Assembly (NCBI GenBank): GCA_002688415.1
Contig: NZCX01000021.1
Coordinates: forward strand, 6,660-70,659
Direction of reading: 5' to 3'
DNA length: 64,000 nt
From: Candidatus Pacearchaeota archaeon
GTDB taxonomy: Archaea > Nanobdellota > Nanobdellia > Pacearchaeales > GW2011-AR1
Part shown: in pieces, positions 1-64,000 of the stretch
Position numbering within the stretch: the stretch's first letter is position 1
How the letters are laid out: the number at the start of each line of letters is the position of its first letter
Program-made: the position numbers and the translations under genes
Notes under the pieces: generated by a model
Seen by the model: only the letters and a program-made list of their open reading frames with translations
Told to the model about the DNA's origin: nothing
Databases searched by the model: none

Positions 1-490
1 GACAGTGGACTCGGTCCCCAGAATGGACATACCGAAAGGCTTCTCATATAGATCATTTTTAAGCATAAGAGCAGAATGGGCCCTTGGATTATCGCGATAC
101 ATTTTAATCTCCTCACAAATAACGTTCCCTTCTCTCTCAACATCTTCTAGCGGAAAAATAGGATTGAAAAAGATGTCCCCGATAACGTCTATTGCAATCT
201 CAAGATGCTTACTGGGAAGCCTTACGTGATAAGCCGTCATTTCCTCAGAAGTGAATGCATTCAACTCACCCCCCTTACTCTCAAGCTCTTTTGCTACTTC
301 CTCTGTTGTTCTTTTTTCAGTTCCCTTAAAACAAAGATGTTCCATAAAATGCGAAATGCCCTTCTCTTCCTCAGACTCATACATAGCACCATATTGCACA
401 CCCATCATAACAGTAGTAACTGGAACGTCCCTTTCTTCATGAATTATAGTAAGGCCATTGCTCAAAACAGCTCGGTTGAATCTTGCCATT
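1..490 (-). CDS. M16-family zinc peptidase (insulinase-like), N-terminal part; 3' end runs off window
   Basis: Reverse-strand translation from ATG at 488-490 gives MARFNRAVLSNGLTIIHEE...GISHFMEHLCFKGTEKR. It carries the inverted zinc motif HxxEH (HFMEH) typical of M16 peptidases. The frame stays open to position 1. Confidence 0.7.
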
Positions 491-511
491 TAAAGAAATG
501 AACAGATCCCC

Positions 512-1270
512 TTAAATACCTTTCCCAATAATAATCAGTTTTTCATTATCGATATCTGTATTCTTTTTTATCTCAAAGTTTTTTTCTAAAAATTTAACAA
601 GCCATGTTCGCTGAGCTTCAAATCTTTTTCTGCCAGAAATACTTTTTAGAGGCATTGTTATAACGATAAAATCTTCTTTAGATAAGATTCGCCTTAAAGA
701 TAAAAGAAAGTCTTTGGAGAAATCTCTCTTTATATTTTCTAGCGCATCAACTATCTGCAACATTAAAATTATTTTTCTGCCACTAATATGTGAAAGATGT
801 TTCTTGACAAAATCTCCTTCCGATATATCTTTATGCAAGACGCGTGCTTTCGCAAGTTTATTTTCAAAGAAATAGACATTAGTTTTATCTACCAATTGTC
901 CTGCAGCTTCAAATCCAATGTAATTGACATCTCCAAAATATTTTGTTAAAAAATTATAAGAAAATCCATTGATCCCTGCCCCTAAATCAACGATATTTTT
1001 TACAGCACCTGAAACCTCTGAAATCGCTTCATAAAATTTACTATAATCACGATTTTTTGAGGATATGTGGTTCCTAAGAATAGATTCGTCGTTTTTCTTC
1101 AAAACTTTGTTGGTTAAAAATACTCCTAAAAATTTTCTGATATCGGAGCGGGTTTCTTTAATGTTTAATTTATTTTTTCTTAAAAATTTCCAAACAAGCT
1201 CATCTGGAATTTTGGAAAATACTTTTTTCTTTTTGACCTCATCAATAAGGCTTTTATCCATTTTTAACAA
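512..1270 (-). CDS. Class I SAM-dependent methyltransferase (substrate unknown)
   Basis: 252 aa with a Rossmann motif-I-like VDLGAGINGFSYNF. Its 3' end overlaps the downstream GATase gene. Confidence 0.5.
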   Translation of the reverse strand: MLKMDKSLIDEVKKKKVFSKIPDELVWKFLRKNKLNIKETRSDIRKFLGVFLTNKVLKKNDESILRNHISSKNRDYSKFYEAISEVSGAVKNIVDLGAGINGFSYNFLTKYFGDVNYIGFEAAGQLVDKTNVYFFENKLAKARVLHKDISEGDFVKKHLSHISGRKIILMLQIVDALENIKRDFSKDFLLSLRRILSKEDFIVITMPLKSISGRKRFEAQRTWLVKFLEKNFEIKKNTDIDNEKLIIIGKGI

Positions 1271-1838
1271 ACTCCAAAATCATTTCCTTTTGCCTAACTT
1301 CTGGATGAAAAAGAACGCCGTAGATCTTTTTTTCTTTATGCTTAACCGCCTGTGGAATATGCACAGCATCACTAGATCTCATAAAAATCTTCCACGCATT
1401 TTCACTAAAGTCAACATACGAATTATGCAAGTGCCAGACTTCATATTCTCCTTCGTCAAAATCTTTCTCTAAGCCAAGAAAATCTTCGCTAACTTTTTCA
1501 TGGTAATAGCCAATTTCTTGATTTTTCTTTAGCTTTTCACCAAAGGTTACCCCGATGATTTGCATACCCGCACAGATTCCTAAAACTGGCTTGTCGGGAA
1601 AATTATCAAATAGCCATCTGAATTTATCGACATCTTCAATAAAATGGTTATCCCTTAAGCTAGTCCCACAAATAATCATATGAGTACATCTATTTAGAAT
1701 TCTTTCTGTAAGCTGTTTATAATGGCAAGTTTCATGATCTAATTTACTTTGCCTCAAAATTTCTTCAACAGGTCTCACAAATTCTAAGCCATGAAGCCTC
1801 TCTTTGCAAACATTCAACACTAAAACATTTTCATCCAT
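1254..1838 (-). CDS. guaAA: Class I glutamine amidotransferase, GMP synthase subunit A-like
   Basis: 194 aa, catalytic Cys motif GICAGMQ and His/Glu motif LFHPEV. The size matches archaeal GuaA subunit A. Confidence 0.7.
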   Translation of the reverse strand: MDENVLVLNVCKERLHGLEFVRPVEEILRQSKLDHETCHYKQLTERILNRCTHMIICGTSLRDNHFIEDVDKFRWLFDNFPDKPVLGICAGMQIIGVTFGEKLKKNQEIGYYHEKVSEDFLGLEKDFDEGEYEVWHLHNSYVDFSENAWKIFMRSSDAVHIPQAVKHKEKKIYGVLFHPEVRQKEMILEFVKNG

Positions 1839-2505
1839 TTTTCAATTTTACCTCCCCTCGCCAACTGTTTCCCGCACCAACTGCCTTAATATCATTAACA
1901 CCCAGGGGTTTCTTAAATAATGGGCAATTAACAACCAAACTTTCAAACTCTCCCCCCTCACCGGCGGGATTAATTCTCAATCTTTTATGAACCTTCCCGA
2001 TATCCTCAACAAACTTCTTGTCAATCTTTCTTCCGATCATCTTCCCATCAAATGGATATGCAAACACCCCAACAATTCTCATATCAAAACCTGATTCAAT
2101 TAATTCATCTAACAATTCCCACTGGTTCTTTTGCCAAAGAGGATTAAAGCACTGAACTTCCAATTTATCACAAATTTCTTGAACACGAGAAGCCTGGTAA
2201 ACACTTTCAACAGCTCCGGTAACAATACCGTCGATATTATATCTTTCTATTGCATCTTTAATCAATTCTTCTAAATCAAAAAGCTCTAACTCCTTCTTTC
2301 CATTGGTCTTCCGAAGTAAAAATGGAACATCGGCCAGTTTTGATTGGAGCTTTGTTAACTTAATCGCTGGTGTGTGAAACATAAAGCTATTCTCGTTTTC
2401 CGAATCAACTGTCAAAAAACAAGCCAGCTCATGCCCTGCTCGTTTTGCTAAAAGGGCAGCATACGTAGAATCTTTCCCTCCACTAAAAAGTACGCCCAAT
2501 TTCAT
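1831..2505 (-). CDS. PP-loop ATPase of the MJ0570/Dph6 (diphthine-ammonia ligase) family
   Basis: N-terminal SGGKDS PP-loop immediately after Met1 (MKLGVLFSGGKDSTYA). 224 aa is too short for GuaA-B. Confidence 0.55.
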   Translation of the reverse strand: MKLGVLFSGGKDSTYAALLAKRAGHELACFLTVDSENENSFMFHTPAIKLTKLQSKLADVPFLLRKTNGKKELELFDLEELIKDAIERYNIDGIVTGAVESVYQASRVQEICDKLEVQCFNPLWQKNQWELLDELIESGFDMRIVGVFAYPFDGKMIGRKIDKKFVEDIGKVHKRLRINPAGEGGEFESLVVNCPLFKKPLGVNDIKAVGAGNSWRGEVKLKNG

Positions 2506-2547
2506 AAAATGTTAAAAAAGAGGAGGTTTAAGAATTTAATTGTTGAT

Positions 2548-2808
2548 CTAATTGAGGTTAAACTTAACTCCACCTATTCGCGAAGCAACAATGTTATATA
2601 TCCAACCACAAAGAATTCCACCGACCCATCCAGAAAGTCCAAGAGAGATAATCGCTATAGGAAGAACTGTAAAATCCCATATAGCAAGATTCACGTAATT
2701 ATCCAACAAAAGCAAGATCCCATACAAGAAACCCAAAACAAGATATAACAATCCCATAACATTCGCAAGAGAAAGAACATCAACACTCTTTAAAGTTTTT
2801 CTGACCAT
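2548..2808 (-). CDS. Small hydrophobic membrane protein (2-3 TM), hypothetical
   Basis: 86-aa ORF, strongly hydrophobic; no recognisable motif. Confidence 0.3.
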   Translation of the reverse strand: MVRKTLKSVDVLSLANVMGLLYLVLGFLYGILLLLDNYVNLAIWDFTVLPIAIISLGLSGWVGGILCGWIYNIVASRIGGVKFNLN

Positions 2809-2858
2809 AAATCATCAGACAAAAGAAAGTTTATAAAGATTTCCATCTGGATAATATA

Positions 2859-3779
2859 ATGGCATCAACAAACCAATCACCTTTCTATCAGAGAGCAGAA
2901 GAGGACTTCAGAACAGCAACCACAGACGAAGAAAGAATCGCATGCTTAGAAATTATGATGAAAGAGTGCCCAAAGCATAAATCATCAGAAAACATGAGGC
3001 GAAACCTCACAAACAGACTAAAAAAGCTGACGGAAGGTGTTGAGAGAAGAAAAAAGGCCGGGAAAGGCTCGAGAGAAGGAATCAAGAAGAATGATATGCA
3101 ATGTACATTAATCGGATTACCAAATTCTGGCAAATCAACATTATTTAATCTGCTAACAACTAAAAAACTAAAAAGCAAGGTATCGCCACACCAATTCACG
3201 ACTCACTCACCAATACTGGGAATAATAGAATATGAAGATGCAAGGATTCAGCTCATAGACGATGCACCAATACCAAATCAGGACAAATCTTTAGTAAATT
3301 CCACCGATACGTTACTAATTATTTTTGAAAACCTAAATCAAATAAGAGACCTGGAAAGAGCCATCTGGAAGTCAAAGGCAAAAAAGATTTGGATTCTGAA
3401 TAAGGTGGATTCACTAACCGATATGGAGCGAAGAAAAATAAAAGCTACTCTGAGGTCAAAATATAAAAAATTAGACTTCATATTTTTTTCTAATAAGGAA
3501 AGCCAGCTAAAAATAAAAGAATTGAAAAAGAAAATCTTCGAGAGCTTCCCGATTATAAGAATCTACACGAAAGAACCTGGGAAAATCCCAACGAAGGAGC
3601 CCATGATCTTGAAAAAAGATTCTAACATAAAAGAAGCAGCGGAAAAAATAAGAAAAAACTTTTCGAAGCAAATTAAGACTTCCAGAATCTGGGGTCCATC
3701 ATCTAAGTTTGGTGGACAAACAGTAGGAATAGACCATATTCTAAAAGACAAAGACACTATAGAATTTCATACAAAATGA
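2859..3779 (+). CDS. DRG-type (Obg/HflX superfamily) GTPase with C-terminal TGS domain
   Basis: P-loop GLPNSGKST. The C-terminus (IRIYTKEPGKIPTKEPMILKKDSNIKEAAEKIRKNF...IWGPSSKFGGQTVGIDHILKDKDTIEF) aligns by eye to the DRG TGS region. The N-terminal helix resembles the DRG N-terminus. At 306 aa it is compact. Confidence 0.75.
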   Translation: MASTNQSPFYQRAEEDFRTATTDEERIACLEIMMKECPKHKSSENMRRNLTNRLKKLTEGVERRKKAGKGSREGIKKNDMQCTLIGLPNSGKSTLFNLLTTKKLKSKVSPHQFTTHSPILGIIEYEDARIQLIDDAPIPNQDKSLVNSTDTLLIIFENLNQIRDLERAIWKSKAKKIWILNKVDSLTDMERRKIKATLRSKYKKLDFIFFSNKESQLKIKELKKKIFESFPIIRIYTKEPGKIPTKEPMILKKDSNIKEAAEKIRKNFSKQIKTSRIWGPSSKFGGQTVGIDHILKDKDTIEFHTK

Positions 3780-4069
3780 GCCAGGAAAAACTGATCAAAT
3801 TGCTATTGTTCCTAACAATTCTTGGAATACTCTTTATACTAATTTTTGCTCAAAATCAAAAACCAATTGCAGAAGGAATAATTTCTGAAATTAAAACTAC
3901 AGAAAAACAGACAAGAATTACCATAAATGATGAATCAAGAGATATAATACTTTTTGAAAGTTCAAACCTTGATTTAGCAAAAGGACAAGAGATTAGGGTT
4001 TATGGGAGAGAAGATACTTATAGAAATAATAAACAAATCATTGCAGACAGAATAGAGGCTTTGAAATGA
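3776..4069 (+). CDS. Small N-terminally membrane-anchored protein, hypothetical
   Basis: 97 aa with one N-terminal TM. ATGA start/stop overlap with the DRG gene and with the downstream permease. Confidence 0.4.
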   Translation: MSQEKLIKLLLFLTILGILFILIFAQNQKPIAEGIISEIKTTEKQTRITINDESRDIILFESSNLDLAKGQEIRVYGREDTYRNNKQIIADRIEALK

Positions 4070-5262
4070 TTTTTGAAATCATCCTGGCTATTTTGCTAGG
4101 GATACTTTTTGGAACATTCACCGGCCTAATCCCTGGAATCCACACAAATCTAATCGCCTTGATTATGCTAAGCCTTTCGGCAACTGTCCTAATTGGACTA
4201 GATAATCTTGTTTTGGCGATTTTTATCGTTGCAATGGCAACAACGCATTCGTTTCTAGACTTTATTCCCTCAATTTACTTAGGCGCTCCAGATGAGGACA
4301 CGGCTCTATCTGTTCTACCTGGGCATAAATATCTTCTGGGGGGAAAGGCACATGCCGCGGTAAAGCTAACTTTGTTAGGTTCTGCTTCAGCAATTTTTTT
4401 ATTAACAATAGTCCTTCCATTTTTCTTTTTGATAGTACCTCTAACAATAGACTTTATAGAAAGAATGATGGCCTGGCTACTTATTTGGATTTCAATATTT
4501 TTAGTAACTGATACTAAGAATAAAACAAATAGTGTTCTTATTTTTATATTGGCAGGGGTTTTGGGAATTGGAACCCTCGGCCTAAATATGAGTGAACCCC
4601 TCCTGCCATTATTGACGGGATTATTCGGAACATCAACTATAATTTATTCGATTAAGCAAAATACAGTTCCTCCGAAACAGAAAGTCGGAAAATTAGAATT
4701 TAAAAAGAAAGAGCTAATAAAACCACTTATAACAACAATGATTGTCTCTCCAATATGTTCATTCCTACCAGGACTTGGGTCAAGTCAGGCAGCGATAATT
4801 GGGTCAAAGCTTTCAAAAAAAATATCTGAAGATCAGTTTTTAATTCTATTGGGAAGTATTAACACTCTCGTAATAAGCACTTCCTTCTTCACACTATATC
4901 TTATAGGAAAATCAAGAACAGGGGCGGCAAGTGCGATTTCTGAATTAATTACGATAACTCCACAGAACCTTTTATTTATTTCACTTGCAATGATAATAGC
5001 TGCATCAATTTCAATTCCTCTGACCATTCAACTATCAAAAAAGATTGCGAAAAATCTCCATAGAATAAATTATGACAAAACATCTAAAGTAATCTTGTTG
5101 CTTCTTGTGGCTATCACATTTGCTATCTCTGGATTTCTTGGTATTTTTGTTCTTATGGTATCAACATGTCTTGGGCTGCTTTGTACTTTAATAGGAGCAA
5201 GAAAGAGTCTCCTAATGGGCTGCCTTCTGATCCCAACGATATTGTTTTATTTCCCTTTCTAA
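4066..5262 (+). CDS. Polytopic membrane protein, possibly DUF112/TctA-like permease
   Basis: 398 aa, about 10 TM segments, repeated PG/GxG motifs (GLIPGIHTN, LPGLGSSQAAIIGS). Confidence 0.35.
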   Translation: MIFEIILAILLGILFGTFTGLIPGIHTNLIALIMLSLSATVLIGLDNLVLAIFIVAMATTHSFLDFIPSIYLGAPDEDTALSVLPGHKYLLGGKAHAAVKLTLLGSASAIFLLTIVLPFFFLIVPLTIDFIERMMAWLLIWISIFLVTDTKNKTNSVLIFILAGVLGIGTLGLNMSEPLLPLLTGLFGTSTIIYSIKQNTVPPKQKVGKLEFKKKELIKPLITTMIVSPICSFLPGLGSSQAAIIGSKLSKKISEDQFLILLGSINTLVISTSFFTLYLIGKSRTGAASAISELITITPQNLLFISLAMIIAASISIPLTIQLSKKIAKNLHRINYDKTSKVILLLLVAITFAISGFLGIFVLMVSTCLGLLCTLIGARKSLLMGCLLIPTILFYFPF

Positions 5263-5273
5263 AAAACTATTTT

Positions 5274-8200
5274 CTATTTGACTTCTATCTTCTCGGCCTT
5301 AACAACTCTAACGTTATTTGCGACAAATGCATCTCCAAACTCCTTGTTCTCAACAAACTTTCCGCTTAAAAGAACAGCGTCTCCTTCGTCAACCTTTTGC
5401 CCAATTAGGTGTTCCTCAAAATCTCTAGGAAAAACTGTGACCTTGCATTCCCCACTTCTATCTGAAATATCCATAAACGCCATATCTGCACCGCTCTTGG
5501 TTACTATTCTTGTGTACCTTTTCACGACACCAAAGACTTCTGCCTCAACATCGTGCTTAAGATTATTAAGACTTATGGCCCCGTTGCCATAGCTTCCAAA
5601 CGTATCCATTATATGTCCAGAAATGCAAACCCCCAATAACTCCTCTTCCAGACTTAACTTTTCACGAAGAGACATTGGTGGAAGATCAGAATATTCAATT
5701 TTGTTAGCAACTCCTCCGAATAATGTCATCTGCTTTTCTTTACCATCTGTTTTCTGAACATTAATATAAACTTCTAAAAGGCTGGCCCTATTAATCCCCA
5801 ACTCATCAAAACATCCAACCGAGATTAAACTATGGCACACTCTTTTGTTAACTTTGGACAAGTCAACACGATTAACAAAGTCTTGATAGTCTTTATACGG
5901 CCTACTGGCCAAAATGCTCTTTACAGCCTCACCGCCAACATTTTTGATTCCGGACAGACCGACACGGATTACTTTCTTTTTGGATCCATCTGAATTTTCA
6001 ACTTCAACAACACTAAATGACTCTTGGGAAGTATTGATATCTGGTGTCAAAATTTCAATACCTTCCTTTCTAGCTGCTTCCAGGTAAAATGCTAACTTCT
6101 CTGGATTGCCAACGGAAGATGAAATTGTCGCAGCATAAAATTCTACTGGGAAATATTTCTTTAGATAAGCAGTTCTATAACTAATTAATGCGTAGGCTGC
6201 AGCATGACTCTTATTGAAAGAGTATTCTGCGAATTTTACAATATCATCCCACAGCTGAGCAACTTTTTTTGGATCCATACCAGAATGCTCAACGCACCCC
6301 TCTTTAAATTGTGCCTCCATCTTCTCCATAAGATCCATTTTTTTCTTCCCAATGGCTTTTCTTAAAACATCAGAATCACCTCTAGAAAACCCTGCTAACG
6401 CCCTTGATAGCTGCATAACTTGTTCCTGATAAACCATTATGCCATATGTAGGTGCCAAAATCTTTTCTGCGTTCGGATGCGGATAAACAGGTTTGTCTCT
6501 ACCATGCTTTCGGTTCCCATAGACTTCCAAATACTGCATTGGCCCTGGGCGATAAAGAGCAACAATAGCGATAATATCATCAAAACACGTCGGCTGTACA
6601 GACCTCAATGTCTTCTTCATCCCTTCGCTTTCAATTTGAAAAACCCCATTCGTCTCACCGTGACGAAGCATCTTGTAAACATTGTCATCATCCATTGGGA
6701 TACCTTCAAGCCACTTTCCATCCTCCCCGATCGCGTCTAAAACCTTCTTAATAATGTTTAACGTTTCAAGTCCTAAAAAGTCAAATTTAACCAGTCCGTA
6801 TGTTTCTATATCGGGGCCTTCAACCTGAGTAATAACATCACCCTGTCGCCCATAGACAGGAAGATAATGAGAAATAGCCTCCCGCCCCCAAACTACCCCA
6901 CAGGCATGGACCCCCTTATGGCGCACACACCCCTCTAATCTTTTTGCAATATCAAAAATCTGCTCGTGTTTTTTTGCCAACTTCTGCAACTCTTCAGCAT
7001 CGGGAGTAAAATTACCGCCATCGGTTTTAGCATTTAAAGATTTTTCAATCGTTTTCTCACTGACCAATTTTGTAATAGCATTGGCCTCATCAAATGGAAT
7101 TCTAAAAACTCTCATGACATCTTTTAAGACCGCCTTGGCAGACATCGTACCAAACGTACCAATCATAGCAATTTTGTCTTCGCCGTATTTTTTCCGAACA
7201 TAATCAAGGACAATGTCCTTGTCTCCGAAATCTATATCAAAATCTGGCAAACTAATCCTGTCGGGATTCAGAAATCTTTCAAAAAGTAACCCCAACTTCA
7301 GAGGATCCAACTGTGTTATTCCTAAGCTATAGGCAACAATAGACCCTGCACCACTACCACGACCAGGGCCGACTTGACAAAACTTTTTAGCAGCCTGAAT
7401 GAAATCCGCAACAATCAAGAAATACGCCTCAAAGCCCATCTTCCCAATAACTCCCAATTCGAAATTCATTCTATCAATCGCCTCTTTATAATTATCTTCA
7501 TCGCCATAAATTCTATCAACACCATCTTTACACCACTTATACAAGTGCTCCTTATGGCTCATGCCATCAGGGGAATCAAAGTGTGGAAAAATCGGATCAC
7601 CCATCTCTAGTTCAACATTACACCTCTTGGCAACCTCCGAAGAAGCTTCAACATACTCTGGATTGCTTGGGAAAAGATTCAGAACCTCCTCCTCGCTCAT
7701 AACATGATACCCCTCTCCATCAAACCGAAAACGATTTGGATCGCTCATGTCTCCATTGGTTTGAATGGAAAGCATAACCTCATGAGCATAAGCATCGTCT
7801 GATTTCAAAAAGTGCGAATCTGTTGTAGCAACAATTTTTACGTCATATTCCTTTGACATTCTTTGATAAAACTCCATTACTTTTTTCTCTTCCGGAATAC
7901 TGTGGTTTTGAACTTCAAAGTAAAAATCCTCCTTTCCAAATATATCTAAATATTCTTCAATTAGCTTTTTTGCTGCTGGCTCGTTTCCTTCAATAACGGA
8001 CTGGGCAATATCATTAGCTATGCAAGCACTCATGCAAATCAGGCCCTTGGAATATTTTCTCAAAAGAGCCTTATCTACTCTGGGACGATAATAAAACCCT
8101 TCATTATTAGAAATAGAAACCAATTTTATAAGATTCTTATATCCCTCTAGGTCCTTTGCTAACAAGATAAGATGGAAATCTCTTTTGGTTCTCACTCTAG

Positions 8201-8438
8201 ACGTATGATCATCGCAGATATATGGTTCAAATCCAAAAATCAATTTAACCCCCTCTTTCTTGGCTAGATTGTACTTCTTTATCATAGCCCCCATGTTTCC
8301 ATGTTCTGTAATGGCAACCGTATCCATCCCGAGTTCTTTAAGCCGTGGGAACAGTTCTTTTATCTTAGTAGCACCATCAAGAAGACTGTATTCTGTGTGT
8401 AAATGCAAATGCGTAAATCCCATAAATAAAAAGAGCAT
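5274..8438 (-). CDS. dnaE: Bacterial-type DNA polymerase III alpha subunit (DnaE, family C), compact form
   Basis: N-terminal PHP domain (HLHLHTEYSLLDGA, ITEHGNMGA). Palm motifs with the catalytic Asp pair (LPDFDIDFGDKD) and third Asp (GLVKFDFLGLETL). GPGRGSGAGSIVAYSLGIT thumb motif, HhH and C-terminal OB fold. 1054 aa with no tau-binding tail. Confidence 0.85.
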   Translation of the reverse strand: MLFLFMGFTHLHLHTEYSLLDGATKIKELFPRLKELGMDTVAITEHGNMGAMIKKYNLAKKEGVKLIFGFEPYICDDHTSRVRTKRDFHLILLAKDLEGYKNLIKLVSISNNEGFYYRPRVDKALLRKYSKGLICMSACIANDIAQSVIEGNEPAAKKLIEEYLDIFGKEDFYFEVQNHSIPEEKKVMEFYQRMSKEYDVKIVATTDSHFLKSDDAYAHEVMLSIQTNGDMSDPNRFRFDGEGYHVMSEEEVLNLFPSNPEYVEASSEVAKRCNVELEMGDPIFPHFDSPDGMSHKEHLYKWCKDGVDRIYGDEDNYKEAIDRMNFELGVIGKMGFEAYFLIVADFIQAAKKFCQVGPGRGSGAGSIVAYSLGITQLDPLKLGLLFERFLNPDRISLPDFDIDFGDKDIVLDYVRKKYGEDKIAMIGTFGTMSAKAVLKDVMRVFRIPFDEANAITKLVSEKTIEKSLNAKTDGGNFTPDAEELQKLAKKHEQIFDIAKRLEGCVRHKGVHACGVVWGREAISHYLPVYGRQGDVITQVEGPDIETYGLVKFDFLGLETLNIIKKVLDAIGEDGKWLEGIPMDDDNVYKMLRHGETNGVFQIESEGMKKTLRSVQPTCFDDIIAIVALYRPGPMQYLEVYGNRKHGRDKPVYPHPNAEKILAPTYGIMVYQEQVMQLSRALAGFSRGDSDVLRKAIGKKKMDLMEKMEAQFKEGCVEHSGMDPKKVAQLWDDIVKFAEYSFNKSHAAAYALISYRTAYLKKYFPVEFYAATISSSVGNPEKLAFYLEAARKEGIEILTPDINTSQESFSVVEVENSDGSKKKVIRVGLSGIKNVGGEAVKSILASRPYKDYQDFVNRVDLSKVNKRVCHSLISVGCFDELGINRASLLEVYINVQKTDGKEKQMTLFGGVANKIEYSDLPPMSLREKLSLEEELLGVCISGHIMDTFGSYGNGAISLNNLKHDVEAEVFGVVKRYTRIVTKSGADMAFMDISDRSGECKVTVFPRDFEEHLIGQKVDEGDAVLLSGKFVENKEFGDAFVANNVRVVKAEKIEVK

Positions 8439-8542
8439 CTTTTGTTTAAATTCATTATGGTGATAAAATATGTAGAATCACTCCAAAGTTGAACATGGGA
8501 TTATAATTAATGAGTTAAAACAAAAGCCTCTATGGCCCGCAC

Positions 8543-11500
8543 CTACCCAACAAACTCATCAAGCTCAACCTGTTTTTCTTCTGTCTCGCCAAAAATAGAC
8601 TCTATGTATTCCCTAGCTAAGTCAATACCCTCTTTTGTATATGGAGGGATATTGTATTTATTCGCCAAATTTGTCGCTAATTCTAAATATTTCTTAATTG
8701 ACCCCTCACTTATTGTGAAAATAATCTTTCCGCCACATGAACATTCTCCAGCCAATGGAGGTCTTCTAAATTTTTTATTACAATTACTACATCTAAATTT
8801 TTGTCTTGAAAACTTACGCAAATTTCCCCTAATATCGCGAATAAAATGTCTTTCTATCATAAGTCTAGCAACATCAACTGTATCTACTGCCCTGATCTTT
8901 TCAACTAACTCCATCTGCTTTTCAACTTTTTCCTTCATGGTTGGAAGAACCTTATACGACCCATTAACAAAGCCTGCGTTGAAATTATCTGTACAATGCG
9001 TAAACCCTGCTCCCACAAAAGGATTTACCCCATTATCTAGTCTAGTTTTAACTGTTTCAATATTGCATTTACTAGAAGAAGCCTCTTGCTCTGCCAATCG
9101 ATAAACACTCAATGGATAACCATTACATGTTTCAAAATTCAAAATTTGGTCATCAACCTCTCCTGCATCAATTCGCGCATTTAAAACAAGGGGAGCATCC
9201 TGCGTACCTCCTCTATGACTTGGCAAAAATTTACGAGAAAAGTTGATCAAAACATCCATAAGCATCATAACTGCTGCTTCATCCCCGTCACAATCTCTCC
9301 TGATTGCAGCATGCATATATGGAGATGCCACAATTCCCTGTACTTCACAAAATCCTATAATTCTACCAATAACCCCCGCGCAATTATGCGGGGCCATACA
9401 CACTATTAATTGGCCAATCAAATCAGACTTATTTTTCAGATTATAATAACGTGGTAGTTTATACAACCTCTCCAATTCCTCATCAATAAATTCTGCGATA
9501 TTAAAGAATACGTCATCAGCCTTCTCGTCGTCAGAAACCGAACAGGATGGAAGGATTATATCATGAGGCCTCAACTCTAAAATCTGTTCTATGCTTGTCA
9601 AAGGATTTCCTTCGATATCATTAATATAACCAAGCTCTTTAAGCTTCTCAAGGCTAACACCTATTTCCTTAGGCTTAAAATGAGTCAGTGGAACCTCTGT
9701 TCCATCATAACGAATTGTACCATCCTTATTTACTGCCAAATTAAACTTGGCACGCAATATTGCCTTTGATAAGTGTTCAAAATCATTGCCTTTGTTGGTT
9801 AGCGCCCTCACCCCTTTAACCAATGGAGGAATTTCATAATCCTTATACCCCAACAGTCCCGTAGCAGAATCAAAATACTTCTTTATTTCAACATTATGTT
9901 TAGTAAATCGATTCCTCCTCTCATGATTTTCGCAAGGAAACTTCATGGTCTCTTTACATTCTATACAATAATAAAACCTCTCCGTCGGTTTTCCACATTG
10001 CTCACATAAAGAATAGATGGTCTCATTTCCACATTCGCATCTATAAGTAGGCCAATTAGACCTTACAAATCCCATAACACAAGCTTCCTGAACGCTTCTT
10101 AGCCTCCCTCCCTGATCAGAAACCGGAAACAATCCGTTTGGGCTCCCTGGCAGCTTACGAAGCTTAGCCTTTTCAGGCCTACCCATCCTAGAACCAATAA
10201 AGCTCCCAGCCTTGTCTTTAATCTCAAAGCGACACAGAGAATTAATTATTTTCAACACCTCCACTGCTTTATTCTTACTTTTAATAATTTTCAAAACTCT
10301 CTCTCCGAATGTTCCTCCAGAATTAGGATCTATGCCTAAATTGAAAAGAAACCCAGAAGAATCCTCTTCTATTATAATGTTGTCAAAAACAACAGAGTGC
10401 TCAACCCCCAGTAACTCTAAGGCTCTTTTGCCTTCCTTAAATTTCTCGCGAACACTTTCGCTCCATGGCAAAATCAATTTTCCACCAGCAACCTTTTCAA
10501 GCACACCATTCTGAAGCCAGTCCATTAACCAATAAAAATCTTCTACTCCAATCTGTGTCCAGTAAAAAATAAATTTTGGATGGATAGGAATTTCATATTT
10601 TTCACTAATTTTCATAGCACATTCAAAATTAACTGGCTTATTAACAATCTCTTCATATTTTTCACCAGACTTAGATAATTTATCTTCTAGCTCAAGTCTC
10701 CACCACTCTTCAACATACCCGGGCTTTAGTAGGTCAAAATTTCTATCAATAACGTCACCAAGAGGAAACAAAATATCCCCAAGATAAATTATTTCATCAA
10801 TATCCTCGTATAGTTTTTTAGCAGTCTCAAAATCCTGCAATTTTTTAACAGAGCCATCCCGAAGCTTAACGATTGGGCCATCAATTGAGTCGCATGAAGT
10901 TATAATACACCCCTTGGTTGGCTTTTCAATTTTTAATTGAGTTCCATTAGACAAAAATCCTCCACTTACTCCCATCGTGGCTGGATGAAGAGAAGTCGCA
11001 CTAAAACCAGAAGTTCGGCCCCTACCGTACCTAAGCCTAAAGCCGCCACTCCTGCCTGGGTGGCCATAAACTGGACGTCCTGCAACCAGATCTTTAATAT
11101 AGGTTGCCACAACCTCCCCCGCTCCTCCTTCTCTCTTTTTGTGCAATTCAAGATAATCATGTAAAAAATCCCAACCAGTACAAACTAAACCATTTTTCTT
11201 CGGGCTACTCAAACGACCAAGTGCTTTTTCCGCCTTCTGGGCCAATCCTTCGCTAAAAATTAAACACATTCCACCTCTAATAAAATTTGTTTCAACTCTT
11301 TCTAGATCCTTATGATTAGAAACCTCTCTTTTGTCCGTTGGGTCACCGTCAATTTGGAAGGGCAATCTTTCTGCTAAAAAAACCATCTCGTCTTCAGTGG
11401 GAAAATATGCTAGATTTGCAACTCTTTCATGATAATCGACATTTTCTGTTACATATCGCCCAACCTCTTCCTCTGTAGGATCATATTTTGCATAACCAAA

Positions 11501-12031
11501 ATGTTCACGCAAATAATCAATTAGCATTAAAACCAAACATGTAGCCGTGGTACCAGCTGAACGAATTGGTCCACTAAATTTAGCGATAAAATAATCTTTT
11601 CCCTCTTTTGTTTTGCCAAGACTAAGCCCCGTATAGCCCTCTGTCGGAGAAGCAACAACCCCCAAGGTCAAATACGAAAATCCAACACGTATTCCACAAT
11701 CAATCGCTTTAAGTTGGTCCTCAAACTTACAAAATTTTTCTTCAGAAATTTCACGCGCAATAGCAAATGCAACAGTGGTATCAAGCCTCCCGTGCTTGTT
11801 TTCAAGTTCTAAAATTCTTTTACTAATCTTGTCAACTGGAATATCTGAATAAATAGTAGATATTAAATTAACCGCTTTTTCTGCCATATTAACCGCTAGA
11901 GGAATTTCAACTTTTCTAGCCGGATCAAATCCTTTGGAACGAGCCATATTGGCAACTTCATATTCTTTAAGAACTGATTTCTCCAGATTAAGAAAATAAC
12001 CCTCTGGATTCCATACGGGGTTATTGCTCAT
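8543..12031 (-). CDS. dp2: DNA polymerase D (PolD) large catalytic subunit DP2
   Basis: 1162 aa. Cys-cluster zinc fingers (CECGNETIYSLCEQCGKP...CIECKE; C-terminal CSNCNKKF...CSCGG) and conserved DP2 blocks. Overlaps DP1 by 4 nt. Confidence 0.9.
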   Translation of the reverse strand: MSNNPVWNPEGYFLNLEKSVLKEYEVANMARSKGFDPARKVEIPLAVNMAEKAVNLISTIYSDIPVDKISKRILELENKHGRLDTTVAFAIAREISEEKFCKFEDQLKAIDCGIRVGFSYLTLGVVASPTEGYTGLSLGKTKEGKDYFIAKFSGPIRSAGTTATCLVLMLIDYLREHFGYAKYDPTEEEVGRYVTENVDYHERVANLAYFPTEDEMVFLAERLPFQIDGDPTDKREVSNHKDLERVETNFIRGGMCLIFSEGLAQKAEKALGRLSSPKKNGLVCTGWDFLHDYLELHKKREGGAGEVVATYIKDLVAGRPVYGHPGRSGGFRLRYGRGRTSGFSATSLHPATMGVSGGFLSNGTQLKIEKPTKGCIITSCDSIDGPIVKLRDGSVKKLQDFETAKKLYEDIDEIIYLGDILFPLGDVIDRNFDLLKPGYVEEWWRLELEDKLSKSGEKYEEIVNKPVNFECAMKISEKYEIPIHPKFIFYWTQIGVEDFYWLMDWLQNGVLEKVAGGKLILPWSESVREKFKEGKRALELLGVEHSVVFDNIIIEEDSSGFLFNLGIDPNSGGTFGERVLKIIKSKNKAVEVLKIINSLCRFEIKDKAGSFIGSRMGRPEKAKLRKLPGSPNGLFPVSDQGGRLRSVQEACVMGFVRSNWPTYRCECGNETIYSLCEQCGKPTERFYYCIECKETMKFPCENHERRNRFTKHNVEIKKYFDSATGLLGYKDYEIPPLVKGVRALTNKGNDFEHLSKAILRAKFNLAVNKDGTIRYDGTEVPLTHFKPKEIGVSLEKLKELGYINDIEGNPLTSIEQILELRPHDIILPSCSVSDDEKADDVFFNIAEFIDEELERLYKLPRYYNLKNKSDLIGQLIVCMAPHNCAGVIGRIIGFCEVQGIVASPYMHAAIRRDCDGDEAAVMMLMDVLINFSRKFLPSHRGGTQDAPLVLNARIDAGEVDDQILNFETCNGYPLSVYRLAEQEASSSKCNIETVKTRLDNGVNPFVGAGFTHCTDNFNAGFVNGSYKVLPTMKEKVEKQMELVEKIRAVDTVDVARLMIERHFIRDIRGNLRKFSRQKFRCSNCNKKFRRPPLAGECSCGGKIIFTISEGSIKKYLELATNLANKYNIPPYTKEGIDLAREYIESIFGETEEKQVELDEFVG

Positions 12032-13629
12032 CCTAGGTCCTCCGAATCGTCCCGATTCTTACTGCCATTCTCTTCCTTAATTCCTTCTTCTGTATTACCA
12101 AAATCCAATATCCTTATTTCTCTTGTTTTGGGATTAAAAATAGGTACTTTACATGGATCTGGATTGTTCCCTGCTTTCTCTTCAAATGGCGTGATAGATT
12201 GCCAACACGATCCTGAAATAAGAAGTATATTATTTACCGTAGAAAACTCTGCTCTATGTTGATCTCCAGTAAACAAAATATCTGGGATATTGTCAATAAC
12301 AAGGCTATCTTCTTCGCATGGTATATAATCTGCAAGACCGTGGAATGGCGCTAAATGACGCCTTTTTAGCATTTCTCTAACAACTTTGGTCGGAGCATCA
12401 TGCTTATATTTTACTCTTATTTCAGGAAGTTCATTTATAAAATAATTTATACTGGCACCGTGATACATCAAAACACTAAATTCGGCTACTTCAACAAGTG
12501 AGGGATTTGGAACTAAGTGTAAATTTTCTAAATCATACAGGCCGGGTGCAAATTTTTTATTAATTATTGGCTGGGGTTCCCCAACCCAAACTGCATCATG
12601 CTGGCCTGGACACATTATAATTTGAACATCTCGCCTAATAAGGCTAAGTAGTTCTTCAAGTTTTTTATACTGCCCGGCAGTGGTTTTAATATTCAAATAT
12701 TTTTCCTGGCCTGGACCATGATTCACGCCATCAACTGCATCTCCTGCAATAAATAAGTATTTAATTTTTTTAGCAAGTTCTTTTTGGTCACCAGAACCCT
12801 CTTCCCCATTTAGCCATTTTATAAATTTTAAAAAATTCTCTTCAAGAAACATCTTGCTCCCGATATGCATATCACTGATGAATGCAATCAAATCCTCTTC
12901 ATTTGAATACTTTTTGCAACCGATTGATGCATCGGGATAAATAACACTATTCGCAAATAAAATATCTCCTCCTCCATTTACATTGATAGAGATAATATCA
13001 TCCTCTAAAATTGATTTACCAACGCTAAAAAGCTCTGTCTTTGAACTGTTAATTAGAACCTTTGATGCTCCAGTTAAATCTTCTACCTCTAAAAGAATAT
13101 TTTTATTTTTTGTTATCTTTTTGTCTAGAACCGCAACAATAATAGTATAATTTCCCTTGCTGTATCCAATTTTTCTAATTGACGTTAAATTCTCCAGATT
13201 TTTTTCCTCTAAAATATTCCTAATTTTCTCGTATCTACTCTTAAAATGACGAGTAAACTCCCTTACTGTAATTTTTCTCTTAGTAAAAGCTGGAGAAGAC
13301 AATACATTAACATTTTTTACTTTGGGTTTTAACATTGTGTTATTAACAAAGGCTTCATCACCCAAGGGTGCAATCTCATTATAGAGAATTTTTGAGAGAA
13401 TTTTTGAAACTGAATTTTTATTATTAGACTTTAACAGGTTGGTCCTAATTTCATCGATATTTTTAATGAAAATATTTTTATTTAATATTTTATTACTTAA
13501 TCCTGAATTAGAAATCGCCTTTACTAATTTCAAAATATTTTCATCCGAAAGATGATTCATCAGGTCACGAAATTCTAAATCTAGTAAAATTCCATTTCTC
13601 ATACATTCTTTTAATAAAATATCAACCAT
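12028..13629 (-). CDS. dp1: DNA polymerase D small (exonuclease) subunit DP1
   Basis: 533 aa. Calcineurin-like phosphoesterase motifs (DMHIGS, GDAVDG, GQHD, GDQHRA). Translationally coupled to DP2. Confidence 0.85.
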   Translation of the reverse strand: MVDILLKECMRNGILLDLEFRDLMNHLSDENILKLVKAISNSGLSNKILNKNIFIKNIDEIRTNLLKSNNKNSVSKILSKILYNEIAPLGDEAFVNNTMLKPKVKNVNVLSSPAFTKRKITVREFTRHFKSRYEKIRNILEEKNLENLTSIRKIGYSKGNYTIIVAVLDKKITKNKNILLEVEDLTGASKVLINSSKTELFSVGKSILEDDIISINVNGGGDILFANSVIYPDASIGCKKYSNEEDLIAFISDMHIGSKMFLEENFLKFIKWLNGEEGSGDQKELAKKIKYLFIAGDAVDGVNHGPGQEKYLNIKTTAGQYKKLEELLSLIRRDVQIIMCPGQHDAVWVGEPQPIINKKFAPGLYDLENLHLVPNPSLVEVAEFSVLMYHGASINYFINELPEIRVKYKHDAPTKVVREMLKRRHLAPFHGLADYIPCEEDSLVIDNIPDILFTGDQHRAEFSTVNNILLISGSCWQSITPFEEKAGNNPDPCKVPIFNPKTREIRILDFGNTEEGIKEENGSKNRDDSEDLG

Positions 13630-13746
13630 TTTATTTATAAAAACGAAGCACTACAGATGATTGCATCTTGGCCTCAGTGATTTTGTTTAATATTTAAAAA
13701 AAGCAAAAAGACTTTTTATATTTTTGTATGCTAAAATAGCAATTAT

Positions 13747-14961
13747 TTAAAGACCTAGATTCTCTGCCAACATATCTTCAATTTTTTCAAGAAGCGTGTT
13801 TGATATACTAAGTCTTATTTCTCTGGTTCTACCATGTCGACCCTTGCTAATAACTTTTGCATTAATTATACCAAGCATATCGATATCCGCTAATATATCA
13901 CTAATCCTACGTTGAGTCAGGCTATCGGTTTTTGTTCTTATACAAACATCCTGATAAAGATTATAGACATCACCTGTAAAGAATTTATCTATTTTATGAG
14001 TTTGTTGTTGTCTGGTTAGTTGAACAATTGTATATAATACAAGTTGATGTTGTTTTGGAATAGTTTCCACTATATCCAAGATTTTATCCTTTTCTATTTT
14101 ATGGTTTGCAAGATCTATATAGTCCTCCTCAACCTTCTCTTTAGATTCTCTCTCTGAGAGCTCTCCAGCGACTCTTAATAAATCAAGGGCTCTCCTTGCA
14201 TCACCATGTTCTCTAGCCGCATAAGCGGCGCATTTAGCTGTAACACCAGGGTTGATGACGTTCTCGTGAAAAGCTAACTTGCATCTCTCGTTTAAGATAT
14301 CTTGAAGCTGAATAGCATTATATGGGGGGAAAACAAATTCTTCTTCGCCAAGACTACTTCTAACTCTCGGGTCAACATGGTCTAAAAAGGTTACATCATT
14401 ACTAATTCCGATTAGAGAAATTTGTGCATTCACCAACTCTTGATTTAAACGGGTCATAGAATATAGAAAGGTATCACTCATTTTTTTGATTGCTTGGTCT
14501 ATTTCATCAAAAATAAAGACAATTAATTGCTTTTTACTATCCACAATTTCAATAAATTTTCTCCAAACCTTATCTGTTGGAAGACCTGTTGCAGGAACAC
14601 TTCCTCCTAATTTTTCAATTAATGCTGCCAAAATTCTATATTCGGTATCGGCCACTTTTCTAAGTTTACAATTTATATACTCAAATCTAAGATCTACCTC
14701 TAACTGTTCTGCTTTTTTACTTAATTCATCTTTTACATACAAAACACTCAATGTTTTACCTGTTCCTGTTTTTCCATAAACAAACAAATTACTAGGACGC
14801 TCTTCCCTTAAGCTGGATGCTAATATCCCTGCAATAGACTTAATTTGTTCATCTCTGTGAGGAATACTTTCTGGCGTGTATCGAGCTTGCAAAACAGACT
14901 TATCCTTAAAAACACTATTGTTAACAGCACTCTCAAAAATTTCATTCAACTCAACTACCAT
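13747..14961 (-). CDS. cdc6: Orc1/Cdc6 replication initiator
   Basis: 404 aa. Walker A GKTGTGKT, Walker B IFDEID and a C-terminal winged helix. Sits immediately beside an ORB-containing AT-rich region. Confidence 0.9.
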   Translation of the reverse strand: MVVELNEIFESAVNNSVFKDKSVLQARYTPESIPHRDEQIKSIAGILASSLREERPSNLFVYGKTGTGKTLSVLYVKDELSKKAEQLEVDLRFEYINCKLRKVADTEYRILAALIEKLGGSVPATGLPTDKVWRKFIEIVDSKKQLIVFIFDEIDQAIKKMSDTFLYSMTRLNQELVNAQISLIGISNDVTFLDHVDPRVRSSLGEEEFVFPPYNAIQLQDILNERCKLAFHENVINPGVTAKCAAYAAREHGDARRALDLLRVAGELSERESKEKVEEDYIDLANHKIEKDKILDIVETIPKQHQLVLYTIVQLTRQQQTHKIDKFFTGDVYNLYQDVCIRTKTDSLTQRRISDILADIDMLGIINAKVISKGRHGRTREIRLSISNTLLEKIEDMLAENLGL

Positions 14962-15027
14962 TTTTATACAAAAAATAAACCCTTAGAGTATTTAAATATT
15001 ACTACATTGGAAGCTATGGTTTCATTG

Positions 15028-15050
15028 TCCTCTATTTCCTATGGAGATTA
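15028..15050 (-). repeat. Inverted ORB-like box
   Basis: Revcomp TAATCTCCATAGGAAATAGAGGA contains TCCAnnGGAAA. It is in inverted orientation to the 15236 box, across the AT-rich tract. Confidence 0.5.
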
Positions 15051-15235
15051 AGTTAATTTTACACCTACACCATTATTTCCTATGCAACTTACCTCGATAA
15101 AACTTAAAAATTTCAAATATTCTTTATATATACTATAATATACTATAATATAATATATATAATATATAATATAAAACTTTATAAATGAAATACTTAAAAT
15201 TTCAAATGGAAAAACACCTATTTCTTTTTAAAAAA

Positions 15236-15257
15236 CCTCCAAAGGAAACAAGGGGGT
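15236..15257 (+). repeat. Origin recognition box (ORB) with G-string
   Basis: CCTCCAAAGGAAACAAGGGGGT matches the archaeal ORB core TCCAnnGGAAAC followed by a G-run. Confidence 0.65.
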
Positions 15258-15371
15258 CAGAGATTACCTCAATAAAACCAACCAATCTAATGAAAATATT
15301 TTCAACATCTCTCGTTAATATATATACCAAATCACACAAACATTTATAAATATCTTCAATCAAATTAACCT

Positions 15372-15626
15372 ATGGATAAAAAACCGTTCAAATCTCTCCT
15401 CGGGAAACAGGTTGTAACAAAAGAAGGTAAAAAACTAGGAATTGTAAAGGATATAACGTTTGAAACAAGAACAGGGGAGTTAATCCATGTTGTGTTAAAG
15501 GATCTTACAACCTATACGGCAAACCTATCGCTGGAAAGAACATCAAACAAAGAGGCATTAGTCCCATATAATTCTGTAATAGCAGTAGGAGATTTTGTAG
15601 TAGTCTCAGAAGAAGACTTATTATAA
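15372..15626 (+). CDS. PRC-barrel domain protein
   Basis: 84 aa. LLGKQVVTKEGKKLGIVKDITFETRTGELIHVVL is a typical PRC-barrel signature. Confidence 0.6.
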   Translation: MDKKPFKSLLGKQVVTKEGKKLGIVKDITFETRTGELIHVVLKDLTTYTANLSLERTSNKEALVPYNSVIAVGDFVVVSEEDLL

Positions 15627-15672
15627 ATTAAAACACAATAAACCTTTTAAACCCTAATAAATAGGAAAAACT

Positions 15673-16083
15673 ATGGAAATACAAATAACCTTAATGAGCT
15701 CAAGATTGACAAAAGTAAGTGGGAATAGAGAAATGGAATTCTCAGGAAAAATCTCAATGAACCAAAATATTAAAATTAAAAGTATGGAAAAATTTAAGCC
15801 AACCAATTCAAAAATTGAAAGCATAAAGGCTGACTATTCCTTTGAAATAGACTACGGAGAACTAGGAAAGGTGGAGATAGAAGGAATTCTTTTTTTAGGA
15901 ACAGACTCTAAGACAACAAAAAAAATATTAGAGGAATATAAAAATAAAAACTTCCAATCAGCAGAACAAATAAAAATTATGAATATGATTATACAAAAAG
16001 CATCCATAAGAGCTTTTGAGATAGAAGAAGAGTTGGGCTTACCAATACATATAAGATTGCCAGAATTAGCCCCAAAACAATAA
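15673..16083 (+). CDS. Hypothetical protein
   Basis: 136-aa ORF, no recognisable motifs. Confidence 0.35.
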   Translation: MEIQITLMSSRLTKVSGNREMEFSGKISMNQNIKIKSMEKFKPTNSKIESIKADYSFEIDYGELGKVEIEGILFLGTDSKTTKKILEEYKNKNFQSAEQIKIMNMIIQKASIRAFEIEEELGLPIHIRLPELAPKQ

Positions 16084-16114
16084 GTTATTTAAACTAACAT
16101 TTCTAAGATCCTTT

Positions 16115-16855
16115 ATGAGAGGAGAAAATCAAAATAAAAACCAGAACTTTCTTTTCAAAAAACCACTCTTAAAGCAAAATCACCGAAGAAAACAGAGGGG
16201 GATGATCCAAAATAGAAAACCATTCCCAGAAAATAATGACCCTTCGACATTAAACATTACTAATGAAAAATTATGGAGCATGAAAAACATACAAATTGCA
16301 CTAGTGGTTGGATTTGTGTTACTTATAGTAGACCTCATTCTGCTATTCTCACTAAACACAGGACTATCAGGATCTCTTATAATAGTTTTAATTAGCGTAG
16401 TATTATACGCAATTGCATTGTACTTTCTTCTCAATCCACCATATCAAAAAACCATAGAGAAAGAAAGGACAAAACAAATAGAAAAACCAACAATCAAAGT
16501 AATCGAGAAGAAGATAGAAAAACCAGTAATAAAAATTATAGAAAAACCAGTCGAAAGGATAAAATACATTGAAAAACCAATAATAAAGAGGGTTTCAGCC
16601 CCAGTAACTATACCAGTTAACAAAAATCCAATGAAGGCATACCCATATGTAGCATCGGTAAAATCAAAAACTATTCACGCTACACATACAACAGCTGGAC
16701 GGATGATTAAGCCAGAAAATAGAGAATTTGCCAAAGACATAAAAGAATTAACAAAAAAAGGATACGCAATAGGGCATCTAAACAATAACCCGAGAAAAAC
16801 TTCCGCGAAGAAAGCAAAAAAGAAAATGACTAAGAAAGCAGCTAGAAAAAAATAA
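16115..16855 (+). CDS. Membrane protein with tandem IEKPxIK repeats and lysine-rich C-terminal tail
   Basis: Two TM helices, then IEKPTIKVIEKKIEKPVIKIIEKPVERIKYIEKPIIK encoded by an approx. 24-nt tandem DNA repeat. C-terminus KKAKKKMTKKAARKK. True start may be an internal Met. Confidence 0.45.
   Translation: MRGENQNKNQNFLFKKPLLKQNHRRKQRGMIQNRKPFPENNDPSTLNITNEKLWSMKNIQIALVVGFVLLIVDLILLFSLNTGLSGSLIIVLISVVLYAIALYFLLNPPYQKTIEKERTKQIEKPTIKVIEKKIEKPVIKIIEKPVERIKYIEKPIIKRVSAPVTIPVNKNPMKAYPYVASVKSKTIHATHTTAGRMIKPENREFAKDIKELTKKGYAIGHLNNNPRKTSAKKAKKKMTKKAARKK
16478..16592 (+). repeat. Approx. 24-nt tandem repeat inside the CDS (atagaaaaaccaNNaataaaNNtt, 4-5 copies)
   Basis: Periodicity visible directly in the sequence; encodes the IEKP repeats. 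Confidence 0.6.
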
Positions 16856-16915
16856 AGGTACAAATTTTAACAACTTTTCCACAACATTTTTAAAACCGAA
16901 TAACTCTAGATCTTT

Positions 16916-17185
16916 ATGCCAAAAATATCAAAACAAAAAATCCAAAAAATCAAAGAGCAAATACTGTTCTATTTATATTCAACATTCCCTAATCAACCAT
17001 TTACGTCAGACATCGCAACAGAGCTTGCAAGGGACGAAGAATTTATAAAAATTCAATTAATAGAGCTAGAAAAGGAAAAACTTATAATAAAAATTAATAG
17101 AAACCCAGAAGGCGTAGTGTATCTCAGGAGGTTAAGGTGGAGAATTTCAAATAAAGTTCATGAAGCATACTCAGAAAACCAATAG
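16916..17185 (+). CDS. Small winged-helix DNA-binding protein
   Basis: 89 aa. ILFYLYSTFPNQPFTSDIATELARDEEFIKIQLIELEKEKLI resembles the C-terminal wHTH of the two neighbouring regulators. Confidence 0.4.
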   Translation: MPKISKQKIQKIKEQILFYLYSTFPNQPFTSDIATELARDEEFIKIQLIELEKEKLIIKINRNPEGVVYLRRLRWRISNKVHEAYSENQ

Positions 17186-17244
17186 CCATATTCAAAAACA
17201 TACATTCTAGAATATATAATATTATAAACTCTTTTTTTGTCAAT

Positions 17245-17907
17245 ATGTTTATGGACCTAATAAAAGAGGCTTTTAGCAGAATCAAGAAAGATATTTATTC
17301 CATCCAGGTAGAACTAGCAACCTTAAGACAAGAAGTACAAAATATTGCTAAAAACCAAGTCCCAACTACACATCAAATAGTTCACCGATCGGAGACCCAA
17401 CAGACAAACAGACAACCCCATCCAACAGACACTCCAACACAAAATATAGCCGCAGAGCCTCTTAAAATACAAAATATACCATTTTCCATAGGAAATGGTG
17501 GGGTTCCAACAGACAAACAAACAGACAAACAAACAGACAAACTGGGAAAAAATAGGTTGTTTCATAAGCAAAACACCTTTGATGAGGCGGAAGAGGTCAG
17601 ACACTCACTTGATAGCTTGAAAGAAGAAATAAGGCGCAAATTCCACTCACTGACGCCACAAGAGATGCTTGTTTTTACAACGATCTATAGCTTTCAAGAC
17701 CAGAACAGGCAGATAACCTATAAATCTATAGCTCAGCATTTAACACTCAGTGAGTCGTCAATAAGAGACTATACCAACCGCCTCATTTTAAAAGAAGTAC
17801 CAATTATAAAAGAAAAGGTTAATAATAAGCAGATTCTGCTCTCAATCTCCCCAAGCTTGCGAAAAAACATATCATTATCGACGATAATTGCATTAAGAGA
17901 TGCTTAA
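17245..17907 (+). CDS. Coiled-coil / TDKQ low-complexity linker / C-terminal wHTH protein (putative transcription regulator)
   Basis: 220 aa. N-terminal heptad-like helix, (QTDK)n linker encoded by (cagacaaacaaa)n, and a C-terminal wHTH-like block (FTTIYSFQDQNRQITYKSIAQHLTLSESSIRDYTNRLILKEV). Confidence 0.5.
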   Translation: MFMDLIKEAFSRIKKDIYSIQVELATLRQEVQNIAKNQVPTTHQIVHRSETQQTNRQPHPTDTPTQNIAAEPLKIQNIPFSIGNGGVPTDKQTDKQTDKLGKNRLFHKQNTFDEAEEVRHSLDSLKEEIRRKFHSLTPQEMLVFTTIYSFQDQNRQITYKSIAQHLTLSESSIRDYTNRLILKEVPIIKEKVNNKQILLSISPSLRKNISLSTIIALRDA

Positions 17908-18170
17908 ACAACAAAATTATTTAACTAACTTATTCGGCTTAACGGCCAACTTTCCTTAGGTCTCTTTTAACCCCAAATCTTACTTATTTGAGCTTGTCTT
18001 TTAGTTTTACCGTCGGTAAAAATTAAACTTAGACACTGGATTGTCAAAAGGCTTTTCTGCAAGCCCGCCAATACTCTCTTTTCTGCCTAAAACAAGAGAA
18101 AAACACCAATATCCACTAATTACACCCATTTGTAAAAATTAAACTTTTTAACCCTCACAATTCTATTTTT

Positions 18171-18782
18171 TTAGTGATTTTTCTCCTTTTTAACTCTCAC
18201 TTTTACGCTTTTAAGCATCTTTTTTTTGTTCTCAGTGCTAATATACAGTCTCTTCTTGCCATTTAGCTCTCGTATTTCTTCAATAATTCCAGGATTCTTC
18301 TGTTTTATATTATTTATTTGTCCACGGATAGTACTTTTGTCCTTTCCAAGAATCATACTAACATCCTCATAGCTTAATTTGTTTTCATTATTGAAAAACA
18401 CATATACTATCGCCCTCTCCATCATCGTCAACTGTTCTAAATTGCCTGTTTGAACAGCTGTTTGGACGCCTGTTTGGACAGGGAGCCTGTTTGTTTGTGT
18501 TTGAACAGCTGTTTGGACAAGCTCCTTGGCAGGAGGGATAATCCCAGGATTTAGAAAAGAAATGCTATTTTTCATCTCATCAACTACCACATTAAGGGCA
18601 ACAATATCAGATCTCAACTTTTCTATGTCTGTTTTATAACTTTCGGATTTCACGTCGATATGTTTAATCCAGTCCCCAACTTTTCCAATATCACCCTTCA
18701 CATTTTCAAAAGAATCTTGAACTTCCTTTCGTAGTTTGTCAACTTTCTTTTTACCACCCAAAAAACCAAACATCTTAATCAA
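18171..18782 (-). CDS. Paralogous coiled-coil / VQT low-complexity linker / wHTH protein
   Basis: 203 aa with the same architecture. Linker QTAVQTQTNRLPVQTGVQTAVQTG is encoded by a CAAACAG-type repeat. wHTH block ERAIVYVFFNNENKLSYEDVSMILGKDKSTIRGQINNI. Confidence 0.5.
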   Translation of the reverse strand: MIKMFGFLGGKKKVDKLRKEVQDSFENVKGDIGKVGDWIKHIDVKSESYKTDIEKLRSDIVALNVVVDEMKNSISFLNPGIIPPAKELVQTAVQTQTNRLPVQTGVQTAVQTGNLEQLTMMERAIVYVFFNNENKLSYEDVSMILGKDKSTIRGQINNIKQKNPGIIEEIRELNGKKRLYISTENKKKMLKSVKVRVKKEKNH

Positions 18783-19057
18783 TAAAACACACCTTTACTT
18801 ATAAACCTTTCTGTCTGTTTGGACAGCAAACAGCACACAAACAGCCGTTTAGCCCACACAAGTGCCTAATTTTATGAAAAAATGATAGAAAAATGATTTA
18901 CCGACGGGAAAAATACTGCCACACAGTGATACAAACACCCATCCAAACACCTGTCCACGCCTGTCCAACACGTGAGGGATAAACAAACATTGTCCGTCCA
19001 AAAGCAGAGAAGGCCAACCTCACAAATATTTATAAACAAACAATACCTAAAAAAGAC

Positions 19058-19345
19058 ATGCATTTCAAGCAAAAGGCAACCTATTCTTGGATAATCTCTT
19101 CAGCAGTATTAGCACTCTCTATACTCTTCCCAATAGTCCCATGCCAGACAGGAGCCAATGTGCCAAATGCAATTTATAGCTGGAAAATGTGTCGCCTAAG
19201 TCCAGATCTAATGTGTACAACAGAGCTAAAGACCTTCTTTTTCGGATATACCACCTCAATGACGGAATCTTATCTAATCCTGTTGGTATTAGCACTTCTA
19301 ATTACATTCGGTGCTTTTTCAATATTGACAAGAAAAAAGAATTAA
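19058..19345 (+). CDS. Small secreted/membrane protein, hypothetical
   Basis: 95 aa, N-terminal signal-like hydrophobic stretch and a C-terminal TM. Confidence 0.25.
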   Translation: MHFKQKATYSWIISSAVLALSILFPIVPCQTGANVPNAIYSWKMCRLSPDLMCTTELKTFFFGYTTSMTESYLILLVLALLITFGAFSILTRKKN

Positions 19346-19638
19346 TACACTAAGAGACAAAAATCAGCAACTTACTTAATGTAATGCAAATAAGCTAGAT
19401 TCTACATATAGGCAGAGGCCATTCGCTAGACTTTTCATACTATAAACAACGCAAGTATCCAAGTATCCAATGTCAAACAGAAATCACACAATTAGCCGAC
19501 TAAGATCCTAGCCCAAATCTCGGGAAAACACCCAGTCGCCATATTTAGAAAATACCCATCAGACCACATAACATAGAGCACACAGTATTGACATTCTAAA
19601 TAATCAAAAAACCACAGAAAAACAGATTTTAGAGCTTA

Positions 19639-19663
19639 GTTCGCATAATATACATTGTATGAA
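19639..19663. promoter_or_regulatory. dif-like imperfect palindrome (candidate Xer recombination site)
   Basis: TTCGCATAAT-ATACAT-TGTATGAAG. The left arm matches the bacterial dif XerC arm core CGCATAAT exactly, with a 6-bp AT central region and a partially symmetric right arm. A second arm-like copy TATATGCGAACG lies at 19712-19727. Confidence 0.35.
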
Positions 19664-19736
19664 GTTCTTACTGTACAAAACGAACGAAAATAGCCCGTTC
19701 CCACAAAGTTTTTATATGCGAACGTTCTAAAAGTGG

Positions 19737-20222
19737 GTGATAAAGGAGTGTGACAACTGCAAGCAGGAAAAAGACCATCATGCCAAAGGGCTTTGCTATA
19801 GTTGTTACAAGAAGCTATATTTCAAGCCAAAAATCTTAACCTGCAAGCGATGTAAAAGAAAACTTGCAATACATGCTAAGGGATTATGCGCTGGTTGTTA
19901 CAACTACACATTTCACCAAGACAAAAACAAGGCATATCAACAGCGGAAAAAGAACAAAATTAGCATAAAAACATACCAAAAAACAACTGAAAAGTGTGTA
20001 ATCTGTGGTTTTGACAAGGTAGTGGACATTCATCATCTCGACGCCAACAAGAAGAATAATGCAGAAAGCAACCTAATAGGCCTTTGCCCGAATCACCACA
20101 GGATGATTAACAACTATAAATACAAGTTTGAAGTGTTTGCTGAACTTGCAAAGCTAGGATACAGGCTCCCAATCAGTGAAAAAGTAGATTATCATTCACT
20201 ATCTAGCCAAAAAGCACAATAG
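19737..20222 (+). CDS. Zinc-ribbon repeat protein with C-terminal HNH endonuclease domain
   Basis: Two CxxC...HAKGLC..CY zinc-ribbon repeats, then the HNH motif CVICGFDKVVDIHHLDANKKNNAESNLIGLCPNHHRMI. Confidence 0.7.
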   Translation: MIKECDNCKQEKDHHAKGLCYSCYKKLYFKPKILTCKRCKRKLAIHAKGLCAGCYNYTFHQDKNKAYQQRKKNKISIKTYQKTTEKCVICGFDKVVDIHHLDANKKNNAESNLIGLCPNHHRMINNYKYKFEVFAELAKLGYRLPISEKVDYHSLSSQKAQ

Positions 20223-20662
20223 TTTACATTAGCAAGTGCATCCTTTCTGTTAAATGATTGATCTATAGATGATATCTTTTCTACTTAGACAAAAAAGTAC
20301 TCTTGAGACGCTTTAATCAGCCAAATCAACCATTAAAGTATAGATTAGCTAAACTTTATGAAATAAGTTCGTACAACCACAATAAACTACCTTACAAGAA
20401 AAAGAAAAGTGAGAGTTAGAATAGCTTAAAAAATTAGAAAAGTGAGTTTGGCAACAAATCCCTACAAAAAAAGAGAAAAATGAGGGTTAAAATTAAAGCA
20501 ATAAATAGAAGAAAAAGATTATCTCCACCGACGATAAAATCCAAGCAAACGAGTGGGGCGAATCTTCCAGATTAAACCAAAAGATCAATAGGCCGCTACA
20601 CCGAATAACTCCATAAAGACAAGACATAAGTTTAAATAGAAGTTCGCACAATATCTAAAGAG

Positions 20663-21496
20663 GTGAAGATGGATAAAGGCCAATTTTTAGAGATTATTGA
20701 AACAGAATTGTCAATTTCTAAGCACTCACCATACACAATTAGGAATTACCTAGACGCCAATGCTAAGCTATTAGACTTTATACAAAAGGATCCTGAAAAT
20801 ATAACGTCTGAAGACGTAAAGACCTACATGGTAAAAAACCTCCAAGATTCCAAGGCAAGTTCTGTAATCCTTTTTTTGGCCGCAATCAAGTTTGCTTATA
20901 CCCTAGCTGTCAAGAGAGATATCACAATTTCAATAAAACGTCCAAAAAGGGAAAAAATATTGCCGACAGTTCTATCTAAACGAGAGGTAAAACTTCTCCT
21001 TAATGCGATTCCAAATCAAAAGTCCAAACTAATTCTATCAATAATTTACGCTTGTGGGATGAGGGTGTCTGAATTAACAAACCTAAGGATTAAGGATCTA
21101 AACTTCAATGAAAATATAGGACACATAAAACAATCAAAAGGAAAAAAAGACAGAATTTTCAATATACCCTCATTTTTGGAAGAAGATCTTCAGAGTCAAA
21201 CAAAACGACAAAAAGAACTCGGGATGGAATTCTTGTTTACGGGGCCAAAAGGTAAGCTTTCAACAAGGAACATCCAAAAGATAGTCAAAAAAGCTGCACA
21301 AAAGGCTAATCTCTCAGACGAAGTTCATACACACACTTTGCGTCATTCATTTGCAACACATTTATTAGAAAATGAAGTAGACATTAGAAAAATACAGAAA
21401 CTTTTAGGGCACAGTTCAATATCTACAACCGAAATTTATACACATCTTTCCACGCAGGAGCTAAAAAAGATTAAATCTCCAATAGATAGCTTATAA
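20663..21496 (+). CDS. xerA: Tyrosine site-specific recombinase, XerA/XerC/XerD-like
   Basis: 277 aa. Catalytic box HTLRHSFATHLLENEVDIRKIQKLLGHSSISTTEIYTHL (HxxR...H...Y) and an N-terminal SAM-like core-binding domain. Confidence 0.85.
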   Translation: MKMDKGQFLEIIETELSISKHSPYTIRNYLDANAKLLDFIQKDPENITSEDVKTYMVKNLQDSKASSVILFLAAIKFAYTLAVKRDITISIKRPKREKILPTVLSKREVKLLLNAIPNQKSKLILSIIYACGMRVSELTNLRIKDLNFNENIGHIKQSKGKKDRIFNIPSFLEEDLQSQTKRQKELGMEFLFTGPKGKLSTRNIQKIVKKAAQKANLSDEVHTHTLRHSFATHLLENEVDIRKIQKLLGHSSISTTEIYTHLSTQELKKIKSPIDSL

Positions 21497-21507
21497 AAAA
21501 TAGTAAA

Positions 21508-22353
21508 TCAAGAACAGCGAAAATCTCCATCAACAATCTTTTGAATAATGCGCTTCCTTTCGCCCGGCTTCATGCCTTTATATGCAGGAATGAGCCCCTT
21601 ATGTATTCTCTCGTCAAATAGTTGATAGCTTTGTTCGGCGCTAAGGTCAAGAAGTCCATTGGCAACAGCATCTCTTTGAGACAGAGGAACCTCACGCACA
21701 AAAGCGCATATGCTACCAAGAACTTGCGCAAATTCGTAAGGGATATGATGCGAGGAGGAATGATTTGAAATGTCAGACAACAGCTGCGAAGGGTCATCGC
21801 TAGAAGATAAAAGACTTACCAAATTTGGAAACGCAGAAAACAATTGTAGATTACCTTTACTGTTCATAGATATCAACTTCTCTAATGTTTCTATCGCGAC
21901 GGTCGTATCTTGAGGGAATCGCTTAACCTTCTTATAAAATTCACCAACATTCTTCAGATCAACAACTCCAAGTCTGTTTAACTCAATAACATCGTAATAG
22001 TCTTTTTCTCTAAGTGGATCCATGGCACAAGTTTTAGATGCAACGATAAAATCTCCATTCATGAAGTAGTATTTTGTTCCATCGATCACAGTAGAGTCAT
22101 AGTTGGCAAGCGCTTCTTCTTGGGAAACAGAAAAACAGCTAAAAATATTATTTGGAGTACACGAGTGGACAGGATACTTTTCCCCATCAAGAGCCATAAT
22201 ATCAAAGTCAGAGATTTGTCGCCTATTTGCACTATTTTCTTTTTCTTGGTGTAGCCTAACCGCGGTACCACCAAGAAATAAATATTTCATACCGGAATTT
22301 TCCATTTGAGGATGCTTTCTCGTAAATTCTGCGAGACTAGTTAAGTCTTCCAT
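21508..22353 (-). CDS. Hypothetical protein, possible nucleotidyltransferase-fold
   Basis: 281 aa. LFLGGTAVRLH...ISDFDIMA resembles the NTase GS-x(n)-DxD signature; otherwise unannotatable. Confidence 0.3.
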   Translation of the reverse strand: MEDLTSLAEFTRKHPQMENSGMKYLFLGGTAVRLHQEKENSANRRQISDFDIMALDGEKYPVHSCTPNNIFSCFSVSQEEALANYDSTVIDGTKYYFMNGDFIVASKTCAMDPLREKDYYDVIELNRLGVVDLKNVGEFYKKVKRFPQDTTVAIETLEKLISMNSKGNLQLFSAFPNLVSLLSSSDDPSQLLSDISNHSSSHHIPYEFAQVLGSICAFVREVPLSQRDAVANGLLDLSAEQSYQLFDERIHKGLIPAYKGMKPGERKRIIQKIVDGDFRCS

Positions 22354-22433
22354 TCATTTTTTACAATAATTTCTTATTTAAACCTTTCGATTATGTAACC
22401 CTTATAGAATAACAACAATGCAGCTAGGAGTAT

Positions 22434-22835
22434 CTATCTGAAAGAGGTCTGTCTCATTGCTCGTGCTTTAGAATCCCCTGGCTTACAGGTCTCTTTCCTT
22501 CGAGTGTCTGCAATCAGTAGAGTTCTATCATAGCTGATAAACGCTCTCTTAACATCCTCATTCTTTGTAAACTCAACAATTGCTCTAGAAATAGCCAATC
22601 TACTGGCCTGTATTTGTCCAGAAACTCCACCGCCCTTCACATTAACAGAAATATCAAAGTTTAATTTGCCCAAGACATCATTCGCGATAATAATCGGCTC
22701 ACTCACTTCTAGCTGTAATAGATGTGGATAGCTAGAAATTGGTTTCTTATTAATTGTAATTTTTCCTGTCCCATCAACAATAGTAGCTTTAGCAATAGCC
22801 TCCTTTCTTTTTCCAGTCACAACAAGGTTATTCAT
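22434..22835 (-). CDS. rps9: Ribosomal protein uS9
   Basis: 133 aa, C-terminal ...KPGDSKARAMRQTSFR. Position after uL13 in the conserved cluster. Confidence 0.9.
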   Translation of the reverse strand: MNNLVVTGKRKEAIAKATIVDGTGKITINKKPISSYPHLLQLEVSEPIIIANDVLGKLNFDISVNVKGGGVSGQIQASRLAISRAIVEFTKNEDVKRAFISYDRTLLIADTRRKETCKPGDSKARAMRQTSFR

Positions 22836-23245
22836 TTCAATGCCTCCACAATTTCTTTCATATAACTATATTTCATTGGCTTTCTATGCTTAAACTTCTT
22901 AGCAGCTTTCAATTCATCCTCTTTAAAGCCACTCTCTCCATCATAACACTTTAGCCTCCTGTGTGCGTCTCGTCCCTTTGCCCTATCCCATGGAAGCATT
23001 CCCCTTATAATTCTCTTAACTAATCTATCTGGTTGCCTGATATAGATGGGGCCTTTCAAAGAACTACCCTGCCCCATTTTTCTTTTTTGTTTAATCCTGT
23101 CTACAAAAACTTTTTTCTTTCCAGAAACAATAAGCTTCTCGCAATTAACCAGATCAACAAATTTTCCTTTCAAAAGCTCTTTAGCAACGAAGCTGCCAAC
23201 CCTTCCAAGAATTCCTTCAGAACCATCCACAATGATCTTAACCAT
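22832..23245 (-). CDS. rpl13: Ribosomal protein uL13
   Basis: 137 aa, conserved uL13 N-terminal region; cluster context. Confidence 0.9.
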   Translation of the reverse strand: MVKIIVDGSEGILGRVGSFVAKELLKGKFVDLVNCEKLIVSGKKKVFVDRIKQKRKMGQGSSLKGPIYIRQPDRLVKRIIRGMLPWDRAKGRDAHRRLKCYDGESGFKEDELKAAKKFKHRKPMKYSYMKEIVEALK

Positions 23246-23607
23246 TATCTAATAACCATCAAGCCGTTTAATTCTGGATTTTTCTTAATTTCTTCTTGAA
23301 GAGATATAAAGCTGCCCTTCGATTCCTTAATTTTTTCAATAGCCCTATCGCTAGCACTCCATGCAACAATCTTTTTAGGACTCTCTAGGTCTCCAGCACT
23401 CAATATCTTACCACAAACAAGAGTATCACCTTCAACGTGGGAAAGATCCTTAAGGTTAATCGCCGGCCATCTCCTTTTGGGCTTAGCTAGTTCTTTAGCA
23501 ACTTCAGGATTAGTTCTTTTTAACTTAATGATAGTTTCAACTAGAAAAGGATCTTTTTTCCTTTGTATTCTCTTCTCAATCTTTGTTTTGCTTATTTTTC
23601 TTTCCAT
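23245..23607 (-). CDS. rpl18e: Ribosomal protein eL18
   Basis: 120 aa; conserved archaeal order tRNA-eL18-uL13-uS9. Confidence 0.8.
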   Translation of the reverse strand: MERKISKTKIEKRIQRKKDPFLVETIIKLKRTNPEVAKELAKPKRRWPAINLKDLSHVEGDTLVCGKILSAGDLESPKKIVAWSASDRAIEKIKESKGSFISLQEEIKKNPELNGLMVIR

Positions 23608-23614
23608 TTTTTCT

Positions 23615-23697
23615 TATGATCAAATGAGGGAAGGAGGATTCGAACCCCCGTAGGCAAAAACCAATGCGCCCTTAACGCATCCCGTTTGACCGCTCCG
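23615..23697 (-). tRNA. tRNA, class II (long variable arm), probably tRNA-Leu
   Basis: Revcomp folds as acceptor GAGGGAA/UUCCCUC, a 3-bp D-stem with large D-loop, anticodon stem AUGCG/CGCAU with loop UUAAGGG, variable arm about 14 nt, and T-arm GGGGG-UUCGAAU-CCUCC. Anticodon reads AAG as sequenced. CCA is not encoded. Confidence 0.7.
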
Positions 23698-23784
23698 GCA
23701 TTCCCTCGTTCTATGTGGGAAACTTTTAATCTAAGTATCAATTCGCAAATTCAAATTGCGAACATAAAAGCAGCTCATATATAA

Positions 23785-24492
23785 TTATTTGAGCGCTTTC
23801 AAAACAGCATCTAATTCGCCCTTCAGAGTTTCAGCTGCGCTTGTGAATATCTCTCCAACTTTCATTTGGCCCCAAGATTCAATAACAAATACCAAATCAT
23901 TTCCAAAGCTAATTTCGATCCCAGGGTATTTCTCAACATCTTCATTATCTAAAACACATTTCCAAGCGTCCTTAACCTTCAATTTGTCTTTAAACTCAAA
24001 AACTTCAGGATAATTTTCTGCAAGTTCAAGAAGCGCTTCTCCTTCCTTGCCAATCTTTATTGTAGGGTATTGTCTATAAAACATAAGGCCAGGTGTAAAC
24101 TTAGAATGTTCTCTGCCAGTCCCAACACCAGCACGGGCAACAACTTCCAAGGTTTGTCCATTTTCCAATAGAACAATTGGCATATCCGGGTAAATAACAC
24201 TATCTCCCAATTCTCCGCTCTCAACAATAATACTTTCTTCTTTCCCAGCTTTTTTCTTAAGTTTTAATTCTAAAACCTCACCTTTCTTGAGCTTTTGATT
24301 TTTTAAAGGGAGAAGGCCTAATCTGTGTGCAATTATTTCATCGTAGAGAACACTGTCATTTTTATAAACATCACATTCCGCAATAGCTAAAACAGGTATA
24401 TCCATAACAGATCTTCGAAGGGCATTTGCTAAACTAATATCTAAATTAGCCTTCCAAACCATCTTGTCATTGTTTTTTTCTATAAGTTCCAT
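23785..24492 (-). CDS. rpoD: DNA-directed RNA polymerase subunit D (Rpo3)
   Basis: 235 aa, conserved RpoD N-terminal region; standard position after uS11. Confidence 0.85.
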   Translation of the reverse strand: MELIEKNNDKMVWKANLDISLANALRRSVMDIPVLAIAECDVYKNDSVLYDEIIAHRLGLLPLKNQKLKKGEVLELKLKKKAGKEESIIVESGELGDSVIYPDMPIVLLENGQTLEVVARAGVGTGREHSKFTPGLMFYRQYPTIKIGKEGEALLELAENYPEVFEFKDKLKVKDAWKCVLDNEDVEKYPGIEISFGNDLVFVIESWGQMKVGEIFTSAAETLKGELDAVLKALK

Positions 24493-24522
24493 ATTATTAA
24501 TTTTGATTTCGAGTTTTTAAGT

Positions 24523-24912
24523 CTATACTCTACGTCCTCTCCGACCTCCTTTCTTCTTTGGGCCACCACGGGGGATCTTAGTAACATCACTGATGCTCCT
24601 AATCCTAATACCTTCTTTCGTTAGTGTTTTGATGATTGCGTTTGCTCCTGGCCCGATTCCAGTTGCACCTGTTTGACCACGCATTCGAACTTCAAGATTC
24701 GTAACCTTATAATCCCTACACATTTCCTGAATTCTCTTCGCTATAAACATAGCAATAGTTGGATTAGCTTTCATTCTATTGTGTTTTGTAACAAGGCCGC
24801 CAGTAACCTTCCCAATAGTATTCCCGGCCAGATCATTCAAGCTAACAACAGTATTATTGAAACTAGCATAAATATTCAAAACAAAAACGTTATCCTTGAT
24901 GTCTTTAGCCAT
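24523..24912 (-). CDS. rps11: Ribosomal protein uS11
   Basis: 129 aa, C-terminal GIRIRSISDVTKIPRGGPKKKGGRRGRRV. Confidence 0.9.
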   Translation of the reverse strand: MAKDIKDNVFVLNIYASFNNTVVSLNDLAGNTIGKVTGGLVTKHNRMKANPTIAMFIAKRIQEMCRDYKVTNLEVRMRGQTGATGIGPGANAIIKTLTKEGIRIRSISDVTKIPRGGPKKKGGRRGRRV

Positions 24913-25466
24913 TATTCTTTAGCCTCCAATGCAGCTTCTTCTTTTACTTCCTCTGCCGGTTTTTCTTCAGCTGTTTCTTCAACGGGAGCAGCTTCTTTAA
25001 CCGGTTTTATCTTCTTGGGCCTAACTTCTATTTGCCCCTCCAATTCTTTAGTAACCCAAAAAGATGGGCTATTAACAACAGAGCCATTGACTAAAACATA
25101 TTTGTGAACTACTAGCTGTCTTGCCTGCTTTACTGTCCCAGCCATTTTCTTCTTAAATAATATTGTTTGGAGTCTTCTGTCGAGTATGTCCTTCTCATTT
25201 AAACCAAGGACTCCAGAGATATCTTTTACGGCAATACCTTTTTTGTTTAACTTTTCTATGAGTTTCTGCTTTTCTTCATCAGGCTTACTAATTAAATCCT
25301 TAGCCCTTTTTCTCAACTTACTCGTAACGCTTTTTGCCTTCCAGATCTCTCTTTTATTCTTAAGCCCATATTCACTAACAATCTTATTCTCTTGATCGAT
25401 TCGTTCTCTATCAAAAAGATTTCTTGGTCTATCATAGCTTTTTCTTTTTCTTTTTATATCTCCCAT
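24912..25466 (-). CDS. rps4: Ribosomal protein uS4
   Basis: Start chosen at the internal Met (MGDIKRKRKSYDRP...). This matches the canonical uS4 N-terminus and removes the 29-nt overlap with uS13 present in the longest ORF (24912..25496). Confidence 0.85.
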   Translation of the reverse strand: MGDIKRKRKSYDRPRNLFDRERIDQENKIVSEYGLKNKREIWKAKSVTSKLRKRAKDLISKPDEEKQKLIEKLNKKGIAVKDISGVLGLNEKDILDRRLQTILFKKKMAGTVKQARQLVVHKYVLVNGSVVNSPSFWVTKELEGQIEVRPKKIKPVKEAAPVEETAEEKPAEEVKEEAALEAKE

Positions 25467-25467
25467 C

Positions 25468-25932
25468 TTATTTCTTTTTAACCCCCGTGACACCACTTTT
25501 CTTTCTATTTTTTCTAAAATTAGCCTTAGTTCTTTGTCCTCTAACCGGCAGACTATTCATATGTCGAACACCCTTATAGGATCTTATCTTCTTAAGCCTC
25601 TTAAGATCAAATTCTTTTTCTAATTTTAAATCTGCGCCATTCATATGCTTATCTTCCCCAGTCTCAAAATCCTTTTGTCTATTTTTCATAAATCCAGGAA
25701 CTTCAGGATTATCGATAAAGCCCTCAATCTTGGAAATCTCTTCTTTGCTCAATTCACCAATTCTTTTTTCCACGCTAATTCCAAGAACTTTGCATAAAGC
25801 ATTCCCAAGAGACCATGAAACTCCTTTGATCTTTTGAAGCCCAACTAAGACTTGTTTACCAGAAAGTATGTCACTACCTTTAATCCTGATTAGTCTTTCA
25901 TGCTCTTCCATTTTTTCTTTTGTTTTTTCCAT
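25468..25932 (-). CDS. rps13: Ribosomal protein uS13
   Basis: 154 aa, C-terminal GVRHMNSLPVRGQRTKANFRKNRK. Confidence 0.9.
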   Translation of the reverse strand: MEKTKEKMEEHERLIRIKGSDILSGKQVLVGLQKIKGVSWSLGNALCKVLGISVEKRIGELSKEEISKIEGFIDNPEVPGFMKNRQKDFETGEDKHMNGADLKLEKEFDLKRLKKIRSYKGVRHMNSLPVRGQRTKANFRKNRKKSGVTGVKKK

Positions 25933-25933
25933 A

Positions 25934-26470
25934 TTATGAAATAAATAAGTTATATCTCTGCATCGTCGTCAATTCTTCCAATATTCTTTTCTCAACGCCC
26001 CTTATAGGGTCCGGAATATTCGAAACACGATTCTTAATGTCTTCCACGCTTTCAAATGGTTTTTCTTCTCTTGCAGCCAAAATAGCCGTAGTGTGTTTTT
26101 TACCAAAGCCTGGGAGTAATTCAATCTGGTGAAGTCGGGTATTTATAGGTTGTGATTCATTAAAGAACTTAATTACCTTTTCAGAATCTTCGGCCATCTT
26201 CTTCTCAACAAATTCTTCCAATTGGATTTTTGAAGTTTCAGTTAACTTTTCACGAGGGCATCTACCTAAAATATATTGAACCTTGTCTCGCTTATCTTCT
26301 CCGATATAGACTTCCTCTCCAACTTCAAACTTAATTCCTCTTCGGGGAACAAGCAATAGGAGAGTAAAATTTTCCTTACCAATAGACTGAGCCACTGGAA
26401 GCATTTTCTTTTCTAAAGGATCTCCGTAAGGAAGGAAGTCTAATATTAGTGCGTTTTCTTCTCTTGCCAT
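25934..26470 (-). CDS. COG1491-like nucleic-acid-binding protein with helix-hairpin-helix motif
   Basis: 178 aa, HhH LPGFGKKHTTAILAAR. Archaeal gene-order context next to RpoF/eL21. Confidence 0.5.
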   Translation of the reverse strand: MAREENALILDFLPYGDPLEKKMLPVAQSIGKENFTLLLLVPRRGIKFEVGEEVYIGEDKRDKVQYILGRCPREKLTETSKIQLEEFVEKKMAEDSEKVIKFFNESQPINTRLHQIELLPGFGKKHTTAILAAREEKPFESVEDIKNRVSNIPDPIRGVEKRILEELTTMQRYNLFIS

Positions 26471-26478
26471 TTTCTAAA

Positions 26479-26781
26479 CTAATAATTTTGTGTGACATTG
26501 AGTATCTTAGTAACTTCTTCAGAATCTAATGAGACATCACTCAAAATTTTATTTAGTTCGCTCGCCTCTTTAGGAACAAAGTCAATTATCTTAACAATGT
26601 GAGATTCCTTTAATTTTAAAAGTTTAAGCTCTACAAGTTCTTCTTTTAGTTTCTTCGCTTTCTCAAACGGGAGAACATCAAAATTCTTAATAAAGTCCTT
26701 TATCTTCTCAGCTTTTTCATTGTCTCCGACAATAGAGTTAACTTCAGCCATACATATAGGTTTTTCTTCTTGTATTACCAT
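26479..26781 (-). CDS. rpoF: Probable RNA polymerase subunit F (Rpo4)
   Basis: 100-aa acidic helical protein in the conserved eL21-RpoF-COG1491 neighbourhood. The call rests on context more than on sequence. Confidence 0.4.
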   Translation of the reverse strand: MVIQEEKPICMAEVNSIVGDNEKAEKIKDFIKNFDVLPFEKAKKLKEELVELKLLKLKESHIVKIIDFVPKEASELNKILSDVSLDSEEVTKILNVTQNY

Positions 26782-26782
26782 T

Positions 26783-27031
26783 TTAAACTTTCTTTAAATG
26801 AACTGGATGAATTATAAATGTTTTCATCTTGTCCTTATCTTTTATTTCAACAATCTTAAAATTTCCTCGGGTGCCAGTAACCTTTCCAACCAATCCCTGT
26901 ATTCTACTTGGGAATGCAGCCCTAACGCCTTTCTCTGCGACAATAGCTACACGGTCACCATCTGATAAATTCTTAAAGTATTCACTAAGTCTAATCTTTC
27001 CTCTCTGTCTGACTGGTTTTTTCTTTCCCAT
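26783..27031 (-). CDS. rpl21e: Ribosomal protein eL21
   Basis: Start set at the internal Met (MGKKKPVRQRGKIRLSEYFKNLSDGDRVAIV...GKVTGTRGNFKIVEI). The 15-codon upstream extension of the longest ORF (to 27076) is probably untranslated. Confidence 0.75.
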   Translation of the reverse strand: MGKKKPVRQRGKIRLSEYFKNLSDGDRVAIVAEKGVRAAFPSRIQGLVGKVTGTRGNFKIVEIKDKDKMKTFIIHPVHLKKV

Positions 27032-27150
27032 TTTTTTAAAATAACAACAAGAATCATTCTCGCTGTCGATGATCACAACTCGGACAGATAAACTATCCTA
27101 TTAGATTTAGAAAATGACCCTTTAAAAATCTTTTCACTCCAGATAAGCAA

Positions 27151-27447
27151 CTAAATCTCTGTAAAACTCTGTGGAGGAAGCTCGCTAAGCTTTAAGCCTT
27201 CGAGGCTTTCACTATCTTCCCTGGGAATTTCGGTCTCAAATTCCATTGATTCCTCGGCGGGGATAGGCTCTTCACCTTCCCCAACCATACCAAGTTCCAG
27301 GTTGCCATTGCCTCTTTCCTTCTCCATATTGTCAACAATAGCATTAGCCATCTTCTCGCCCCAAACCTGATACATACATTTTTTACAAATGTCTACAACA
27401 GAGCCTTGATCGATCCCAGTAGAACAATAAATACAGTTTTTCACCAT
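27151..27447 (-). CDS. Small zinc-ribbon protein with acidic C-terminal tail, hypothetical
   Basis: CIYCS...CKKC zinc ribbon followed by an E/D-rich tail. Confidence 0.35.
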
Positions 27448-27473
27448 CTTCTACATTTCCTGACAATATCACT

Positions 27474-27484
27474 TTTTAAATATT
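27474..27484 (+). promoter_or_regulatory. Candidate TATA box for pyrH
   Basis: tttttaaatat about 60 nt upstream of the ATG. Confidence 0.25.
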
Positions 27485-27545
27485 TGTGAGATTAAGAATA
27501 CGCTTTCGGCAAAACCATTAAAAACCTACATTCCTAGGAGATATT

Positions 27546-28226
27546 ATGCAAGAAAAATGGGTAATTAGTCTTGGGGGCAGTAGGATTGTTCAAGACGAGG
27601 TAGATTTAGAATTCCTCAAAGAATTCAGGAAGCTAATAAGTTCACACCCTTCAAAAAAATTTGTAGTTGTGACAGGCGGCGGAAAAACAGTAAGAACTTA
27701 TGTAAAAGCTATGCGAAAACTAGGCAAAACAACAAAACAACAATCAAAAGTAGGAATTGCTATAACAAGATTCCATGCGATATACCTAATGAAGCTTTTC
27801 GGGGAAAGTGCAAACTCAATTCTACCTAAGACCATGAAAAAAGTTGAGTCACAATTAAGGAAAAATCATGTAGTTTTTACAGGGGCACTTCGTTATGGGC
27901 CAAAACAAACAACGGATAGCGTCGGTGCAAAGTTGGCAAGTCACCTAGGGTGTTCTTTTATAAATCTTACAAATGTAAAGGGGCTTTATACTGCGAACCC
28001 AAAGACAAACAAGAATGCAAAATTCATTAAAAATATTTCATGGAAAGATTTCAACGGAAGAGCTCAAAAAATCAAGTATTCTGCGGGCCAACATTTTGTA
28101 CTAGATCAAACGGCGGCAAAAGTCATCCTTAAGAATAAAGTTACCACATATATTGTCGGATCCCTAAGAGAATTAGACAAAATAATTCGTAAGAAAAGCT
28201 TCAAGGGAACACTTATCAAAGGGTAA
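27546..28226 (+). CDS. pyrH: Uridylate (UMP) kinase, archaeal type
   Basis: 226 aa amino-acid-kinase fold: ISLGGS, VVVTGGGKTVR. Confidence 0.8.
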   Translation: MQEKWVISLGGSRIVQDEVDLEFLKEFRKLISSHPSKKFVVVTGGGKTVRTYVKAMRKLGKTTKQQSKVGIAITRFHAIYLMKLFGESANSILPKTMKKVESQLRKNHVVFTGALRYGPKQTTDSVGAKLASHLGCSFINLTNVKGLYTANPKTNKNAKFIKNISWKDFNGRAQKIKYSAGQHFVLDQTAAKVILKNKVTTYIVGSLRELDKIIRKKSFKGTLIKG

Positions 28227-28268
28227 AACCCAAAAGCTTAAAACCATTTCTCAGGTTAGTTTAACATT

Positions 28269-28349
28269 GCCCACATCGCATAATGGTATTGCACTGGTCT
28301 TGAAAACCAGACCCCTCGGGGTACCCAGGTTCGATTCCTGGTGTGGGCG
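28269..28349 (+). tRNA. tRNA-Ser (anticodon UGA)
   Basis: Acceptor GCCCACA/UGUGGGC, anticodon stem CUGGU/ACCAG with loop CUUGAAA (UGA), long variable arm ACCCCUCGGGGUAC, T-arm CCAGG-UUCGAUU-CCUGG. Confidence 0.85.
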
Positions 28350-28351
28350 TT

Positions 28352-29830
28352 CTACCCAAACTCAAAAACCTTTTCTTCCCAGAAATAATTCAATCCCTGC
28401 GCCAATTTCTCCTTACTATTAGAATATAATGTGACAACTTTCTCACCTTTTTTCATTCGACCTTTCTTCTTATGCAGATAGACCCCAGCCCCCTTATCGT
28501 CGGGAGATCCTAAAATCCTACCAAGCGTATTAATCTTTTTATTGTCCAGCCTTTTTAATTTTCCGCCAGACCATCCAACAATAACCTTCTCGTATTTTCC
28601 TTCGACAAGAGCGGAGATCCTCTTATCAAAATCCTCCTTTCCGTTTTGAGCATTTATAATATCCTTAAACTTCTCATAAGCAAGCCCATCTTTCAACGCC
28701 TTCTTAACCTTCTTCCCAGCTCCAGAAACACCATTAAGTTCCAATAGTGCAGTGGATAAAACAATAGCTTTTCTTTTCAAGTCTTTCGGGGCATCTTTTT
28801 CATTATTCAAAACCCTCAAAACGTCTTTCATCTCAAGAACAGGGCCGATCCCTCTTCCAATTGGCATACTCCCATTAGTTAAGACAACGCGAACATTCAA
28901 CCCGAATCTCTTGCCAACATGAGTAAATAATCTCTTTAATGCCTTAGCCTCTTTCTTCGTTCCAATTTTAGAGCCAGGGCCATAGGGCACATCAATTAAA
29001 ACGTTTTTAGACCCCATTGAAATTTTTTTAGACATAACAGAAGCAACAAGCTGAGATGGAATATCCAAACGAAGTAACTTCTCGACTCTAATTATTTCGC
29101 CATCTGAAGGAGACATCTTTATCTTTGAGTTCCAAATCATACATCCACCTTCTTTTTGGACAATTCTCTTCAAATCTTTTAGCTCAAGTTGGATCTTGGT
29201 TATAGTTTCCATAACATCCGCGGTTCCTGCGGCAGAGGTGATAGCTCTAGATGACGTCTTTGGCAAGGCAAGTCCCAAAGAGGCGCAAATTGGAACCACT
29301 AAGGGGGTGGTTCTATTCCCAGCCACACCACCAATAGAATGCTTATCGCTAATAACCTTTCTGCCAAAGCTAATTTTTTCTCCGGTGTCTATCATTGCCT
29401 TAGTTAGATAGTAAATCTCATTGTCATCCATACCATTAAGCTTCTGTCCCGAAATGAAGTAGGCAATCTCAGCTTCAGTCATATTGTGCTTCGTAATATC
29501 TTCAATAATTACTTTCATTTCTTCTTGATTTAGCTTTTCACCTTCAAATTTTTTCAAAATATATTTCTCAGATTTTCTTGGAGGGAGAATTGTAACATCA
29601 ATAGTGTCTCTAGCCTTTGTCTCAAGAGCCTTGCTAACCTCCTTTGATAAGCCGATAACACAATCACCTATCATACCTTCTGTGATATCAACAATAGCAG
29701 TAACGGTTTTTTTCTTTTTCAAAAGAACTCTATTCCCAACAAAAACTCCAAGTTTTTTTGCAGCCTTGATGTCAAGAAAGATAATTGGTTTCCCCGTAGA
29801 CCATTTAAGGTTCCTTACCTTTAGCTTCAT
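28352..29830 (-). CDS. deoA: AMP phosphorylase (archaeal DeoA-like nucleoside/nucleotide phosphorylase with N-terminal extra domain)
   Basis: 492 aa. HSIGGVAGNRTTPLVVPICASLGLALPKTSSRAITSAAGTADV is near-identical in pattern to characterised archaeal AMPpases. The N-terminal MKLKVRNLKW... domain is AMPpase-specific. Confidence 0.85.
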   Translation of the reverse strand: MKLKVRNLKWSTGKPIIFLDIKAAKKLGVFVGNRVLLKKKKTVTAIVDITEGMIGDCVIGLSKEVSKALETKARDTIDVTILPPRKSEKYILKKFEGEKLNQEEMKVIIEDITKHNMTEAEIAYFISGQKLNGMDDNEIYYLTKAMIDTGEKISFGRKVISDKHSIGGVAGNRTTPLVVPICASLGLALPKTSSRAITSAAGTADVMETITKIQLELKDLKRIVQKEGGCMIWNSKIKMSPSDGEIIRVEKLLRLDIPSQLVASVMSKKISMGSKNVLIDVPYGPGSKIGTKKEAKALKRLFTHVGKRFGLNVRVVLTNGSMPIGRGIGPVLEMKDVLRVLNNEKDAPKDLKRKAIVLSTALLELNGVSGAGKKVKKALKDGLAYEKFKDIINAQNGKEDFDKRISALVEGKYEKVIVGWSGGKLKRLDNKKINTLGRILGSPDDKGAGVYLHKKKGRMKKGEKVVTLYSNSKEKLAQGLNYFWEEKVFEFG

Positions 29831-30858
29831 TATTTTCTAGATAATTCGTTTAGTTTTCCCTTCTGGTAGAAATCAAGAACGATAAGAGCGTAAGCCAAGA
29901 TAAGAGGACCAAGGATTAAACCAAGTATTCCAAGGAAGTATAAACCACCAATCGTCCCAATCAAGCTCACGCCAAGAGGGAGGTCAGAAGATTTAGACAG
30001 CAAATAAGGCCTAATAAAATTATCCAGACTAGAAACAAAAACTCCACCATAGAAGAATAGGATTAAAGCAGACGTAATATCTCCGCTCAGCATAAGAATG
30101 ATAACCGTAGGGAACCAAACAAGCCAAGCACCAAGGACTGGGATTATAGAGACCAACATTGTTAAAACAGTTAGTGTTAAAACGTTTGAAACTCCCAAGA
30201 GCCACAGACCGATACCCAAAGCTAAACCTTGAACAGCCCCGATAAGAACCTGCCCAAGCATAATAGAATTAGTTATCCCCCTAAATTCTCTTTCAAACTT
30301 CTTTTCTGTTGCTTGAGAAAAAGGTGAGATTCGGGAAATATATTTCCCTATTTTCTCAGAATCTCTTATCGCAAAGAAAAATGTAAAAAAGAAAACAACA
30401 AGTTTCAATACAAGGTCAGGAATGTTAACAAGTATTCCAACAAACTGATTCATAAACTTTGTAACAACACTTCCAATCGCTGTATTAATCTGATATCCAG
30501 CCTTTGTGGCGATTTCCTCTTCTAAAAAGGAAGGAAGCCACGCACTAACCAGACTACCGAAATCAACACTCTGAAGATTGACATAAAGATCAAAAACTTG
30601 CCTAATAAGGAGTGGTGTAAAATACACTATTGGTACGGCAATAACGAGAGCAACAAGTAGCATCAAGATTATCGCAGAGAGATTTGGCATCTTAACACGT
30701 TTGTAGATCTTAACATAGAGTGGTCGGAATACATATGCGAGTAAAAAAGCAAAGATAATTGGTATAAAAATAGGCTGTAAAACTAAGAAGGCAAGCAAAA
30801 AGATACCAAGGATAACAACAATTACAAATAATCGATTAAGATTTATACCATCTCCCAT
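29830..30858 (-). CDS. Polytopic membrane protein, possibly AI-2E/UPF0118 family transporter
   Basis: 342 aa, about 8 TM. No decisive motif. Confidence 0.35.
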   Translation of the reverse strand: MGDGINLNRLFVIVVILGIFLLAFLVLQPIFIPIIFAFLLAYVFRPLYVKIYKRVKMPNLSAIILMLLVALVIAVPIVYFTPLLIRQVFDLYVNLQSVDFGSLVSAWLPSFLEEEIATKAGYQINTAIGSVVTKFMNQFVGILVNIPDLVLKLVVFFFTFFFAIRDSEKIGKYISRISPFSQATEKKFEREFRGITNSIMLGQVLIGAVQGLALGIGLWLLGVSNVLTLTVLTMLVSIIPVLGAWLVWFPTVIILMLSGDITSALILFFYGGVFVSSLDNFIRPYLLSKSSDLPLGVSLIGTIGGLYFLGILGLILGPLILAYALIVLDFYQKGKLNELSRK

Positions 30859-30934
30859 TCAGAATAAAGGCTTACCTCATTTATAAAGTTGACGAAGAGC
30901 AAAACTTATAAAGAGATTTTATTAAGGAAATACA

Positions 30935-31639
30935 ATGGTTATGAAAAAGATTTTTGAGGGAATTTCCGATGAAGAGATTCACAATGATTTTATGAAGTTT
31001 TCTAGAGGAGAATTTAAGAATAAGTATTTAGTAGAGGCAAAAAAGCAGGCTAGTAAAACAGCGATTAAAACTTCTGCTGAATTTACAAATAGCATTGAAA
31101 AAGTTTGCTTAAAAAACCTTAAAGGACCAACGCAGCTAAGGGGGGTAATTGTTTCAACTATGGATTTGTCTGAAGAATTAGGCTTGCCTATTATCAAAAA
31201 AAGTAATTTTCAAGGCGTCAGGAAGTTGCAAATAGATACAGAAGTTGAGCCACAGAAGATTTTAGATTTAATGGAAAAATATCCAAAGGTTTTCTTTGCT
31301 TTAAGTTTCAAAACTGATGAGATTGAATTAAAGGTAAAGCCAAAAGCCCCAAAATCTGGGAAGCCTGGGAAAAATAACGAAGAAGGGCCAAAAGTTGACT
31401 TTTGCACGCTAAAGACGAATAATTCTGAAATTATTAATGAGATTTTGTTTGATGTTTCAGATTTCAAAGAGTTGAAGATAAATCACACTATCAATATAAC
31501 AGATATTGTTTACCCAGACAACATGGAAGAACTTTCTCCAAAGGAAGTTAGAAAACAAGCCAAGAGAAAGGGAGTTGTTGTTAGGAATGCTGTTGTTGAT
31601 GGAGCAAATAAGGTTTCTGAGAAAGAGTTTGTAGCTTAG
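30935..31639 (+). CDS. Hypothetical protein
   Basis: 234-aa ORF with typical local codon usage; no motifs. Confidence 0.35.
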   Translation: MVMKKIFEGISDEEIHNDFMKFSRGEFKNKYLVEAKKQASKTAIKTSAEFTNSIEKVCLKNLKGPTQLRGVIVSTMDLSEELGLPIIKKSNFQGVRKLQIDTEVEPQKILDLMEKYPKVFFALSFKTDEIELKVKPKAPKSGKPGKNNEEGPKVDFCTLKTNNSEIINEILFDVSDFKELKINHTINITDIVYPDNMEELSPKEVRKQAKRKGVVVRNAVVDGANKVSEKEFVA

Positions 31640-31652
31640 GATCCAAAACACT

Positions 31653-31659
31653 TATAAAC
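31653..31659 (+). promoter_or_regulatory. Candidate BRE/TATA promoter of the r-protein operon
   Basis: aacacTTATAAAccc about 145 nt upstream of the uL3 ATG; the leader contains the hairpin GTTCAAAacttaactgTTTGAAC (31688-31710). Confidence 0.35.
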
Positions 31660-31803
31660 CCAAATCTCCCCAGAATTCTGTAGATGAGTTCAAAACTTAA
31701 CTGTTTGAACTTGGTAATTTTGGCTTTGGTTGAAGCTTAGATTCAAACGCAGCGTGATAACTGCTAAAGGATCAGACTATTAAATTAGTCGGAAGTACAA
31801 AAC

Positions 31804-32748
31804 ATGACAGACAACAACGGAATTAGATCAGGAAGCCTGCAATTCTATCCAAGAGTGAGGGCAAAGAAAGTTATCCCTAGTGTTAACTGGAGACCTATAA
31901 AGAAAGAAGGACAAGGAGTTCAAGGTTTTATAGGATATAAAGTTGGAATGGCATCTATTTTCGCAAAAGACAACACTGAAGATTCATTAACAAAAGGAAA
32001 ACGAATTACAATCCCAGTAACAATATTAGAATGCCCAAAAATGAAAATTTATTCTATCAGATTCTACAAAGACAAAAAAGCAAAAAAAGATTTGGTGATA
32101 TCAAACGACAAACTTCTAAAAAAGACATTAAAAACAACAAAAAACCTAAAACAATTGGCAGAAGAAACAGATTTCAACGATGTCCATGTTATAGTATATT
32201 CATTAGTTTCAACAACAGCAATTGGAAAGAAAAAGCCAGACATGATTGAATTAGCTTTATCCGGATCAAATGAGGAAAAACTAGCATGGATCAAAGAAAA
32301 TTCAACAAAAGAGATATCCATCAAAGATGTTTTTGAGAAAGGCTTGGTAGACATTAGAGCAGTAACAAAGGGTTACGGCTCTCAGGGACCTGTAAAAAGA
32401 TTTGGAATCTCATTAAAAGTTTCTAAAGCAGAAAAAGGTCAAAGAAGACCGGGTTCATTAGCTCCTTGGCATCCGGCAAGAGTAACTTTCAGAGCTCCAC
32501 AGATGGGCCAAACAGGATTTCATAACAGGGTATCATATAACAACTTAATTATAGAAACAGGAGACATAAAAGAAAAAGATATCAATCCATCAGAAGGATT
32601 CCACAGATACGGAAAGATAAAGACAGATTTCATAATTTTAGCAGGATCAATTCCAGGACCAAAGAAAAGAGGAATTGTATTAACAAGCCCACTTAGACCA
32701 ACAAAGAAACAACTAAAAAGAAGTTATGAGGTTCTTGAATTAAGATGA
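31804..32748 (+). CDS. rpl3: Ribosomal protein uL3
   Basis: 314 aa, archaeal uL3 N-terminus (RSGSLQFYPRVRAKK...). Confidence 0.9.
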   Translation: MTDNNGIRSGSLQFYPRVRAKKVIPSVNWRPIKKEGQGVQGFIGYKVGMASIFAKDNTEDSLTKGKRITIPVTILECPKMKIYSIRFYKDKKAKKDLVISNDKLLKKTLKTTKNLKQLAEETDFNDVHVIVYSLVSTTAIGKKKPDMIELALSGSNEEKLAWIKENSTKEISIKDVFEKGLVDIRAVTKGYGSQGPVKRFGISLKVSKAEKGQRRPGSLAPWHPARVTFRAPQMGQTGFHNRVSYNNLIIETGDIKEKDINPSEGFHRYGKIKTDFIILAGSIPGPKKRGIVLTSPLRPTKKQLKRSYEVLELR

Positions 32749-33530
32749 AAACAAAAATAATCGACAAGGCAGGAAAAGCAGGAAAAGAAATAGACTTACC
32801 TAAAAGTTTTTCTAAAAAAATAAGAACAGATATTTTGGCAAAAGTATTCGAGGCACAAAAAATGATCCAAGCACAACCATATGGTGCTATGAAAGGCGCA
32901 GGCGCAGGATATTCAGCTTCAGGTATTCTAAAACACAAAAGACACGATTGGAAATCCTCATATAATAAAGGTATCTCAAGAATTCCAAGAAAAATTATGT
33001 CTAGAAATGGAGCATCTTTCAATTGGATCGGAGCAACTGTTTCAAGCACAAGAGGGGGAAGAAGACCACACGCACCAAGACCAGAAAAGAACGTTTTCTT
33101 AAAAATCAACAAAAAAGAATTAAGATTGGCATTAGAATCTGCATTAACAGGAACAGTAGATAAAAAATCATTAACAAAGAAATACAATAAAGAAGTTGAA
33201 TCAGGAAAAGTTTTTGTCTCAGCTGTTTTAGATCTAAAAACAAAAGACTTCTTAAAATTACTTCAAAAAGTTTTAGGAGAAACATTCGCAATTGCATTAA
33301 AAAAGAAAAAGGTAAGATCGGGAATAGGAAAACTAAGAGGAAGAAAATACAAAAGGTCAGCAGGATTATTGTTCGTTATAGGAAAAGATGAATCCATGAA
33401 GAGAAAAGGAATTGAGGTAGTATCAGTTCCGGAATTGAAAATCTCAGATCTTGCACCGAATGGAGAACCAGGAAGAATCACATGTTATACAGAATCAGCA
33501 ATTAAAGAAATAGAGGAACAATTAAAATAA
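32745..33530 (+). CDS. rpl4: Ribosomal protein uL4
   Basis: 261 aa, operon position; 4-nt overlap with uL3. Confidence 0.9.
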   Translation: MKTKIIDKAGKAGKEIDLPKSFSKKIRTDILAKVFEAQKMIQAQPYGAMKGAGAGYSASGILKHKRHDWKSSYNKGISRIPRKIMSRNGASFNWIGATVSSTRGGRRPHAPRPEKNVFLKINKKELRLALESALTGTVDKKSLTKKYNKEVESGKVFVSAVLDLKTKDFLKLLQKVLGETFAIALKKKKVRSGIGKLRGRKYKRSAGLLFVIGKDESMKRKGIEVVSVPELKISDLAPNGEPGRITCYTESAIKEIEEQLK

Positions 33531-33531
33531 G

Positions 33532-33789
33532 ATGGAATCAAAAATAATCTTAGAAAAAATAAAAGCAACAGAAAAAATAGTAAGACAGATAGAAGTAGAT
33601 AACATTGTTGTCTTTGTGGTAGATAGAGCAGTAAATAAACTACAAATAAAAAAAGAAGTAGAAGATCTATTCAATGTTAAAGTTGCTAGTGTTCGGACAT
33701 CAACACAAAAGAACAAAAAGCAAGCATATGTAAAATTAAAACCAGAGTTTAGTGCAGGAGATCTTGCAACTAAGCTAGGAGTATTATAA
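33532..33789 (+). CDS. rpl23: Ribosomal protein uL23
   Basis: 85 aa, operon position. Confidence 0.85.
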   Translation: MESKIILEKIKATEKIVRQIEVDNIVVFVVDRAVNKLQIKKEVEDLFNVKVASVRTSTQKNKKQAYVKLKPEFSAGDLATKLGVL

Positions 33790-33791
33790 AG

Positions 33792-33959
33792 ATGGACAGA
33801 GTTTACCAAAGCAACAAAGAAACTGGCGAAACTACAGGGCATAGGACGGCATGGGAAGGACAGTATGAAGATAATGGCGTAAGAAGACCGGGCGAAACGA
33901 CAGAACTGGAAATTAAATATAGTACAGCAGGGATTTTCCCGGGGATTCCTTTAAATTAA
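33792..33959 (+). CDS. Small ORFan (55 aa) exactly filling the uL23/uL2 gap
   Basis: ATG 2 nt after the uL23 stop; stop 1 nt before the uL2 ATG. MDRVYQSNKETGETTGHRTAWEGQYEDNGVRRPGETTELEIKYSTAGIFPGIPLN: acidic and G/T-rich, unlike the Lys-rich neighbours. Absent from the supplied track because it is under 60 aa. Confidence 0.4.
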   Translation: MDRVYQSNKETGETTGHRTAWEGQYEDNGVRRPGETTELEIKYSTAGIFPGIPLN

Positions 33960-33960
33960 T

Positions 33961-34659
33961 ATGGGAAAGAGAATTATACAGCAGCGTAGAGGGCATGGAA
34001 GTTTAACTTACAGAGTCAGGAAAAAAGCAGGACTAGTTAGGCCAGGATATTTAACAAAATTAGAAGGAGAGTTTAAAGTCATCAAGTTAATTTCCTCTCC
34101 AGGACATTCTGTTCCAATAGCAAAGATAGCAAATAAAGAAGGTAAGATATTCTATAATTTCGCAGCAAATTTACTTTATGTAGGACAAAAAATAACAATT
34201 GGTGGGTCTTCAGTTGGAGACATAGCCAAAGTAGGAGACCTAAAGAATGGAACGACAGTATTCAATATAGAGAATCACCAATTAGACGGTGGGAAATTCA
34301 TTAGGGCCGGTGGAGCGTCAGGAACAATAATGAACACAGAAGGCGACAAAGTAACAATCCTTATGCCATCAAAGAAAGTTAAAAAATTCAATAAGAACTG
34401 CAGGGCAACTGTTGGAAGAGCAGCTGGACACGGAAGGGTGGAAAAGCCAATCCTAAAAGCAGGAAGAAAGTTCTACATTATGAAAGCAAAATCAAAGTTA
34501 TGGCCAAGAACAAGCGCAGTTGCAATGAATAAGATTGATCACCCATTTGGTTCCGGTCGAGGAAAGAGAGTAAAGAGTAAGATTGCTAAAAGAAACGCTG
34601 CACCAGGTAAGAAAGTAGGACACTTAAGACCGAGAAGAACAGGGAGGAAGAAAAGATAA
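33961..34659 (+). CDS. rpl2: Ribosomal protein uL2
   Basis: 232 aa, conserved uL2 blocks (GRNAAPGKKVGHLRPRRTGRKKR tail). Confidence 0.9.
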   Translation: MGKRIIQQRRGHGSLTYRVRKKAGLVRPGYLTKLEGEFKVIKLISSPGHSVPIAKIANKEGKIFYNFAANLLYVGQKITIGGSSVGDIAKVGDLKNGTTVFNIENHQLDGGKFIRAGGASGTIMNTEGDKVTILMPSKKVKKFNKNCRATVGRAAGHGRVEKPILKAGRKFYIMKAKSKLWPRTSAVAMNKIDHPFGSGRGKRVKSKIAKRNAAPGKKVGHLRPRRTGRKKR

Positions 34660-35063
34660 TGGCAGAAGAATTAGTTAAAAAAGATAAAGGAAAGTTCTAT
34701 AGGGGAATTGAGCTTGAAGAACTTAAGGAAATGAATATTCGGGAATTCGCGAAGCTAGCGAAGGCAAGATCAAGAAGATCAATCTTAAGAAACAGTGAGG
34801 AAATTGAAAAGTTCGTCTCAAAGTGCGAAAAGAACACAGAAAGAAAGAAGCCAATAAAAACACATAATAGAGCGCTAGTAATTGTCCCAAAGATGGTTGG
34901 AAAGCTTATCCAGATTCACAATGGAAAAGATTTTGTGAAAGTAGAAATACAATCAGAAATGCTAGGTCACAGGTTGGGAGAATTTTCTCAAACAAGAAAG
35001 ATTGCAAAACATACTTCAGCAGGAATTGGAGCAACTAAATCAACCCAGGCATTAAAGAAATAA
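34659..35063 (+). CDS. rps19: Ribosomal protein uS19
   Basis: 134 aa, operon position; HNGKDFVKVEI motif. Confidence 0.9.
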   Translation: MAEELVKKDKGKFYRGIELEELKEMNIREFAKLAKARSRRSILRNSEEIEKFVSKCEKNTERKKPIKTHNRALVIVPKMVGKLIQIHNGKDFVKVEIQSEMLGHRLGEFSQTRKIAKHTSAGIGATKSTQALKK

Positions 35064-35064
35064 A

Positions 35065-35613
35065 ATGGTAGAAGAAACTAAAACAAAAGTAGAAGAAAAA
35101 AAGAAGCAAGAGAAAAAACCAGAAGTGAAGCCAGAAACTACAAAGCCAGAGACTAAAGATAAACCAAAAGAGTTCAAGAAAGAAACAAAAAAAGAAACTC
35201 CGAAAAAAGATAAGGTAACAGCTAGAGGAGTCTCATTAAAAATCTCGCCTAAACAATCTTTTGCAATTTGTAAAATGATTAGAGGAAAAGAGCCAGAAAA
35301 AGCAATAAAGATGTTGGAAAACGTAATCAAGAAAAAGCAACCAGTCAAAATGCCAAACAGAGAAGTTGCACATCAAAGGGGAAAGGGAATAGCAGGAGCA
35401 AAATTCCCAAAGAATGCAGCAGAAGCATTTATTCCAGTAGTGGGACAATTAAAGGCTAACGCACAAGCATTAGGAGTAGAAAATCCAATCATATCAATTG
35501 CAATGGCAAACAAGGCAGGAAAAGTTTTCAGAAAGGGCGGAAAGCAAGCAAAAAGGACACATCTTTATCTTGAAGCAATCAGCAAAACTAAATTAGCAGA
35601 AAAGAAAAAATAA
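35065..35613 (+). CDS. rpl22: Ribosomal protein uL22 (with K/E-rich N-terminal extension)
   Basis: 182 aa, operon position. Confidence 0.85.
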   Translation: MVEETKTKVEEKKKQEKKPEVKPETTKPETKDKPKEFKKETKKETPKKDKVTARGVSLKISPKQSFAICKMIRGKEPEKAIKMLENVIKKKQPVKMPNREVAHQRGKGIAGAKFPKNAAEAFIPVVGQLKANAQALGVENPIISIAMANKAGKVFRKGGKQAKRTHLYLEAISKTKLAEKKK

Positions 35614-35614
35614 A

Positions 35615-36334
35615 ATGGAAGAAAAACAATTCGTAGGCGTAAGAAAAGATGAATACAACATCAAGCAGTTCGTAAAGAGAATGTTTGGAAAAGGAATCGT
35701 CTCAAAAGTAAAGATCGAGTATACTCCAGTAGGAGAAAAAATCATCGTTTCAACACATAAGCCAGGGTTTGTTATAGGTAAAAAAGGAGAAAAGATTGCA
35801 AGCCTAACAACATTCCTAAAGAAAAAATTCAAAATGGAAAATCCTCATGTAGATATAGAAGAGATAACACATCCAGAATTTGATGCACAAATTGTTGCAG
35901 ACGATCTTGCAGTAACCCTTGAAAGATTTGGTTCCATGAAATATAAATCAGCAAGCTATAGAGCATTATCAAGAATAAAGCAAAAAGGAGCACAGGGAGC
36001 AGAATTAAGAGTAACCGGCAAGCTACCGAGCGATAGGGCAAGGAGTTGGAGATTCTCTTTCGGATATTTAAAGAAAACAGGAGATGCAGCAAAAGCTGTC
36101 GACAGAGCAGAGGCTGTAGCCGAAACAAAGAAGGGAATTGTTGGGATAAAGGTAGCAATTCTTGCACCAAACGTTAAAATGGCAGATCAAATCGAAGTTA
36201 ATGAAGAACTCTTAGAAGAGATAAAGAAAAATGCTTCAACAGTCGAGGACGTTGAGGAGATTATCAAGAAAAAGAAAGTTGCAAAAAAGACAAGAAAGAA
36301 AACAACTAAAAAGGTAAAAAAGGACAAAGAATAA
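35615..36334 (+). CDS. rps3: Ribosomal protein uS3
   Basis: 239 aa, KH domain, operon position. Confidence 0.9.
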   Translation: MEEKQFVGVRKDEYNIKQFVKRMFGKGIVSKVKIEYTPVGEKIIVSTHKPGFVIGKKGEKIASLTTFLKKKFKMENPHVDIEEITHPEFDAQIVADDLAVTLERFGSMKYKSASYRALSRIKQKGAQGAELRVTGKLPSDRARSWRFSFGYLKKTGDAAKAVDRAEAVAETKKGIVGIKVAILAPNVKMADQIEVNEELLEEIKKNASTVEDVEEIIKKKKVAKKTRKKTTKKVKKDKE

Positions 36335-36335
36335 T

Positions 36336-36551
36336 ATGGCAGAAGAAAAGAAAGCACCAGAAAAACCAGTTAAGAAAGTTGAAGAAAAACCAAAGAAAGC
36401 TGCAAAGCCGAAAAAAGGAAACGATGCTAAATTGAAAGAACTAAAAATAGAATTATTAAAAAGTCCTACAAAAAAGAAAAGGATTAAAAAGGAAATTGCG
36501 AGGATATTAACAGAACTTAAAACTCAAAATAAATCGGAGGAATCTAAATAA
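36336..36551 (+). CDS. rpl29: Ribosomal protein uL29
   Basis: 71 aa, operon position. Confidence 0.8.
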   Translation: MAEEKKAPEKPVKKVEEKPKKAAKPKKGNDAKLKELKIELLKSPTKKKRIKKEIARILTELKTQNKSEESK

Positions 36552-36552
36552 A

Positions 36553-36852
36553 GTGGATATTTGTCCCAAGTGTGGATTACCAAAAGAAGCCTGTGTCTGT
36601 GACGAAATTGCAAAGACTCAACAACAAATTGAAGTCAAGCTCGATAAAAGAAGGTTCGGAAAAATCACGACCATTGTAACAGGATTCGATAAGGATGTCG
36701 ATATCAAGGCCATCGCAAAAACTCTTAAGGCGAAGAGAGCATGCGGCGGAACAGTAAAAAATAATGCGGTAGAATTACAAGGAAACCACAGGGGCCACAT
36801 AACAAAGATCCTCGAAGAACTAGGATTCAATAAGGATCAAATAAAAGAATAA
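36553..36852 (+). CDS. sui1: Translation initiation factor aIF1 (SUI1) with N-terminal zinc knuckle
   Basis: 99 aa. CPKCGLPKEACVCDE as in methanogen aSUI1; ...CGGTVKNNAVELQGNHR core. Confidence 0.85.
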   Translation: MDICPKCGLPKEACVCDEIAKTQQQIEVKLDKRRFGKITTIVTGFDKDVDIKAIAKTLKAKRACGGTVKNNAVELQGNHRGHITKILEELGFNKDQIKE

Positions 36853-36853
36853 A

Positions 36854-37204
36854 ATGGTAACAAAGAAAGCAACAAAAACTAAAGAGAAGAAGGCTAGTCC
36901 TACTTGCGAGGATAAGTTTTGCCCAGTTCACGGAGAACAAAAGCTGAGAAGAAGAGGAAGGGTTTTTGAGGGAACAGTAATCAAGAAACTACCGGGCAGA
37001 GTAACTATACAATTCGAGAGAATACTAAAACTTTCAAAATATGAGCGTTATGAAAAAAGAAAAACAAAGATTCACGCGAGACTTCCAGATTGTATGGCTG
37101 ACGAAGTGAGCGTAGGAGATCTTATCGAAGTTGCGGAAACAAGGCCGATTAGCAAGATGATTCACACGGTTGTAACCAAAACTAAAAAGGAGAGCAAAAA
37201 ATGA
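36854..37204 (+). CDS. rps17: Ribosomal protein uS17
   Basis: 116 aa, operon position; N-terminal Cys knuckle typical of archaeal uS17. Confidence 0.85.
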   Translation: MVTKKATKTKEKKASPTCEDKFCPVHGEQKLRRRGRVFEGTVIKKLPGRVTIQFERILKLSKYERYEKRKTKIHARLPDCMADEVSVGDLIEVAETRPISKMIHTVVTKTKKESKK

Positions 37205-37527
37205 ATAATTTAACAAATATAAGTGATCTAGAGAATTACAGCCCAGGGGACAAGGTACAAATCAATGGAGAAGTTGGAGTATATGTTGGATTAACGGAAA
37301 TCGGAAGCCCGAGGATGCACCCAGCAAGAAAATGTCCAGTCGTTATAAATATTATTGGTGAGAGAACACATGAAACCACCTATAACGCCACACCAGAAGG
37401 AAAACTGGGCGTTTTACAGGCGACAATGGGAGGAGGAGATATCACAGTTTCCTCTTTGACAATAAGGGGAACAACCGATAAAGATCGAGAATTAGCCGAG
37501 AGAACCATGCCGGGGGTAGCAGCATGA
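37201..37527 (+). CDS. ORFan (108 aa) between uS17 and uL14, where Rpp29 normally sits (after SUI1); no convincing Rpp29 similarity
   Basis: ATGA overlaps at both ends show translational coupling. MNNLTNISDLENYSPGDKVQINGEVGVYVGLTEIG... is G-rich with a GVAA C-terminus and atypical composition. Confidence 0.5.
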   Translation: MNNLTNISDLENYSPGDKVQINGEVGVYVGLTEIGSPRMHPARKCPVVINIIGERTHETTYNATPEGKLGVLQATMGGGDITVSSLTIRGTTDKDRELAERTMPGVAA

Positions 37528-37925
37528 AACCAGTATCTGGAAAACCAACAAGATCTTTGAATATCGGAAGCTTACTGGAAGCAGCAGATAATAGCGGAGC
37601 AAGGATCGTAAGGCTTGTTTCTATAAAGCATGGTAAAACAAAGAAAGGAAGACAGGGGTATGCAAAGATTGCAGATTGGGTAAAAGTTTCAGTAAGAAAG
37701 GGAGATCCAAAGATGAAGGGAGAAGTTTTCGACGCAGTTGTTGTAAGACAAAAGAAGCCATGGAGAAGACTTACCGGAGAAAGGATTTGTTTTAACGATA
37801 ACGCAGTAGCTTTATTAAAAGACGAAAAAGGAAACCCGAAAGGAACGCAGATTAAGGGCCCAATAGCAAGAGAAGTTCAAGAAAGATTCAAGGAGGTTGC
37901 GAAAATCGCAAGTATAGTATATTAA
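37524..37925 (+). CDS. rpl14: Ribosomal protein uL14
   Basis: 133 aa, strongly conserved uL14 sequence. Confidence 0.9.
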   Translation: MKPVSGKPTRSLNIGSLLEAADNSGARIVRLVSIKHGKTKKGRQGYAKIADWVKVSVRKGDPKMKGEVFDAVVVRQKKPWRRLTGERICFNDNAVALLKDEKGNPKGTQIKGPIAREVQERFKEVAKIASIVY

Positions 37926-37926
37926 A

Positions 37927-38100
37927 ATGAATAAGGCATATTCAACAATACGGCAAGCAGGGATTGCTTTTGAAAAAGGAGATACAGAAAAGGCAAAAAA
38001 TCTATATTCCGAAGCACTAAGGCACAACCCTTCGGAAGTTGGAAGAGACGTAATTAATACAGGTTTAAGGTGTTGCAGGCTTGTGGAGGCAAGAGCATAG
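37927..38100 (+). CDS. Small ORFan (57 aa) with single TPR-like motif between uL14 and uL24
   Basis: ATG 1 nt after the uL14 stop; stop 6 nt before the uL24 ATG. MNKAYSTIRQAGIAFEKGDTEKAKNLYSEALRHNPSEVGRDVINTGLRCCRLVEARA. Not in the track (under 60 aa). Confidence 0.35.
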   Translation: MNKAYSTIRQAGIAFEKGDTEKAKNLYSEALRHNPSEVGRDVINTGLRCCRLVEARA

Positions 38101-38106
38101 CATAAA

Positions 38107-38526
38107 ATGAGATCATTATTTAACAAAACATGGAATAGCAGCGTTCAACCTAGAAAGCAAAGAAAATATCTAGCAAATGCACCAAATCATCTTAGGCAAA
38201 AACTACTTTCAGCAATATTAGATAGAGAACTAAGAACTAAGCACGGGATAAGATCAATTGCTATTAGAAAAAACGATGAAGTGAAGGTGATGAGAGGAAA
38301 GTTCTCCAAGAAGCAAGGAAAAGTTTTAGCAGTAAGTCTTAGGGACGCAAGAGTCCAGGTTGAAGGAATAGAAATAGCTAAGAAAAGTGGAGACAAGATA
38401 GCGGTTTGGCTAAGGCCATCAAATTTAAAAATCATAAAACTAGATGACAGCGACAAGAAAAGACTGAAAAATGTAAAAAAAGAAGTCAAAAAAGAAACTA
38501 AACCAAAAACACCGGAGAAAAAATAA
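38107..38526 (+). CDS. rpl24: Ribosomal protein uL24
   Basis: 139 aa, KOW motif, K-rich tail. Confidence 0.85.
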   Translation: MRSLFNKTWNSSVQPRKQRKYLANAPNHLRQKLLSAILDRELRTKHGIRSIAIRKNDEVKVMRGKFSKKQGKVLAVSLRDARVQVEGIEIAKKSGDKIAVWLRPSNLKIIKLDDSDKKRLKNVKKEVKKETKPKTPEKK

Positions 38527-38527
38527 A

Positions 38528-39184
38528 ATGCACACAAAAAGATCAAAAATGCCAAAATCTTGGCCAGTTCCAAGAAAGACAAAAGCAAAGAGATTCGTGG
38601 CAATGCCAAACCACTCAAAACAAAACTCACTAAATCTTCTTTTCGTATTAAGAGACATACTAGGATTCGCAAAAACGAGAAAGGAAGCAAAGCACATCCT
38701 TCACAATGGAGACGTAAAGGTAAATAGTAAAGTAAGAAAAGCAGAAGAATTCCCAGTACAAATTTTAGACACAATTTCATTAGAAAAAATAGATAAATAC
38801 TACAGACTGGAGATTGTAAATAGAAGGTTCCTACTTAAAGAAATCAAAAAATCAGAAGTAGAAACAAAAATAGTAAAAATTATTGGAAAGATAACATTAG
38901 GAAAAAATAAAATTCAAATGAACTTAGCAGATGGAACGAATATGTTGTCAAAAGTCAAATTCAACCTTGGAGATTCTGCAGTCTTAAACACAGCCAAAAA
39001 CACAGTAGAAAAAGTACTTCCACTTAAGCAAAAAGCAAAAGTTGAAATCATTTCTGGGAAACACGCAGGTGAAAAAGGTGAAGTGTCAGAAATTATACAA
39101 CTTAGTAGAGAAAAAGTCTATAAAATTAAATTAGAAAAAGGCGAAGTAAGCCTGCCGTTCAAAACGGTATTAGTAATAGGATAA
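38528..39184 (+). CDS. rps4e: Ribosomal protein eS4
   Basis: 218 aa, operon position. Confidence 0.85.
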   Translation: MHTKRSKMPKSWPVPRKTKAKRFVAMPNHSKQNSLNLLFVLRDILGFAKTRKEAKHILHNGDVKVNSKVRKAEEFPVQILDTISLEKIDKYYRLEIVNRRFLLKEIKKSEVETKIVKIIGKITLGKNKIQMNLADGTNMLSKVKFNLGDSAVLNTAKNTVEKVLPLKQKAKVEIISGKHAGEKGEVSEIIQLSREKVYKIKLEKGEVSLPFKTVLVIG

Positions 39185-39185
39185 A

Positions 39186-39734
39186 ATGGCAGAAGAAACA
39201 AAACCAAAAATTGAAAAAGAAACCAAGAAAAACAAGATGAAAGAATTCAAGTTAGAAAAAGTAATCTTAAATATAGGAGCGACCGGAGAAGAGCTAGAAA
39301 AAGGAGTAATTCTTTTAGAAACAATAAGTGGGAAAAAGGCAGTTAAGCTAAAAGCAGTAAAAAGGATTCCATCGTGGTCTGTTCGTCCAGGAATGGAAGT
39401 GGGAGTGAAGGTTACATTAAGAGGAAAGGATGCGATAGAGATGATTAAAAAACTACTTCCAGCACTTGACAATGAAATTAAAGAAAAACAAGTACAGAAA
39501 AACTTCTTTAGCTTTGGGATCCATGAATATATCGAAATTCCAGGAGTAGAGTACATTAGAGAAGTAGGTATTATGGGATTTGAAGCGACTGCTGTGTTCA
39601 CAAGACCTGGAAAACATGTAGAAAAAAGAAAAGTGGGAAGAGGGAAAACAAAAAGGCAAGCAGTATCAAAAGAAGAAATCATAAAATACTTAGAAGATAA
39701 CTTTAAAACTAAAATTATGCGAGGTAAAAGATGA
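39186..39734 (+). CDS. rpl5: Ribosomal protein uL5
   Basis: 182 aa, operon position. Confidence 0.9.
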   Translation: MAEETKPKIEKETKKNKMKEFKLEKVILNIGATGEELEKGVILLETISGKKAVKLKAVKRIPSWSVRPGMEVGVKVTLRGKDAIEMIKKLLPALDNEIKEKQVQKNFFSFGIHEYIEIPGVEYIREVGIMGFEATAVFTRPGKHVEKRKVGRGKTKRQAVSKEEIIKYLEDNFKTKIMRGKR

Positions 39735-39961
39735 CAGCAAGCGACTGGAGAAAGATAACTAAGCAGTTAAGAAATAAGCCTTCGATATTAAAGAAGTTTT
39801 TAAAGCACAACAAGCCGAAGCAGAGAAAGTTCGGAGTAGCAGCACAAAGATGCGAAGTTTGTGGAAGACATGGGGCACACCTTAGCCAATACAATCTAAA
39901 TTTATGCAGGCACTGCTTTAGGGAGCTTGCGGTTGAACTAGGGTTCAAGAAATACAGTTAG
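39731..39961 (+). CDS. rps14: Ribosomal protein uS14 (zinc-binding type Z)
   Basis: CEVCGRHGAHLSQYNLNLCRHCFRE zinc motif; N-terminal extension. Confidence 0.85.
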   Translation: MTASDWRKITKQLRNKPSILKKFLKHNKPKQRKFGVAAQRCEVCGRHGAHLSQYNLNLCRHCFRELAVELGFKKYS

Positions 39962-39969
39962 GAGTTAAA

Positions 39970-40347
39970 ATGAGTCAAGATATAATTTCAGATAGCTTAA
40001 ACCAACTAATGAATGCAAAGAGAGTTGGGAAGAAAGAAGTAGTACTACAGAGATACTCGAAAGTACTTTTGAGTGTTTTAGAAATAATGAAACAGAAAGG
40101 CGCAATTGATTACACGCTAAACGAAGAAGAAAAAGTTTTGAAAATTAAGATTCTAAAGTTAAACGAATGTCGTTCCGTAAAGCCGAGGTACTACTCTGGA
40201 TACCAAAGCATTAACAAATACCTAAGGCGATTCTTACCGTCAAGAAACCTAGGGTCCCTAATAATTTCAACAAACCAAGGTATGCTAACACACCAAGAAG
40301 CAATCGCAAATAAAGTTGGAGGAAGCCTAATCGCTTATTTCTATTAA
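39970..40347 (+). CDS. rps8: Ribosomal protein uS8
   Basis: 125 aa, operon position. Confidence 0.9.
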   Translation: MSQDIISDSLNQLMNAKRVGKKEVVLQRYSKVLLSVLEIMKQKGAIDYTLNEEEKVLKIKILKLNECRSVKPRYYSGYQSINKYLRRFLPSRNLGSLIISTNQGMLTHQEAIANKVGGSLIAYFY

Positions 40348-40889
40348 TGAAAAAGAAACTAGAACGAACAGTTGATCTTCCAGAAGGATTTACATCAGAG
40401 ATCAAGGGTAATACGATAAAACTTAAAGGGAATTCAAAAGAGACAGAAAGAGACTTCGACCTTGGAAAGGTTTTAGTTAAACAAGAAGGCAATAAAATTA
40501 CTATCTCTTGCGAGAAAGCAACAAGAAGAGAAGCGGCCACAATAGGGACGACACAAGCACATCTTCAGAATATGATCAGGGGATTGAGTGAAGGATTCAC
40601 ATATAAGCTAGAAATCTGTAATGTACATTTCCCAATGAACGTAAAAGCAGAAGGGAACAAAGTTACTATCAAATCTTATCTTGGAGAAAAGAAAGATAGA
40701 GAAGCAAAGATAGAAGATGGATCAAAAGTAGAGATTAAAGGAACAGAGATAACTGTAACTTCCGATGACATAGAAAAGGCCGGGCAAACAGCTGCCAATT
40801 TAGAAAAAGCAACAAAACTAAAGGGAAGAGACAGAAGAATATTCCAAGACGGAATCTTTATTACTGAGAAAAATGGGAGAAAAATATAA
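40347..40889 (+). CDS. rpl6: Ribosomal protein uL6
   Basis: 180 aa, operon position. Confidence 0.9.
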   Translation: MKKKLERTVDLPEGFTSEIKGNTIKLKGNSKETERDFDLGKVLVKQEGNKITISCEKATRREAATIGTTQAHLQNMIRGLSEGFTYKLEICNVHFPMNVKAEGNKVTIKSYLGEKKDREAKIEDGSKVEIKGTEITVTSDDIEKAGQTAANLEKATKLKGRDRRIFQDGIFITEKNGRKI

Positions 40890-41272
40890 TGGCAGAAGAA
40901 AAGAAACCAGCAAAGAGAAAAGTTCCAACTTTCTTAAGAAATGATTGGCATAAGAAAATCAAATTAGGCAGAACTGTGAAGAAAAAAAGAAAGTGGCGAG
41001 GAGCAAAGGGAAGACAAAACAAGATTAGGCTAGGAAAAGCAGGACATCCACCAAGACCAAAAATAGGATATAGTCAACCTTCCAGTATTCGTAGAAAAAT
41101 TGAAGGAGAAGATTTTGTTAGAGTTGAAAACTTAAAACAACTAGATGCTCTGAAAAAAGGAGATTCAATAATCGTAGCAAGTATTGGTGCAAAAAAGAAA
41201 AAATTAATACTTGACGAAGCAAAAAAGAAGGAAATCAAGATTTTAAATAAATATATGGATAAGAAAAAATGA
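40889..41272 (+). CDS. rpl32e: Ribosomal protein eL32
   Basis: 127 aa, operon position; archaea/eukaryote-specific. Confidence 0.85.
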   Translation: MAEEKKPAKRKVPTFLRNDWHKKIKLGRTVKKKRKWRGAKGRQNKIRLGKAGHPPRPKIGYSQPSSIRRKIEGEDFVRVENLKQLDALKKGDSIIVASIGAKKKKLILDEAKKKEIKILNKYMDKKK

Positions 41273-41664
41273 ATTTAGCAAAAAAGAAAGTCTTAGCGGC
41301 AAAAGTTTTGAAAGTTGGGAAGAATAGAATCTTCTTTGCAAACGAAAATCTGTCAGAAATCAAGGAAGCAATAACAAGGCAAGATATTACAGACCTATAC
41401 AACGCAGGAGCAATCCAGATAAAAGAAGTTTCAGGGAGAAAGAAGATAGTAAAAAGAAAACATAGAAGGAGAATTGGTAAGGTGAAGAATAAGACAAACA
41501 CAAGGAAAAGAGAATACGTTATAATTACAAGAAAACTAAGAAAGCTAATCAAACATCTTTCAAGGACGGGAAAGATAGATAAAGAGACATATAGACAAAC
41601 AAGAAAGCAGATTAGAGCGAGAAAATTCAGAAGTAAAAGACATCTTAAGGAGCATTTAGAATAA
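41269..41664 (+). CDS. rpl19e: Ribosomal protein eL19
   Basis: 131 aa, operon position. Confidence 0.85.
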   Translation: MNLAKKKVLAAKVLKVGKNRIFFANENLSEIKEAITRQDITDLYNAGAIQIKEVSGRKKIVKRKHRRRIGKVKNKTNTRKREYVIITRKLRKLIKHLSRTGKIDKETYRQTRKQIRARKFRSKRHLKEHLE

Positions 41665-42152
41665 TGGTAGGATTAAGAACACAAAAGAAAAGACGAAGAC
41701 AAGCGAAGACGGACTACAAACTTAGGTTAAACCTTCTAAAGTCTGAAACAGCACGAATCGTAATAAGAAGAACAAACAAATACTTTATTGCGCAAGTAAC
41801 AGAAAGTCACGAATCACAAGACAAAGTTCTCATGACAGTTAGCTCAAAAGATTTAATAAAAAATGGATGGGACGAAAAAATGAAAGGATCATTAAAGAGT
41901 GTGCCAGCAGGATACCTAACTGGATTACTATTAGCAAAAAAACTTGATGACAAGAAATACATTGTAGATTTGGGAATGGCAAGAACAATCCCAGGCAACA
42001 GGATCTTTTCGGTAATAAAAGGTCTTGTGGACGGCGGAGCAAAAATTAGTGTAAATGAAAAAATGTTCCCAAGTGAAGAGAGGATCCGAGGAGAACACTT
42101 AAAAGAAGAAGTCAAGACAATGACAAGTAAAGTAGCAGGAAAACTAAAATAA
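41664..42152 (+). CDS. rpl18: Ribosomal protein uL18
   Basis: 162 aa, operon position. Confidence 0.85.
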   Translation: MVGLRTQKKRRRQAKTDYKLRLNLLKSETARIVIRRTNKYFIAQVTESHESQDKVLMTVSSKDLIKNGWDEKMKGSLKSVPAGYLTGLLLAKKLDDKKYIVDLGMARTIPGNRIFSVIKGLVDGGAKISVNEKMFPSEERIRGEHLKEEVKTMTSKVAGKLK

Positions 42153-42153
42153 A

Positions 42154-43065
42154 ATGGCAGAAACAAGTGAAGCAAAAAAGGAAATACAAGCTGAGGAAAT
42201 AGCAGAGAAAGAAATGGAAAAAGAAATTGAAGTATCTGAAAAAGTCGAAGAAAAAACTCCAGAAGAGCAGCTGAAAGAAATGAATAAGGCCGTAGAAAAA
42301 GTCGAAGAGAAAAAAGACGAAGAGATTTCTAAGAAGGCAGATGAGCAATTTAAAGTAGAAGAAGGCAGAGATCTAACTCCTCAACAAAGAAGGGAGCAAA
42401 GATTCGCAAGAGAAAAACAAGAAAGGTTAGACAACTGGGTTCCAAAAACAGAGCTTGGAAGAATGGTCAGAGCAGGAAAGATAAAAGATATAGACGAAAT
42501 ATTTAAAGAAGGTAAAAAAATAATGGAACCTCAAATTGTAGACCTTCTTCTGCCAAACTTACAAACAGATGTCCTATTTATTGGTCAATCAAAAGGTAAA
42601 TTCGGTGGTGGAAAGAGAAGAGCATTTAGGCAAACGCAGAAGGTAAACAAAGAAGGAGCTTCATTATCATTTGGCGTACTCGCAGTTGTCGGAGACGGAA
42701 AAGGGCATCTGGGACTAGGACTTGGAAAAGCAGGAGAAACCCTCCCGGCAAAAGAAAAAGCAATCAGAAAAGCAAAACTCGCAATGGCGAAAATCCCTAG
42801 AGGATGTGCAAGTTATGATTGTTCTTGCGATGAAGAGCATTCGGTTCCTATTTCAACAGAGGGCAAGTGTTCTTCTGTAACAGTAAAGCTAATGCCTGCT
42901 CCGCAAGGTACAGGATTGGTAGTAAGCGATGAGCTAAAGAAGATTATGAGAGCGGCGGGGATTAAAGATATATACTCTCATTGCGAAGGAAGAGTAAGAA
43001 CAACATTCAATACAGCAAAGGCATGCGTGATGGCTTTAAATAAATTAAATGACTTAAAATTATAA
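42154..43065 (+). CDS. rps5: Ribosomal protein uS5 with about 90-aa acidic N-terminal extension
   Basis: 303 aa. Conserved uS5 core from about residue 100; the N-terminus is E/K-rich low complexity. Confidence 0.85.
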   Translation: MAETSEAKKEIQAEEIAEKEMEKEIEVSEKVEEKTPEEQLKEMNKAVEKVEEKKDEEISKKADEQFKVEEGRDLTPQQRREQRFAREKQERLDNWVPKTELGRMVRAGKIKDIDEIFKEGKKIMEPQIVDLLLPNLQTDVLFIGQSKGKFGGGKRRAFRQTQKVNKEGASLSFGVLAVVGDGKGHLGLGLGKAGETLPAKEKAIRKAKLAMAKIPRGCASYDCSCDEEHSVPISTEGKCSSVTVKLMPAPQGTGLVVSDELKKIMRAAGIKDIYSHCEGRVRTTFNTAKACVMALNKLNDLKL

Positions 43066-43066
43066 A

Positions 43067-43351
43067 ATGGCAGAAGATAATGTGGTTAGCTATGATGGGA
43101 ACAACAAGGGAGTGACATTGTCAGGAGGCCAAAGGGGCGCGGTAATACAAAAGGGAAAAAACAGTGATCAATTACGAACATTTGAGGCAGTGAGAGCAAC
43201 AAGGGATAAGAACCATCTAGTAGTAGAAGTTCATAATTACATAGCCGGATCAATCGGAAAATACGCAAAGAGATTTCAGAAAGATATTTTTAGGCACTTG
43301 GCACCAGACACCTTCAGAAAGTATGAATCACAATTGGGGGCGGTGGCGTAA
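43067..43351 (+). CDS. ORFan (94 aa) between uS5 and uL30
   Basis: Starts 1 nt after the uS5 stop and ends 1 nt before the uL30 ATG. MAEDNVVSYDGNNKGVTLSGGQRGAVIQ... is G-rich with a GAVA C-terminus and atypical composition. Confidence 0.5.
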   Translation: MAEDNVVSYDGNNKGVTLSGGQRGAVIQKGKNSDQLRTFEAVRATRDKNHLVVEVHNYIAGSIGKYAKRFQKDIFRHLAPDTFRKYESQLGAVA

Positions 43352-43352
43352 G

Positions 43353-43700
43353 ATGGCAATATTAGTAATAAGAATAGCAGGAAGATGTAAGATGCAAAAG
43401 AAACACGAAGAAACTCTAAAAAGACTGAAGCTTCAAAAGAAGTATTCAGCAAGATTAATAGATGAAAAAGATAAGGTCAGAATTGGAATGGTTGAAAGCG
43501 TAATGGAAGAAGTAGCTTATGGAAAAATAGATGCAAAAGTTGAAAAAGAGATAAAAGAAAAGAGAGGCAAGAAAGATAGTGAAATATTCTTTTTACACCC
43601 GCCAAGAGGAGGATTCAAGAAATCCACCAAGGGAAGATATCCACGAGGAGTAAGAGGAAAAAATCCAGATATAGCTAAAATAGTGGGTAAAATGTTATAA
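43353..43700 (+). CDS. rpl30: Ribosomal protein uL30
   Basis: Start at MAILVIRIAGR (canonical uL30 N-terminus). The longer track ORF from 43323 begins at an upstream out-of-context Met. Confidence 0.85.
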   Translation: MAILVIRIAGRCKMQKKHEETLKRLKLQKKYSARLIDEKDKVRIGMVESVMEEVAYGKIDAKVEKEIKEKRGKKDSEIFFLHPPRGGFKKSTKGRYPRGVRGKNPDIAKIVGKML

Positions 43701-43701
43701 A

Positions 43702-44175
43702 ATGAAAACACACAAAAGAAAAAAAAATTCAAGAATAAGAGGAGCAAGAACTGTCGGATGGGGCTTCCGTCAAAAACATAAGGGCCATGGTAATAAAGGT
43801 GGTGTAGGAATGGCGGGGACAGGTAAAAGAGCAGACCACAAAAAACAAGTAGCAAGAGAATCAGACAAGAAACACAAATACTTTGGGAAACAAGGAGCAA
43901 CGTCCAGAGGAACAAAGAGAACAAAGCAGTTAAAAATGAATCTTAGAGATATAAAAGAAAATTTATTCAAGAAAGAAGGGCAGAAAATAGACCTCAAGAA
44001 ACACATTATCTTAGGAAACGGAGAAGGATTCAAGGCAGAGATCACAGCGATTAAAGCCTCCAAGGCAGTAATTGAAAAGATGAAGAAGGCGGGCGGAAGC
44101 ATAATCCTGCCAACAAAGAAAGAAAAGAAAGTTGTTAAAAAACAAGAAAAAGAAATCAAAGAAAAGAAAGAATAA
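43702..44175 (+). CDS. rpl15: Ribosomal protein uL15
   Basis: 157 aa, operon position. Confidence 0.85.
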   Translation: MKTHKRKKNSRIRGARTVGWGFRQKHKGHGNKGGVGMAGTGKRADHKKQVARESDKKHKYFGKQGATSRGTKRTKQLKMNLRDIKENLFKKEGQKIDLKKHIILGNGEGFKAEITAIKASKAVIEKMKKAGGSIILPTKKEKKVVKKQEKEIKEKKE

Positions 44176-44193
44176 TTCTAAATCACCTCAAAC

Positions 44194-44201
44194 TTTATAA
44201 A
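44194..44201 (+). promoter_or_regulatory. Candidate TATA box for secY
   Basis: TTTATAAA ending about 23 nt upstream of the secY ATG. Confidence 0.35.
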
Positions 44202-44223
44202 CCAAATTTCCCGAATATAAATC

Positions 44224-45609
44224 ATGGGCTTAAAGGATCTTTTACACAATCTTCCAGAGGTTACGGCACCAACGGAAAAGAAAGTAAGTTTTAAAACTGG
44301 AATTAAGTGGACATTAATAATTCTGGTAGCATATTTTATTCTTTCGAACATTACAATGTACGGCATAAGCGAATCTGCCTTAAGCCGTTTTGAATATTTG
44401 GCGATTTTACTTGGTACAACTTTTGGGTCCATCGTATCATTAGGTATTGGTCCAATCGTAATGGCTTCTATTATCCTTCAGCTTTTGGTTGGTTCTCAAA
44501 TACTAAATATCGATACTTCAACAACCGAAGGAAAGAAATTCTTCCAGGGAATACAAAAGCTTCTGGCGATGGCGTTTGTAGTATTCGAATCATTTGTTTA
44601 CGTTTTGATGGGGGGAATCCCAGCATCAAGCCCAGGATTAGTTCCAATTGTAATAGTCCAACTATGTTTGGGTGGTTTTATTATATTATTTATGGATGAG
44701 GTAATCACGAAATGGGGATTCGGATCAGGAATTAGTTTGTTTATTGCAGCAGGTATTGGTTGGAGATTGTTTACGCAACTATTCCAGTTTATGGGATCAA
44801 CAGGCTTTTGCAACATCTTAACCGGAGAAGATTGCATCGGAAATGTTTGGGCATTTGTTGCATCATTGGCCATGGCAGACGGAAGGGGGTCAATGTTGGC
44901 CTTGGTCCCAGTCCTCGTAACGGTGGCACTCTTCTTTTTAGTGGTATTTGCGCAAAGCCTTAAGGTGGAAATTCCTCTTTCATATGATCGGGTAAGAGGC
45001 TATGGAATAAGATGGCCGCTACAATTCTTTTATGCAGGGGTAATCCCAGTTATCCTTGTTTCAGCACTCGTCGCAAACATCCAGTTGCTGGGTAGTCTTT
45101 TGGAGAGCTGGCTAGGACACGAAACATTTCTTGGAACTTTTAGCAACGGAGCTCCTGTCGCAGGGCTAGCATACTGGGTACATTTTTCAAATATTGCAGA
45201 ATCTATAATAAACAACAATTTAATCTGGAAGCAAGTAGCCCAAGCAATACTTCACATTTTATTCTATATGTTCCTTTCAGTTATCTTTGCCTATTTCTGG
45301 GTTATGACTTCTGGCCAGGACGCAAAAAGCCAAGCAGATAGGATAATGAAAAGCGGAATGAGTATTCCAGGGTTTAGAAAGGATCCGAGGGTTTTAGAGT
45401 CAATACTTAAGAGATATGTTGGACCTTTAACCATAATGGGTGGTGCGGCAGTAGGGCTACTTGCAAGTGTGGCAGATTTGTTCGGCGCCCTGGTAGGAGG
45501 AACAGCAATTCTTTTGGCCATTATGATTCTTTATCAATTATACCAAAACATTGCACAACAGTATGCTATGGATATGAATCCAGCAATGAGAAATTTCTTC
45601 GGTGGATAA
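44224..45609 (+). CDS. secY: Preprotein translocase subunit SecY
   Basis: 461 aa, 10 TM; conserved SecY blocks and position after uL15. Confidence 0.9.
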   Translation: MGLKDLLHNLPEVTAPTEKKVSFKTGIKWTLIILVAYFILSNITMYGISESALSRFEYLAILLGTTFGSIVSLGIGPIVMASIILQLLVGSQILNIDTSTTEGKKFFQGIQKLLAMAFVVFESFVYVLMGGIPASSPGLVPIVIVQLCLGGFIILFMDEVITKWGFGSGISLFIAAGIGWRLFTQLFQFMGSTGFCNILTGEDCIGNVWAFVASLAMADGRGSMLALVPVLVTVALFFLVVFAQSLKVEIPLSYDRVRGYGIRWPLQFFYAGVIPVILVSALVANIQLLGSLLESWLGHETFLGTFSNGAPVAGLAYWVHFSNIAESIINNNLIWKQVAQAILHILFYMFLSVIFAYFWVMTSGQDAKSQADRIMKSGMSIPGFRKDPRVLESILKRYVGPLTIMGGAAVGLLASVADLFGALVGGTAILLAIMILYQLYQNIAQQYAMDMNPAMRNFFGG

Positions 45610-45641
45610 TCTTATAAACTCTTCAGTCTCTAAAAAATAAG

Positions 45642-46064
45642 ATGGTGATAGAACAAATAAACAGCTTGGTCCAGGCATATCCAATTTCCGCACTTATTAT
45701 AATCTCGGCAGTTCTTACCCTGATAACTAGCATACTGATGATGCATTTCACAGATCAAGAGCATATCAAAAACCTGAAAAAAAGACAAAAAGAACTACAA
45801 AAAGAACTAAAAGAATGCACAAAGAAAGGGGAGCACTCAAGAATTGGAGAATTGAACAATGAGATGATGGAGCTCACAGGAAAATTAATGAAAGCCTCCT
45901 TTAGCATGAAACAACTGGTAATAACAATGATACCATTCCTATTAATCTTTAGATGGCTAAGAACAATCTACATACCATTATACGGGAATTGGTGGATTCT
46001 TTGGTACATTCTTGCCAGCATGGTCGCAAGCACACTCTATAGAAAAATGTTCAAGATGGCCTAG
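45642..46064 (+). CDS. DUF106-family membrane protein (archaeal Oxa1/YidC-like insertase)
   Basis: 140 aa: TM, then a coiled coil (KKRQKELQKELKE), then TM hairpin. Canonical position after secY. Confidence 0.6.
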   Translation: MVIEQINSLVQAYPISALIIISAVLTLITSILMMHFTDQEHIKNLKKRQKELQKELKECTKKGEHSRIGELNNEMMELTGKLMKASFSMKQLVITMIPFLLIFRWLRTIYIPLYGNWWILWYILASMVASTLYRKMFKMA

Positions 46065-46869
46065 CGGCTTTAGCTCTTCTAATAAACTCCTTTGGCCCAA
46101 GAACACCGAATTCACTTACAATACCATTAACTAATTTTATAGGGGTCTTATCAAAGGCAGGATAAACCACTTCTATCTCTTTTTTATTGTCTTTCCAAAC
46201 TTCTCTCCCGGACCTATTCTCAACTCTAACTTTGTCAGTATATTTCATTGCAGTACCACAACAATATCTTCTAACGCCATGTAGCTTAGCAAGCCTGCAG
46301 AGGGTTGCAGTTCCAATCTTGTTTATTATCTTGTTCTTAGTAAAGGCATCAACTCCGAATAAGAACAAATCACAATTCTTCAAAAGTTGTTCAGCCGATA
46401 GGTCGGGGCCGATGGTTGTTTTTATCCGAGACCTAGCAAGCTCTTTAGCAGTCATCCTTCCCTGAAGCAAAGGCTCAACCTCAATCGTATAAACATGAAA
46501 TTTCTTTTTCTGCTTCTTCGCCTCTTTTAAGATCTCAATAACACTAGATGAATGACAGTGAGTAAAAATATTCATTTTATTCTCGATTAATTTGGCACCT
46601 TCCCGCGCCATTTTCTTACGAGAAGAAAGGGTATTCTTTTTCAGTTGGCTTGCTGTTTTTGCAACATCCTTTGATTTCTTCAGTAGACGAATAAAATTCT
46701 GAAGCAATGGTTCGGTGGGCCTAGCAGATAAAATTTTCTTTGCACATTTCTTTGTAGGGCATTTAATGTATGCTTCAACCCCGGCAAGAGCAACATTTGT
46801 CGCTCCCTGAATCTTTATAGATTTTATATCTTCGACTATACCATCAAAACTATCGCCTCTCTTAGCCAT
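46051..46869 (-). CDS. eIF-2B alpha/beta/delta-family protein (candidate ribose-1,5-bisphosphate isomerase or aIF2B)
   Basis: 272 aa. THCHSSSV...NKIGTATLCRLAKLHGV blocks match the e2b2/MtnA/R15P isomerase family. Confidence 0.7.
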   Translation of the reverse strand: MAKRGDSFDGIVEDIKSIKIQGATNVALAGVEAYIKCPTKKCAKKILSARPTEPLLQNFIRLLKKSKDVAKTASQLKKNTLSSRKKMAREGAKLIENKMNIFTHCHSSSVIEILKEAKKQKKKFHVYTIEVEPLLQGRMTAKELARSRIKTTIGPDLSAEQLLKNCDLFLFGVDAFTKNKIINKIGTATLCRLAKLHGVRRYCCGTAMKYTDKVRVENRSGREVWKDNKKEIEVVYPAFDKTPIKLVNGIVSEFGVLGPKEFIRRAKAARPS

Positions 46870-46963
46870 AGACTATAGGGTAGAAGGCCATATAAAAAAG
46901 TTGTTATTTCCCAAAACCCTTAAAAACAACCATAGCCAAGGATTAATATGCTTGAGGTGAGAA

Positions 46964-47833
46964 ATGTTTGAAATGATTATCAAGCCCAAAAGGGCAGAGC
47001 GAAAACCATGGGAAATGTTCTTCATAGGTTTAATCTATGCAACAATTTCCCTGCTGTTAGTAAATTTTGTTTTTCGGATGGATGATGTATTAAAAGAAGG
47101 CTCCGGATTACTTCTAGTGCTTTTTACAGTGATGTTCTGTCTTCCCTTTGTTTATTTTCTGATAAAACTCGAAGAAGGAAAAGACGTTGAGATTACAGAT
47201 TCTGGAAAACTAATCAAAGAACATTCAAAAGCAATCTCTGCATTAATCTGGCTTTTCCTAGGATTTGTTGTAGCTTTTTCAATAGGATATATTGTGCTAG
47301 GAGACTCCGCCCCTGCAAACTTCAATTTTCAAATTAAAACCTACTGTATGATAAATAGTCCTCAAAACTATGACTACTGCCTGAATCAATATGGGCTTAT
47401 CAGCGGGGCGGCAACAAACACAACTTACTTTATGAAAATTCTAGTAAACAATCTCCAAGTGATGATCTTCACACTTTTATTCTCGCTGATTTTTGGAGCA
47501 GGGGCGATATTCATCTTGGTATGGAACGCGTCCGTCATAGCGGCAGCCATCGGAATCTTCGCAAAACAAGGACTTTGGAATTTACCTTGCGCTTACATTC
47601 GTTATTTAATTCATGGAATTCCCGAAATCGCAGCATATTTCATCGCCGCACTTGCTGGAGGAATAATTTCCGTGGCAATTATTCGAAAGGACCTGCATGA
47701 CGAAAGACTCTGGGGAATATTACAAGATGCCCTAATGTTATTCATAATTGCGATCATAGTTCTCATAATCTCTGGCCTAATGGAAGTTTATTTAACACCC
47801 GGCATAACTAGTTTCTTCAGTTGCAATCCATAA
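46964..47833 (+). CDS. DUF95/SpoIIM-like membrane protein
   Basis: 289 aa, multiple TM; HGIPEIAAYFIAALAGG resembles the DUF95 signature. Confidence 0.4.
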   Translation: MFEMIIKPKRAERKPWEMFFIGLIYATISLLLVNFVFRMDDVLKEGSGLLLVLFTVMFCLPFVYFLIKLEEGKDVEITDSGKLIKEHSKAISALIWLFLGFVVAFSIGYIVLGDSAPANFNFQIKTYCMINSPQNYDYCLNQYGLISGAATNTTYFMKILVNNLQVMIFTLLFSLIFGAGAIFILVWNASVIAAAIGIFAKQGLWNLPCAYIRYLIHGIPEIAAYFIAALAGGIISVAIIRKDLHDERLWGILQDALMLFIIAIIVLIISGLMEVYLTPGITSFFSCNP

Positions 47834-47864
47834 ACTTTTTAACCTTCCAAATCCCATATAACTC

Positions 47865-48884
47865 ATGGACTATCTCCTCTTAATAGCAATCTTGGTAAGT
47901 TTAGTTTCAACCCTCTTATTTTTACCACGTTGGATTTCAAAAACAAGAAAAATTGATTTAACATGGAGAGATATGAACAAATTCGGACATCCAAAAAATG
48001 TCTCGGCTAGCGGGGGAATAATAGTGGTATTTGCATTTGCAATATCTACATTAATTTATCTGGGTCTAAAGACTTTTATTTACGCACCTTCAATTCATCA
48101 AACAAAGATCTTAGCAGTTTTAGCCGTAGTATTATTCTATGCCTTAATAGGTTTAACAGACGATTTACTGGGGTGGAAACACGGGGGATTAACAAAGCGC
48201 TCAAGGATACTTTTGGCAATTCTGGCCTCAATTCCTCTTGCAGTAATAAATGCAGGTAATTCAACAGTCTCACTTCCATTCTTCGGAGGGATAAATCTCG
48301 GAATTTATTTTCCACTTATAGTCGTTCCATTGGCCGTTGCATTTGTTGCGACAACATATAATTTTCTAGCAGGATTCAATGGGCTTGAGACAGGACTTGG
48401 AATAATGATTCTATCTTTCGCAAGTTTCGTAGCATATGTCACAGGGTCTCCCTGGCTGGCCGTAATCGGACTTTGTATGGTGGCTTCCCTGATAGTTTTC
48501 CTCTTCTTTAACTGGTTTCCTGCAAAAGTCTTCTCAGGAGATGTAATGACTTATGCTATCGGTGCACTATTTATTTCAATGGCCATTTTAGGAAACTTTG
48601 AACGAATAGCAATAATAGTCTTTATTCCATTTGCAATAGAAGCAATCCTAAAGGTCTTAAGGGGAAAAGGCAGAAAACATTCCTTCGGAAAACCAGATAA
48701 AGATAATCACCTTGAAATGCCTTACAAAAAAATCTACGGTCTAACACACTTCTCAATATGGTTTTTGAAAAAAATCAAAAGAAATGCAACAGAAGTAAGA
48801 GTTGTTTTCTTAATTTATATTATGCAATTAGTTTTTATCCTCCTGGCGATAATTTATCTTATGCTTCGAGGAGGTCTAGTTTAA
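47865..48884 (+). CDS. aglH: Glycosyltransferase family 4 polyprenyl-phosphate HexNAc-1-phosphate transferase (AglH/WecA/MraY-like)
   Basis: 339 aa, about 10 TM. GLTDDLLGWKHGGLTKRSR and NFLAGFNGLETGLG motifs of the MraY/WecA/GPT family. Confidence 0.75.
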   Translation: MDYLLLIAILVSLVSTLLFLPRWISKTRKIDLTWRDMNKFGHPKNVSASGGIIVVFAFAISTLIYLGLKTFIYAPSIHQTKILAVLAVVLFYALIGLTDDLLGWKHGGLTKRSRILLAILASIPLAVINAGNSTVSLPFFGGINLGIYFPLIVVPLAVAFVATTYNFLAGFNGLETGLGIMILSFASFVAYVTGSPWLAVIGLCMVASLIVFLFFNWFPAKVFSGDVMTYAIGALFISMAILGNFERIAIIVFIPFAIEAILKVLRGKGRKHSFGKPDKDNHLEMPYKKIYGLTHFSIWFLKKIKRNATEVRVVFLIYIMQLVFILLAIIYLMLRGGLV

Positions 48885-48885
48885 A

Positions 48886-49548
48886 ATGCAACAAGAAGTG
48901 AATAAGTATTTAACAAAAGTTTATCTTTGGATGGGAATCGGGCTTTTACTCTCTGCATTATTCGCTTTCTTCGTCTATATCTCTCCACAACTCCAACAGT
49001 TCATTTTTGGCAACATGATTACTTTTTGGATTTTAATTATCTTCGAACTTGGGCTAGTTGTAATGATCTCGGGAATTATAAAATCTGTATCTTCAAAAAC
49101 AGCGACGGGACTCTTCTTTCTTTACTCTGCCTTAAATGGTTTAACACTCTCAGCAATTTTGTTCATCTATCAAATTCAATCAATCTTTTTCGTGTTCATA
49201 ATCGCTGCCGCAATGTTTTTTGCAATGGCTGTTTACGGAGCAACAACTAAAAGAGACTTAAGTGGCTGGGGTAAAATTCTCTTCGGGGTTTTAATCGGAC
49301 TTATAATCGCCCTCCTGATAAACATGTTTTTAAGAAGCGCAGCATTCGATTTCTGGCTGGCAATCATCGGAGTAATTCTCTTTGCAGGATTAACGGCGTA
49401 CGATAACCAGAAGCTCATAAAAATCTTCAAAAGCATAAAAGATAAGGAGAAAATAGCACGTTGGACAATTATTGGTGCACTTTCACTATATTTGGATTTC
49501 ATTAACCTTTTCTTAAGTTTACTAAGGCTGATTGGCGAGAGAAGATAA
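48886..49548 (+). CDS. Bax inhibitor-1/YccA family membrane protein
   Basis: 220 aa, 7 TM. YGATTKRDLS and ...YLDFINLFLSLLRLIG mirror YccA/BI-1 conserved blocks. Confidence 0.7.
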   Translation: MQQEVNKYLTKVYLWMGIGLLLSALFAFFVYISPQLQQFIFGNMITFWILIIFELGLVVMISGIIKSVSSKTATGLFFLYSALNGLTLSAILFIYQIQSIFFVFIIAAAMFFAMAVYGATTKRDLSGWGKILFGVLIGLIIALLINMFLRSAAFDFWLAIIGVILFAGLTAYDNQKLIKIFKSIKDKEKIARWTIIGALSLYLDFINLFLSLLRLIGERR

Positions 49549-49578
49549 CTTTTTAAACTAAATTCATTAAGGTTAACT

Positions 49579-52278
49579 ATGAAAAAAGATGATTTTAAAG
49601 ATATAAAACTTTTTGTCTCTAATCCAAAGTTCCAATGGGCCTTAACCATAATTCTACTTTTAATTGTAATCTCTCTGAGTGCAAATATCAGATTATCAAA
49701 TTTAGATAATCTAAAAGATTCAACAACCGGAGAGTATATCCCCTTAGCTTTGGATCCATTTTATTTTCTGAGAGTTACACAAACACTAGCTGAGCCTGGA
49801 CCAATACCAGAGACAGACGCCATGAGATATTTTCCGGGAAGTGAAACGCAATGGCTTTCCGAGATCATGCCGAATGTGAATCTTGCAATTTATAAAGCAT
49901 TTTCACCAATTTTCCCCGGAACTCTTGAGTTTTACCACGTAATCTCCCCAGTAATCTATTATATCTTTGGACTTGCATTATTTTTTGCACTTGTTTGTAT
50001 CATAACAAAGAAAAAGTCTCTAGCAGTAATTGCATCCACCTTTCTTGCATTTAATCCAGCATACCTCTATCGTACAATGGCTGGGTTTGCAGACCATGAA
50101 TCTATCGGAATGGTTGCGTTTTTTCTTACACTTCTTATTTATTCCATCGCCCTGTATTACCTAGACCATAAAAAATCTAAACATTACAAAACAGCCCTGT
50201 GGGGGCTGGCAGTCGGATTTACTACGGCATTAACAATCGCCTCGTGGGCAGGGGTGGCAAAATTCCTCTTCATCATAATTCCCCTAAGTCTTTTTTTAGT
50301 TTATTTATTTAATATAAAGAAGACAGAAGGTTTTTCTACAAAAATTATTCCATTTTACGTATTTTGGATAGTTTCTACAGGGCTATTTGGAGGATTGCTT
50401 GGACAGGGAATAATAAAAACCTTTAATTCATTCCTTCAATCTCAAGCGATAATCTCTCTTGCAATCTTCGGTTTTATTCTTATTGATGCTCTTCTAATAA
50501 ACTTAAATTTTAAAAAGATAAAAGAAAAGTTTAGAACCTTATATTCTTTAATCGCCACAGGAATTCTAGGATTTTTTGCCCTCCCAATAATTGGAAAAAA
50601 TCCTATAACTTTAATCTCAGAGATAGTTAACTCATTAATCGCCCCATTCAGGGGTGCTGCAGGGGGAACAAGACTTGGTGCAACAGTTGCAGAAAATGCA
50701 CAACCATTTCTGAATACTTGGATTTCCCAGATGACTCCAACAATTTTCTGGTTATTCTTTTTAGGAGTAGTCTTATTTGGAATTCTTCTAGCAAGAAAAA
50801 TAAAAAGTTTAAAACATTCAATTTACTTTGGCGCAGCATATCTCTTTATGGTTTGTGGGATAATATTCTCGAAATATTCTGCGTCAAGTTTATTCAATGG
50901 AGATAATTTCATCAGTCAGGCATTTTACATAATCTCGCTATTAACTTTCTGGATTTATTTCTTCTATCTCTATACAAAAAAAGAATTTTCTTGGACTGGG
51001 CAGGACGCACTATTATTTGCACTAATGTTCTTTACAATTGTTTCTGGAAGGGCAGCAGCGAGAGTATTCTTCTTAATAACTCCTTTCGTCTGTTTATTCG
51101 CAGCCTATCTCCTAGTTGAATTATTTGAATTAATAAAAAAGAATAAGGATTTAACTTTTAGAATCTCCCTGGGAGTAATATTACTATTATCACTTATTCC
51201 TGCCATTACTGGAACCTATGACAATTACAATTCCTTAGACTCCTCGGCACAATTTACCTCACCATCAGCACACATACAATGGCAAGAGGCAATGAGGTGG
51301 GTAAGGGAAAACACGGCTGAAGATGCAGTATTCAGTCATTGGTGGGATTACGGTTATTGGGTTGAATCCCTTGGAGAAAGAAGAACAATTGCAGATGGTG
51401 GACATTTTCAAGGAGAATATTCTAATCATAAAATAGGAAGGTACATCTTAACCACTCCAAATCCAGAGACGGCATACTCAATGTTCAAATCACTTGAAAC
51501 AACTCATTTATTAATTGATCCAACCGACCTCGGAAAATATGGGGCTTATTCAAAGATTGGAGGAGATTTAAATTATGATCGGTTTAGTTCGTTACCTGTT
51601 GGATCCTATGATTCTAAACAAATCCAGGAAACAAAAGACCATCTAGTGATTCCCTATTCTTTAAATGGTTTTGTCGACGAGGATATAATTTACAATAACA
51701 ATGGAACAGAGATCTTTTTGCCTGGCCCAACCTTTGATGAGTATGGAAACCCCTCAGCAAAATCGTTCATAATTGGTTTTATCTTAAAAAGAACAGATGC
51801 AAATATTCAGCAACCAGAGGCAGTGTATTTCCATAACAATAACCAATACAATATCCCCCTAAGGTATGTTTATTTAAACGAAAGACTAATTGATTTTGGT
51901 TCAGGGCTAGATGCTGTAATTGATTTTATTCCTTCAGTAAATCAAGGGGCTCAGGGAGTTTCAATTGACCCCTTCGGGGCAGCAATTTATCTATCCCCTA
52001 AGGTAAGGGATTCCCTATTCGCTCAAGTTTATTTATTGGATGATGCTTTCGGAAACTACAACGACTTAAGTCTTGTGCACGAAGAGGACAGCCAGGTTGT
52101 AGAATCTTTAAAGCAACAGGGAGCATTAACTTCGGAATTTATTTATTACCAAGGATTGCAAGGACCAATTAAAATATGGGAGACAGGTTACCCTGCAGAG
52201 ACAGAGATGTTAGAGGGGCTAGTCCATCACAACGAGGCTGGCAATTGTTATGGGTGTCTTGACGGACTGTGGGAATGA
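49579..52278 (+). CDS. aglB: Oligosaccharyltransferase AglB (STT3 homologue)
   Basis: 899 aa. N-terminal 13-TM domain and the catalytic WWDYGYW motif (HWWDYGYWVESLG). Confidence 0.9.
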   Translation: MKKDDFKDIKLFVSNPKFQWALTIILLLIVISLSANIRLSNLDNLKDSTTGEYIPLALDPFYFLRVTQTLAEPGPIPETDAMRYFPGSETQWLSEIMPNVNLAIYKAFSPIFPGTLEFYHVISPVIYYIFGLALFFALVCIITKKKSLAVIASTFLAFNPAYLYRTMAGFADHESIGMVAFFLTLLIYSIALYYLDHKKSKHYKTALWGLAVGFTTALTIASWAGVAKFLFIIIPLSLFLVYLFNIKKTEGFSTKIIPFYVFWIVSTGLFGGLLGQGIIKTFNSFLQSQAIISLAIFGFILIDALLINLNFKKIKEKFRTLYSLIATGILGFFALPIIGKNPITLISEIVNSLIAPFRGAAGGTRLGATVAENAQPFLNTWISQMTPTIFWLFFLGVVLFGILLARKIKSLKHSIYFGAAYLFMVCGIIFSKYSASSLFNGDNFISQAFYIISLLTFWIYFFYLYTKKEFSWTGQDALLFALMFFTIVSGRAAARVFFLITPFVCLFAAYLLVELFELIKKNKDLTFRISLGVILLLSLIPAITGTYDNYNSLDSSAQFTSPSAHIQWQEAMRWVRENTAEDAVFSHWWDYGYWVESLGERRTIADGGHFQGEYSNHKIGRYILTTPNPETAYSMFKSLETTHLLIDPTDLGKYGAYSKIGGDLNYDRFSSLPVGSYDSKQIQETKDHLVIPYSLNGFVDEDIIYNNNGTEIFLPGPTFDEYGNPSAKSFIIGFILKRTDANIQQPEAVYFHNNNQYNIPLRYVYLNERLIDFGSGLDAVIDFIPSVNQGAQGVSIDPFGAAIYLSPKVRDSLFAQVYLLDDAFGNYNDLSLVHEEDSQVVESLKQQGALTSEFIYYQGLQGPIKIWETGYPAETEMLEGLVHHNEAGNCYGCLDGLWE

Positions 52279-52874
52279 GGAGATTTAAGAAATGGGGAGA
52301 CAATCTTAATAAAAAAGAGCAAATAGCTCAGTTAAGGGAGCGATATGAATATAAAAACTTTAAAACAAATGAGCCGGTTTTAGATATCGGGGGAGGGGGC
52401 GGTTTTTTTCTAGAGTCACAAGGAATAAAAGAGGCCACAATAATTGATTTTACAAAAAATAAAAATCCGAAATTCAAGTATATCTCGGCAGATATAACAA
52501 AGGAATTACCCAAGTTAAAAGAAAAATTCAAAACAATTTTCATCACAGAGGTTTTAGAGCACCTAAAAAATCCGCTGTATTTACTTGCCCAGGTTTATGA
52601 CTTCCTAGGTGAGGAAGGAGTATGCTACATCTCAATACCCTATACAGAAATAGGGCCAGAACACCACCATGTCTGTCGTTGGAAGAAAAATGAAATATTG
52701 GATCAAACAAGAAAGCTGGGATTCGATTCGAAAATCATTATGTCTCGAAGAAGATTTAGGGGGTTAGGTTTCTGGTTGCCTAACTCTTGGCTAGTTTTAG
52801 CATTAAGAACAAGAGCGAAGAATACAAACAAAAAAAATCTACAAGCTTATAATGGGGATGAAGAATTAGTCTAG
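52269..52874 (+). CDS. Class I SAM-dependent methyltransferase
   Basis: VLDIGGGGGFF motif I. Confidence 0.6.
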   Translation: MGMRRFKKWGDNLNKKEQIAQLRERYEYKNFKTNEPVLDIGGGGGFFLESQGIKEATIIDFTKNKNPKFKYISADITKELPKLKEKFKTIFITEVLEHLKNPLYLLAQVYDFLGEEGVCYISIPYTEIGPEHHHVCRWKKNEILDQTRKLGFDSKIIMSRRRFRGLGFWLPNSWLVLALRTRAKNTNKKNLQAYNGDEELV

Positions 52875-53971
52875 TCTTCCAATGCGCCAATATAAATCTT
52901 TTCAAGCTTTTCATTCCGTTTCTTTATAGAAAATTTCCCATCAATAAATTGTTTTTGAGCTGCCTTGGACATTTTTTTTAAGAGTTTTTTATTGAGGTAT
53001 AATAATTCAATTTTCTTTATCATCTCTCTTATTGCAGCTTCACTAAATTCCCTTCTCTCTAGATTTACGTTTTTATCTTCAATAATAAATCCAGTTTTAT
53101 TATTAGCTATGGTTTCATTGACAGTATGTGTCGATGCTGTTTTTGTGGCTATGACTGGTAAGCCAAAGGACTGGGCCTCAAGAATCGCAAAACCTAATGT
53201 GTCTGAGAAAGTAGGATATAAAAAGACATCAGCGCTAGGATAAAATAATTCAAATAAGTTTTCCTGCGTAACCAACTGATGCAAGTCTATTCTTTCTGAA
53301 TTTTTATATTTTTTTAAGAGACCGGGAGGGATATCTCCAATTAAGATTCCTTGGATATCTTTAAATCTTCTAGTAAGGTCTTCAATAGCCTTAAGCGCAA
53401 CATAGCCTCCCTTTCCTTTAAAATCTCGTCCGATAAATAAAATCTTAAATGGGCCGGATTTCTCTTCTTTCTTCTTTCTTATAGGCATTGCAGGATAAAC
53501 TAGCTCAACTTTTTCATGAATCTCTGGAAATCTTTCTAAAATATTTTTTTTAGACCATTCAGACCAAGGGAGTATTTTTTTACAGTGTGAAGATTCTAGG
53601 ATTCTAAGAATCTTTCTCCGAGAAGACTTTTTGTTTATGCTTGCCCAAAATTGATCCGCAAATTCTATATCTGCAACCCAAGGTTTCTTATTCAAGCTAA
53701 GACAGTGTGCACAATGGATCAAATTGAATTTGGTCGAAGATTTTGTAAGGTGTGCATTTGGTAGGGAAGGATAAAAGCTACGTATAAGATTTCTCGCAAA
53801 CCTCTTAAATCGGATATTTTGCCAAAGCTTTTCTTTCTCAGTAACAATTTCTCTTTTTCCATTCATATATGTTACGTTTCTTGGGGGAAAATCAATCAGG
53901 TTTTTATAATAGGCACTATCTGACGATTTCCAAGGGTACTGCATATGCACACCAATCTCTTTTATTGCCAT
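52871..53971 (-). CDS. Glycosyltransferase, GT4 (group 1) family
   Basis: 366 aa; C-terminal GT-B half with the E-x7-E-like region (GFAILEAQSFGLPVIATK). Confidence 0.7.
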   Translation of the reverse strand: MAIKEIGVHMQYPWKSSDSAYYKNLIDFPPRNVTYMNGKREIVTEKEKLWQNIRFKRFARNLIRSFYPSLPNAHLTKSSTKFNLIHCAHCLSLNKKPWVADIEFADQFWASINKKSSRRKILRILESSHCKKILPWSEWSKKNILERFPEIHEKVELVYPAMPIRKKKEEKSGPFKILFIGRDFKGKGGYVALKAIEDLTRRFKDIQGILIGDIPPGLLKKYKNSERIDLHQLVTQENLFELFYPSADVFLYPTFSDTLGFAILEAQSFGLPVIATKTASTHTVNETIANNKTGFIIEDKNVNLERREFSEAAIREMIKKIELLYLNKKLLKKMSKAAQKQFIDGKFSIKKRNEKLEKIYIGALED

Positions 53972-54004
53972 AAACTTTATTAAGGATCAAGGTATTTAAG
54001 GGTT

Positions 54005-54763
54005 ATGAAAATAATCCGAAAAAAAGGAGTAATAAAGAATCTTCTAAATTTGCCGGCCCCTGTAAAGAAAAAGCTTTTTGGGCTAAGGGATTTTGAAGGG
54101 GCATATATCACTGCAACTCTTGTTGGAAAAAAAAAGAAGGTGTTAAATGTTGGCTGTCTTTGGGGAAGAGAAAATTTTTTTTTAACTTCTCTTGGTAAAG
54201 AAGTTATAAATCTTGATCTTGGAAAACAAAAGGTTCCAAACCTTGTAATTGGAGATATATCTAAAAGAACTCCATTTAAAGATAATGAGTTTGATGCGAT
54301 TGTTATGGGGGAGATAATAGAACATGTTTTTGAGGATGTCCGGGCGCTGGAAGAGATTAGGAGAATTTTAAAGGATGACGGATGTCTCGTATTAACAGTT
54401 CCTTATTTCGACGATAACCCCTCTTATCACGTTCGAATGCATTCAAAGAGAACCATAAAAAGGCTTCTTGAAAATTGTGGGTTTAGAGTTCAAGAGGAGG
54501 TAACGAGGGGGGGTTTAATTTCATTATCAAAATTATTCGTTTTGCCTTCTCTAATTTTAAAATATTTGAATAAGCCATTAAGAGTAAGATATCTAATGTT
54601 CCTTTCAGAACTTGATTATATTTTAGGAAACAAGAAGCCTTTTTTATTCAAATTCTCAAAGTCTTACGGAGGATATTTTCTGTGCACTAAGGGGAAGAAT
54701 AAGGATTTTGTAGGGGTTAATACCAAGTCTTTTATAAAAAGGCCAAACAGTCTCAAGGATTAG
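54005..54763 (+). CDS. Class I SAM-dependent methyltransferase
   Basis: VLNVGCLWGRE motif I; post-I acidic residue DL. Confidence 0.55.
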   Translation: MKIIRKKGVIKNLLNLPAPVKKKLFGLRDFEGAYITATLVGKKKKVLNVGCLWGRENFFLTSLGKEVINLDLGKQKVPNLVIGDISKRTPFKDNEFDAIVMGEIIEHVFEDVRALEEIRRILKDDGCLVLTVPYFDDNPSYHVRMHSKRTIKRLLENCGFRVQEEVTRGGLISLSKLFVLPSLILKYLNKPLRVRYLMFLSELDYILGNKKPFLFKFSKSYGGYFLCTKGKNKDFVGVNTKSFIKRPNSLKD

Positions 54764-54842
54764 AGTTCTTTAAGTATTAAAGTCTTTTTTATTATTTTAT
54801 TAAAAAGAACACAATCTTTTTAAGTGCATACCTCTCATAGTA

Positions 54843-56018
54843 TTGATGGATAAAAAGGTTGATATAACCTATACCGTTGCCTCCAAGATAGGGACTATCG
54901 GAATGGGCTCTACAGCTTACAATGCTCTAAAAGGAATTGAAAAAGGAAAGTTTTCTTATCAAGCTTTTTGCAGAGGTTATAATCCTAATTTGGATCTTAA
55001 TGAAGAAAATCTTACAAATTATTCTTGGTTGGAATATTTAACATATCCTTTTAGATTTTTAGAAAAGTTTTTGGGTTTACACATAAACTCGTTTAGATTT
55101 GTAAACTATCTTTTTGGAAAAATAGTCGAATTAAAACTAAAAAGGCCAAAAATTTACCATACCTGGATTGGAATTTCTCCAGAAGCTATAAAAAAGGCAA
55201 AAAAAAGCGGAGCAATCTTAATTCTTGAAGGGGCAAATAGTCATCCATTGAATATTACAAAGATTATGAACAAGGAATTTAAAAACCATAACAAAACAGA
55301 ATTTTTAATAGACCTCAAAAAGGCAAAAAGAGATTCAGAGATTTTAGAATCTTTTGATTATATAATGTGCCCCTCAGATTTTGTTTATGATTCTTTCATC
55401 AATCAAGGATTTAAAAAAGAAAAACTAATCAAGCTACCTTATGGGGTAGATATTGAGAGATTTTCCAAGGTTAAGAAGAAGAAAAATAAAAAAGTTAAAT
55501 TTGTCTTTGTAGGTAGTATCCAACTACGAAAGGGGATTTCGTATCTTCTAGAGGCTTGGGAAAGTCTTGGCTTAAAGAATGCAGAATTAATTATTGTTGG
55601 GCGGGTTTGGCCTGACGCCCAGGAAGTTGTAAATAAGTATCGAAAGAATAAATCAATTAAGTTTACCGGATTCACCAAGAATCCACAGGAATTTTTGAAA
55701 GGTTCAGATGTTTTTATTTCTCCTTCCTTGGAAGAAGGTTCAGCATTAACTTGTTATGAGGCTATGGCCTCAGGGCTCCCGTTAATAGCAACATATAACA
55801 CTGGAAGCGTTATACGTAATGGGAAAGAAGGATTTATTGTCAAGGCCGGGGACTCCAAAGATCTCGGAGAAAAGATTCAAAAACTCTCTGGAGATAAAAA
55901 ATTGATAGAAAAAATGGGAAATGCTGCAAGAAAGAGGGTGTCCAAGTTTACCTGGATTAACTATCAGAAAAATCTCTCAAAAATCTATAAACTTCTTCTA
56001 AAGAAAAATGGAAAATAA
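54843..56018 (+). CDS. Glycosyltransferase, GT4 (group 1) family
   Basis: 391 aa; EGSALTCYEAMASGLPLIAT block. Confidence 0.7.
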   Translation: MMDKKVDITYTVASKIGTIGMGSTAYNALKGIEKGKFSYQAFCRGYNPNLDLNEENLTNYSWLEYLTYPFRFLEKFLGLHINSFRFVNYLFGKIVELKLKRPKIYHTWIGISPEAIKKAKKSGAILILEGANSHPLNITKIMNKEFKNHNKTEFLIDLKKAKRDSEILESFDYIMCPSDFVYDSFINQGFKKEKLIKLPYGVDIERFSKVKKKKNKKVKFVFVGSIQLRKGISYLLEAWESLGLKNAELIIVGRVWPDAQEVVNKYRKNKSIKFTGFTKNPQEFLKGSDVFISPSLEEGSALTCYEAMASGLPLIATYNTGSVIRNGKEGFIVKAGDSKDLGEKIQKLSGDKKLIEKMGNAARKRVSKFTWINYQKNLSKIYKLLLKKNGK

Positions 56019-57048
56019 AAAAACAATCTTTTTTAATAATGGAAGTTCTAAGGAGATGCAACTCCTATTCCCAGTAAAAGTACTCCTAGAGAATTTTAGC
56101 ATAAAGAAAACCACCAAGCGAGAAAATGCAGACATTATTATGGGGCCCATAGAAAGATTCCACCACAAAGACTACTTGGATAATAACAAGACAAATATCA
56201 TTGTATCTGGAGAGAATATTTTCTTCAAAAGGAATCTTTTTAGCGTATTGGAATCTATTTTATTTAGGGTTGTAGGGAATAAGAAGTATAAGGTTCTAGA
56301 TTTCCTAGACAAAATCATTCCCAAGATTATTTCTGGGATCCCCCTATCTCCCTTCCTCAAAGGCTACCTAAAGGTTCTAAAAAAAGTAAAATTGGGAAAA
56401 CTAAAAAATACCTATTTTATCCTCTCAAATAATTTAAAAGAGCAAAACAGTAGTGTCCTAACTATGCCTTTATTTATGCAATATTATGAGCACCTCCTTA
56501 AGAGATTAACTAATAAGAGGGGAAAAGGCATTAAAGAAATAAAGGATAAGAAGTTTTGTGCATTTGTTGTCTCGAGCAATTCTTCAAGGGAAAGAGTTCA
56601 TTTTTTCAAGGAATTGTCCAAGTATAAGAAGGTAGATTCATATGGTAAGGTTTTAAACAATTGTTCAGATCCAAAAAGAAAAACACTTCTAGATAATCCT
56701 CAAATTTTTAAAGATTATAAATTTGTTATTTGTTTTGAAAATAGTTTTACAAAAGGGTATATTACGGAAAAGCTACCCAATGTTATGTTTGCAAATTCAA
56801 TTCCAATCTATCGTGGAGCACCAAACGTGGGAGAATACTTCAATACAAAATCTTTTATTAATTATGAAGACTATGAAAAGTCCTATGACTTGATGGTCCA
56901 AAAAATAATCGAACTAGACAAGGATCCTAAAAAATATAAAAAGATTATGGAAGAACCTTGGTTTAAGGAAAATAAAATTCCCAAAACAATTACCGGAAAA
57001 AAGAAAGAATTAATTAAATTTTATAATTTAATTTTAAATGAAAAATAA
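56008..57048 (+). CDS. Alpha-1,3-fucosyltransferase-like glycosyltransferase (GT10)
   Basis: FKFVICFENSFTKGYITEKL matches the GT10 motif (F-x-L/I-x-FENS...Y-x-TEK). Confidence 0.65.
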   Translation: MENKKTIFFNNGSSKEMQLLFPVKVLLENFSIKKTTKRENADIIMGPIERFHHKDYLDNNKTNIIVSGENIFFKRNLFSVLESILFRVVGNKKYKVLDFLDKIIPKIISGIPLSPFLKGYLKVLKKVKLGKLKNTYFILSNNLKEQNSSVLTMPLFMQYYEHLLKRLTNKRGKGIKEIKDKKFCAFVVSSNSSRERVHFFKELSKYKKVDSYGKVLNNCSDPKRKTLLDNPQIFKDYKFVICFENSFTKGYITEKLPNVMFANSIPIYRGAPNVGEYFNTKSFINYEDYEKSYDLMVQKIIELDKDPKKYKKIMEEPWFKENKIPKTITGKKKELIKFYNLILNEK

Positions 57049-57946
57049 ACAAAATTTTAAATTAAACACCCCCATCCTTTATTTAGTATTTAATAGGGTA
57101 GATACTATAAAACGGACTTTCCCAGAAATTAGAAAAGCTAAGCCAAAACAACTTTTTATTGCAGCAGACGGACCAAGAACAAAAGAAGAAAAGAAGAAAA
57201 CTGATGGCGTAAGAAGGTACATTTTAGATAATATAACTTGGGAGTGCGAAGTAAAAACCCTTTTTAGAGATAAGAATCTTGGATGTAAATACGCGGTGAG
57301 CTCTGCACTCGATTGGTTTTTTGAAAATGTTCCCGAGGGGATAATCTTGGAAGATGATTGCTTGCCTAGCCAGAGTTTTTTTAGATTTTGTCAAGAAATG
57401 CTTGAGAGATATAGGGAAGATAAAAGAATTATGCACATAAGTGGAACCAATGTGGAAGGGATAAGGGGAAAGGGGAGTGGATATTTTTTCTCAAAGGTTT
57501 TTAACGTTTGGGGCTGGGCAAGTTGGAGAAGGGCATGGAAAGGTTATGATGTTGAGATCTTGAGATGGCCCCAATTTCGAGATGGGGGTTGGATGCGACA
57601 ATTCTCAAGAAATTATTTGGACAATCTCAATAATGTTCGTGGTATGAATAATCTTTACAATGGAAAACTCGATACGTGGGATTATCAATGGGCTTTTTAC
57701 TGTTTAATCAATGCGGGGCTGGCTATAATCCCTGATTCAAACCTTATAAAAAACCTTGGTTTTAATAATGGAACTCATATGTCAAAGGGTGATGAGAATA
57801 AAGTTTTAGAGCTAAAATCTATAAAGTTTCCCCTAGGTGAGCCCGATTTTATGATGGAATCAAAATCATATCTTTATTCTGCCGCAAGATTCTTCTACAA
57901 GGGAAGGGTAAGGCGGAAGATATTAAATTTCTTTCAGTTGATGTAA
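57038..57946 (+). CDS. Putative GT-A-fold (nucleotide-diphospho-sugar) transferase
   Basis: 302 aa; LEDDCLP acidic motif at a DxD-like position. Confidence 0.35.
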   Translation: MKNKQNFKLNTPILYLVFNRVDTIKRTFPEIRKAKPKQLFIAADGPRTKEEKKKTDGVRRYILDNITWECEVKTLFRDKNLGCKYAVSSALDWFFENVPEGIILEDDCLPSQSFFRFCQEMLERYREDKRIMHISGTNVEGIRGKGSGYFFSKVFNVWGWASWRRAWKGYDVEILRWPQFRDGGWMRQFSRNYLDNLNNVRGMNNLYNGKLDTWDYQWAFYCLINAGLAIIPDSNLIKNLGFNNGTHMSKGDENKVLELKSIKFPLGEPDFMMESKSYLYSAARFFYKGRVRRKILNFFQLM

Positions 57947-58018
57947 TTATCAGATTTTTTACTAAAGCCACTATTCGAAGAACCATAAACTTTTAAAGAA
58001 CACAATTTTAAAAAATAG

Positions 58019-59038
58019 ATGGGGAGAGCTAAAACATTAGAAGAGCATCAGTATACCTCTACAGGGGTTAAGTTCTGGAGACATCCAGAACAAATGAACT
58101 CCTACCGGCAGGGGGGTGGGGGAACAGTGGTGGCAACCCATGTTTCTCCAACAAGTAGGTGTAACCTCGAATGTTCATATTGTTCTGTAAAAAAAAGAGA
58201 TCGACAATCAGAGATTGAGTTTCAGGTAATGCAAAAATACATCTCTGATTTAAAATCAAGGGGGCTGAGATCTGTAATTTTTACAGGTGGAGGGGAGCCA
58301 ACAATCTACGATAGATTCAATGATTTGGCATTATGGACCAAAGACCAGGGCTTGGATACGGCACTTATTACTAATGGTACTCTGATAGACAGGGTAAGCC
58401 CTGAAGCCTGGAGAACGTTTTCATGGGCAAGGGTCAGTATTAATCAGTTTCCGGGTTGGCAGGATAGGATAAATCTTCCAAGAGATTTGGTTGATGAAAG
58501 TTGTACCCTCGGGGCTTCTTTCGTATATACTGGTCAAAGTTTAAAAGAATTGAGGGAGGTAGAGAGTGTTGCAAAAAGGTTTGATGCAGATTACATCCGA
58601 GTTTTGCCAGATTGCCTTCATTCACAAGGAGAACTACTAAGAATTCATGATGAAATTGATCAAAGGCTTGAATCTCTAGGGGATACTGTTTTTTTTCATC
58701 AATTTAAGATACATGGAGTTCCAAATTCGGACACGTGTCATCAATCTTTCTTTCGACCTTATTTAAGCGAGGTGGGCGGGGGCACAGTCTATCCCTGTGA
58801 TAGTGTTGTTCTAAATTCAAATAGCGAACATTTTGCAGAAAAATATAAAATATGTGGTGCAGAAGAGATTTTAAATTTTTTAGATGGAGAGATAAAATCT
58901 TCATTTAGTCCATCAGAGGATTGCGAAGGGTGTGTATTTACCGAGAATGTGGATATGTTGGGTGCTTGGAAAGAAAAGGGGGAAATGCCCCCAGAAGGGT
59001 TTAAGAAAGATAAATTGAGGCATGAGAATTTTCCCTGA
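58019..59038 (+). CDS. Radical SAM enzyme
   Basis: CNLECSYCSV (CxxxCxxC) and a glycine-rich SAM motif FTGGGEP; additional C-terminal Cys pairs. Confidence 0.75.
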   Translation: MGRAKTLEEHQYTSTGVKFWRHPEQMNSYRQGGGGTVVATHVSPTSRCNLECSYCSVKKRDRQSEIEFQVMQKYISDLKSRGLRSVIFTGGGEPTIYDRFNDLALWTKDQGLDTALITNGTLIDRVSPEAWRTFSWARVSINQFPGWQDRINLPRDLVDESCTLGASFVYTGQSLKELREVESVAKRFDADYIRVLPDCLHSQGELLRIHDEIDQRLESLGDTVFFHQFKIHGVPNSDTCHQSFFRPYLSEVGGGTVYPCDSVVLNSNSEHFAEKYKICGAEEILNFLDGEIKSSFSPSEDCEGCVFTENVDMLGAWKEKGEMPPEGFKKDKLRHENFP

Positions 59039-59678
59039 TATGGTAGATCAAGAATCTTACAATGCAGATTACTTTGAGACTGGAGTGCAATCTGGAAAAT
59101 CTGGTTATCAAGATTATAGGTGGATGCCCGAAAGGACCATTAAGTTTGCGCATAAGGTTGCCAGAGAACTTTCCTTAAGAGATGGGGATAAAATTCTTGA
59201 TTATGGTTGTGCAAAGGGCTTTATGGTGAAGGCATTTAGGATTTTAGACATTAAAGCTTACGGATGTGATATTTCTAAATATGCATTATCCAAGGCAGAT
59301 GCAGAGGTTGCGCCATATTGCAAACTAATAACAAATGGGGAAATCCCCTTCGTGGAGAATTTTAGAACTATAATCTCAAAAGATGTATTTGAGCATTTAG
59401 ATGAATTAACGTTGGAGAAGGTTCTGAGAGAATGCGGAAGAGTCTCTCAAAAGCTTTTTGCGATTATTCCATTAGGAGACGGAAAGAGATTTGTAATACC
59501 TTCCTATGAATTAGATGTAACTCATAATCTGAGAAAATCTCGTGAGTGGTGGGAGAATAAATTCGAGGAGAATGGATGGACTGTCAGTCGTTTTTCTCAT
59601 CTGCTCCCGGGGATGAAAGATAATTGGGCAAAATATCCAAAAGGTAATGGTTTTTTCTTCTTGGAGCGTAAGGATTAG
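59022..59678 (+). CDS. Class I SAM-dependent methyltransferase
   Basis: ILDYGCAKGF motif I; DIS post-I. Confidence 0.55.
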   Translation: MRIFPDMVDQESYNADYFETGVQSGKSGYQDYRWMPERTIKFAHKVARELSLRDGDKILDYGCAKGFMVKAFRILDIKAYGCDISKYALSKADAEVAPYCKLITNGEIPFVENFRTIISKDVFEHLDELTLEKVLRECGRVSQKLFAIIPLGDGKRFVIPSYELDVTHNLRKSREWWENKFEENGWTVSRFSHLLPGMKDNWAKYPKGNGFFFLERKD

Positions 59679-59679
59679 T

Positions 59680-60615
59680 TTAATTTTCGGGGATTTCTAT
59701 TTTCGGTTTGAAAAAAAATCCTGCAAAAGTGCCAAAAAAAATGGAGCTTGCTTTTTGTAGCCCCCCCTTACCACAAATTAAGGCTTTAAGGGGTTTCAGT
59801 GTTAGCCAATTAATCAGGGTGATTATTTTATGGGTCTTTGATTCATATTTTAGGAGAGAATAGGTATTATTTCGATAATATCTATAATAAAGCTTAATAA
59901 TTTCTGGATTTTGCTCCTCAAAAATTGTGGTTAATCTACCTGAAGATTTTTTATGGGTTGTCTTTGCCTTTCCTGCCATAAATGTAGGATATTTATTGCT
60001 TGCACGATAAGAATACTCTGTATCGTCTCCCCAAATAAACATCTCTTTGATTGGATATCCTTCTTGGGAAATAAAATTTCTTGAGAAAAGAACTGAAACA
60101 AAAGTCGCATTATCTACTCTCAATAGTCCTTTTTCAAGATATTGAGCATATGAAAATTCATTAGCATTATTTATTTTTTTAGAAATTTTAGGCACATTCA
60201 TTATCTCCCCCTTTGGTGAATAAACGGAACTTGCAACAAATCCTGAACCTCCCTCTTCTTTCTCAATAAAGTCATTTGCATTAATTAACTCTTTTAAGCA
60301 AGTCTTGCTGGGCTCACAGTCATCATCCATTATCCAGACAAAATCTGCCCCTTGCCCGTATGCTTCCTTAATGCCCCTATTAAAGCCTCCGGCAGGTCCC
60401 ATATTCTTTGGAAGTCGGATGTATTCAAGATTATTTGAATCTTTGACAAGATTTTCCATAAAGGTTTTCGTTTTATCTGTGGAGTCATTATCTATAACAA
60501 TGATTTTTTCAAGAGTTCTTGTCTGTTTAGAGAGAGATTCAAGACATTCGGAAAGCAATAGTCTTCGATTACGAGTAACAATTACTGCGATTATTTTCTT
60601 CATCCCCATCGTCAA
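59680..60615 (-). CDS. Glycosyltransferase family 2
   Basis: N-terminal GT-A fold: IAVIVTRNRR..., DNDSTD, WIMDDDC (DxD). Confidence 0.75.
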   Translation of the reverse strand: MTMGMKKIIAVIVTRNRRLLLSECLESLSKQTRTLEKIIVIDNDSTDKTKTFMENLVKDSNNLEYIRLPKNMGPAGGFNRGIKEAYGQGADFVWIMDDDCEPSKTCLKELINANDFIEKEEGGSGFVASSVYSPKGEIMNVPKISKKINNANEFSYAQYLEKGLLRVDNATFVSVLFSRNFISQEGYPIKEMFIWGDDTEYSYRASNKYPTFMAGKAKTTHKKSSGRLTTIFEEQNPEIIKLYYRYYRNNTYSLLKYESKTHKIITLINWLTLKPLKALICGKGGLQKASSIFFGTFAGFFFKPKIEIPEN

Positions 60616-61715
60616 ATATTGCTTATAAGATTGAGAAGTTTCCCCCCATATCTCTCAATTTCAAATTCCCTTAAAAATCTCTTTCTACCTTCTGCACCCA
60701 TCTTTAGACCCTTTGGCGGATTATGAATAAGTTCTTCGAGGTAATCTGCAAGTTCGGTAGGACTATTTTTCTTTAAAACGAAACCTGTTTTTTCATGAAT
60801 TATTGTAGAGGGTATTGTCGCTATTCCGTTAGCAATAACTGGCAGCCCATGCATCATAGCCTCCAAAATTACTAGTCCAAAAGTTTCAAGGGGGTATTCT
60901 GTTGGAAAGACAAAGATATCTGAAGAGGCAAAAATTGCCTCTTTCGAGACCCCTACTTGTTTACCGAGATATTTAATCTTTGAGGATAATCTATTCTTTA
61001 AGACATACCTTGAGAATCTCTCCTCTTCATCACGGGAAGGCCATGCCCCTACAAATCTACACTCAAAGTTAATGCCCCTTCTGTTTAATATATCGCAGGA
61101 CTGGAGGAGTTTTAACCATCCCTTTGTCTCATCCATATTGGACAGGAATAAAATCTTAGTATTAATCTCTTTTTTTCTAGCTAATAGTTCCTTTTTTAAA
61201 TTATTCTCTGAAACTATATTTTGGATAGCATTTGGAATGATGAAAATATTTCTCTGAGGTAAAATCCATGAAAGGTCTTTAATTAGTTCGGTACCCAAAA
61301 CAATAGCTTTTTCATCCTTAAACATTTTTTTTAATAGCCTTCTTTCTCCAAGCTTTCTAGGTTTTACTCTGCTGTGTACGTGAAATAAGATTGGAATCTT
61401 TGCCTGTTTTATAATTTGAACAAAGAAATTATCCCTCTTAAGGCCTCTCCCGGCAGTTGCGGGGGCAAAGTAAATTAGATCGGGTTTAAAGCTTTTAATA
61501 GATCTTAGGATCTCGGCTCTAACCTTGAAAATTCCCCCGATCTTATGAAGATTTATTTTTCCAACATCTGCCATGTCTTTAGAGTAATTGAGTTTTATGC
61601 TTTTTACAACAATATTTTTAGACACTTTCAATATCTCCAAGATTTTCCCATTTAAGATAGAGGCACCATAATGTGGTGGTGGAAAGGTTCCTAAAAACAA
61701 GATCTTCTTGACCAT
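60612..61715 (-). CDS. Glycosyltransferase, GT4 (group 1) family
   Basis: 367 aa; ETFGLVILEAMMHGLPVIA block. Confidence 0.7.
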   Translation of the reverse strand: MVKKILFLGTFPPPHYGASILNGKILEILKVSKNIVVKSIKLNYSKDMADVGKINLHKIGGIFKVRAEILRSIKSFKPDLIYFAPATAGRGLKRDNFFVQIIKQAKIPILFHVHSRVKPRKLGERRLLKKMFKDEKAIVLGTELIKDLSWILPQRNIFIIPNAIQNIVSENNLKKELLARKKEINTKILFLSNMDETKGWLKLLQSCDILNRRGINFECRFVGAWPSRDEEERFSRYVLKNRLSSKIKYLGKQVGVSKEAIFASSDIFVFPTEYPLETFGLVILEAMMHGLPVIANGIATIPSTIIHEKTGFVLKKNSPTELADYLEELIHNPPKGLKMGAEGRKRFLREFEIERYGGKLLNLISNI

Positions 61716-62618
61716 TTACTTAAACCTCGTAGGATCATAATATTTCTTTCTAAAATATCTTCCCAAAAGAGGTAATCTAAAAAGAGAGATCTTTATGCCC
61801 CTTCTTATTTTAATTTTTAGTGAGCGTGAAAGTGATAGTAGAAAATACCCAAACTTGTTTGACCGATACAATAGGCCAAGATCACGATCATATTGGTGGA
61901 GGATATTAACCACAGACCCATCAAGATTTATCACCTGCCTCTTATTATTATATTTAAGATTTTTACTTCCCATTTCTGCAAGGGTCAAGACAGGGCCCTT
62001 CAAGTTATGAAACTTTTTAGCCCCAGGCAGTTTTCCGGCATAAAATAAGTAATTATGGTATCCTTGGTCAAAGAGAATATCCTTAATGTTTAATTTTAGT
62101 GTCATTTTCTTTAGATAATCCATAATTCCTTTCGTAGTTCCGATGGTGGTTCCAGCACAAAGTATATTTTCTTTAGAATATTTCTTAAGCTCTTTTGCGC
62201 TACTAGATAATTCAAAAATATGGGAATTTATACTGCACTCTTCAAGTGTTAGCTCCTCTGCAAAAAGATTAAGGGGGCCATAATTCTCGTAGACAAAGGG
62301 GTCTTTTTGAAAGAAAACATCCCGTACATCAGCAATTAGAATATTGTCATATTTTTTAAAACTTTTTTTTAAAAATTCGTAATACATCATAAATCTATAG
62401 TGCATAATATGTAGGCCTTTCTTTTTAAAACCCTCCGAATCAAACTTTTTTAGAATAACTCCTCTTTCCCTAAGTTTTCTAAGGGTCCTTCCGGATAAAT
62501 TATCATAAAACAAAACAAAATCTCCATCAAAACCGGAATCATCAAGAGATCTTACAAATGGATCAAGGAGATAGTAAGAATAGTTTGTCGCAAGACTGAT
62601 TACTAGATTTTTACCCAT
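61716..62618 (-). CDS. Hypothetical protein, possible nucleotide-sugar transferase-like
   Basis: 300 aa; ILIADVRDVFFQKDPF hints at a GT-A DxD region. Confidence 0.3.
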   Translation of the reverse strand: MGKNLVISLATNYSYYLLDPFVRSLDDSGFDGDFVLFYDNLSGRTLRKLRERGVILKKFDSEGFKKKGLHIMHYRFMMYYEFLKKSFKKYDNILIADVRDVFFQKDPFVYENYGPLNLFAEELTLEECSINSHIFELSSSAKELKKYSKENILCAGTTIGTTKGIMDYLKKMTLKLNIKDILFDQGYHNYLFYAGKLPGAKKFHNLKGPVLTLAEMGSKNLKYNNKRQVINLDGSVVNILHQYDRDLGLLYRSNKFGYFLLSLSRSLKIKIRRGIKISLFRLPLLGRYFRKKYYDPTRFK

Positions 62619-62695
62619 AAAGGATTTGAGTAATGAAGAATTATAAAGTTATGGTATTGTGATGCACAAAGAGAATTATTCAGAACAGCTAAGAT

Positions 62696-63571
62696 CTAAG
62701 TCCTATAAGTGTTTGCTGCATTTTCAAAATCAAGGATGGTCTTAAGGGTCATGGGATTTCTATATATTGGAATATCTGCCCCAACAGGTGCCACATAAGA
62801 CACGCTTCTTTTGGTTTCTCGAAGACCTTTAATATCCCCCAACTTTCTTAAAATAGGTGTGGGAATGGTAATTATTTGCGGGCCTGCCTTGGCCATCCGA
62901 TGAACATCTGTTGGATCTCTAATGCTTGCCCCAATTAGGTCGGTTCCATTCCTATCAAGTTGCTTAGCAGCATAGGACATATCTCTTAGGACTATTTCCC
63001 ATGCTTCACCATTGAATCTTTCTTTGTTTTCAGATACAATCTCCTTCCATTGAGAAGGATCTGACAAAACCATTGACACCTTATATCCTGCAAGTCTTAG
63101 AACTTCATAATCTAGTCTTCGATTAACAAAAATATTCGTAACGGTTGCTCCTGCATTTGCGGCCTCTAGCGCTTGTGCGGAGTCCATTGTGGCAGTAACA
63201 TTTGTTTTAACTCCCTCATCAGAGAGGATTCTTGTTGCTTGAATTCCTCCCTCACAAAATGGAATTTTCACATAAACATTCTCGCCCCAAGAAGCCAATC
63301 TTCTCCCCTGAGAGACTATTCGGTCCCTAATCTCTAAATATGGTGTAGACAAAAGTTCTTCTACAGTTTCTATCCCGCCAAGATCAGTTTCAAGACTCAC
63401 GGGGGCGTCAGGATATTCTCTTAGGATCCTTTTACAGGCATTTTCTAAACCTTCTGAAAGGTCCCCTGTAGATTCTAATATTTTTGGATTAGTTGTTATT
63501 CCCGAATTTACACCCCTCTGGAAAGAGTATATGATATCTTCCATATCTGCAGTATCTGCGAAAAGTTTCAT
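62696..63571 (-). CDS. tal: Transaldolase / fructose-6-phosphate aldolase family protein
   Basis: 291 aa; LFADTADMEDI... and GITTNP signature. Confidence 0.65.
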   Translation of the reverse strand: MKLFADTADMEDIIYSFQRGVNSGITTNPKILESTGDLSEGLENACKRILREYPDAPVSLETDLGGIETVEELLSTPYLEIRDRIVSQGRRLASWGENVYVKIPFCEGGIQATRILSDEGVKTNVTATMDSAQALEAANAGATVTNIFVNRRLDYEVLRLAGYKVSMVLSDPSQWKEIVSENKERFNGEAWEIVLRDMSYAAKQLDRNGTDLIGASIRDPTDVHRMAKAGPQIITIPTPILRKLGDIKGLRETKRSVSYVAPVGADIPIYRNPMTLKTILDFENAANTYRT

Positions 63572-64000
63572 TCTTCTAGTTCCGCCTGTATTAGTTCTCT
63601 TAGTCTATCTACAATAAGATGTTGAATAACACAATGAAATCCTTCTACTTGAGGAGTTGAGTCTTTTGGGACCACAACACAAGAATCGGCCATTTCTTTC
63701 ATCTTTCCACCATCAAAGCCTGCGAGTCCTAAGATTTTAGCATTCCGATTTTTTGCCATCTCCATTGCGCTAACTAGATTACCTGACCATCCAGATCCTC
63801 CGTGTACTGAAACTAGGAGAATTGTGTCCCCTTCATCTAAGAAGGTATTTAATAGACCACTATACGCTTTATCCCATCCAGAGTCATTGATCCATGCGGT
63901 AAGGGATGGGGCGTTGTCATTCAAGCAAATAGCTTTAAAGCCTTTTAATCGGCTAATTTCTTTCATAGAACTGTCATTCGCAACAGTTTTTGCAAGATCT
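63568..64000 (-). CDS. SIS-domain sugar-phosphate isomerase (GmhA/phosphoheptose isomerase-like), 5' end beyond window
   Basis: ILLVSVHGGSGWSGNLVSAMEMAKNRNAKILGLAGFDGGKMKE...VVVPKD...IQHLIVD matches the GmhA C-terminal half. The reading frame remains open upstream of the Met at 63966, through to the window edge. Confidence 0.55.
   Translation of the reverse strand, partial: DLAKTVANDSSMKEISRLKGFKAICLNDNAPSLTAWINDSGWDKAYSGLLNTFLDEGDTILLVSVHGGSGWSGNLVSAMEMAKNRNAKILGLAGFDGGKMKEMADSCVVVPKDSTPQVEGFHCVIQHLIVDRLRELIQAELEE

Follow-up and report, generated by a model that had tools for sequence, protein, structure and literature searches.

A family-C DNA polymerase conserved beside the PolD genes of Pacearchaeota is a candidate second replication polymerase

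INTRODUCTION

In the textbook view, and to our knowledge, family-C DNA polymerases are restricted to bacteria and the family-D polymerase (PolD) to archaea. Bacterial DnaE1 enzymes of the Thermus and Mycobacterium type carry a PHP domain with 3′-5′ exonuclease activity, and in Bacillus subtilis DnaE and PolC cooperate by primer extension and hand-off. Archaea rely on PCNA as sliding clamp and on RFC as clamp loader, and Pyrococcus groups its initiator and PolD genes in an oriC-cdc6-DP1-DP2 replication island. The closest described case is that of Castelle et al. (2021, Front Microbiol; PMC8204110), who found a DNA polymerase III beside both PolD subunits in two Pacearchaeota. They suggested a horizontal origin for the gene, noted phage-like genes in its vicinity, and verified three sequences, which they termed “highly divergent from bacterial sequences” (PMC8204110).

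Here, we analyzed a 64-kb stretch of a contig from a marine Candidatus Pacearchaeota archaeon (the window), which presents the same gene family in the same lineage and in the same arrangement beside the PolD subunits (“DNA polymerase II” in PMC8204110). The initial annotation of the window treated a DnaE next to PolD as highly unusual; this arrangement was already known from the short note of 2021 (PMC8204110), with more than 100 such proteins on record in databases. The clues added here are a DP2-DnaE fusion, an invariant clamp motif, a variant DP1 site, and a virus-like sister group.

RESULTS

The open reading frame at positions 5274 to 8438 (minus strand) encodes 1,054 amino acids from an ATG, and its true start is probably Met6 at 8423, since homologs begin at MGF.HLHLH. 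It was proposed from the letters to be a full-length family-C polymerase, and the homology searches that this proposal called for confirmed a full-length enzyme of the DnaE type, with Pfam, NCBIfam, PDB, and Foldseek comparisons in agreement. Five Pfam domains were recovered: PHP (PF02811, 2.4e-52; aa 10 to 179, 7902 to 8411), the DNA_pol3_alpha palm/NTPase domain (PF07733, 6e-79; aa 298 to 556, 6771 to 7547), the fingers (PF17657, 2.3e-58; aa 559 to 718, 6285 to 6764), the duplex-DNA-binding HHH_6 helix-hairpin-helix (PF14579, 2.4e-25; aa 793 to 887, 5778 to 6062), and a C-terminal OB fold (PF01336, 29.5 bits for a cut-off of 27; aa 968 to 1033, 5340 to 5537), in the region of which the AF2 model places beta-strands (965 to 1046). 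The protein passed the NCBIfam DnaE equivalog NF004226 with 1132.5 bits (cut-off, 1002), and its best PDB match by phmmer was Thermus Pol III alpha (734 bits). The AF2 model (pLDDT, 89.4) superimposed on 2hpi, 7pu7, and 5fku, i.e., the Thermus, Mycobacterium, and Escherichia coli Pol III alpha subunits, with Foldseek TM scores of 0.79 to 0.83; fingers, HhH (which forms the beta-binding domain in this family), and OB thus occur in canonical order and fold. Assignment to the error-prone DnaE2/ImuC type was rejected on the basis of the NF004225 score (547.9 bits versus a cut-off of 939) and of PHP ligands that are intact rather than degenerate. PolC was likewise discarded (NF001688, 182 bits versus 873; TIGR01405, 168 versus 1043), the Foldseek identity to PolC being 17 to 20%.

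The catalytic and PHP metal-binding residues are all present in the translation. PDFDIDF (398 to 404) and KFDFLGL (551 to 557) supply the catalytic aspartates D399, D401, and D553, which are invariant in 115/115 DnaE homologs, so that the motifs singled out in the initial annotation, together with PHP, are indeed intact and the polymerase is apparently active and catalytically competent, as judged from its residues. The nine PHP metal ligands (H10, H12, D21, H46, E71, H89, C139, D207, and H209) align nine out of nine with those of Thermus aquaticus Pol III alpha and are invariant in every homolog, among 115, that covers the position; D207 and H209 lie just past the Pfam boundary of the domain, at 7812 to 7820. 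With all nine ligands in place, the PHP domain is probably an intrinsic 3′-5′ exonuclease.

Between HhH and OB, the protein displays a short linear motif of the sliding-clamp-binding type, QMTLFG (Q903 to G908; 5715 to 5732, minus strand), identified by translation and homolog alignment. As a sequence motif, it fits the QxxLF pattern and aligns with the beta-binding motifs QFDLFG of Mycobacterium tuberculosis DnaE1 and QLDLFG of the E. coli chain in 5fku. Across the homologs, the flanks vary, but Q, L, and G do not, and F is kept in 113/115; the motif sits within the sole internal segment of the AF2 model with pLDDT below 50 (899 to 910). Unlike a canonical PIP box, QMTLFG has no aromatic pair. 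An internal PIP of Pyrococcus abyssi DP2 (Q1198-L1199-x-L1201-I1202) occupies the PCNA pocket (PMC7101311), which indicates that a peptide of the QxxL[FI] type can fit PCNA; the most likely partner of QMTLFG would be the archaeal PCNA. The protein ends 21 residues past the OB fold. The NF004226 match covers profile positions 4 to 1062 of 1146, revealing that the C-terminal tail is missing, and the previously described short form without a tau-binding domain is thus real (1,054 aa versus 1,140 to 1,225 aa in the best bacterial matches). Annotation of the window genes disclosed no dnaN, dnaX, dnaQ, PCNA, or RFC gene within the 64 kb.

The setting of dnaE is archaeal throughout, as the initial annotation had stated for DP1, Orc1/Cdc6, and the oriC. 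DP2 (PolD large subunit; 8543 to 12031), DP1 (PolD small subunit; 12028 to 13629), and the initiator Orc1/Cdc6 (13747 to 14961; Pfam Cdc6_C, Cdc6_lid, and AAA) lie on the same minus strand, all assigned with Pfam, and the remaining window genes include RpoD, ribosomal-protein operons, SecY, aIF-2B, AglB/STT3, diphthamide synthase, and DUF655. DP1 matches, with 100% identity, a protein in NCBI from a Candidatus Pacearchaeota metagenome-assembled genome. A TctA-family transporter gene (Pfam; 4066 to 5262, plus strand), convergent with dnaE, bounds the cluster on its downstream side, and this boundary is conserved. The composition of dnaE is native, as had been supposed, with a GC3 of 0.366 within a span of 0.24 to 0.375 for the other window genes.

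Upstream of Orc1/Cdc6, the 711-nt spacer at 14962 to 15672 is a probable replication origin. It contains six ORB-like TCTCCATAGGAAA elements (≤3 mismatches), whose frequency window-wide is 0.5 per kb, and an AT-rich, unwinding-type stretch at about 15105 to 15210. ORB-like elements also occur upstream of Orc1 in related loci, and GC skew neither favors nor opposes an origin at this position. The oriC postulated to adjoin the cluster is thus plausible. The term operon, used in the same description, is not established for the window. DP2 and dnaE are separated by 104 nt (8439 to 8542, minus strand, between the stop of DP2 and the ATG of dnaE), with matches to consensus for a weak terminator-like hairpin plus T-run just after DP2 (8538 to 8524) and for an AT-rich TATA-like element (TTTTAT) about 25 to 30 nt before the ATG, and dnaE may have its own promoter, apart from DP2. 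Relatives differ in this respect: at one extreme the two genes are fused into one ORF or abut with a gap of 0 nt, and at the other they lie 1,027 nt apart; in L010 the DnaE start overlaps the DP2 stop, and in L008 a small opposite-strand ORF intervenes. This ORF and the possible promoter in the window argue against cotranscription of dnaE with DP2 as a general rule.

Chimeric assembly had been named beforehand as the explanation to check. Nothing speaks for it, or for contaminating bacterial DNA attached to an archaeal contig, except that a family-C polymerase would be expected a priori to be bacterial. Orc1, DP1, DP2, and DnaE follow one another on one strand in 9/9 distinct related loci whose sequence extends upstream of DnaE (L002, L003, L005, L006, L007, L008, L010, L011, and L012; L009 repeats L008), which excludes a chimera and makes the arrangement real. 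Assemblies made independently and drawn from NCBI, ENA, JGI, Logan, and Tara all show this DP2-dnaE junction. Archaeal genes flank dnaE on both sides, and the downstream context of TctA, TGS GTPase, and diphthamide synthase is also kept in related loci, down to 68% identity (the TctA neighbor is common to L002, L004, L005, L007, L008, and L010). Together with the native GC3 and an in-frame fusion of both polymerases described below, these observations leave the artifact with a negligible probability.

DnaE homologs in databases range from 58 to 100% identity to the window protein. Within the same genome pairs, DnaE is conserved above both PolD subunits, with DnaE/DP2/DP1 identities of 72/64/56% in L002, 74/59/47% in L007, 68/57/43% in L010, and 58/53/40% in L011, a pattern suggesting tighter constraint on DnaE than on PolD. 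Orc1/Cdc6 identity is 73 to 79% in related loci and 59% in L010.

In L011 and L012, DP2 and DnaE form a single ORF of 2,207 to 2,212 aa, organized as DP2-linker-DnaE, in which one frame only is open, an Asp stands in place of the DnaE start Met, and both catalytic sites are intact. The two loci come from different data sets and are 8 SNPs apart (proteins 99.9% and DNA 99.94% identical), thus representing one species-level lineage. A junction search for further fusions retrieved no second fused DP2-DnaE lineage.

The PolD subunits themselves bear on which enzyme leads. Alignment to P. abyssi DP2 revealed an intact catalytic CDGDE motif in the window DP2. DnaE may thus play an accessory part, with PolD still the only replicase. 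The C terminus of this DP2 ends in QVELDEFVG, resembling the P. abyssi cPIP peptide KKRVISLEEFFS (PMC7101311). Many DP2 proteins of the clade end without a C-terminal PIP peptide. When aligned to Thermococcus kodakarensis DP1, the window DP1 showed variant phosphoesterase motifs (GQHD for GNHD and GDQH for GHxH). These variants (GQHD, [GA]DQH) are kept in most of 120 homologs, and the DP1 of the fused lineage has lost the catalytic His (GSRD, GSLH). DP1 inactivation in some archaea has been discussed by Kazlauskas et al. (2020). Noncanonical DP1 motifs, missing DP2 PIP peptides, and the higher conservation of DnaE would all fit a takeover, in which DnaE is the main replicase and PolD keeps only the part of a scaffold or of an initiator polymerase, much as eukaryotic B-family polymerases replaced the DP2 catalytic module but retained a DP1-like subunit in inactivated form. 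However, the DP2 catalytic motif is intact both in the window and in the fusion, L010 combines canonical DP1 motifs with DnaE, and the DP1 variant is itself conserved, which points to a functional, though altered, site and not to decay. We therefore regard a takeover as distinctly unlikely.

The donor of the gene was sought by phylogeny, as the initial annotation had proposed. In a neighbor-joining tree of 160 sequences, the Pacearchaeal DnaE clade is monophyletic (100/100 bootstraps), and by tree and synteny the window protein belongs to this PolD-linked clade, on an archaeal contig directly after DP1/DP2. No bacterial donor stands out. Identity to bacterial DnaE1 is about 40 to 45%; some of the best bacterial matches are from Bacillota (Thermoflavimicrobium and Paenibacillus), but Bacillota DnaE proteins, with 41 to 45% identity, are no closer than those of other phyla. 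The sister group consists of P0122 and P0123 (46 to 49% identity), whose contigs look virus-like: they are crowded with small unannotated ORFs that all point one way, and they carry genes resembling Mom and D5. This sister group raises the question of whether dnaE is part of an integrated element, viral or mobile, and works in the replication of that element, not of the host. Phage-like genes nearby (PMC8204110) and a cluster with an integrase and a DnaD-like gene at 15.6 to 21.5 kb, on the other side of Orc1, would be in keeping with such an origin. Nevertheless, in loci with identities as low as 68%, dnaE lies between DP2 and conserved housekeeping genes (TctA, TGS GTPase, and diphthamide synthase), its composition is native, and no integrase, att-like boundary, or phage gene is found between DP2 and TctA, all of which renders a resident element very improbable. 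The best reading is that an ancestor of Pacearchaeota acquired dnaE horizontally, long ago, and that inheritance has been vertical since.

DISCUSSION

We favor, with a probability of roughly 55%, the interpretation that DnaE is an anciently acquired and fixed second polymerase that shares the fork with PolD, with PCNA as its probable clamp; its role in chromosome replication is what we infer from sequence and gene context. Upon horizontal gain in the Pacearchaeota ancestor, the gene would have become a fixed member of an origin-proximal Orc1/Cdc6-DP1-DP2-DnaE island, and its product a second DNA-synthesizing enzyme at the replication fork. The tau-binding tail, which would have no partner in archaea, was presumably lost; the exposed flexible loop with QMTLFG would ride the archaeal sliding clamp PCNA, and PHP would provide intrinsic 3′-5′ proofreading, as in Thermus and Mycobacterium DnaE1. 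PolD would supply the link to archaeal initiation, priming, and clamp machinery, and the two enzymes, in one lineage at least, would work covalently joined as one DP2-DnaE polypeptide. They might divide their labor by strand, leading versus lagging, or one might extend primers and then hand off to the other, as DnaE and PolC do in Bacillota.

Adjacency to PolD could also merely mark the site where dnaE first inserted. DnaE would then be a repair, gap-filling, or damage-tolerance polymerase outside the replisome, with a role like that of PolB in PolD-dependent Euryarchaeota and a historical association with PolD. The tau and beta partners that make a replicase of bacterial DnaE are not known from archaea, DP2 is catalytically intact, and dnaE has a possible promoter of its own and variable spacing to DP2, all compatible with such a role. 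In addition, other archaea that have PolD depend on it as their essential replicase (PMC7101311). Set against this are the score of a replicative DnaE and not a DnaE2 (548 bits against the DnaE2 cut-off of 939), invariant PHP proofreading ligands, conservation above DP1 and DP2, and a place after DP2 kept in nine distinct loci and sealed by covalent fusion in one lineage. We consider a function restricted to repair unlikely, albeit a serious competitor of a second polymerase at the fork. The latter has a bolder version, in which PolD and DnaE would constitute one hybrid family-D/family-C replicase, with DnaE physically tethered to DP2 (by a covalent bond in the fused lineage), riding PCNA by way of its retained bacterial-type clamp motif, and proofreading through PHP while the DP1 exonuclease site is remodeled or, in the fused lineage, lost; we put it forward tentatively, with more doubt than conviction.

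A whole archaeal lineage thus keeps both polymerases at its probable origin, with DnaE proteins that have diverged to 58% identity. If both enzymes share the fork, core replicases would be exchangeable or combinable across domains, the clade would offer a natural test of a bacterial clamp-binding peptide retargeted to PCNA, and it would be a present-day model of the stepwise replacement proposed for eukaryotic Pol epsilon, delta, and alpha. A hybrid replicase, if true, would be the first cellular replisome mixing polymerases thought specific to different domains and an extant counterpart of the module exchange put forward for how eukaryotic replicases arose. The fusion, the invariant clamp motif, the variant DP1 site, and the virus-like sister group turn the remark of 2021 into testable hypotheses.

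Comparison with known systems places the locus between several of them. The report by Castelle et al. did not deal with function, active sites, the clamp motif, fusion, or breadth of conservation (PMC8204110), and its “highly divergent” label contrasts with a window protein that shares about 40 to 45% identity with bacterial DnaE1 and passes the DnaE equivalog. With the DnaE1 enzymes of T. aquaticus and M. tuberculosis it has in common the order PHP, palm, fingers, HhH, clamp motif, and OB, the nine PHP ligands, the three catalytic aspartates, and an internal QxxLF (35 to 36% identity to their Pol III alpha; TM, ∼0.8), whereas it departs from them in the absence of a tau-binding domain, the linkage of its gene to PolD, and an archaeal host. 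Bacillota with PolC and a “DnaE3”-type DnaE offer a possible analogy, i.e., a likewise short DnaE without a tau-binding tail beside a different main replicase, but the partner there is PolC and here it is family D. As in the Thermococcales (Pyrococcus) island, Orc1/Cdc6, DP1, and DP2 occupy one strand beside a probable origin; unlike that island, the window adds a family-C polymerase after DP2, and its DP1 phosphoesterase motifs are variant. Finally, the L011/L012 fusion resembles eukaryotic Pol epsilon in joining two polymerase modules in one chain, and the lost catalytic His of the accompanying DP1 (GSRD) recalls the inactivated DP1-like B subunit of that enzyme. Pol epsilon, however, combines B with B, whereas the fusion combines families D and C with both modules apparently active, so the likeness is an evolutionary parallel only.

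An intact bacterial-type Pol III alpha subunit encoded beside PolD

The dnaE ORF (5274..8438, minus strand) comprises 1,054 codons from an ATG start and shows the full domain architecture known from bacterial Pol III alpha subunits, with a PHP domain (residues 10-179), DNA_pol3_alpha (298-556), fingers (559-718), HHH_6 (793-887), and a C-terminal OB fold (968-1033) recognized by Pfam. In NCBIfam, the protein scored 1132.5 bits against the general DnaE equivalog NF004226 (curated cut-off, 1002). Identity with the error-prone DnaE2 (548 bits; cut-off, 939) or with PolC (far under the cut-offs) was ruled out. The closest solved structures by sequence are the Pol III alpha subunits of Thermus aquaticus, Mycobacterium tuberculosis, and Escherichia coli, on all of which an AlphaFold2 model of DnaE built from 109 homologs (pLDDT 89.4, pTM 0.83) superposed with a TM score of ∼0.8. 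The three catalytic aspartates (D399, D401, and D553) and the nine PHP metal ligands (H10, H12, D21, H46, E71, H89, C139, D207, and H209) are all present, and every one of these residues is invariant across 115 aligned homologs. The tau-binding tail is absent, since the NF004226 match stops at profile position 1062 of 1146 and just 21 residues follow the OB fold. Homologs begin at Met6 of the ORF as originally delimited, and the true start is therefore probably 8423. The initial annotation, which proposed a protein search as a check, had described a full-length family C polymerase with an intact PHP domain and catalytic triad but no tau-binding tail; Pfam and NCBIfam do return DnaE, and the structure matches, residue inventory, and profile coverage bear out this description.

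Upstream of dnaE and on the same strand, Pfam identified the large and small PolD subunits, DP2 (8543..12031) and DP1 (12028..13629), followed by Orc1/Cdc6 (13747..14961); a convergent TctA transporter gene lies downstream. The remainder of the window is likewise archaeal (RpoD, archaeal ribosomal-protein clusters, SecY, aIF-2B, AglB/STT3, diphthamide synthase, and DUF655). Perfect matches (100% identity) to DP1 and DnaE were found in a Candidatus Pacearchaeota MAG and among Tara Oceans proteins, respectively. No PCNA or dnaN gene was found among the ∼57 of ∼90 listed window ORFs scanned, a set that takes in only a small part of the ribosomal-protein block (34.6-44.2 kb). The 104-nt spacer between DP2 and dnaE carries a weak hairpin and a T-run directly after DP2, as well as a TATA-like TTTTAT 25 to 30 nt upstream of the dnaE ATG, so dnaE may be transcribed separately from DP2. 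Scans of the 5-15.7 kb region for sigma-70 promoters and terminators, which rely on bacterial models unsuited to an archaeon, yielded counts at shuffle level.

Other features of the window include a tRNA-Leu(AAG) called by ARAGORN at 23625-23707 (minus strand), where the Rfam tRNA model was silent at its gathering threshold, reporting tRNA-Ser at 28269-28349 alone. Ribosomal protein S5 (42154-43065, plus strand; 303 amino acids [aa]) has an N-terminal extension of ∼150 aa, its Pfam domains beginning at residue 159. A big glycosylation cluster (47865-61715) encodes a GT4-family transferase, AglB/STT3 (899 aa), several GT1/GT2/GT10 glycosyltransferases, four SAM methyltransferases, and one radical-SAM protein.

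Conserved synteny and a plausible replication origin

A search of 5.8 billion proteins retrieved more than 120 DnaE homologs at 58 to 100% identity; names, where given, read Pacearchaeota, Nanoarchaeota, or "archaeon," and contigs of 50 to 285 kb encode many of the homologs. Of eleven related loci that we compared, seven belong to species-representative genomes and the remaining four to further assemblies, one of these (L009) being a repeat of L008. Orc1, DP1, DP2, and DnaE occur on one strand in every examined locus extending upstream of DnaE, and TctA and a TGS GTPase follow downstream in most of them, matching the window. The other window genes span a GC3 of 0.24 to 0.375, and dnaE (0.366) fits among them, in agreement with the native codon usage noted at first inspection. 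A chimeric contig, the objection that the initial annotation had raised against itself, is thus excluded by the conserved synteny and native GC3, as are contamination and a recent transfer of dnaE.

Some loci differ in detail. An HD-domain protein gene precedes DP1 in L008 and L009 (L008:3914-4495) and lies between DP1 and DP2 in L010 (L010:5958-6521); the window lacks such a gene, and its DP1 and DP2 share 4 nt. Weak MobC-like and terminase-like matches were detected beyond TctA in L010.

The spacer upstream of Orc1 (14962-15672) contains six ORB-like TCTCCATAGGAAA elements at ≤3 mismatches, versus 0.5 per kb in the window; with variants in both orientations considered, this is an enrichment of ∼16-fold over the window average. 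An AT-rich palindromic stretch (15105-15210) lies within the same spacer, and ORB-like elements also occur upstream of Orc1 in the related loci L002 to L011. This pattern makes a replication origin in 14962-15672, as originally suggested, plausible. GC skew is of no help here because its turn at ∼30 kb tracks gene orientation. The probable origin is flanked by a block of mostly unannotated ORFs (15673-21496) that may be an integrated element, with a DnaD-like HTH protein (17245..17907), a weak RecA-dependent-nuclease-like match (19737..20222), and a tyrosine integrase (20663..21496). An integrase is likewise found upstream of Orc1 in L011.

Gene-level coupling of DnaE to PolD and a variant DP1

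The distance from DP2 to DnaE ranges across relatives from 1,027 nt down to 44 nt, and in L010 the DP2 stop overlaps the DnaE start. In one lineage (L011:10001-16639 and L012:1438-8061), a single ORF of 2,207 to 2,212 aa encodes DP2, a Lys- and Glu-rich linker of ∼90 aa, and DnaE. The fusion region has a single open frame, Asp replaces the DnaE initiator Met (…KRDGFVHLHLH), and both active sites are intact. The two contigs were recovered from separate data sets, with 8 SNPs distinguishing them over 12.2 kb. When a 540-aa junction was used as the query, the top 120 matches were all partial single-gene proteins with ≤47% coverage, and the source fusion protein itself was unlisted; no report of a DP2-DnaE fusion was found in the searchable literature. 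Gene fusion is classical evidence of two proteins acting together, but this one comes from a single species-level lineage.

DP2 of the window retains the catalytic CDGDE and ends in QVELDEFVG (8543-8581), resembling KKRVISLEEFFS, the dual PCNA/primase-binding cPIP peptide of Pyrococcus abyssi (PMC7101311). DP2 of five related loci (L002, L003, L006, L007, and L010) stops soon after a conserved ESIFG(K/E)E, without a cPIP-like peptide. The phosphoesterase (proofreading) motifs of the window DP1 read GQHD and GDQH, versus GNHD and GHVH (GHxH) in Thermococcus kodakarensis DP1, and we presume by analogy with Mre11-type phosphoesterases that these substitutions hit second-metal ligands. Decay of the site was considered, but GQHD occurs in 107 of 120 close DP1 homologs, D replaces the first His in nearly all, and the combined GQHD/[GA]DQH variant is kept in ∼90%; since the variant is itself conserved, the site appears remodelled rather than decayed. 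The DnaE-bearing L010 has canonical DP1 motifs, and DP1 of the fused lineage (L011) carries GSRD and GSLH, with loss of the catalytic His.

DnaE is the most conserved of the three proteins, consistently exceeding DP2 and DP1 in identity within the same genome pairs (DnaE/DP2/DP1, 74/59/47% for L007 and 68/57/43% for L010). Across the 115 DnaE homologs, Q903-M-T-L-F-G908 stands as an invariant island amid a variable linker, and it falls within residues 899-910, the sole internal stretch that the model renders with pLDDT <50. In the alignment it coincides exactly with the motifs that bind the beta clamp in M. tuberculosis DnaE1 (QFDLFG) and in the E. coli chain of 5fku (QLDLFG). In alignment and model, QMTLFG thus shows what would be expected of a short linear interaction motif kept by selection. 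Docking of a QxxL[FI] peptide on PCNA would be structurally reasonable, because P. abyssi DP2 occupies the PCNA pocket with its internal PIP, Q1198-L1199-x-L1201-I1202 (PMC7101311).

Origin and relatives of the archaeal DnaE

A search against 1.84 billion cluster representatives revealed a stepwise drop in identity to the window DnaE, from 67% and 59% inside the Pacearchaeal clade to 49% and 46% for two proteins outside it (P0122 and P0123), and then to a plateau of bacterial DnaE1 at 38 to 45%. Neighbour-joining analysis of 160 sequences recovered a monophyletic Pacearchaeal DnaE clade (100/100), with P0122 and P0123 as its sister group (100/100). The phylogeny that the initial annotation envisaged for finding a donor therefore resolves the clade and its sister group but not the donor itself: no phylum stands out among the named top bacterial matches, since the best representatives (41 to 45% identical) spread over Bacillota, Dormibacteraeota, Spirochaetota, Elusimicrobia, Ozemobacter, and others. 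Another homolog, P0140, is labelled "Nanoarchaeia" but adjoins NrdR and NrdD and seems to come from a mis-binned bacterial contig.

Both sister proteins (L013:1983-6164 and L014:10001-14086), found via the representative search, contain inteins, one with HNH. Their contigs carry dozens of short ORFs that run in one direction and lack Pfam matches, along with one Mom-like and one D5-like gene, which were also the sole PHROGs matches; the contigs are likely viral or derived from mobile elements. DnaE matches in INPHARED reached ≤41% identity, on unannotated human-gut fragments. Single-protein queries of IMG/VR found no DnaE relative, and an alignment query recovered relatives at ≤39% identity, none closer. 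P0122 and P0123 are thus the sole non-Pacearchaeal relatives closer than the catalogued phage and IMG/VR DnaEs (≤41%), and a virus-mediated origin of the Pacearchaeal dnaE is plausible, though the gene may have passed in either direction.

Inteins (Pfam Intein_splicing, with LAGLIDADG or HNH) also interrupt DnaE in the clade members P0060 and P0061, and DP2 in L006:1054-5862 and in DP2 fragments including P0456, P0460, and P0500. DnaE and DP2 of the window are intein free.

A possible division of labour between DnaE and PolD

The proximity of DnaE and PolD, though barely explored, is known from the literature and from public annotation. Castelle et al. 2021 (PMC8204110) noted, in one short paragraph without discussion of function, partners, or fusion, that a DNA polymerase III gene adjoins the small and large "DNA polymerase II" (PolD) subunits in two Pacearchaeota, and held horizontal transfer likely. 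Bacterial PolII-like PolB is also present in Woese- and Pacearchaeota (Kazlauskas et al. 2020). Beyond Castelle et al. 2021 (PMC8204110), a literature search that did not extend to subscription journals found no paper on archaeal DnaE function or the DP2-DnaE fusion. Our analysis confirms the DnaE-PolD association overall and supports its earlier interpretation as a horizontally acquired or second replicase. The association is real, conserved, and surprising if family C polymerases are taken as strictly bacterial, and the fusion, the exposed invariant clamp motif, the tighter constraint on DnaE relative to PolD, the variant DP1, and the virus-like sister group turn it into concrete, testable hypotheses.

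Collectively, the best-supported reading is that dnaE encodes a polymerase, anciently acquired, now fixed, and probably active, that carries a proofreading domain of its own. DnaE would replicate the chromosome together with PolD, most likely bound to PCNA by the QMTLFG motif it has kept, and would have lost its tau-binding tail because the tail has no partner in the host. The main rival to this reading is a role for DnaE in repair or gap filling outside the replisome. DnaE may even have displaced PolD, or both may make up a single hybrid holoenzyme; these stronger versions are the most interesting readings. If both polymerases replicate the chromosome, they may split the labour by strand or, on the model of DnaE and PolC in Bacillota, by primer extension and hand-off.

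Follow-up and report, generated by a model that had tools for sequence, protein, structure and literature searches.

A probable oriC1-type replication origin upstream of orc1/cdc6 in a Candidatus Pacearchaeota archaeon

Initiator gene and its neighbourhood

The window analysed here, a 64-kb stretch of DNA from a Candidatus Pacearchaeota (DPANN/Nanobdellota) archaeon, contains a 410-bp non-coding gap directly upstream of the initiator gene orc1/cdc6; its coordinates and length were verified as originally predicted. The contig also occurs in the TARA/ENA assembly ERZ909154 (run ERR594345). The genes and predicted promoter elements around the gap are the following.

5274-13629, - strand: replication genes co-directional with orc1 (DP1, DP2, DnaE)
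5274-8438, - strand: bacterial-type DNA polymerase III alpha, DnaE (NCBIfam PRK05673, 1132 bits vs. a cut-off of 1002)
8543-12031, - strand: PolD large subunit DP2 (Pfam PolC_DP2)
12028-13629, - strand: PolD small subunit DP1 (Pfam DNA_pol_E_B)
13747-14961, - strand: orc1/cdc6 initiator gene, 404 aa, Orc1-1 class (Pfam Cdc6_C, Cdc6_lid and AAA)
14962-15371: non-coding gap, 410 bp, between orc1/cdc6 and the PRC-barrel gene
14990-14999, - strand: ATTTAAAT, TATA-like box some 33 nt ahead of the orc1 ATG (promoter predicted from the sequence)
15343-15352, + strand: TATA-like box of the PRC-barrel gene, TTTATAAATA (promoter predicted from the sequence)
15372-15626, + strand: gene of an 84-aa PRC-barrel protein, divergent from orc1 (Pfam PRC, 7.6e-12)

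Among the NCBIfam models, the full-length Orc1 protein exceeded the cut-off of the ORC1-type model TIGR02928 (412.6 bits) and stayed slightly under the 501-bit cut-off of the best equivalog model, NF001625 (485.5 bits). Its best matches in the PDB were Cdc6-1/Orc1-1 of S. solfataricus (2QBY_A, 6e-104) and ORC1 of A. pernix (2V1U, 5e-90), which are the closest solved relatives and were both crystallised on ORB DNA; the stretches conserved in the alignment with these two structures include the wing (GRHGRTREI), the recognition helix (TQRRISDI) and the ISM (TGL). A second Orc1 paralogue was not found within the 64-kb window using phmmer, and Orc1 is reported as part of the core gene set, in one copy, for complete Nanobdellota genomes (preprint 10.64898/2026.05.13.725050).

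The product of the PRC-barrel gene matched the PRC-barrel proteins 8QZO (4.5e-9) and 8ONW in the PDB; the gene is syntenic in many relatives and is the same neighbour in the loci L029 and L030. At the position of the orc1 TATA-like box relatives retain tatgaaagTTTAAATAg, and those having the PRC-barrel neighbour retain attttataaatgtttgtgt at its TATA-like box. The presence of DnaE beside PolD was considered as a possible new observation and rejected as such, bacterial-type DnaE alongside PolD having already been reported for Pacearchaeota (PMC8204110). Neither an Rfam family nor a tRNA was matched in the gap or at the intragenic box described below.

Recognition boxes and unwinding element of the gap

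The bare 11-mer core TCCANNGGAAA of the origin recognition box (ORB) yielded three matches in the window vs. 1.56 expected; as its counts (with zero or one mismatch) showed no window-wide enrichment, it was replaced by weight matrices trained solely on 22-25 related Pacearchaeota/Woesearchaeota loci, with the window excluded. Exact-core searches upstream of the relatives' orc1 genes were mostly empty because the clade consensus TTCCAnnnGAAA varies between A and G, which also led to the matrix approach. A distal-class matrix was built from 22 relatives, the PROX matrix was used as a second box model, and about 128,000 window positions were scored. The clade box consensus is (T/C)TCCA-nnn-GAAA(T/C)-nnn(n)-GG(G/T)G; 'TTCC' and 'GAA' are the core motifs named for the ORBs of Pyrococcus (PMC1904270). 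The features of the gap are listed below.

15002-15024, + strand: weak ORB-like string CTACATTGGAAGCTATGGTTTCA, of uncertain significance (13.9 bits with PROX, the fifth-best match of the window)
15024-15046, - strand: proximal ORB-like box CTCCATAGGAAATAGAGGACAAT, dyad core with a poor G-string (15.1 bits with PROX)
15065-15087, - strand: strongest box, TTGCATAGGAAATAATGGTGTAG, between orc1 and the unwinding element (26.9 bits with PROX)
15089-15103, + strand: direct repeat D4, TTACCTC(G/A)ATAAAAC, copy 1 (repeat search, 93% identity between the copies)
15097-15197: predicted AT-rich duplex unwinding element (DUE), with its core at 15124-15184 and a pure A/T run at 15144-15176
15107-15118 and 15196-15207: 12-bp direct repeat AAAATTTCAAAT
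15143-15187, - strand: conserved DUE-edge sequence (distal edge), in orc1 sense CATTTATAAAGTTTTATATTATATATTATATATATTATATTATAG
15235-15260, + strand: distal ORB ACCTCCAAAGGAAACAAGGGGGTCAG, dyad core plus G-string, the G-string directed away from the unwinding element
15264-15278, + strand: direct repeat D4, copy 2, TTACCTCAATAAAAC (repeat search)

Four of the top five matrix matches in the 64-kb window (ranks 1, 2, 4 and 5) fall inside the gap, whereas the best of 126,990 other window positions reached 11.5 bits. Among 2000 dinucleotide-shuffled versions of the 410-bp gap, 0.1% scored 15 bits or higher and none 21 bits or higher. The ORB CCTCCAAAGGAAACAAGGGGGT of the original prediction is present on the + strand at 15236-15257; the corresponding match at 15237-15259(+) scored 26.0 bits with PROX and 24.5 bits with the distal-class matrix, for which it was the top match of the window. 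The inverted box that had been paired with it, TCTCCATAGGAAATAGAGGA (reverse complement within 15028-15050), is also there, but its role as the main partner does not hold: to judge from the sequence, the partner of the + strand ORB would mainly be the box at 15065-15087(-), the top-scoring match of the entire window with the relative-trained matrix and absent from the original prediction, with 15024-15046 as a weaker third site. These two boxes form the direct repeat D3; the proximal one scored only -1.3 bits with the distal-class matrix because its G-string is missing. A search for further ORB copies, which had been proposed as a check, was run with the matrices and recovered the boxes at 15065-15087(-), 15002-15024(+) and 17482-17507(+). 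The string TTCAAATGGAAAAAC does exist at 15201-15215, but the designation of 15201-15216 as a mini-ORB was rejected, with box scores below zero for both matrices; it is better described as an overlap with one copy of the 12-bp direct repeat. A composite middle ORB, carried by most relatives, is absent from the window (best score -2.3 bits), and relatives retain TT(A)TCGAGG between the middle and proximal ORBs (cf. the D4 copy at 15089-15103). A 54-aa ORF across the distal ORB (L030 7935-8099, ENA assembly) was rejected as coding because its frame, strand and length are unconserved in relatives, among which no conserved ORF spanning the distal box was found.

At lengths of 40, 60 and 100 bp alike, the least stable stretch of the window falls in the AT-rich element (z = 5.0, 5.3 and 5.4, respectively; the 60-mer is at 15124-15184), and 15144-15176 is the longest pure A/T run of the window. 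The almost pure A/T tract predicted at 15125-15177 was confirmed (51 of 53 positions are A or T, in TA/ATATA/ATATATA units), with the corresponding arrays placed by TRF at 15125-15173. The boxes on the two sides of the element lie on opposite strands with their G-strings outward. The DUE-edge sequence at 15143-15187 includes the near-palindrome TATAAA-N2-TTTATA; an anchored comparison of 18 relatives gave the consensus TTTaTAAataTtTATaTtatata.TatATAt, located about 45-55 bp from the distal ORB, and the same consensus occurs in the independent locus L029.

For comparison, both strands of 23 related loci of about 13 kb (Orc1 63-80% identical) were scanned for boxes. In 22 of the 23, no other 60-mer of the whole locus is as unstable as the one at the equivalent place upstream of orc1; the boxes past this 60-mer are all on the - strand (19 of 19), those on the orc1 side all on the + strand (39 of 39). 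Of 83 matches of at least 15 bits in the 288.6 kb of the relatives' DNA, 57 fall in the 700 bp preceding orc1, and 18 further ones represent the intragenic site. The pattern of boxes and unwinding element recurs in the independent locus L029. The sequence anatomy of the origin, its statistical specificity and its conserved order and polarity are matters of direct observation.

An outlying box within a regulator gene

Outside the gap a single canonical ORB stands out, which is located within a coding sequence.

17245-17907, + strand: gene of an uncharacterised, MarR-like DPANN regulator (weak Pfam HTH_36/DnaD_N)
17482-17507, + strand: solitary outlying canonical ORB TTTTCCATAGGAAATGGTGGGGTTCC, in frame in the MarR-like gene and encoding FSIGNGGVP

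Among all window matches this box ranked second with the distal matrix (20.8 bits) and third with PROX (21.4 bits), and the orthologous genes of 18 relatives and of L029 contain it as well. Its codons are invariant (TCC, GGA, GGG, CCA, ACA), compared with 2-5 codons for conserved residues elsewhere in the gene (Fisher p = 2e-5). The constraint at the nucleotide level extends to four- and six-fold degenerate codons, and amino-acid variation at the site is confined to the degenerate positions of the ORB consensus. An RNA explanation based on the short UUUCC/GGAAA hairpin was rejected, since compensatory changes do not maintain it.

None of the 1379 homologues of the MarR-like protein is characterised; Pfam, NCBIfam and PHROGs returned weak generic HTH matches, and a profile search of the PDB gave no significant match. 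The AF2 model has a helix at residues 2-37, pLDDT values below 55 at residues 40-110 and a wHTH at 111-219, which suggests an architecture of a long N-terminal helix, a disordered linker encoded by A/C-rich sequence and a C-terminal winged helix. Foldseek searches with the model yielded MarR-family matches only (MarR, MepR, AbfR). A role of the protein as a WhiP/Cdt1-like or UBP initiator accessory was considered and rejected, support from sequence and fold both being absent.

The origin of this clade may include the dual-coded ORB at 17482-17507, in the part of the gene that encodes the regulator's presumably disordered linker and about 2.3 kb from the DUE, and the DUE edge at 15143-15187 could likewise be a site for a ucm/UBP-like accessory factor; this proposal, drawn from sequence constraint, is a tentative one. 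If Orc1 binds 17482-17507, the box could act as a roadblock or operator that links initiator occupancy with regulator expression; alternatively, it could serve the origin as a datA/oriC2D-like titration site or as a looping site.

Interpretation and comparison with characterised origins

The gap at 14962-15371 is very probably an oriC1-type chromosomal replication origin of this archaeon. The canonical oriC1 architecture originally read from it stands, with an Orc1-1 gene, inverted ORBs and a DUE all present and their order and polarity kept in about 23 relatives; because related genomes keep this standard layout, the gap is regarded as a well-supported origin of an ordinary kind.

Orc1 binding, MCM loading, melting and autoregulation are inferred from the characterised origins of Sulfolobus, Aeropyrum, Pyrococcus and Haloarcula. 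By that analogy, monomers of the one Orc1/Cdc6 protein would bind at 15235-15260(+) and 15065-15087(-), and less strongly at 15024-15046(-), with the winged helix on the dyad core (T/C)TCCAnnnGAAA, the core facing the AT tract, and the initiator-specific motif of the AAA+ domain on the outward-pointing G-string. The two opposed Orc1 complexes would bend and underwind the DNA and bring MCM to the AT element of about 100 bp at 15097-15197, which would then melt and allow bidirectional replication. Orc1 probably also represses or tunes its own promoter, because the orc1-side boxes precede the TATA box of orc1 by about 30-75 bp.

A skew analysis, which had been suggested as a check, was run inside the 64-kb window and showed no switch at the gap: once the coding strand was controlled for, regression of the GC skew at third codon positions gave a side coefficient of -0.008 at 15.15 kb vs. 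a coding-strand coefficient of 0.139, and the AT3 skew of the - strand genes was similar on either side of 15.15 kb. The best breakpoint of the GC3 skew was at 51-57 kb in a pattern that is non-monotonic (within these 64 kb), and the cumulative GC skew had its minimum near 30 kb, where gene orientation flips. Because the raw minimum tracks this flip and the regression yielded no side term, skew was dropped as evidence either way. A skew switch at the origin is a supportive feature that is not universal in Archaea.

Four other explanations were weighed. The boxes might be Orc1 operators in the divergent promoter region of orc1, and perhaps of the PRC-barrel gene, with replication starting elsewhere. 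The proximal boxes, 30-75 bp ahead of the TATA-like box of orc1, are placed as operators might be, no skew switch is found here within the window, and Orc1 paralogues can be pure regulators (Orc1-2; PMC9738581). A promoter, however, needs neither the least stable 100 bp exactly between oppositely oriented boxes nor such an arrangement and polarity held in 22 of 23 relatives, and the layout is common to every mapped oriC1 (PMC4010727). As the protein belongs to the initiator Orc1-1 class and is the sole copy, an origin must also exist somewhere for it; autoregulation and origin function are compatible and not mutually exclusive, and operators without an origin are considered unlikely.

It is also quite improbable that the gap is a true origin but not the sole or main one, with another site firing mainly or the gap origin lying dormant. 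Archaea with several origins, and with dormant ones, are known (PMC4595724 and PMC3607249) and the gap has no skew signal in the 64-kb window, but Orc1 is single-copy in Nanobdellota genomes and Pacearchaeales genomes are small, with a median of about 0.74 Mb (both preprint 10.64898/2026.05.13.725050), origin-initiator pairs are usually linked (PMC4010727), and neither a second ORB cluster nor a second Orc1 was found within 64 kb; further origins may lie on the rest of the chromosome.

It is very improbable that the gap, together with orc1, was brought in by an integrated plasmid or virus and is not the ancestral chromosomal origin. Archaeal origin-initiator pairs can stem from such elements (PMC4010727), and genes for a tyrosine recombinase (20663-21496) and an HNH-like protein (19737-20222) are found at a distance of 4-6 kb; the recombinase, however, exceeds the cut-off for archaeal XerA, an enzyme that resolves chromosomes (NF040815, 225 vs. 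220 bits), orc1 has a core context (PolD DP1/DP2 and ribosomal protein operons) common to at least 25 genomes, and its product best matches oriC1-type Orc1-1 proteins. An AT-rich intergenic spacer with fortuitous ORB-like strings, for which the unremarkable count of TCCANNGGAAA and the commonness of AT-rich intergenic DNA at 35% G+C might be cited, is effectively refuted by the shuffles (none of 2000 with at least 21 bits), the lower scores of other window positions, and the box conservation and polarity across relatives.

The anatomy of the chromosomal origin proposed here is as a specialist would expect, a known kind of origin in little-studied, tiny archaea; Pacearchaeota and other Nanobdellota are uncultivated and ultra-small. 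By convention, Nanobdellota genomes are "rotated to ORC1" (preprint 10.64898/2026.05.13.725050), and a literature search that included this preprint found no mention of Nanobdellota origin anatomy. The box consensus, polarity and conserved unwinding element give the convention a sequence basis for one clade. In practical terms, the boxes supply concrete oligonucleotides for Orc1 binding tests, and the position of the origin provides an anchor for metagenomic estimates of replication rate (peak-to-trough). Mildly surprising are the ORB retained in a coding sequence and the sequence-conserved DUE edge, which point to origin-associated factors or regulation that would be new for DPANN archaea.

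As in the window, oriC1 of Sulfolobus/Saccharolobus and ori1 of A. pernix lie directly upstream of an Orc1-1-class gene, with ORBs of dyad core and G-string inverted on either side of an AT-rich DUE that measures about 100-150 bp; in the layout given in PMC12141716, ORB2 and ORB3 of Sulfolobus oriC1 are inverted around the DUE. The window differs from Sulfolobus and Aeropyrum in its clade-specific box consensus and in the two tandem boxes on the orc1 side. According to that source, the Sulfolobus DUE holds ucm, and the DUE of the window likewise holds a sequence-conserved element, but no UBP-like protein comparable to the ucm/UBP pair of Sulfolobales was detected by sequence among the origin-adjacent genes of the window.

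The gene order oriC-cdc6-dp1-dp2 of Pyrococcus and other Thermococcales is the same as in the window, and both have an ORB outside the intergenic origin that lies in an ORF a few kb distant and is conserved in related genomes. In Pyrococcus this is an ORB cluster in dp1, which Cdc6 binds in vivo (PMC1904270), whereas the window has one solitary ORB across the origin from dp1, within the MarR-like gene; no ORB-like match above background was found in the window's dp1 with either matrix.

The oriC1 of Haloarcula hispanica shares with the window inverted ORBs with G-strings at the outer ends; in Haloarcula these G-strings are essential for function and are recognised by the AAA+ domain (PMC3936714), while the extended G-string of the halophile type is absent from the window's boxes. 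The off-origin ORBs of Haloarcula oriC2D titrate the initiator and thus act as a negative regulator, similar to datA (PMC3936714), which sets a precedent for the ORB at 17482-17507 having a function other than that of an origin, although oriC2D consists of 11 intergenic ORBs and the window has a single intragenic one.

Genes around the intergenic gap

The 410-bp gap 14962-15371 sits between two divergent genes, and the surrounding features are as follows.

5274-8438 (-): bacterial-type DnaE, the alpha subunit of DNA polymerase III (1132 bits with NCBIfam, exceeding the cut-off)
8543-12031 (-): PolD large subunit DP2, co-oriented with orc1
12028-13629 (-): PolD small subunit DP1, co-oriented with and downstream of orc1
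13747-14961 (-): Orc1/Cdc6, 404 aa, with AAA+, Cdc6 lid and Cdc6 C-terminal winged-helix domains
14990-14999: TATA-like element of orc1
15372-15626 (+): PRC-barrel protein, 84 aa, matching the solved PRC-barrel proteins 8QZO and 8ONW

Orc1 is present in a single copy within the 64 kb (13747-14961). The closest structures were those of A. pernix ORC1 (2V1U, 5e-90) and, closer still, S. solfataricus Cdc6-1/Orc1-1 (2QBY_A, 6e-104), the pair of initiators that were crystallised in complex with ORB DNA; the window protein aligns with both across its wing, recognition helix and initiator-specific motif. The PRC-barrel gene beside the origin keeps its synteny with orc1 in many relatives. DnaE lies directly downstream of DP2 in the same orientation as orc1-DP1-DP2, a neighborhood of DnaE and PolD already known from Pacearchaeota (PMC8204110). 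The organism is a DPANN archaeon, since a neighbouring protein has a 100%-identical match annotated in a Candidatus Pacearchaeota MAG and 25 related loci carry the labels Pacearchaeota, Woesearchaeota or Nanoarchaeota. At a distance of 4.5-6 kb from the origin lie an HNH-endonuclease-like ORF (19737-20222(+)) and an archaeal XerA-type tyrosine recombinase (20663-21496(+)), the latter in the same relative position in loci L029 and L030.

Origin recognition boxes and the AT-rich tract

All strings quoted in the original prediction were found at their positions. The bare 11-mer core was not enriched across the window (3 seen vs. 1.56 expected), and the motif was therefore defined from relatives. 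A distal-class matrix (consensus CTTTCCATAAGAAATCATAGGGTCAC) was built from the shared box upstream of orc1 in 22 relatives whose Orc1 is 63-80% identical, with the window excluded. It ranked 15235-15260(+) first (24.5 bits), followed by 17482-17507(+) (20.8 bits) and 15064-15089(-) (8.2 bits). A second matrix, PROX, was trained on the relatives' boxes nearest orc1; its five top matches in the window, in order of rank, are listed here.

15065-15087 (-): 26.9 bits
15237-15259 (+): 26.0 bits
17484-17506 (+): 21.4 bits
15024-15046 (-): 15.1 bits
15002-15024 (+): 13.9 bits

The top PROX score among the 126,990 other positions was 11.5 bits; when the 410 bp were dinucleotide-shuffled 2000 times, scores of at least 15 bits were reached in 0.1% of the shuffles and of at least 21 bits in none. 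The predicted ORB at 15236-15257(+) was thus confirmed by both matrices (24.5 bits distal-class, 26.0 bits PROX), and the search for further ORB copies added 15065-15087(-), 17482-17507(+) and a weak ORB-like string at 15002-15024(+). The proposed inverted box is a real site (15024-15046(-), 15.1 bits), albeit a weaker one with a poor G-string; opposed boxes are indeed present, the main inverted partner being the overlooked 15065-15087(-). The matrices gave no support to the mini-ORB proposed at 15201-15216. It overlaps the second copy of an exact 12-bp direct repeat, AAAATTTCAAAT, which occurs at 15107-15118 and 15196-15207 and so brackets the AT tract. Another direct repeat, TTACCTC(G/A)ATAAAAC (15089-15103 and 15264-15278), places one copy beside each strong ORB. 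In relatives TT(A)TCGAGG is kept between the middle and proximal ORBs. Most of the related loci L001-L024 have a composite middle box, ATTTCtTTTGGAGaGGAAATgAAGGGGT, at about 120-250 bp upstream of orc1, in which a mini-ORB overlaps a half-ORB and G-string of the opposite strand; the window has two simple boxes in its place.

The AT tract, predicted as the unwinding element, is made of TA/ATATA/ATATATA units. Whether 40-, 60- or 100-mers are compared, the lowest duplex stability of the window falls on it (z = 5.0-5.4), as does the longest pure A/T run. Among 23 relatives, in which both strands were scanned over 700 bp upstream of orc1, this region holds the least stable 60-mer of the whole locus (about 13 kb) in 22. 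All 19 boxes beyond that 60-mer lie on the strand opposite orc1 and all 39 on its orc1 side lie on the orc1 strand, so that dyad cores face the unwinding element and G-strings point outward. Over 288.6 kb of the relatives' loci, 57 of the 83 matches of at least 15 bits fell in the 700 bp upstream of orc1, and another 18 represent one specific intragenic site. The pattern recurs in L029, an independent, more distant locus left out of training (DP2, orc1, a 425-bp gap, PRC-barrel gene), whose gap has an AT tract between a proximal box and a distal one (43.1 bits). No conserved ORF across the distal box was found in relatives, nor any Rfam family or tRNA at that box.

The unwinding element (DUE) has a distal edge that is kept at the sequence level in 18 relatives, with TTTATAAATATTTATATTATATATTATATAT as consensus and a spacing of about 45-55 bp to the distal box; its counterpart in the window is 15143-15187. 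The pattern of this edge is TTTATAAA-N2-TTTATATTATATATTATATAT. Its conservation exceeds what melting alone would need, and the edge may serve an accessory factor in the way of the Sulfolobus DUE motif ucm.

An ORB within the MarR-like gene

The canonical ORB at 17482-17507(+) (TTTTCCATAGGAAATGGTGGGGTTCC / TTCCATAGGAAATGGTGGGGT) lies in frame within ORF 17245-17907(+), encodes FSIGNGGVP and occurs in about 19 related loci. In the protein, a long N-terminal helix is joined to a C-terminal MarR-like winged helix by a linker of some 70 residues with predicted disorder (pLDDT <55; motif residues 81-86 <50). Its uncharacterised family has at least 1379 members, and the peptide S(I/T)GNxGVPTD(K/R)QT occurs in 114 of the best 120 of these. 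The gene is syntenic with orc1 in most relatives (divergent, 1.6-3.7 kb apart); at least one homologue has no orc1 within 7 kb.

Codon choice within the motif does not vary among 14 orthologues: Ser TCC (14/14), Gly GGA (12/12), Gly GGG (14/14), Pro CCA (14/14) and Thr ACA (14/14). In the window TCC accounts for only 10% of Ser codons and GGG for 23% of Gly codons, and other conserved four- or six-fold degenerate residues of the same gene use 2-5 codons each (Fisher p = 2e-5). Amino-acid variation falls exactly at the degenerate positions of the ORB consensus. A second ORB-like string, in the winged-helix domain of two relatives (L009, -2154 from orc1; L018, -3059), derives from the peptide TPQEM(M/L)VF, whose codons vary among orthologues although the peptide is conserved; this string is therefore a coding by-product and serves as an internal control.

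Directly after the intragenic ORB comes a perfect tandem repeat of 2.9 copies of a 12-bp unit, AACAGACAAACA (17508-17542(+)), encoding TDKQ repeats. Its counterparts in relatives are A/C-only runs of (GACA)n, (CAAA)n or (CA)n type, so that A/C composition alone, not the amino acids, is conserved; three relatives (L004, L023, L025) have assembly gaps there. No partner box was found near 17482-17507, a solitary site; the closest stretch of unusual AT-richness, 17188-17228 (z = 3.1), lies about 250 bp away in the region upstream of the gene itself. The intragenic ORB may titrate Orc1, regulate the gene or coexist with the peptide motif. Precedents for an outlying ORB are the Thermococcales cluster within dp1, bound by Cdc6 in vivo (PMC1904270), and the ORB-rich oriC2D region of Haloarcula, which controls an origin negatively (PMC3936714).

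Compositional skew and comparison with known origins

Raw cumulative GC skew had its minimum near 30 kb, where gene orientation flips. Regression of third-codon-position skew, with coding strand as covariate, gave 0.139 for the coding-strand term and -0.008 for the side of 15.15 kb. The best breakpoint, at 51-57 kb, reflects a few genes of unusual codon usage, and the pattern is non-monotonic. Skew within the 64 kb is neither for nor against an origin. Between about 1.2 and 46 kb the + strand has a positive AT skew at third positions whichever strand carries the gene, at about +0.1 in - strand genes and +0.3 to +0.6 in + strand genes; past 46-52 kb it drops to about 0, with no switch of this asymmetry at the origin.

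Regarding the Nanobdellota, a preprint (10.64898/2026.05.13.725050) rotates complete genomes to ORC1 by convention; neither 'ORB' nor 'GC skew' occurs in it, and no description of ORBs in these lineages was found in the literature searched. The origin itself is canonical; what merits follow-up is the putatively dual-coded ORB, together with the conserved element at the edge of the DUE.

According to reviews, archaeal origins comprise an AT-rich region flanked by ORBs beside the initiator gene (PMC4010727; PMC5333045). In Sulfolobus oriC1, ORB2 and ORB3 are inverted around the DUE, each takes one Orc1-1 monomer with defined polarity, and firing needs both (PMC12141716). The AAA+ domain recognises the G-string; in Haloarcula oriC1 the G-strings are essential and stand at the outer ends of inverted ORBs (PMC3936714). 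By likeness to these origins, Orc1 would bind 15235-15260 and 15065-15087, plus 15024-15046, and recruit MCM onto 15097-15197, where melting would begin; boxes near the TATA-like element 14990-14999 probably also autoregulate orc1. With boxes, AT tract and polarity kept in relatives, the origin reading is well supported, and replication very likely starts in this gap, the anatomy of which matches that of characterised oriC1-type origins.
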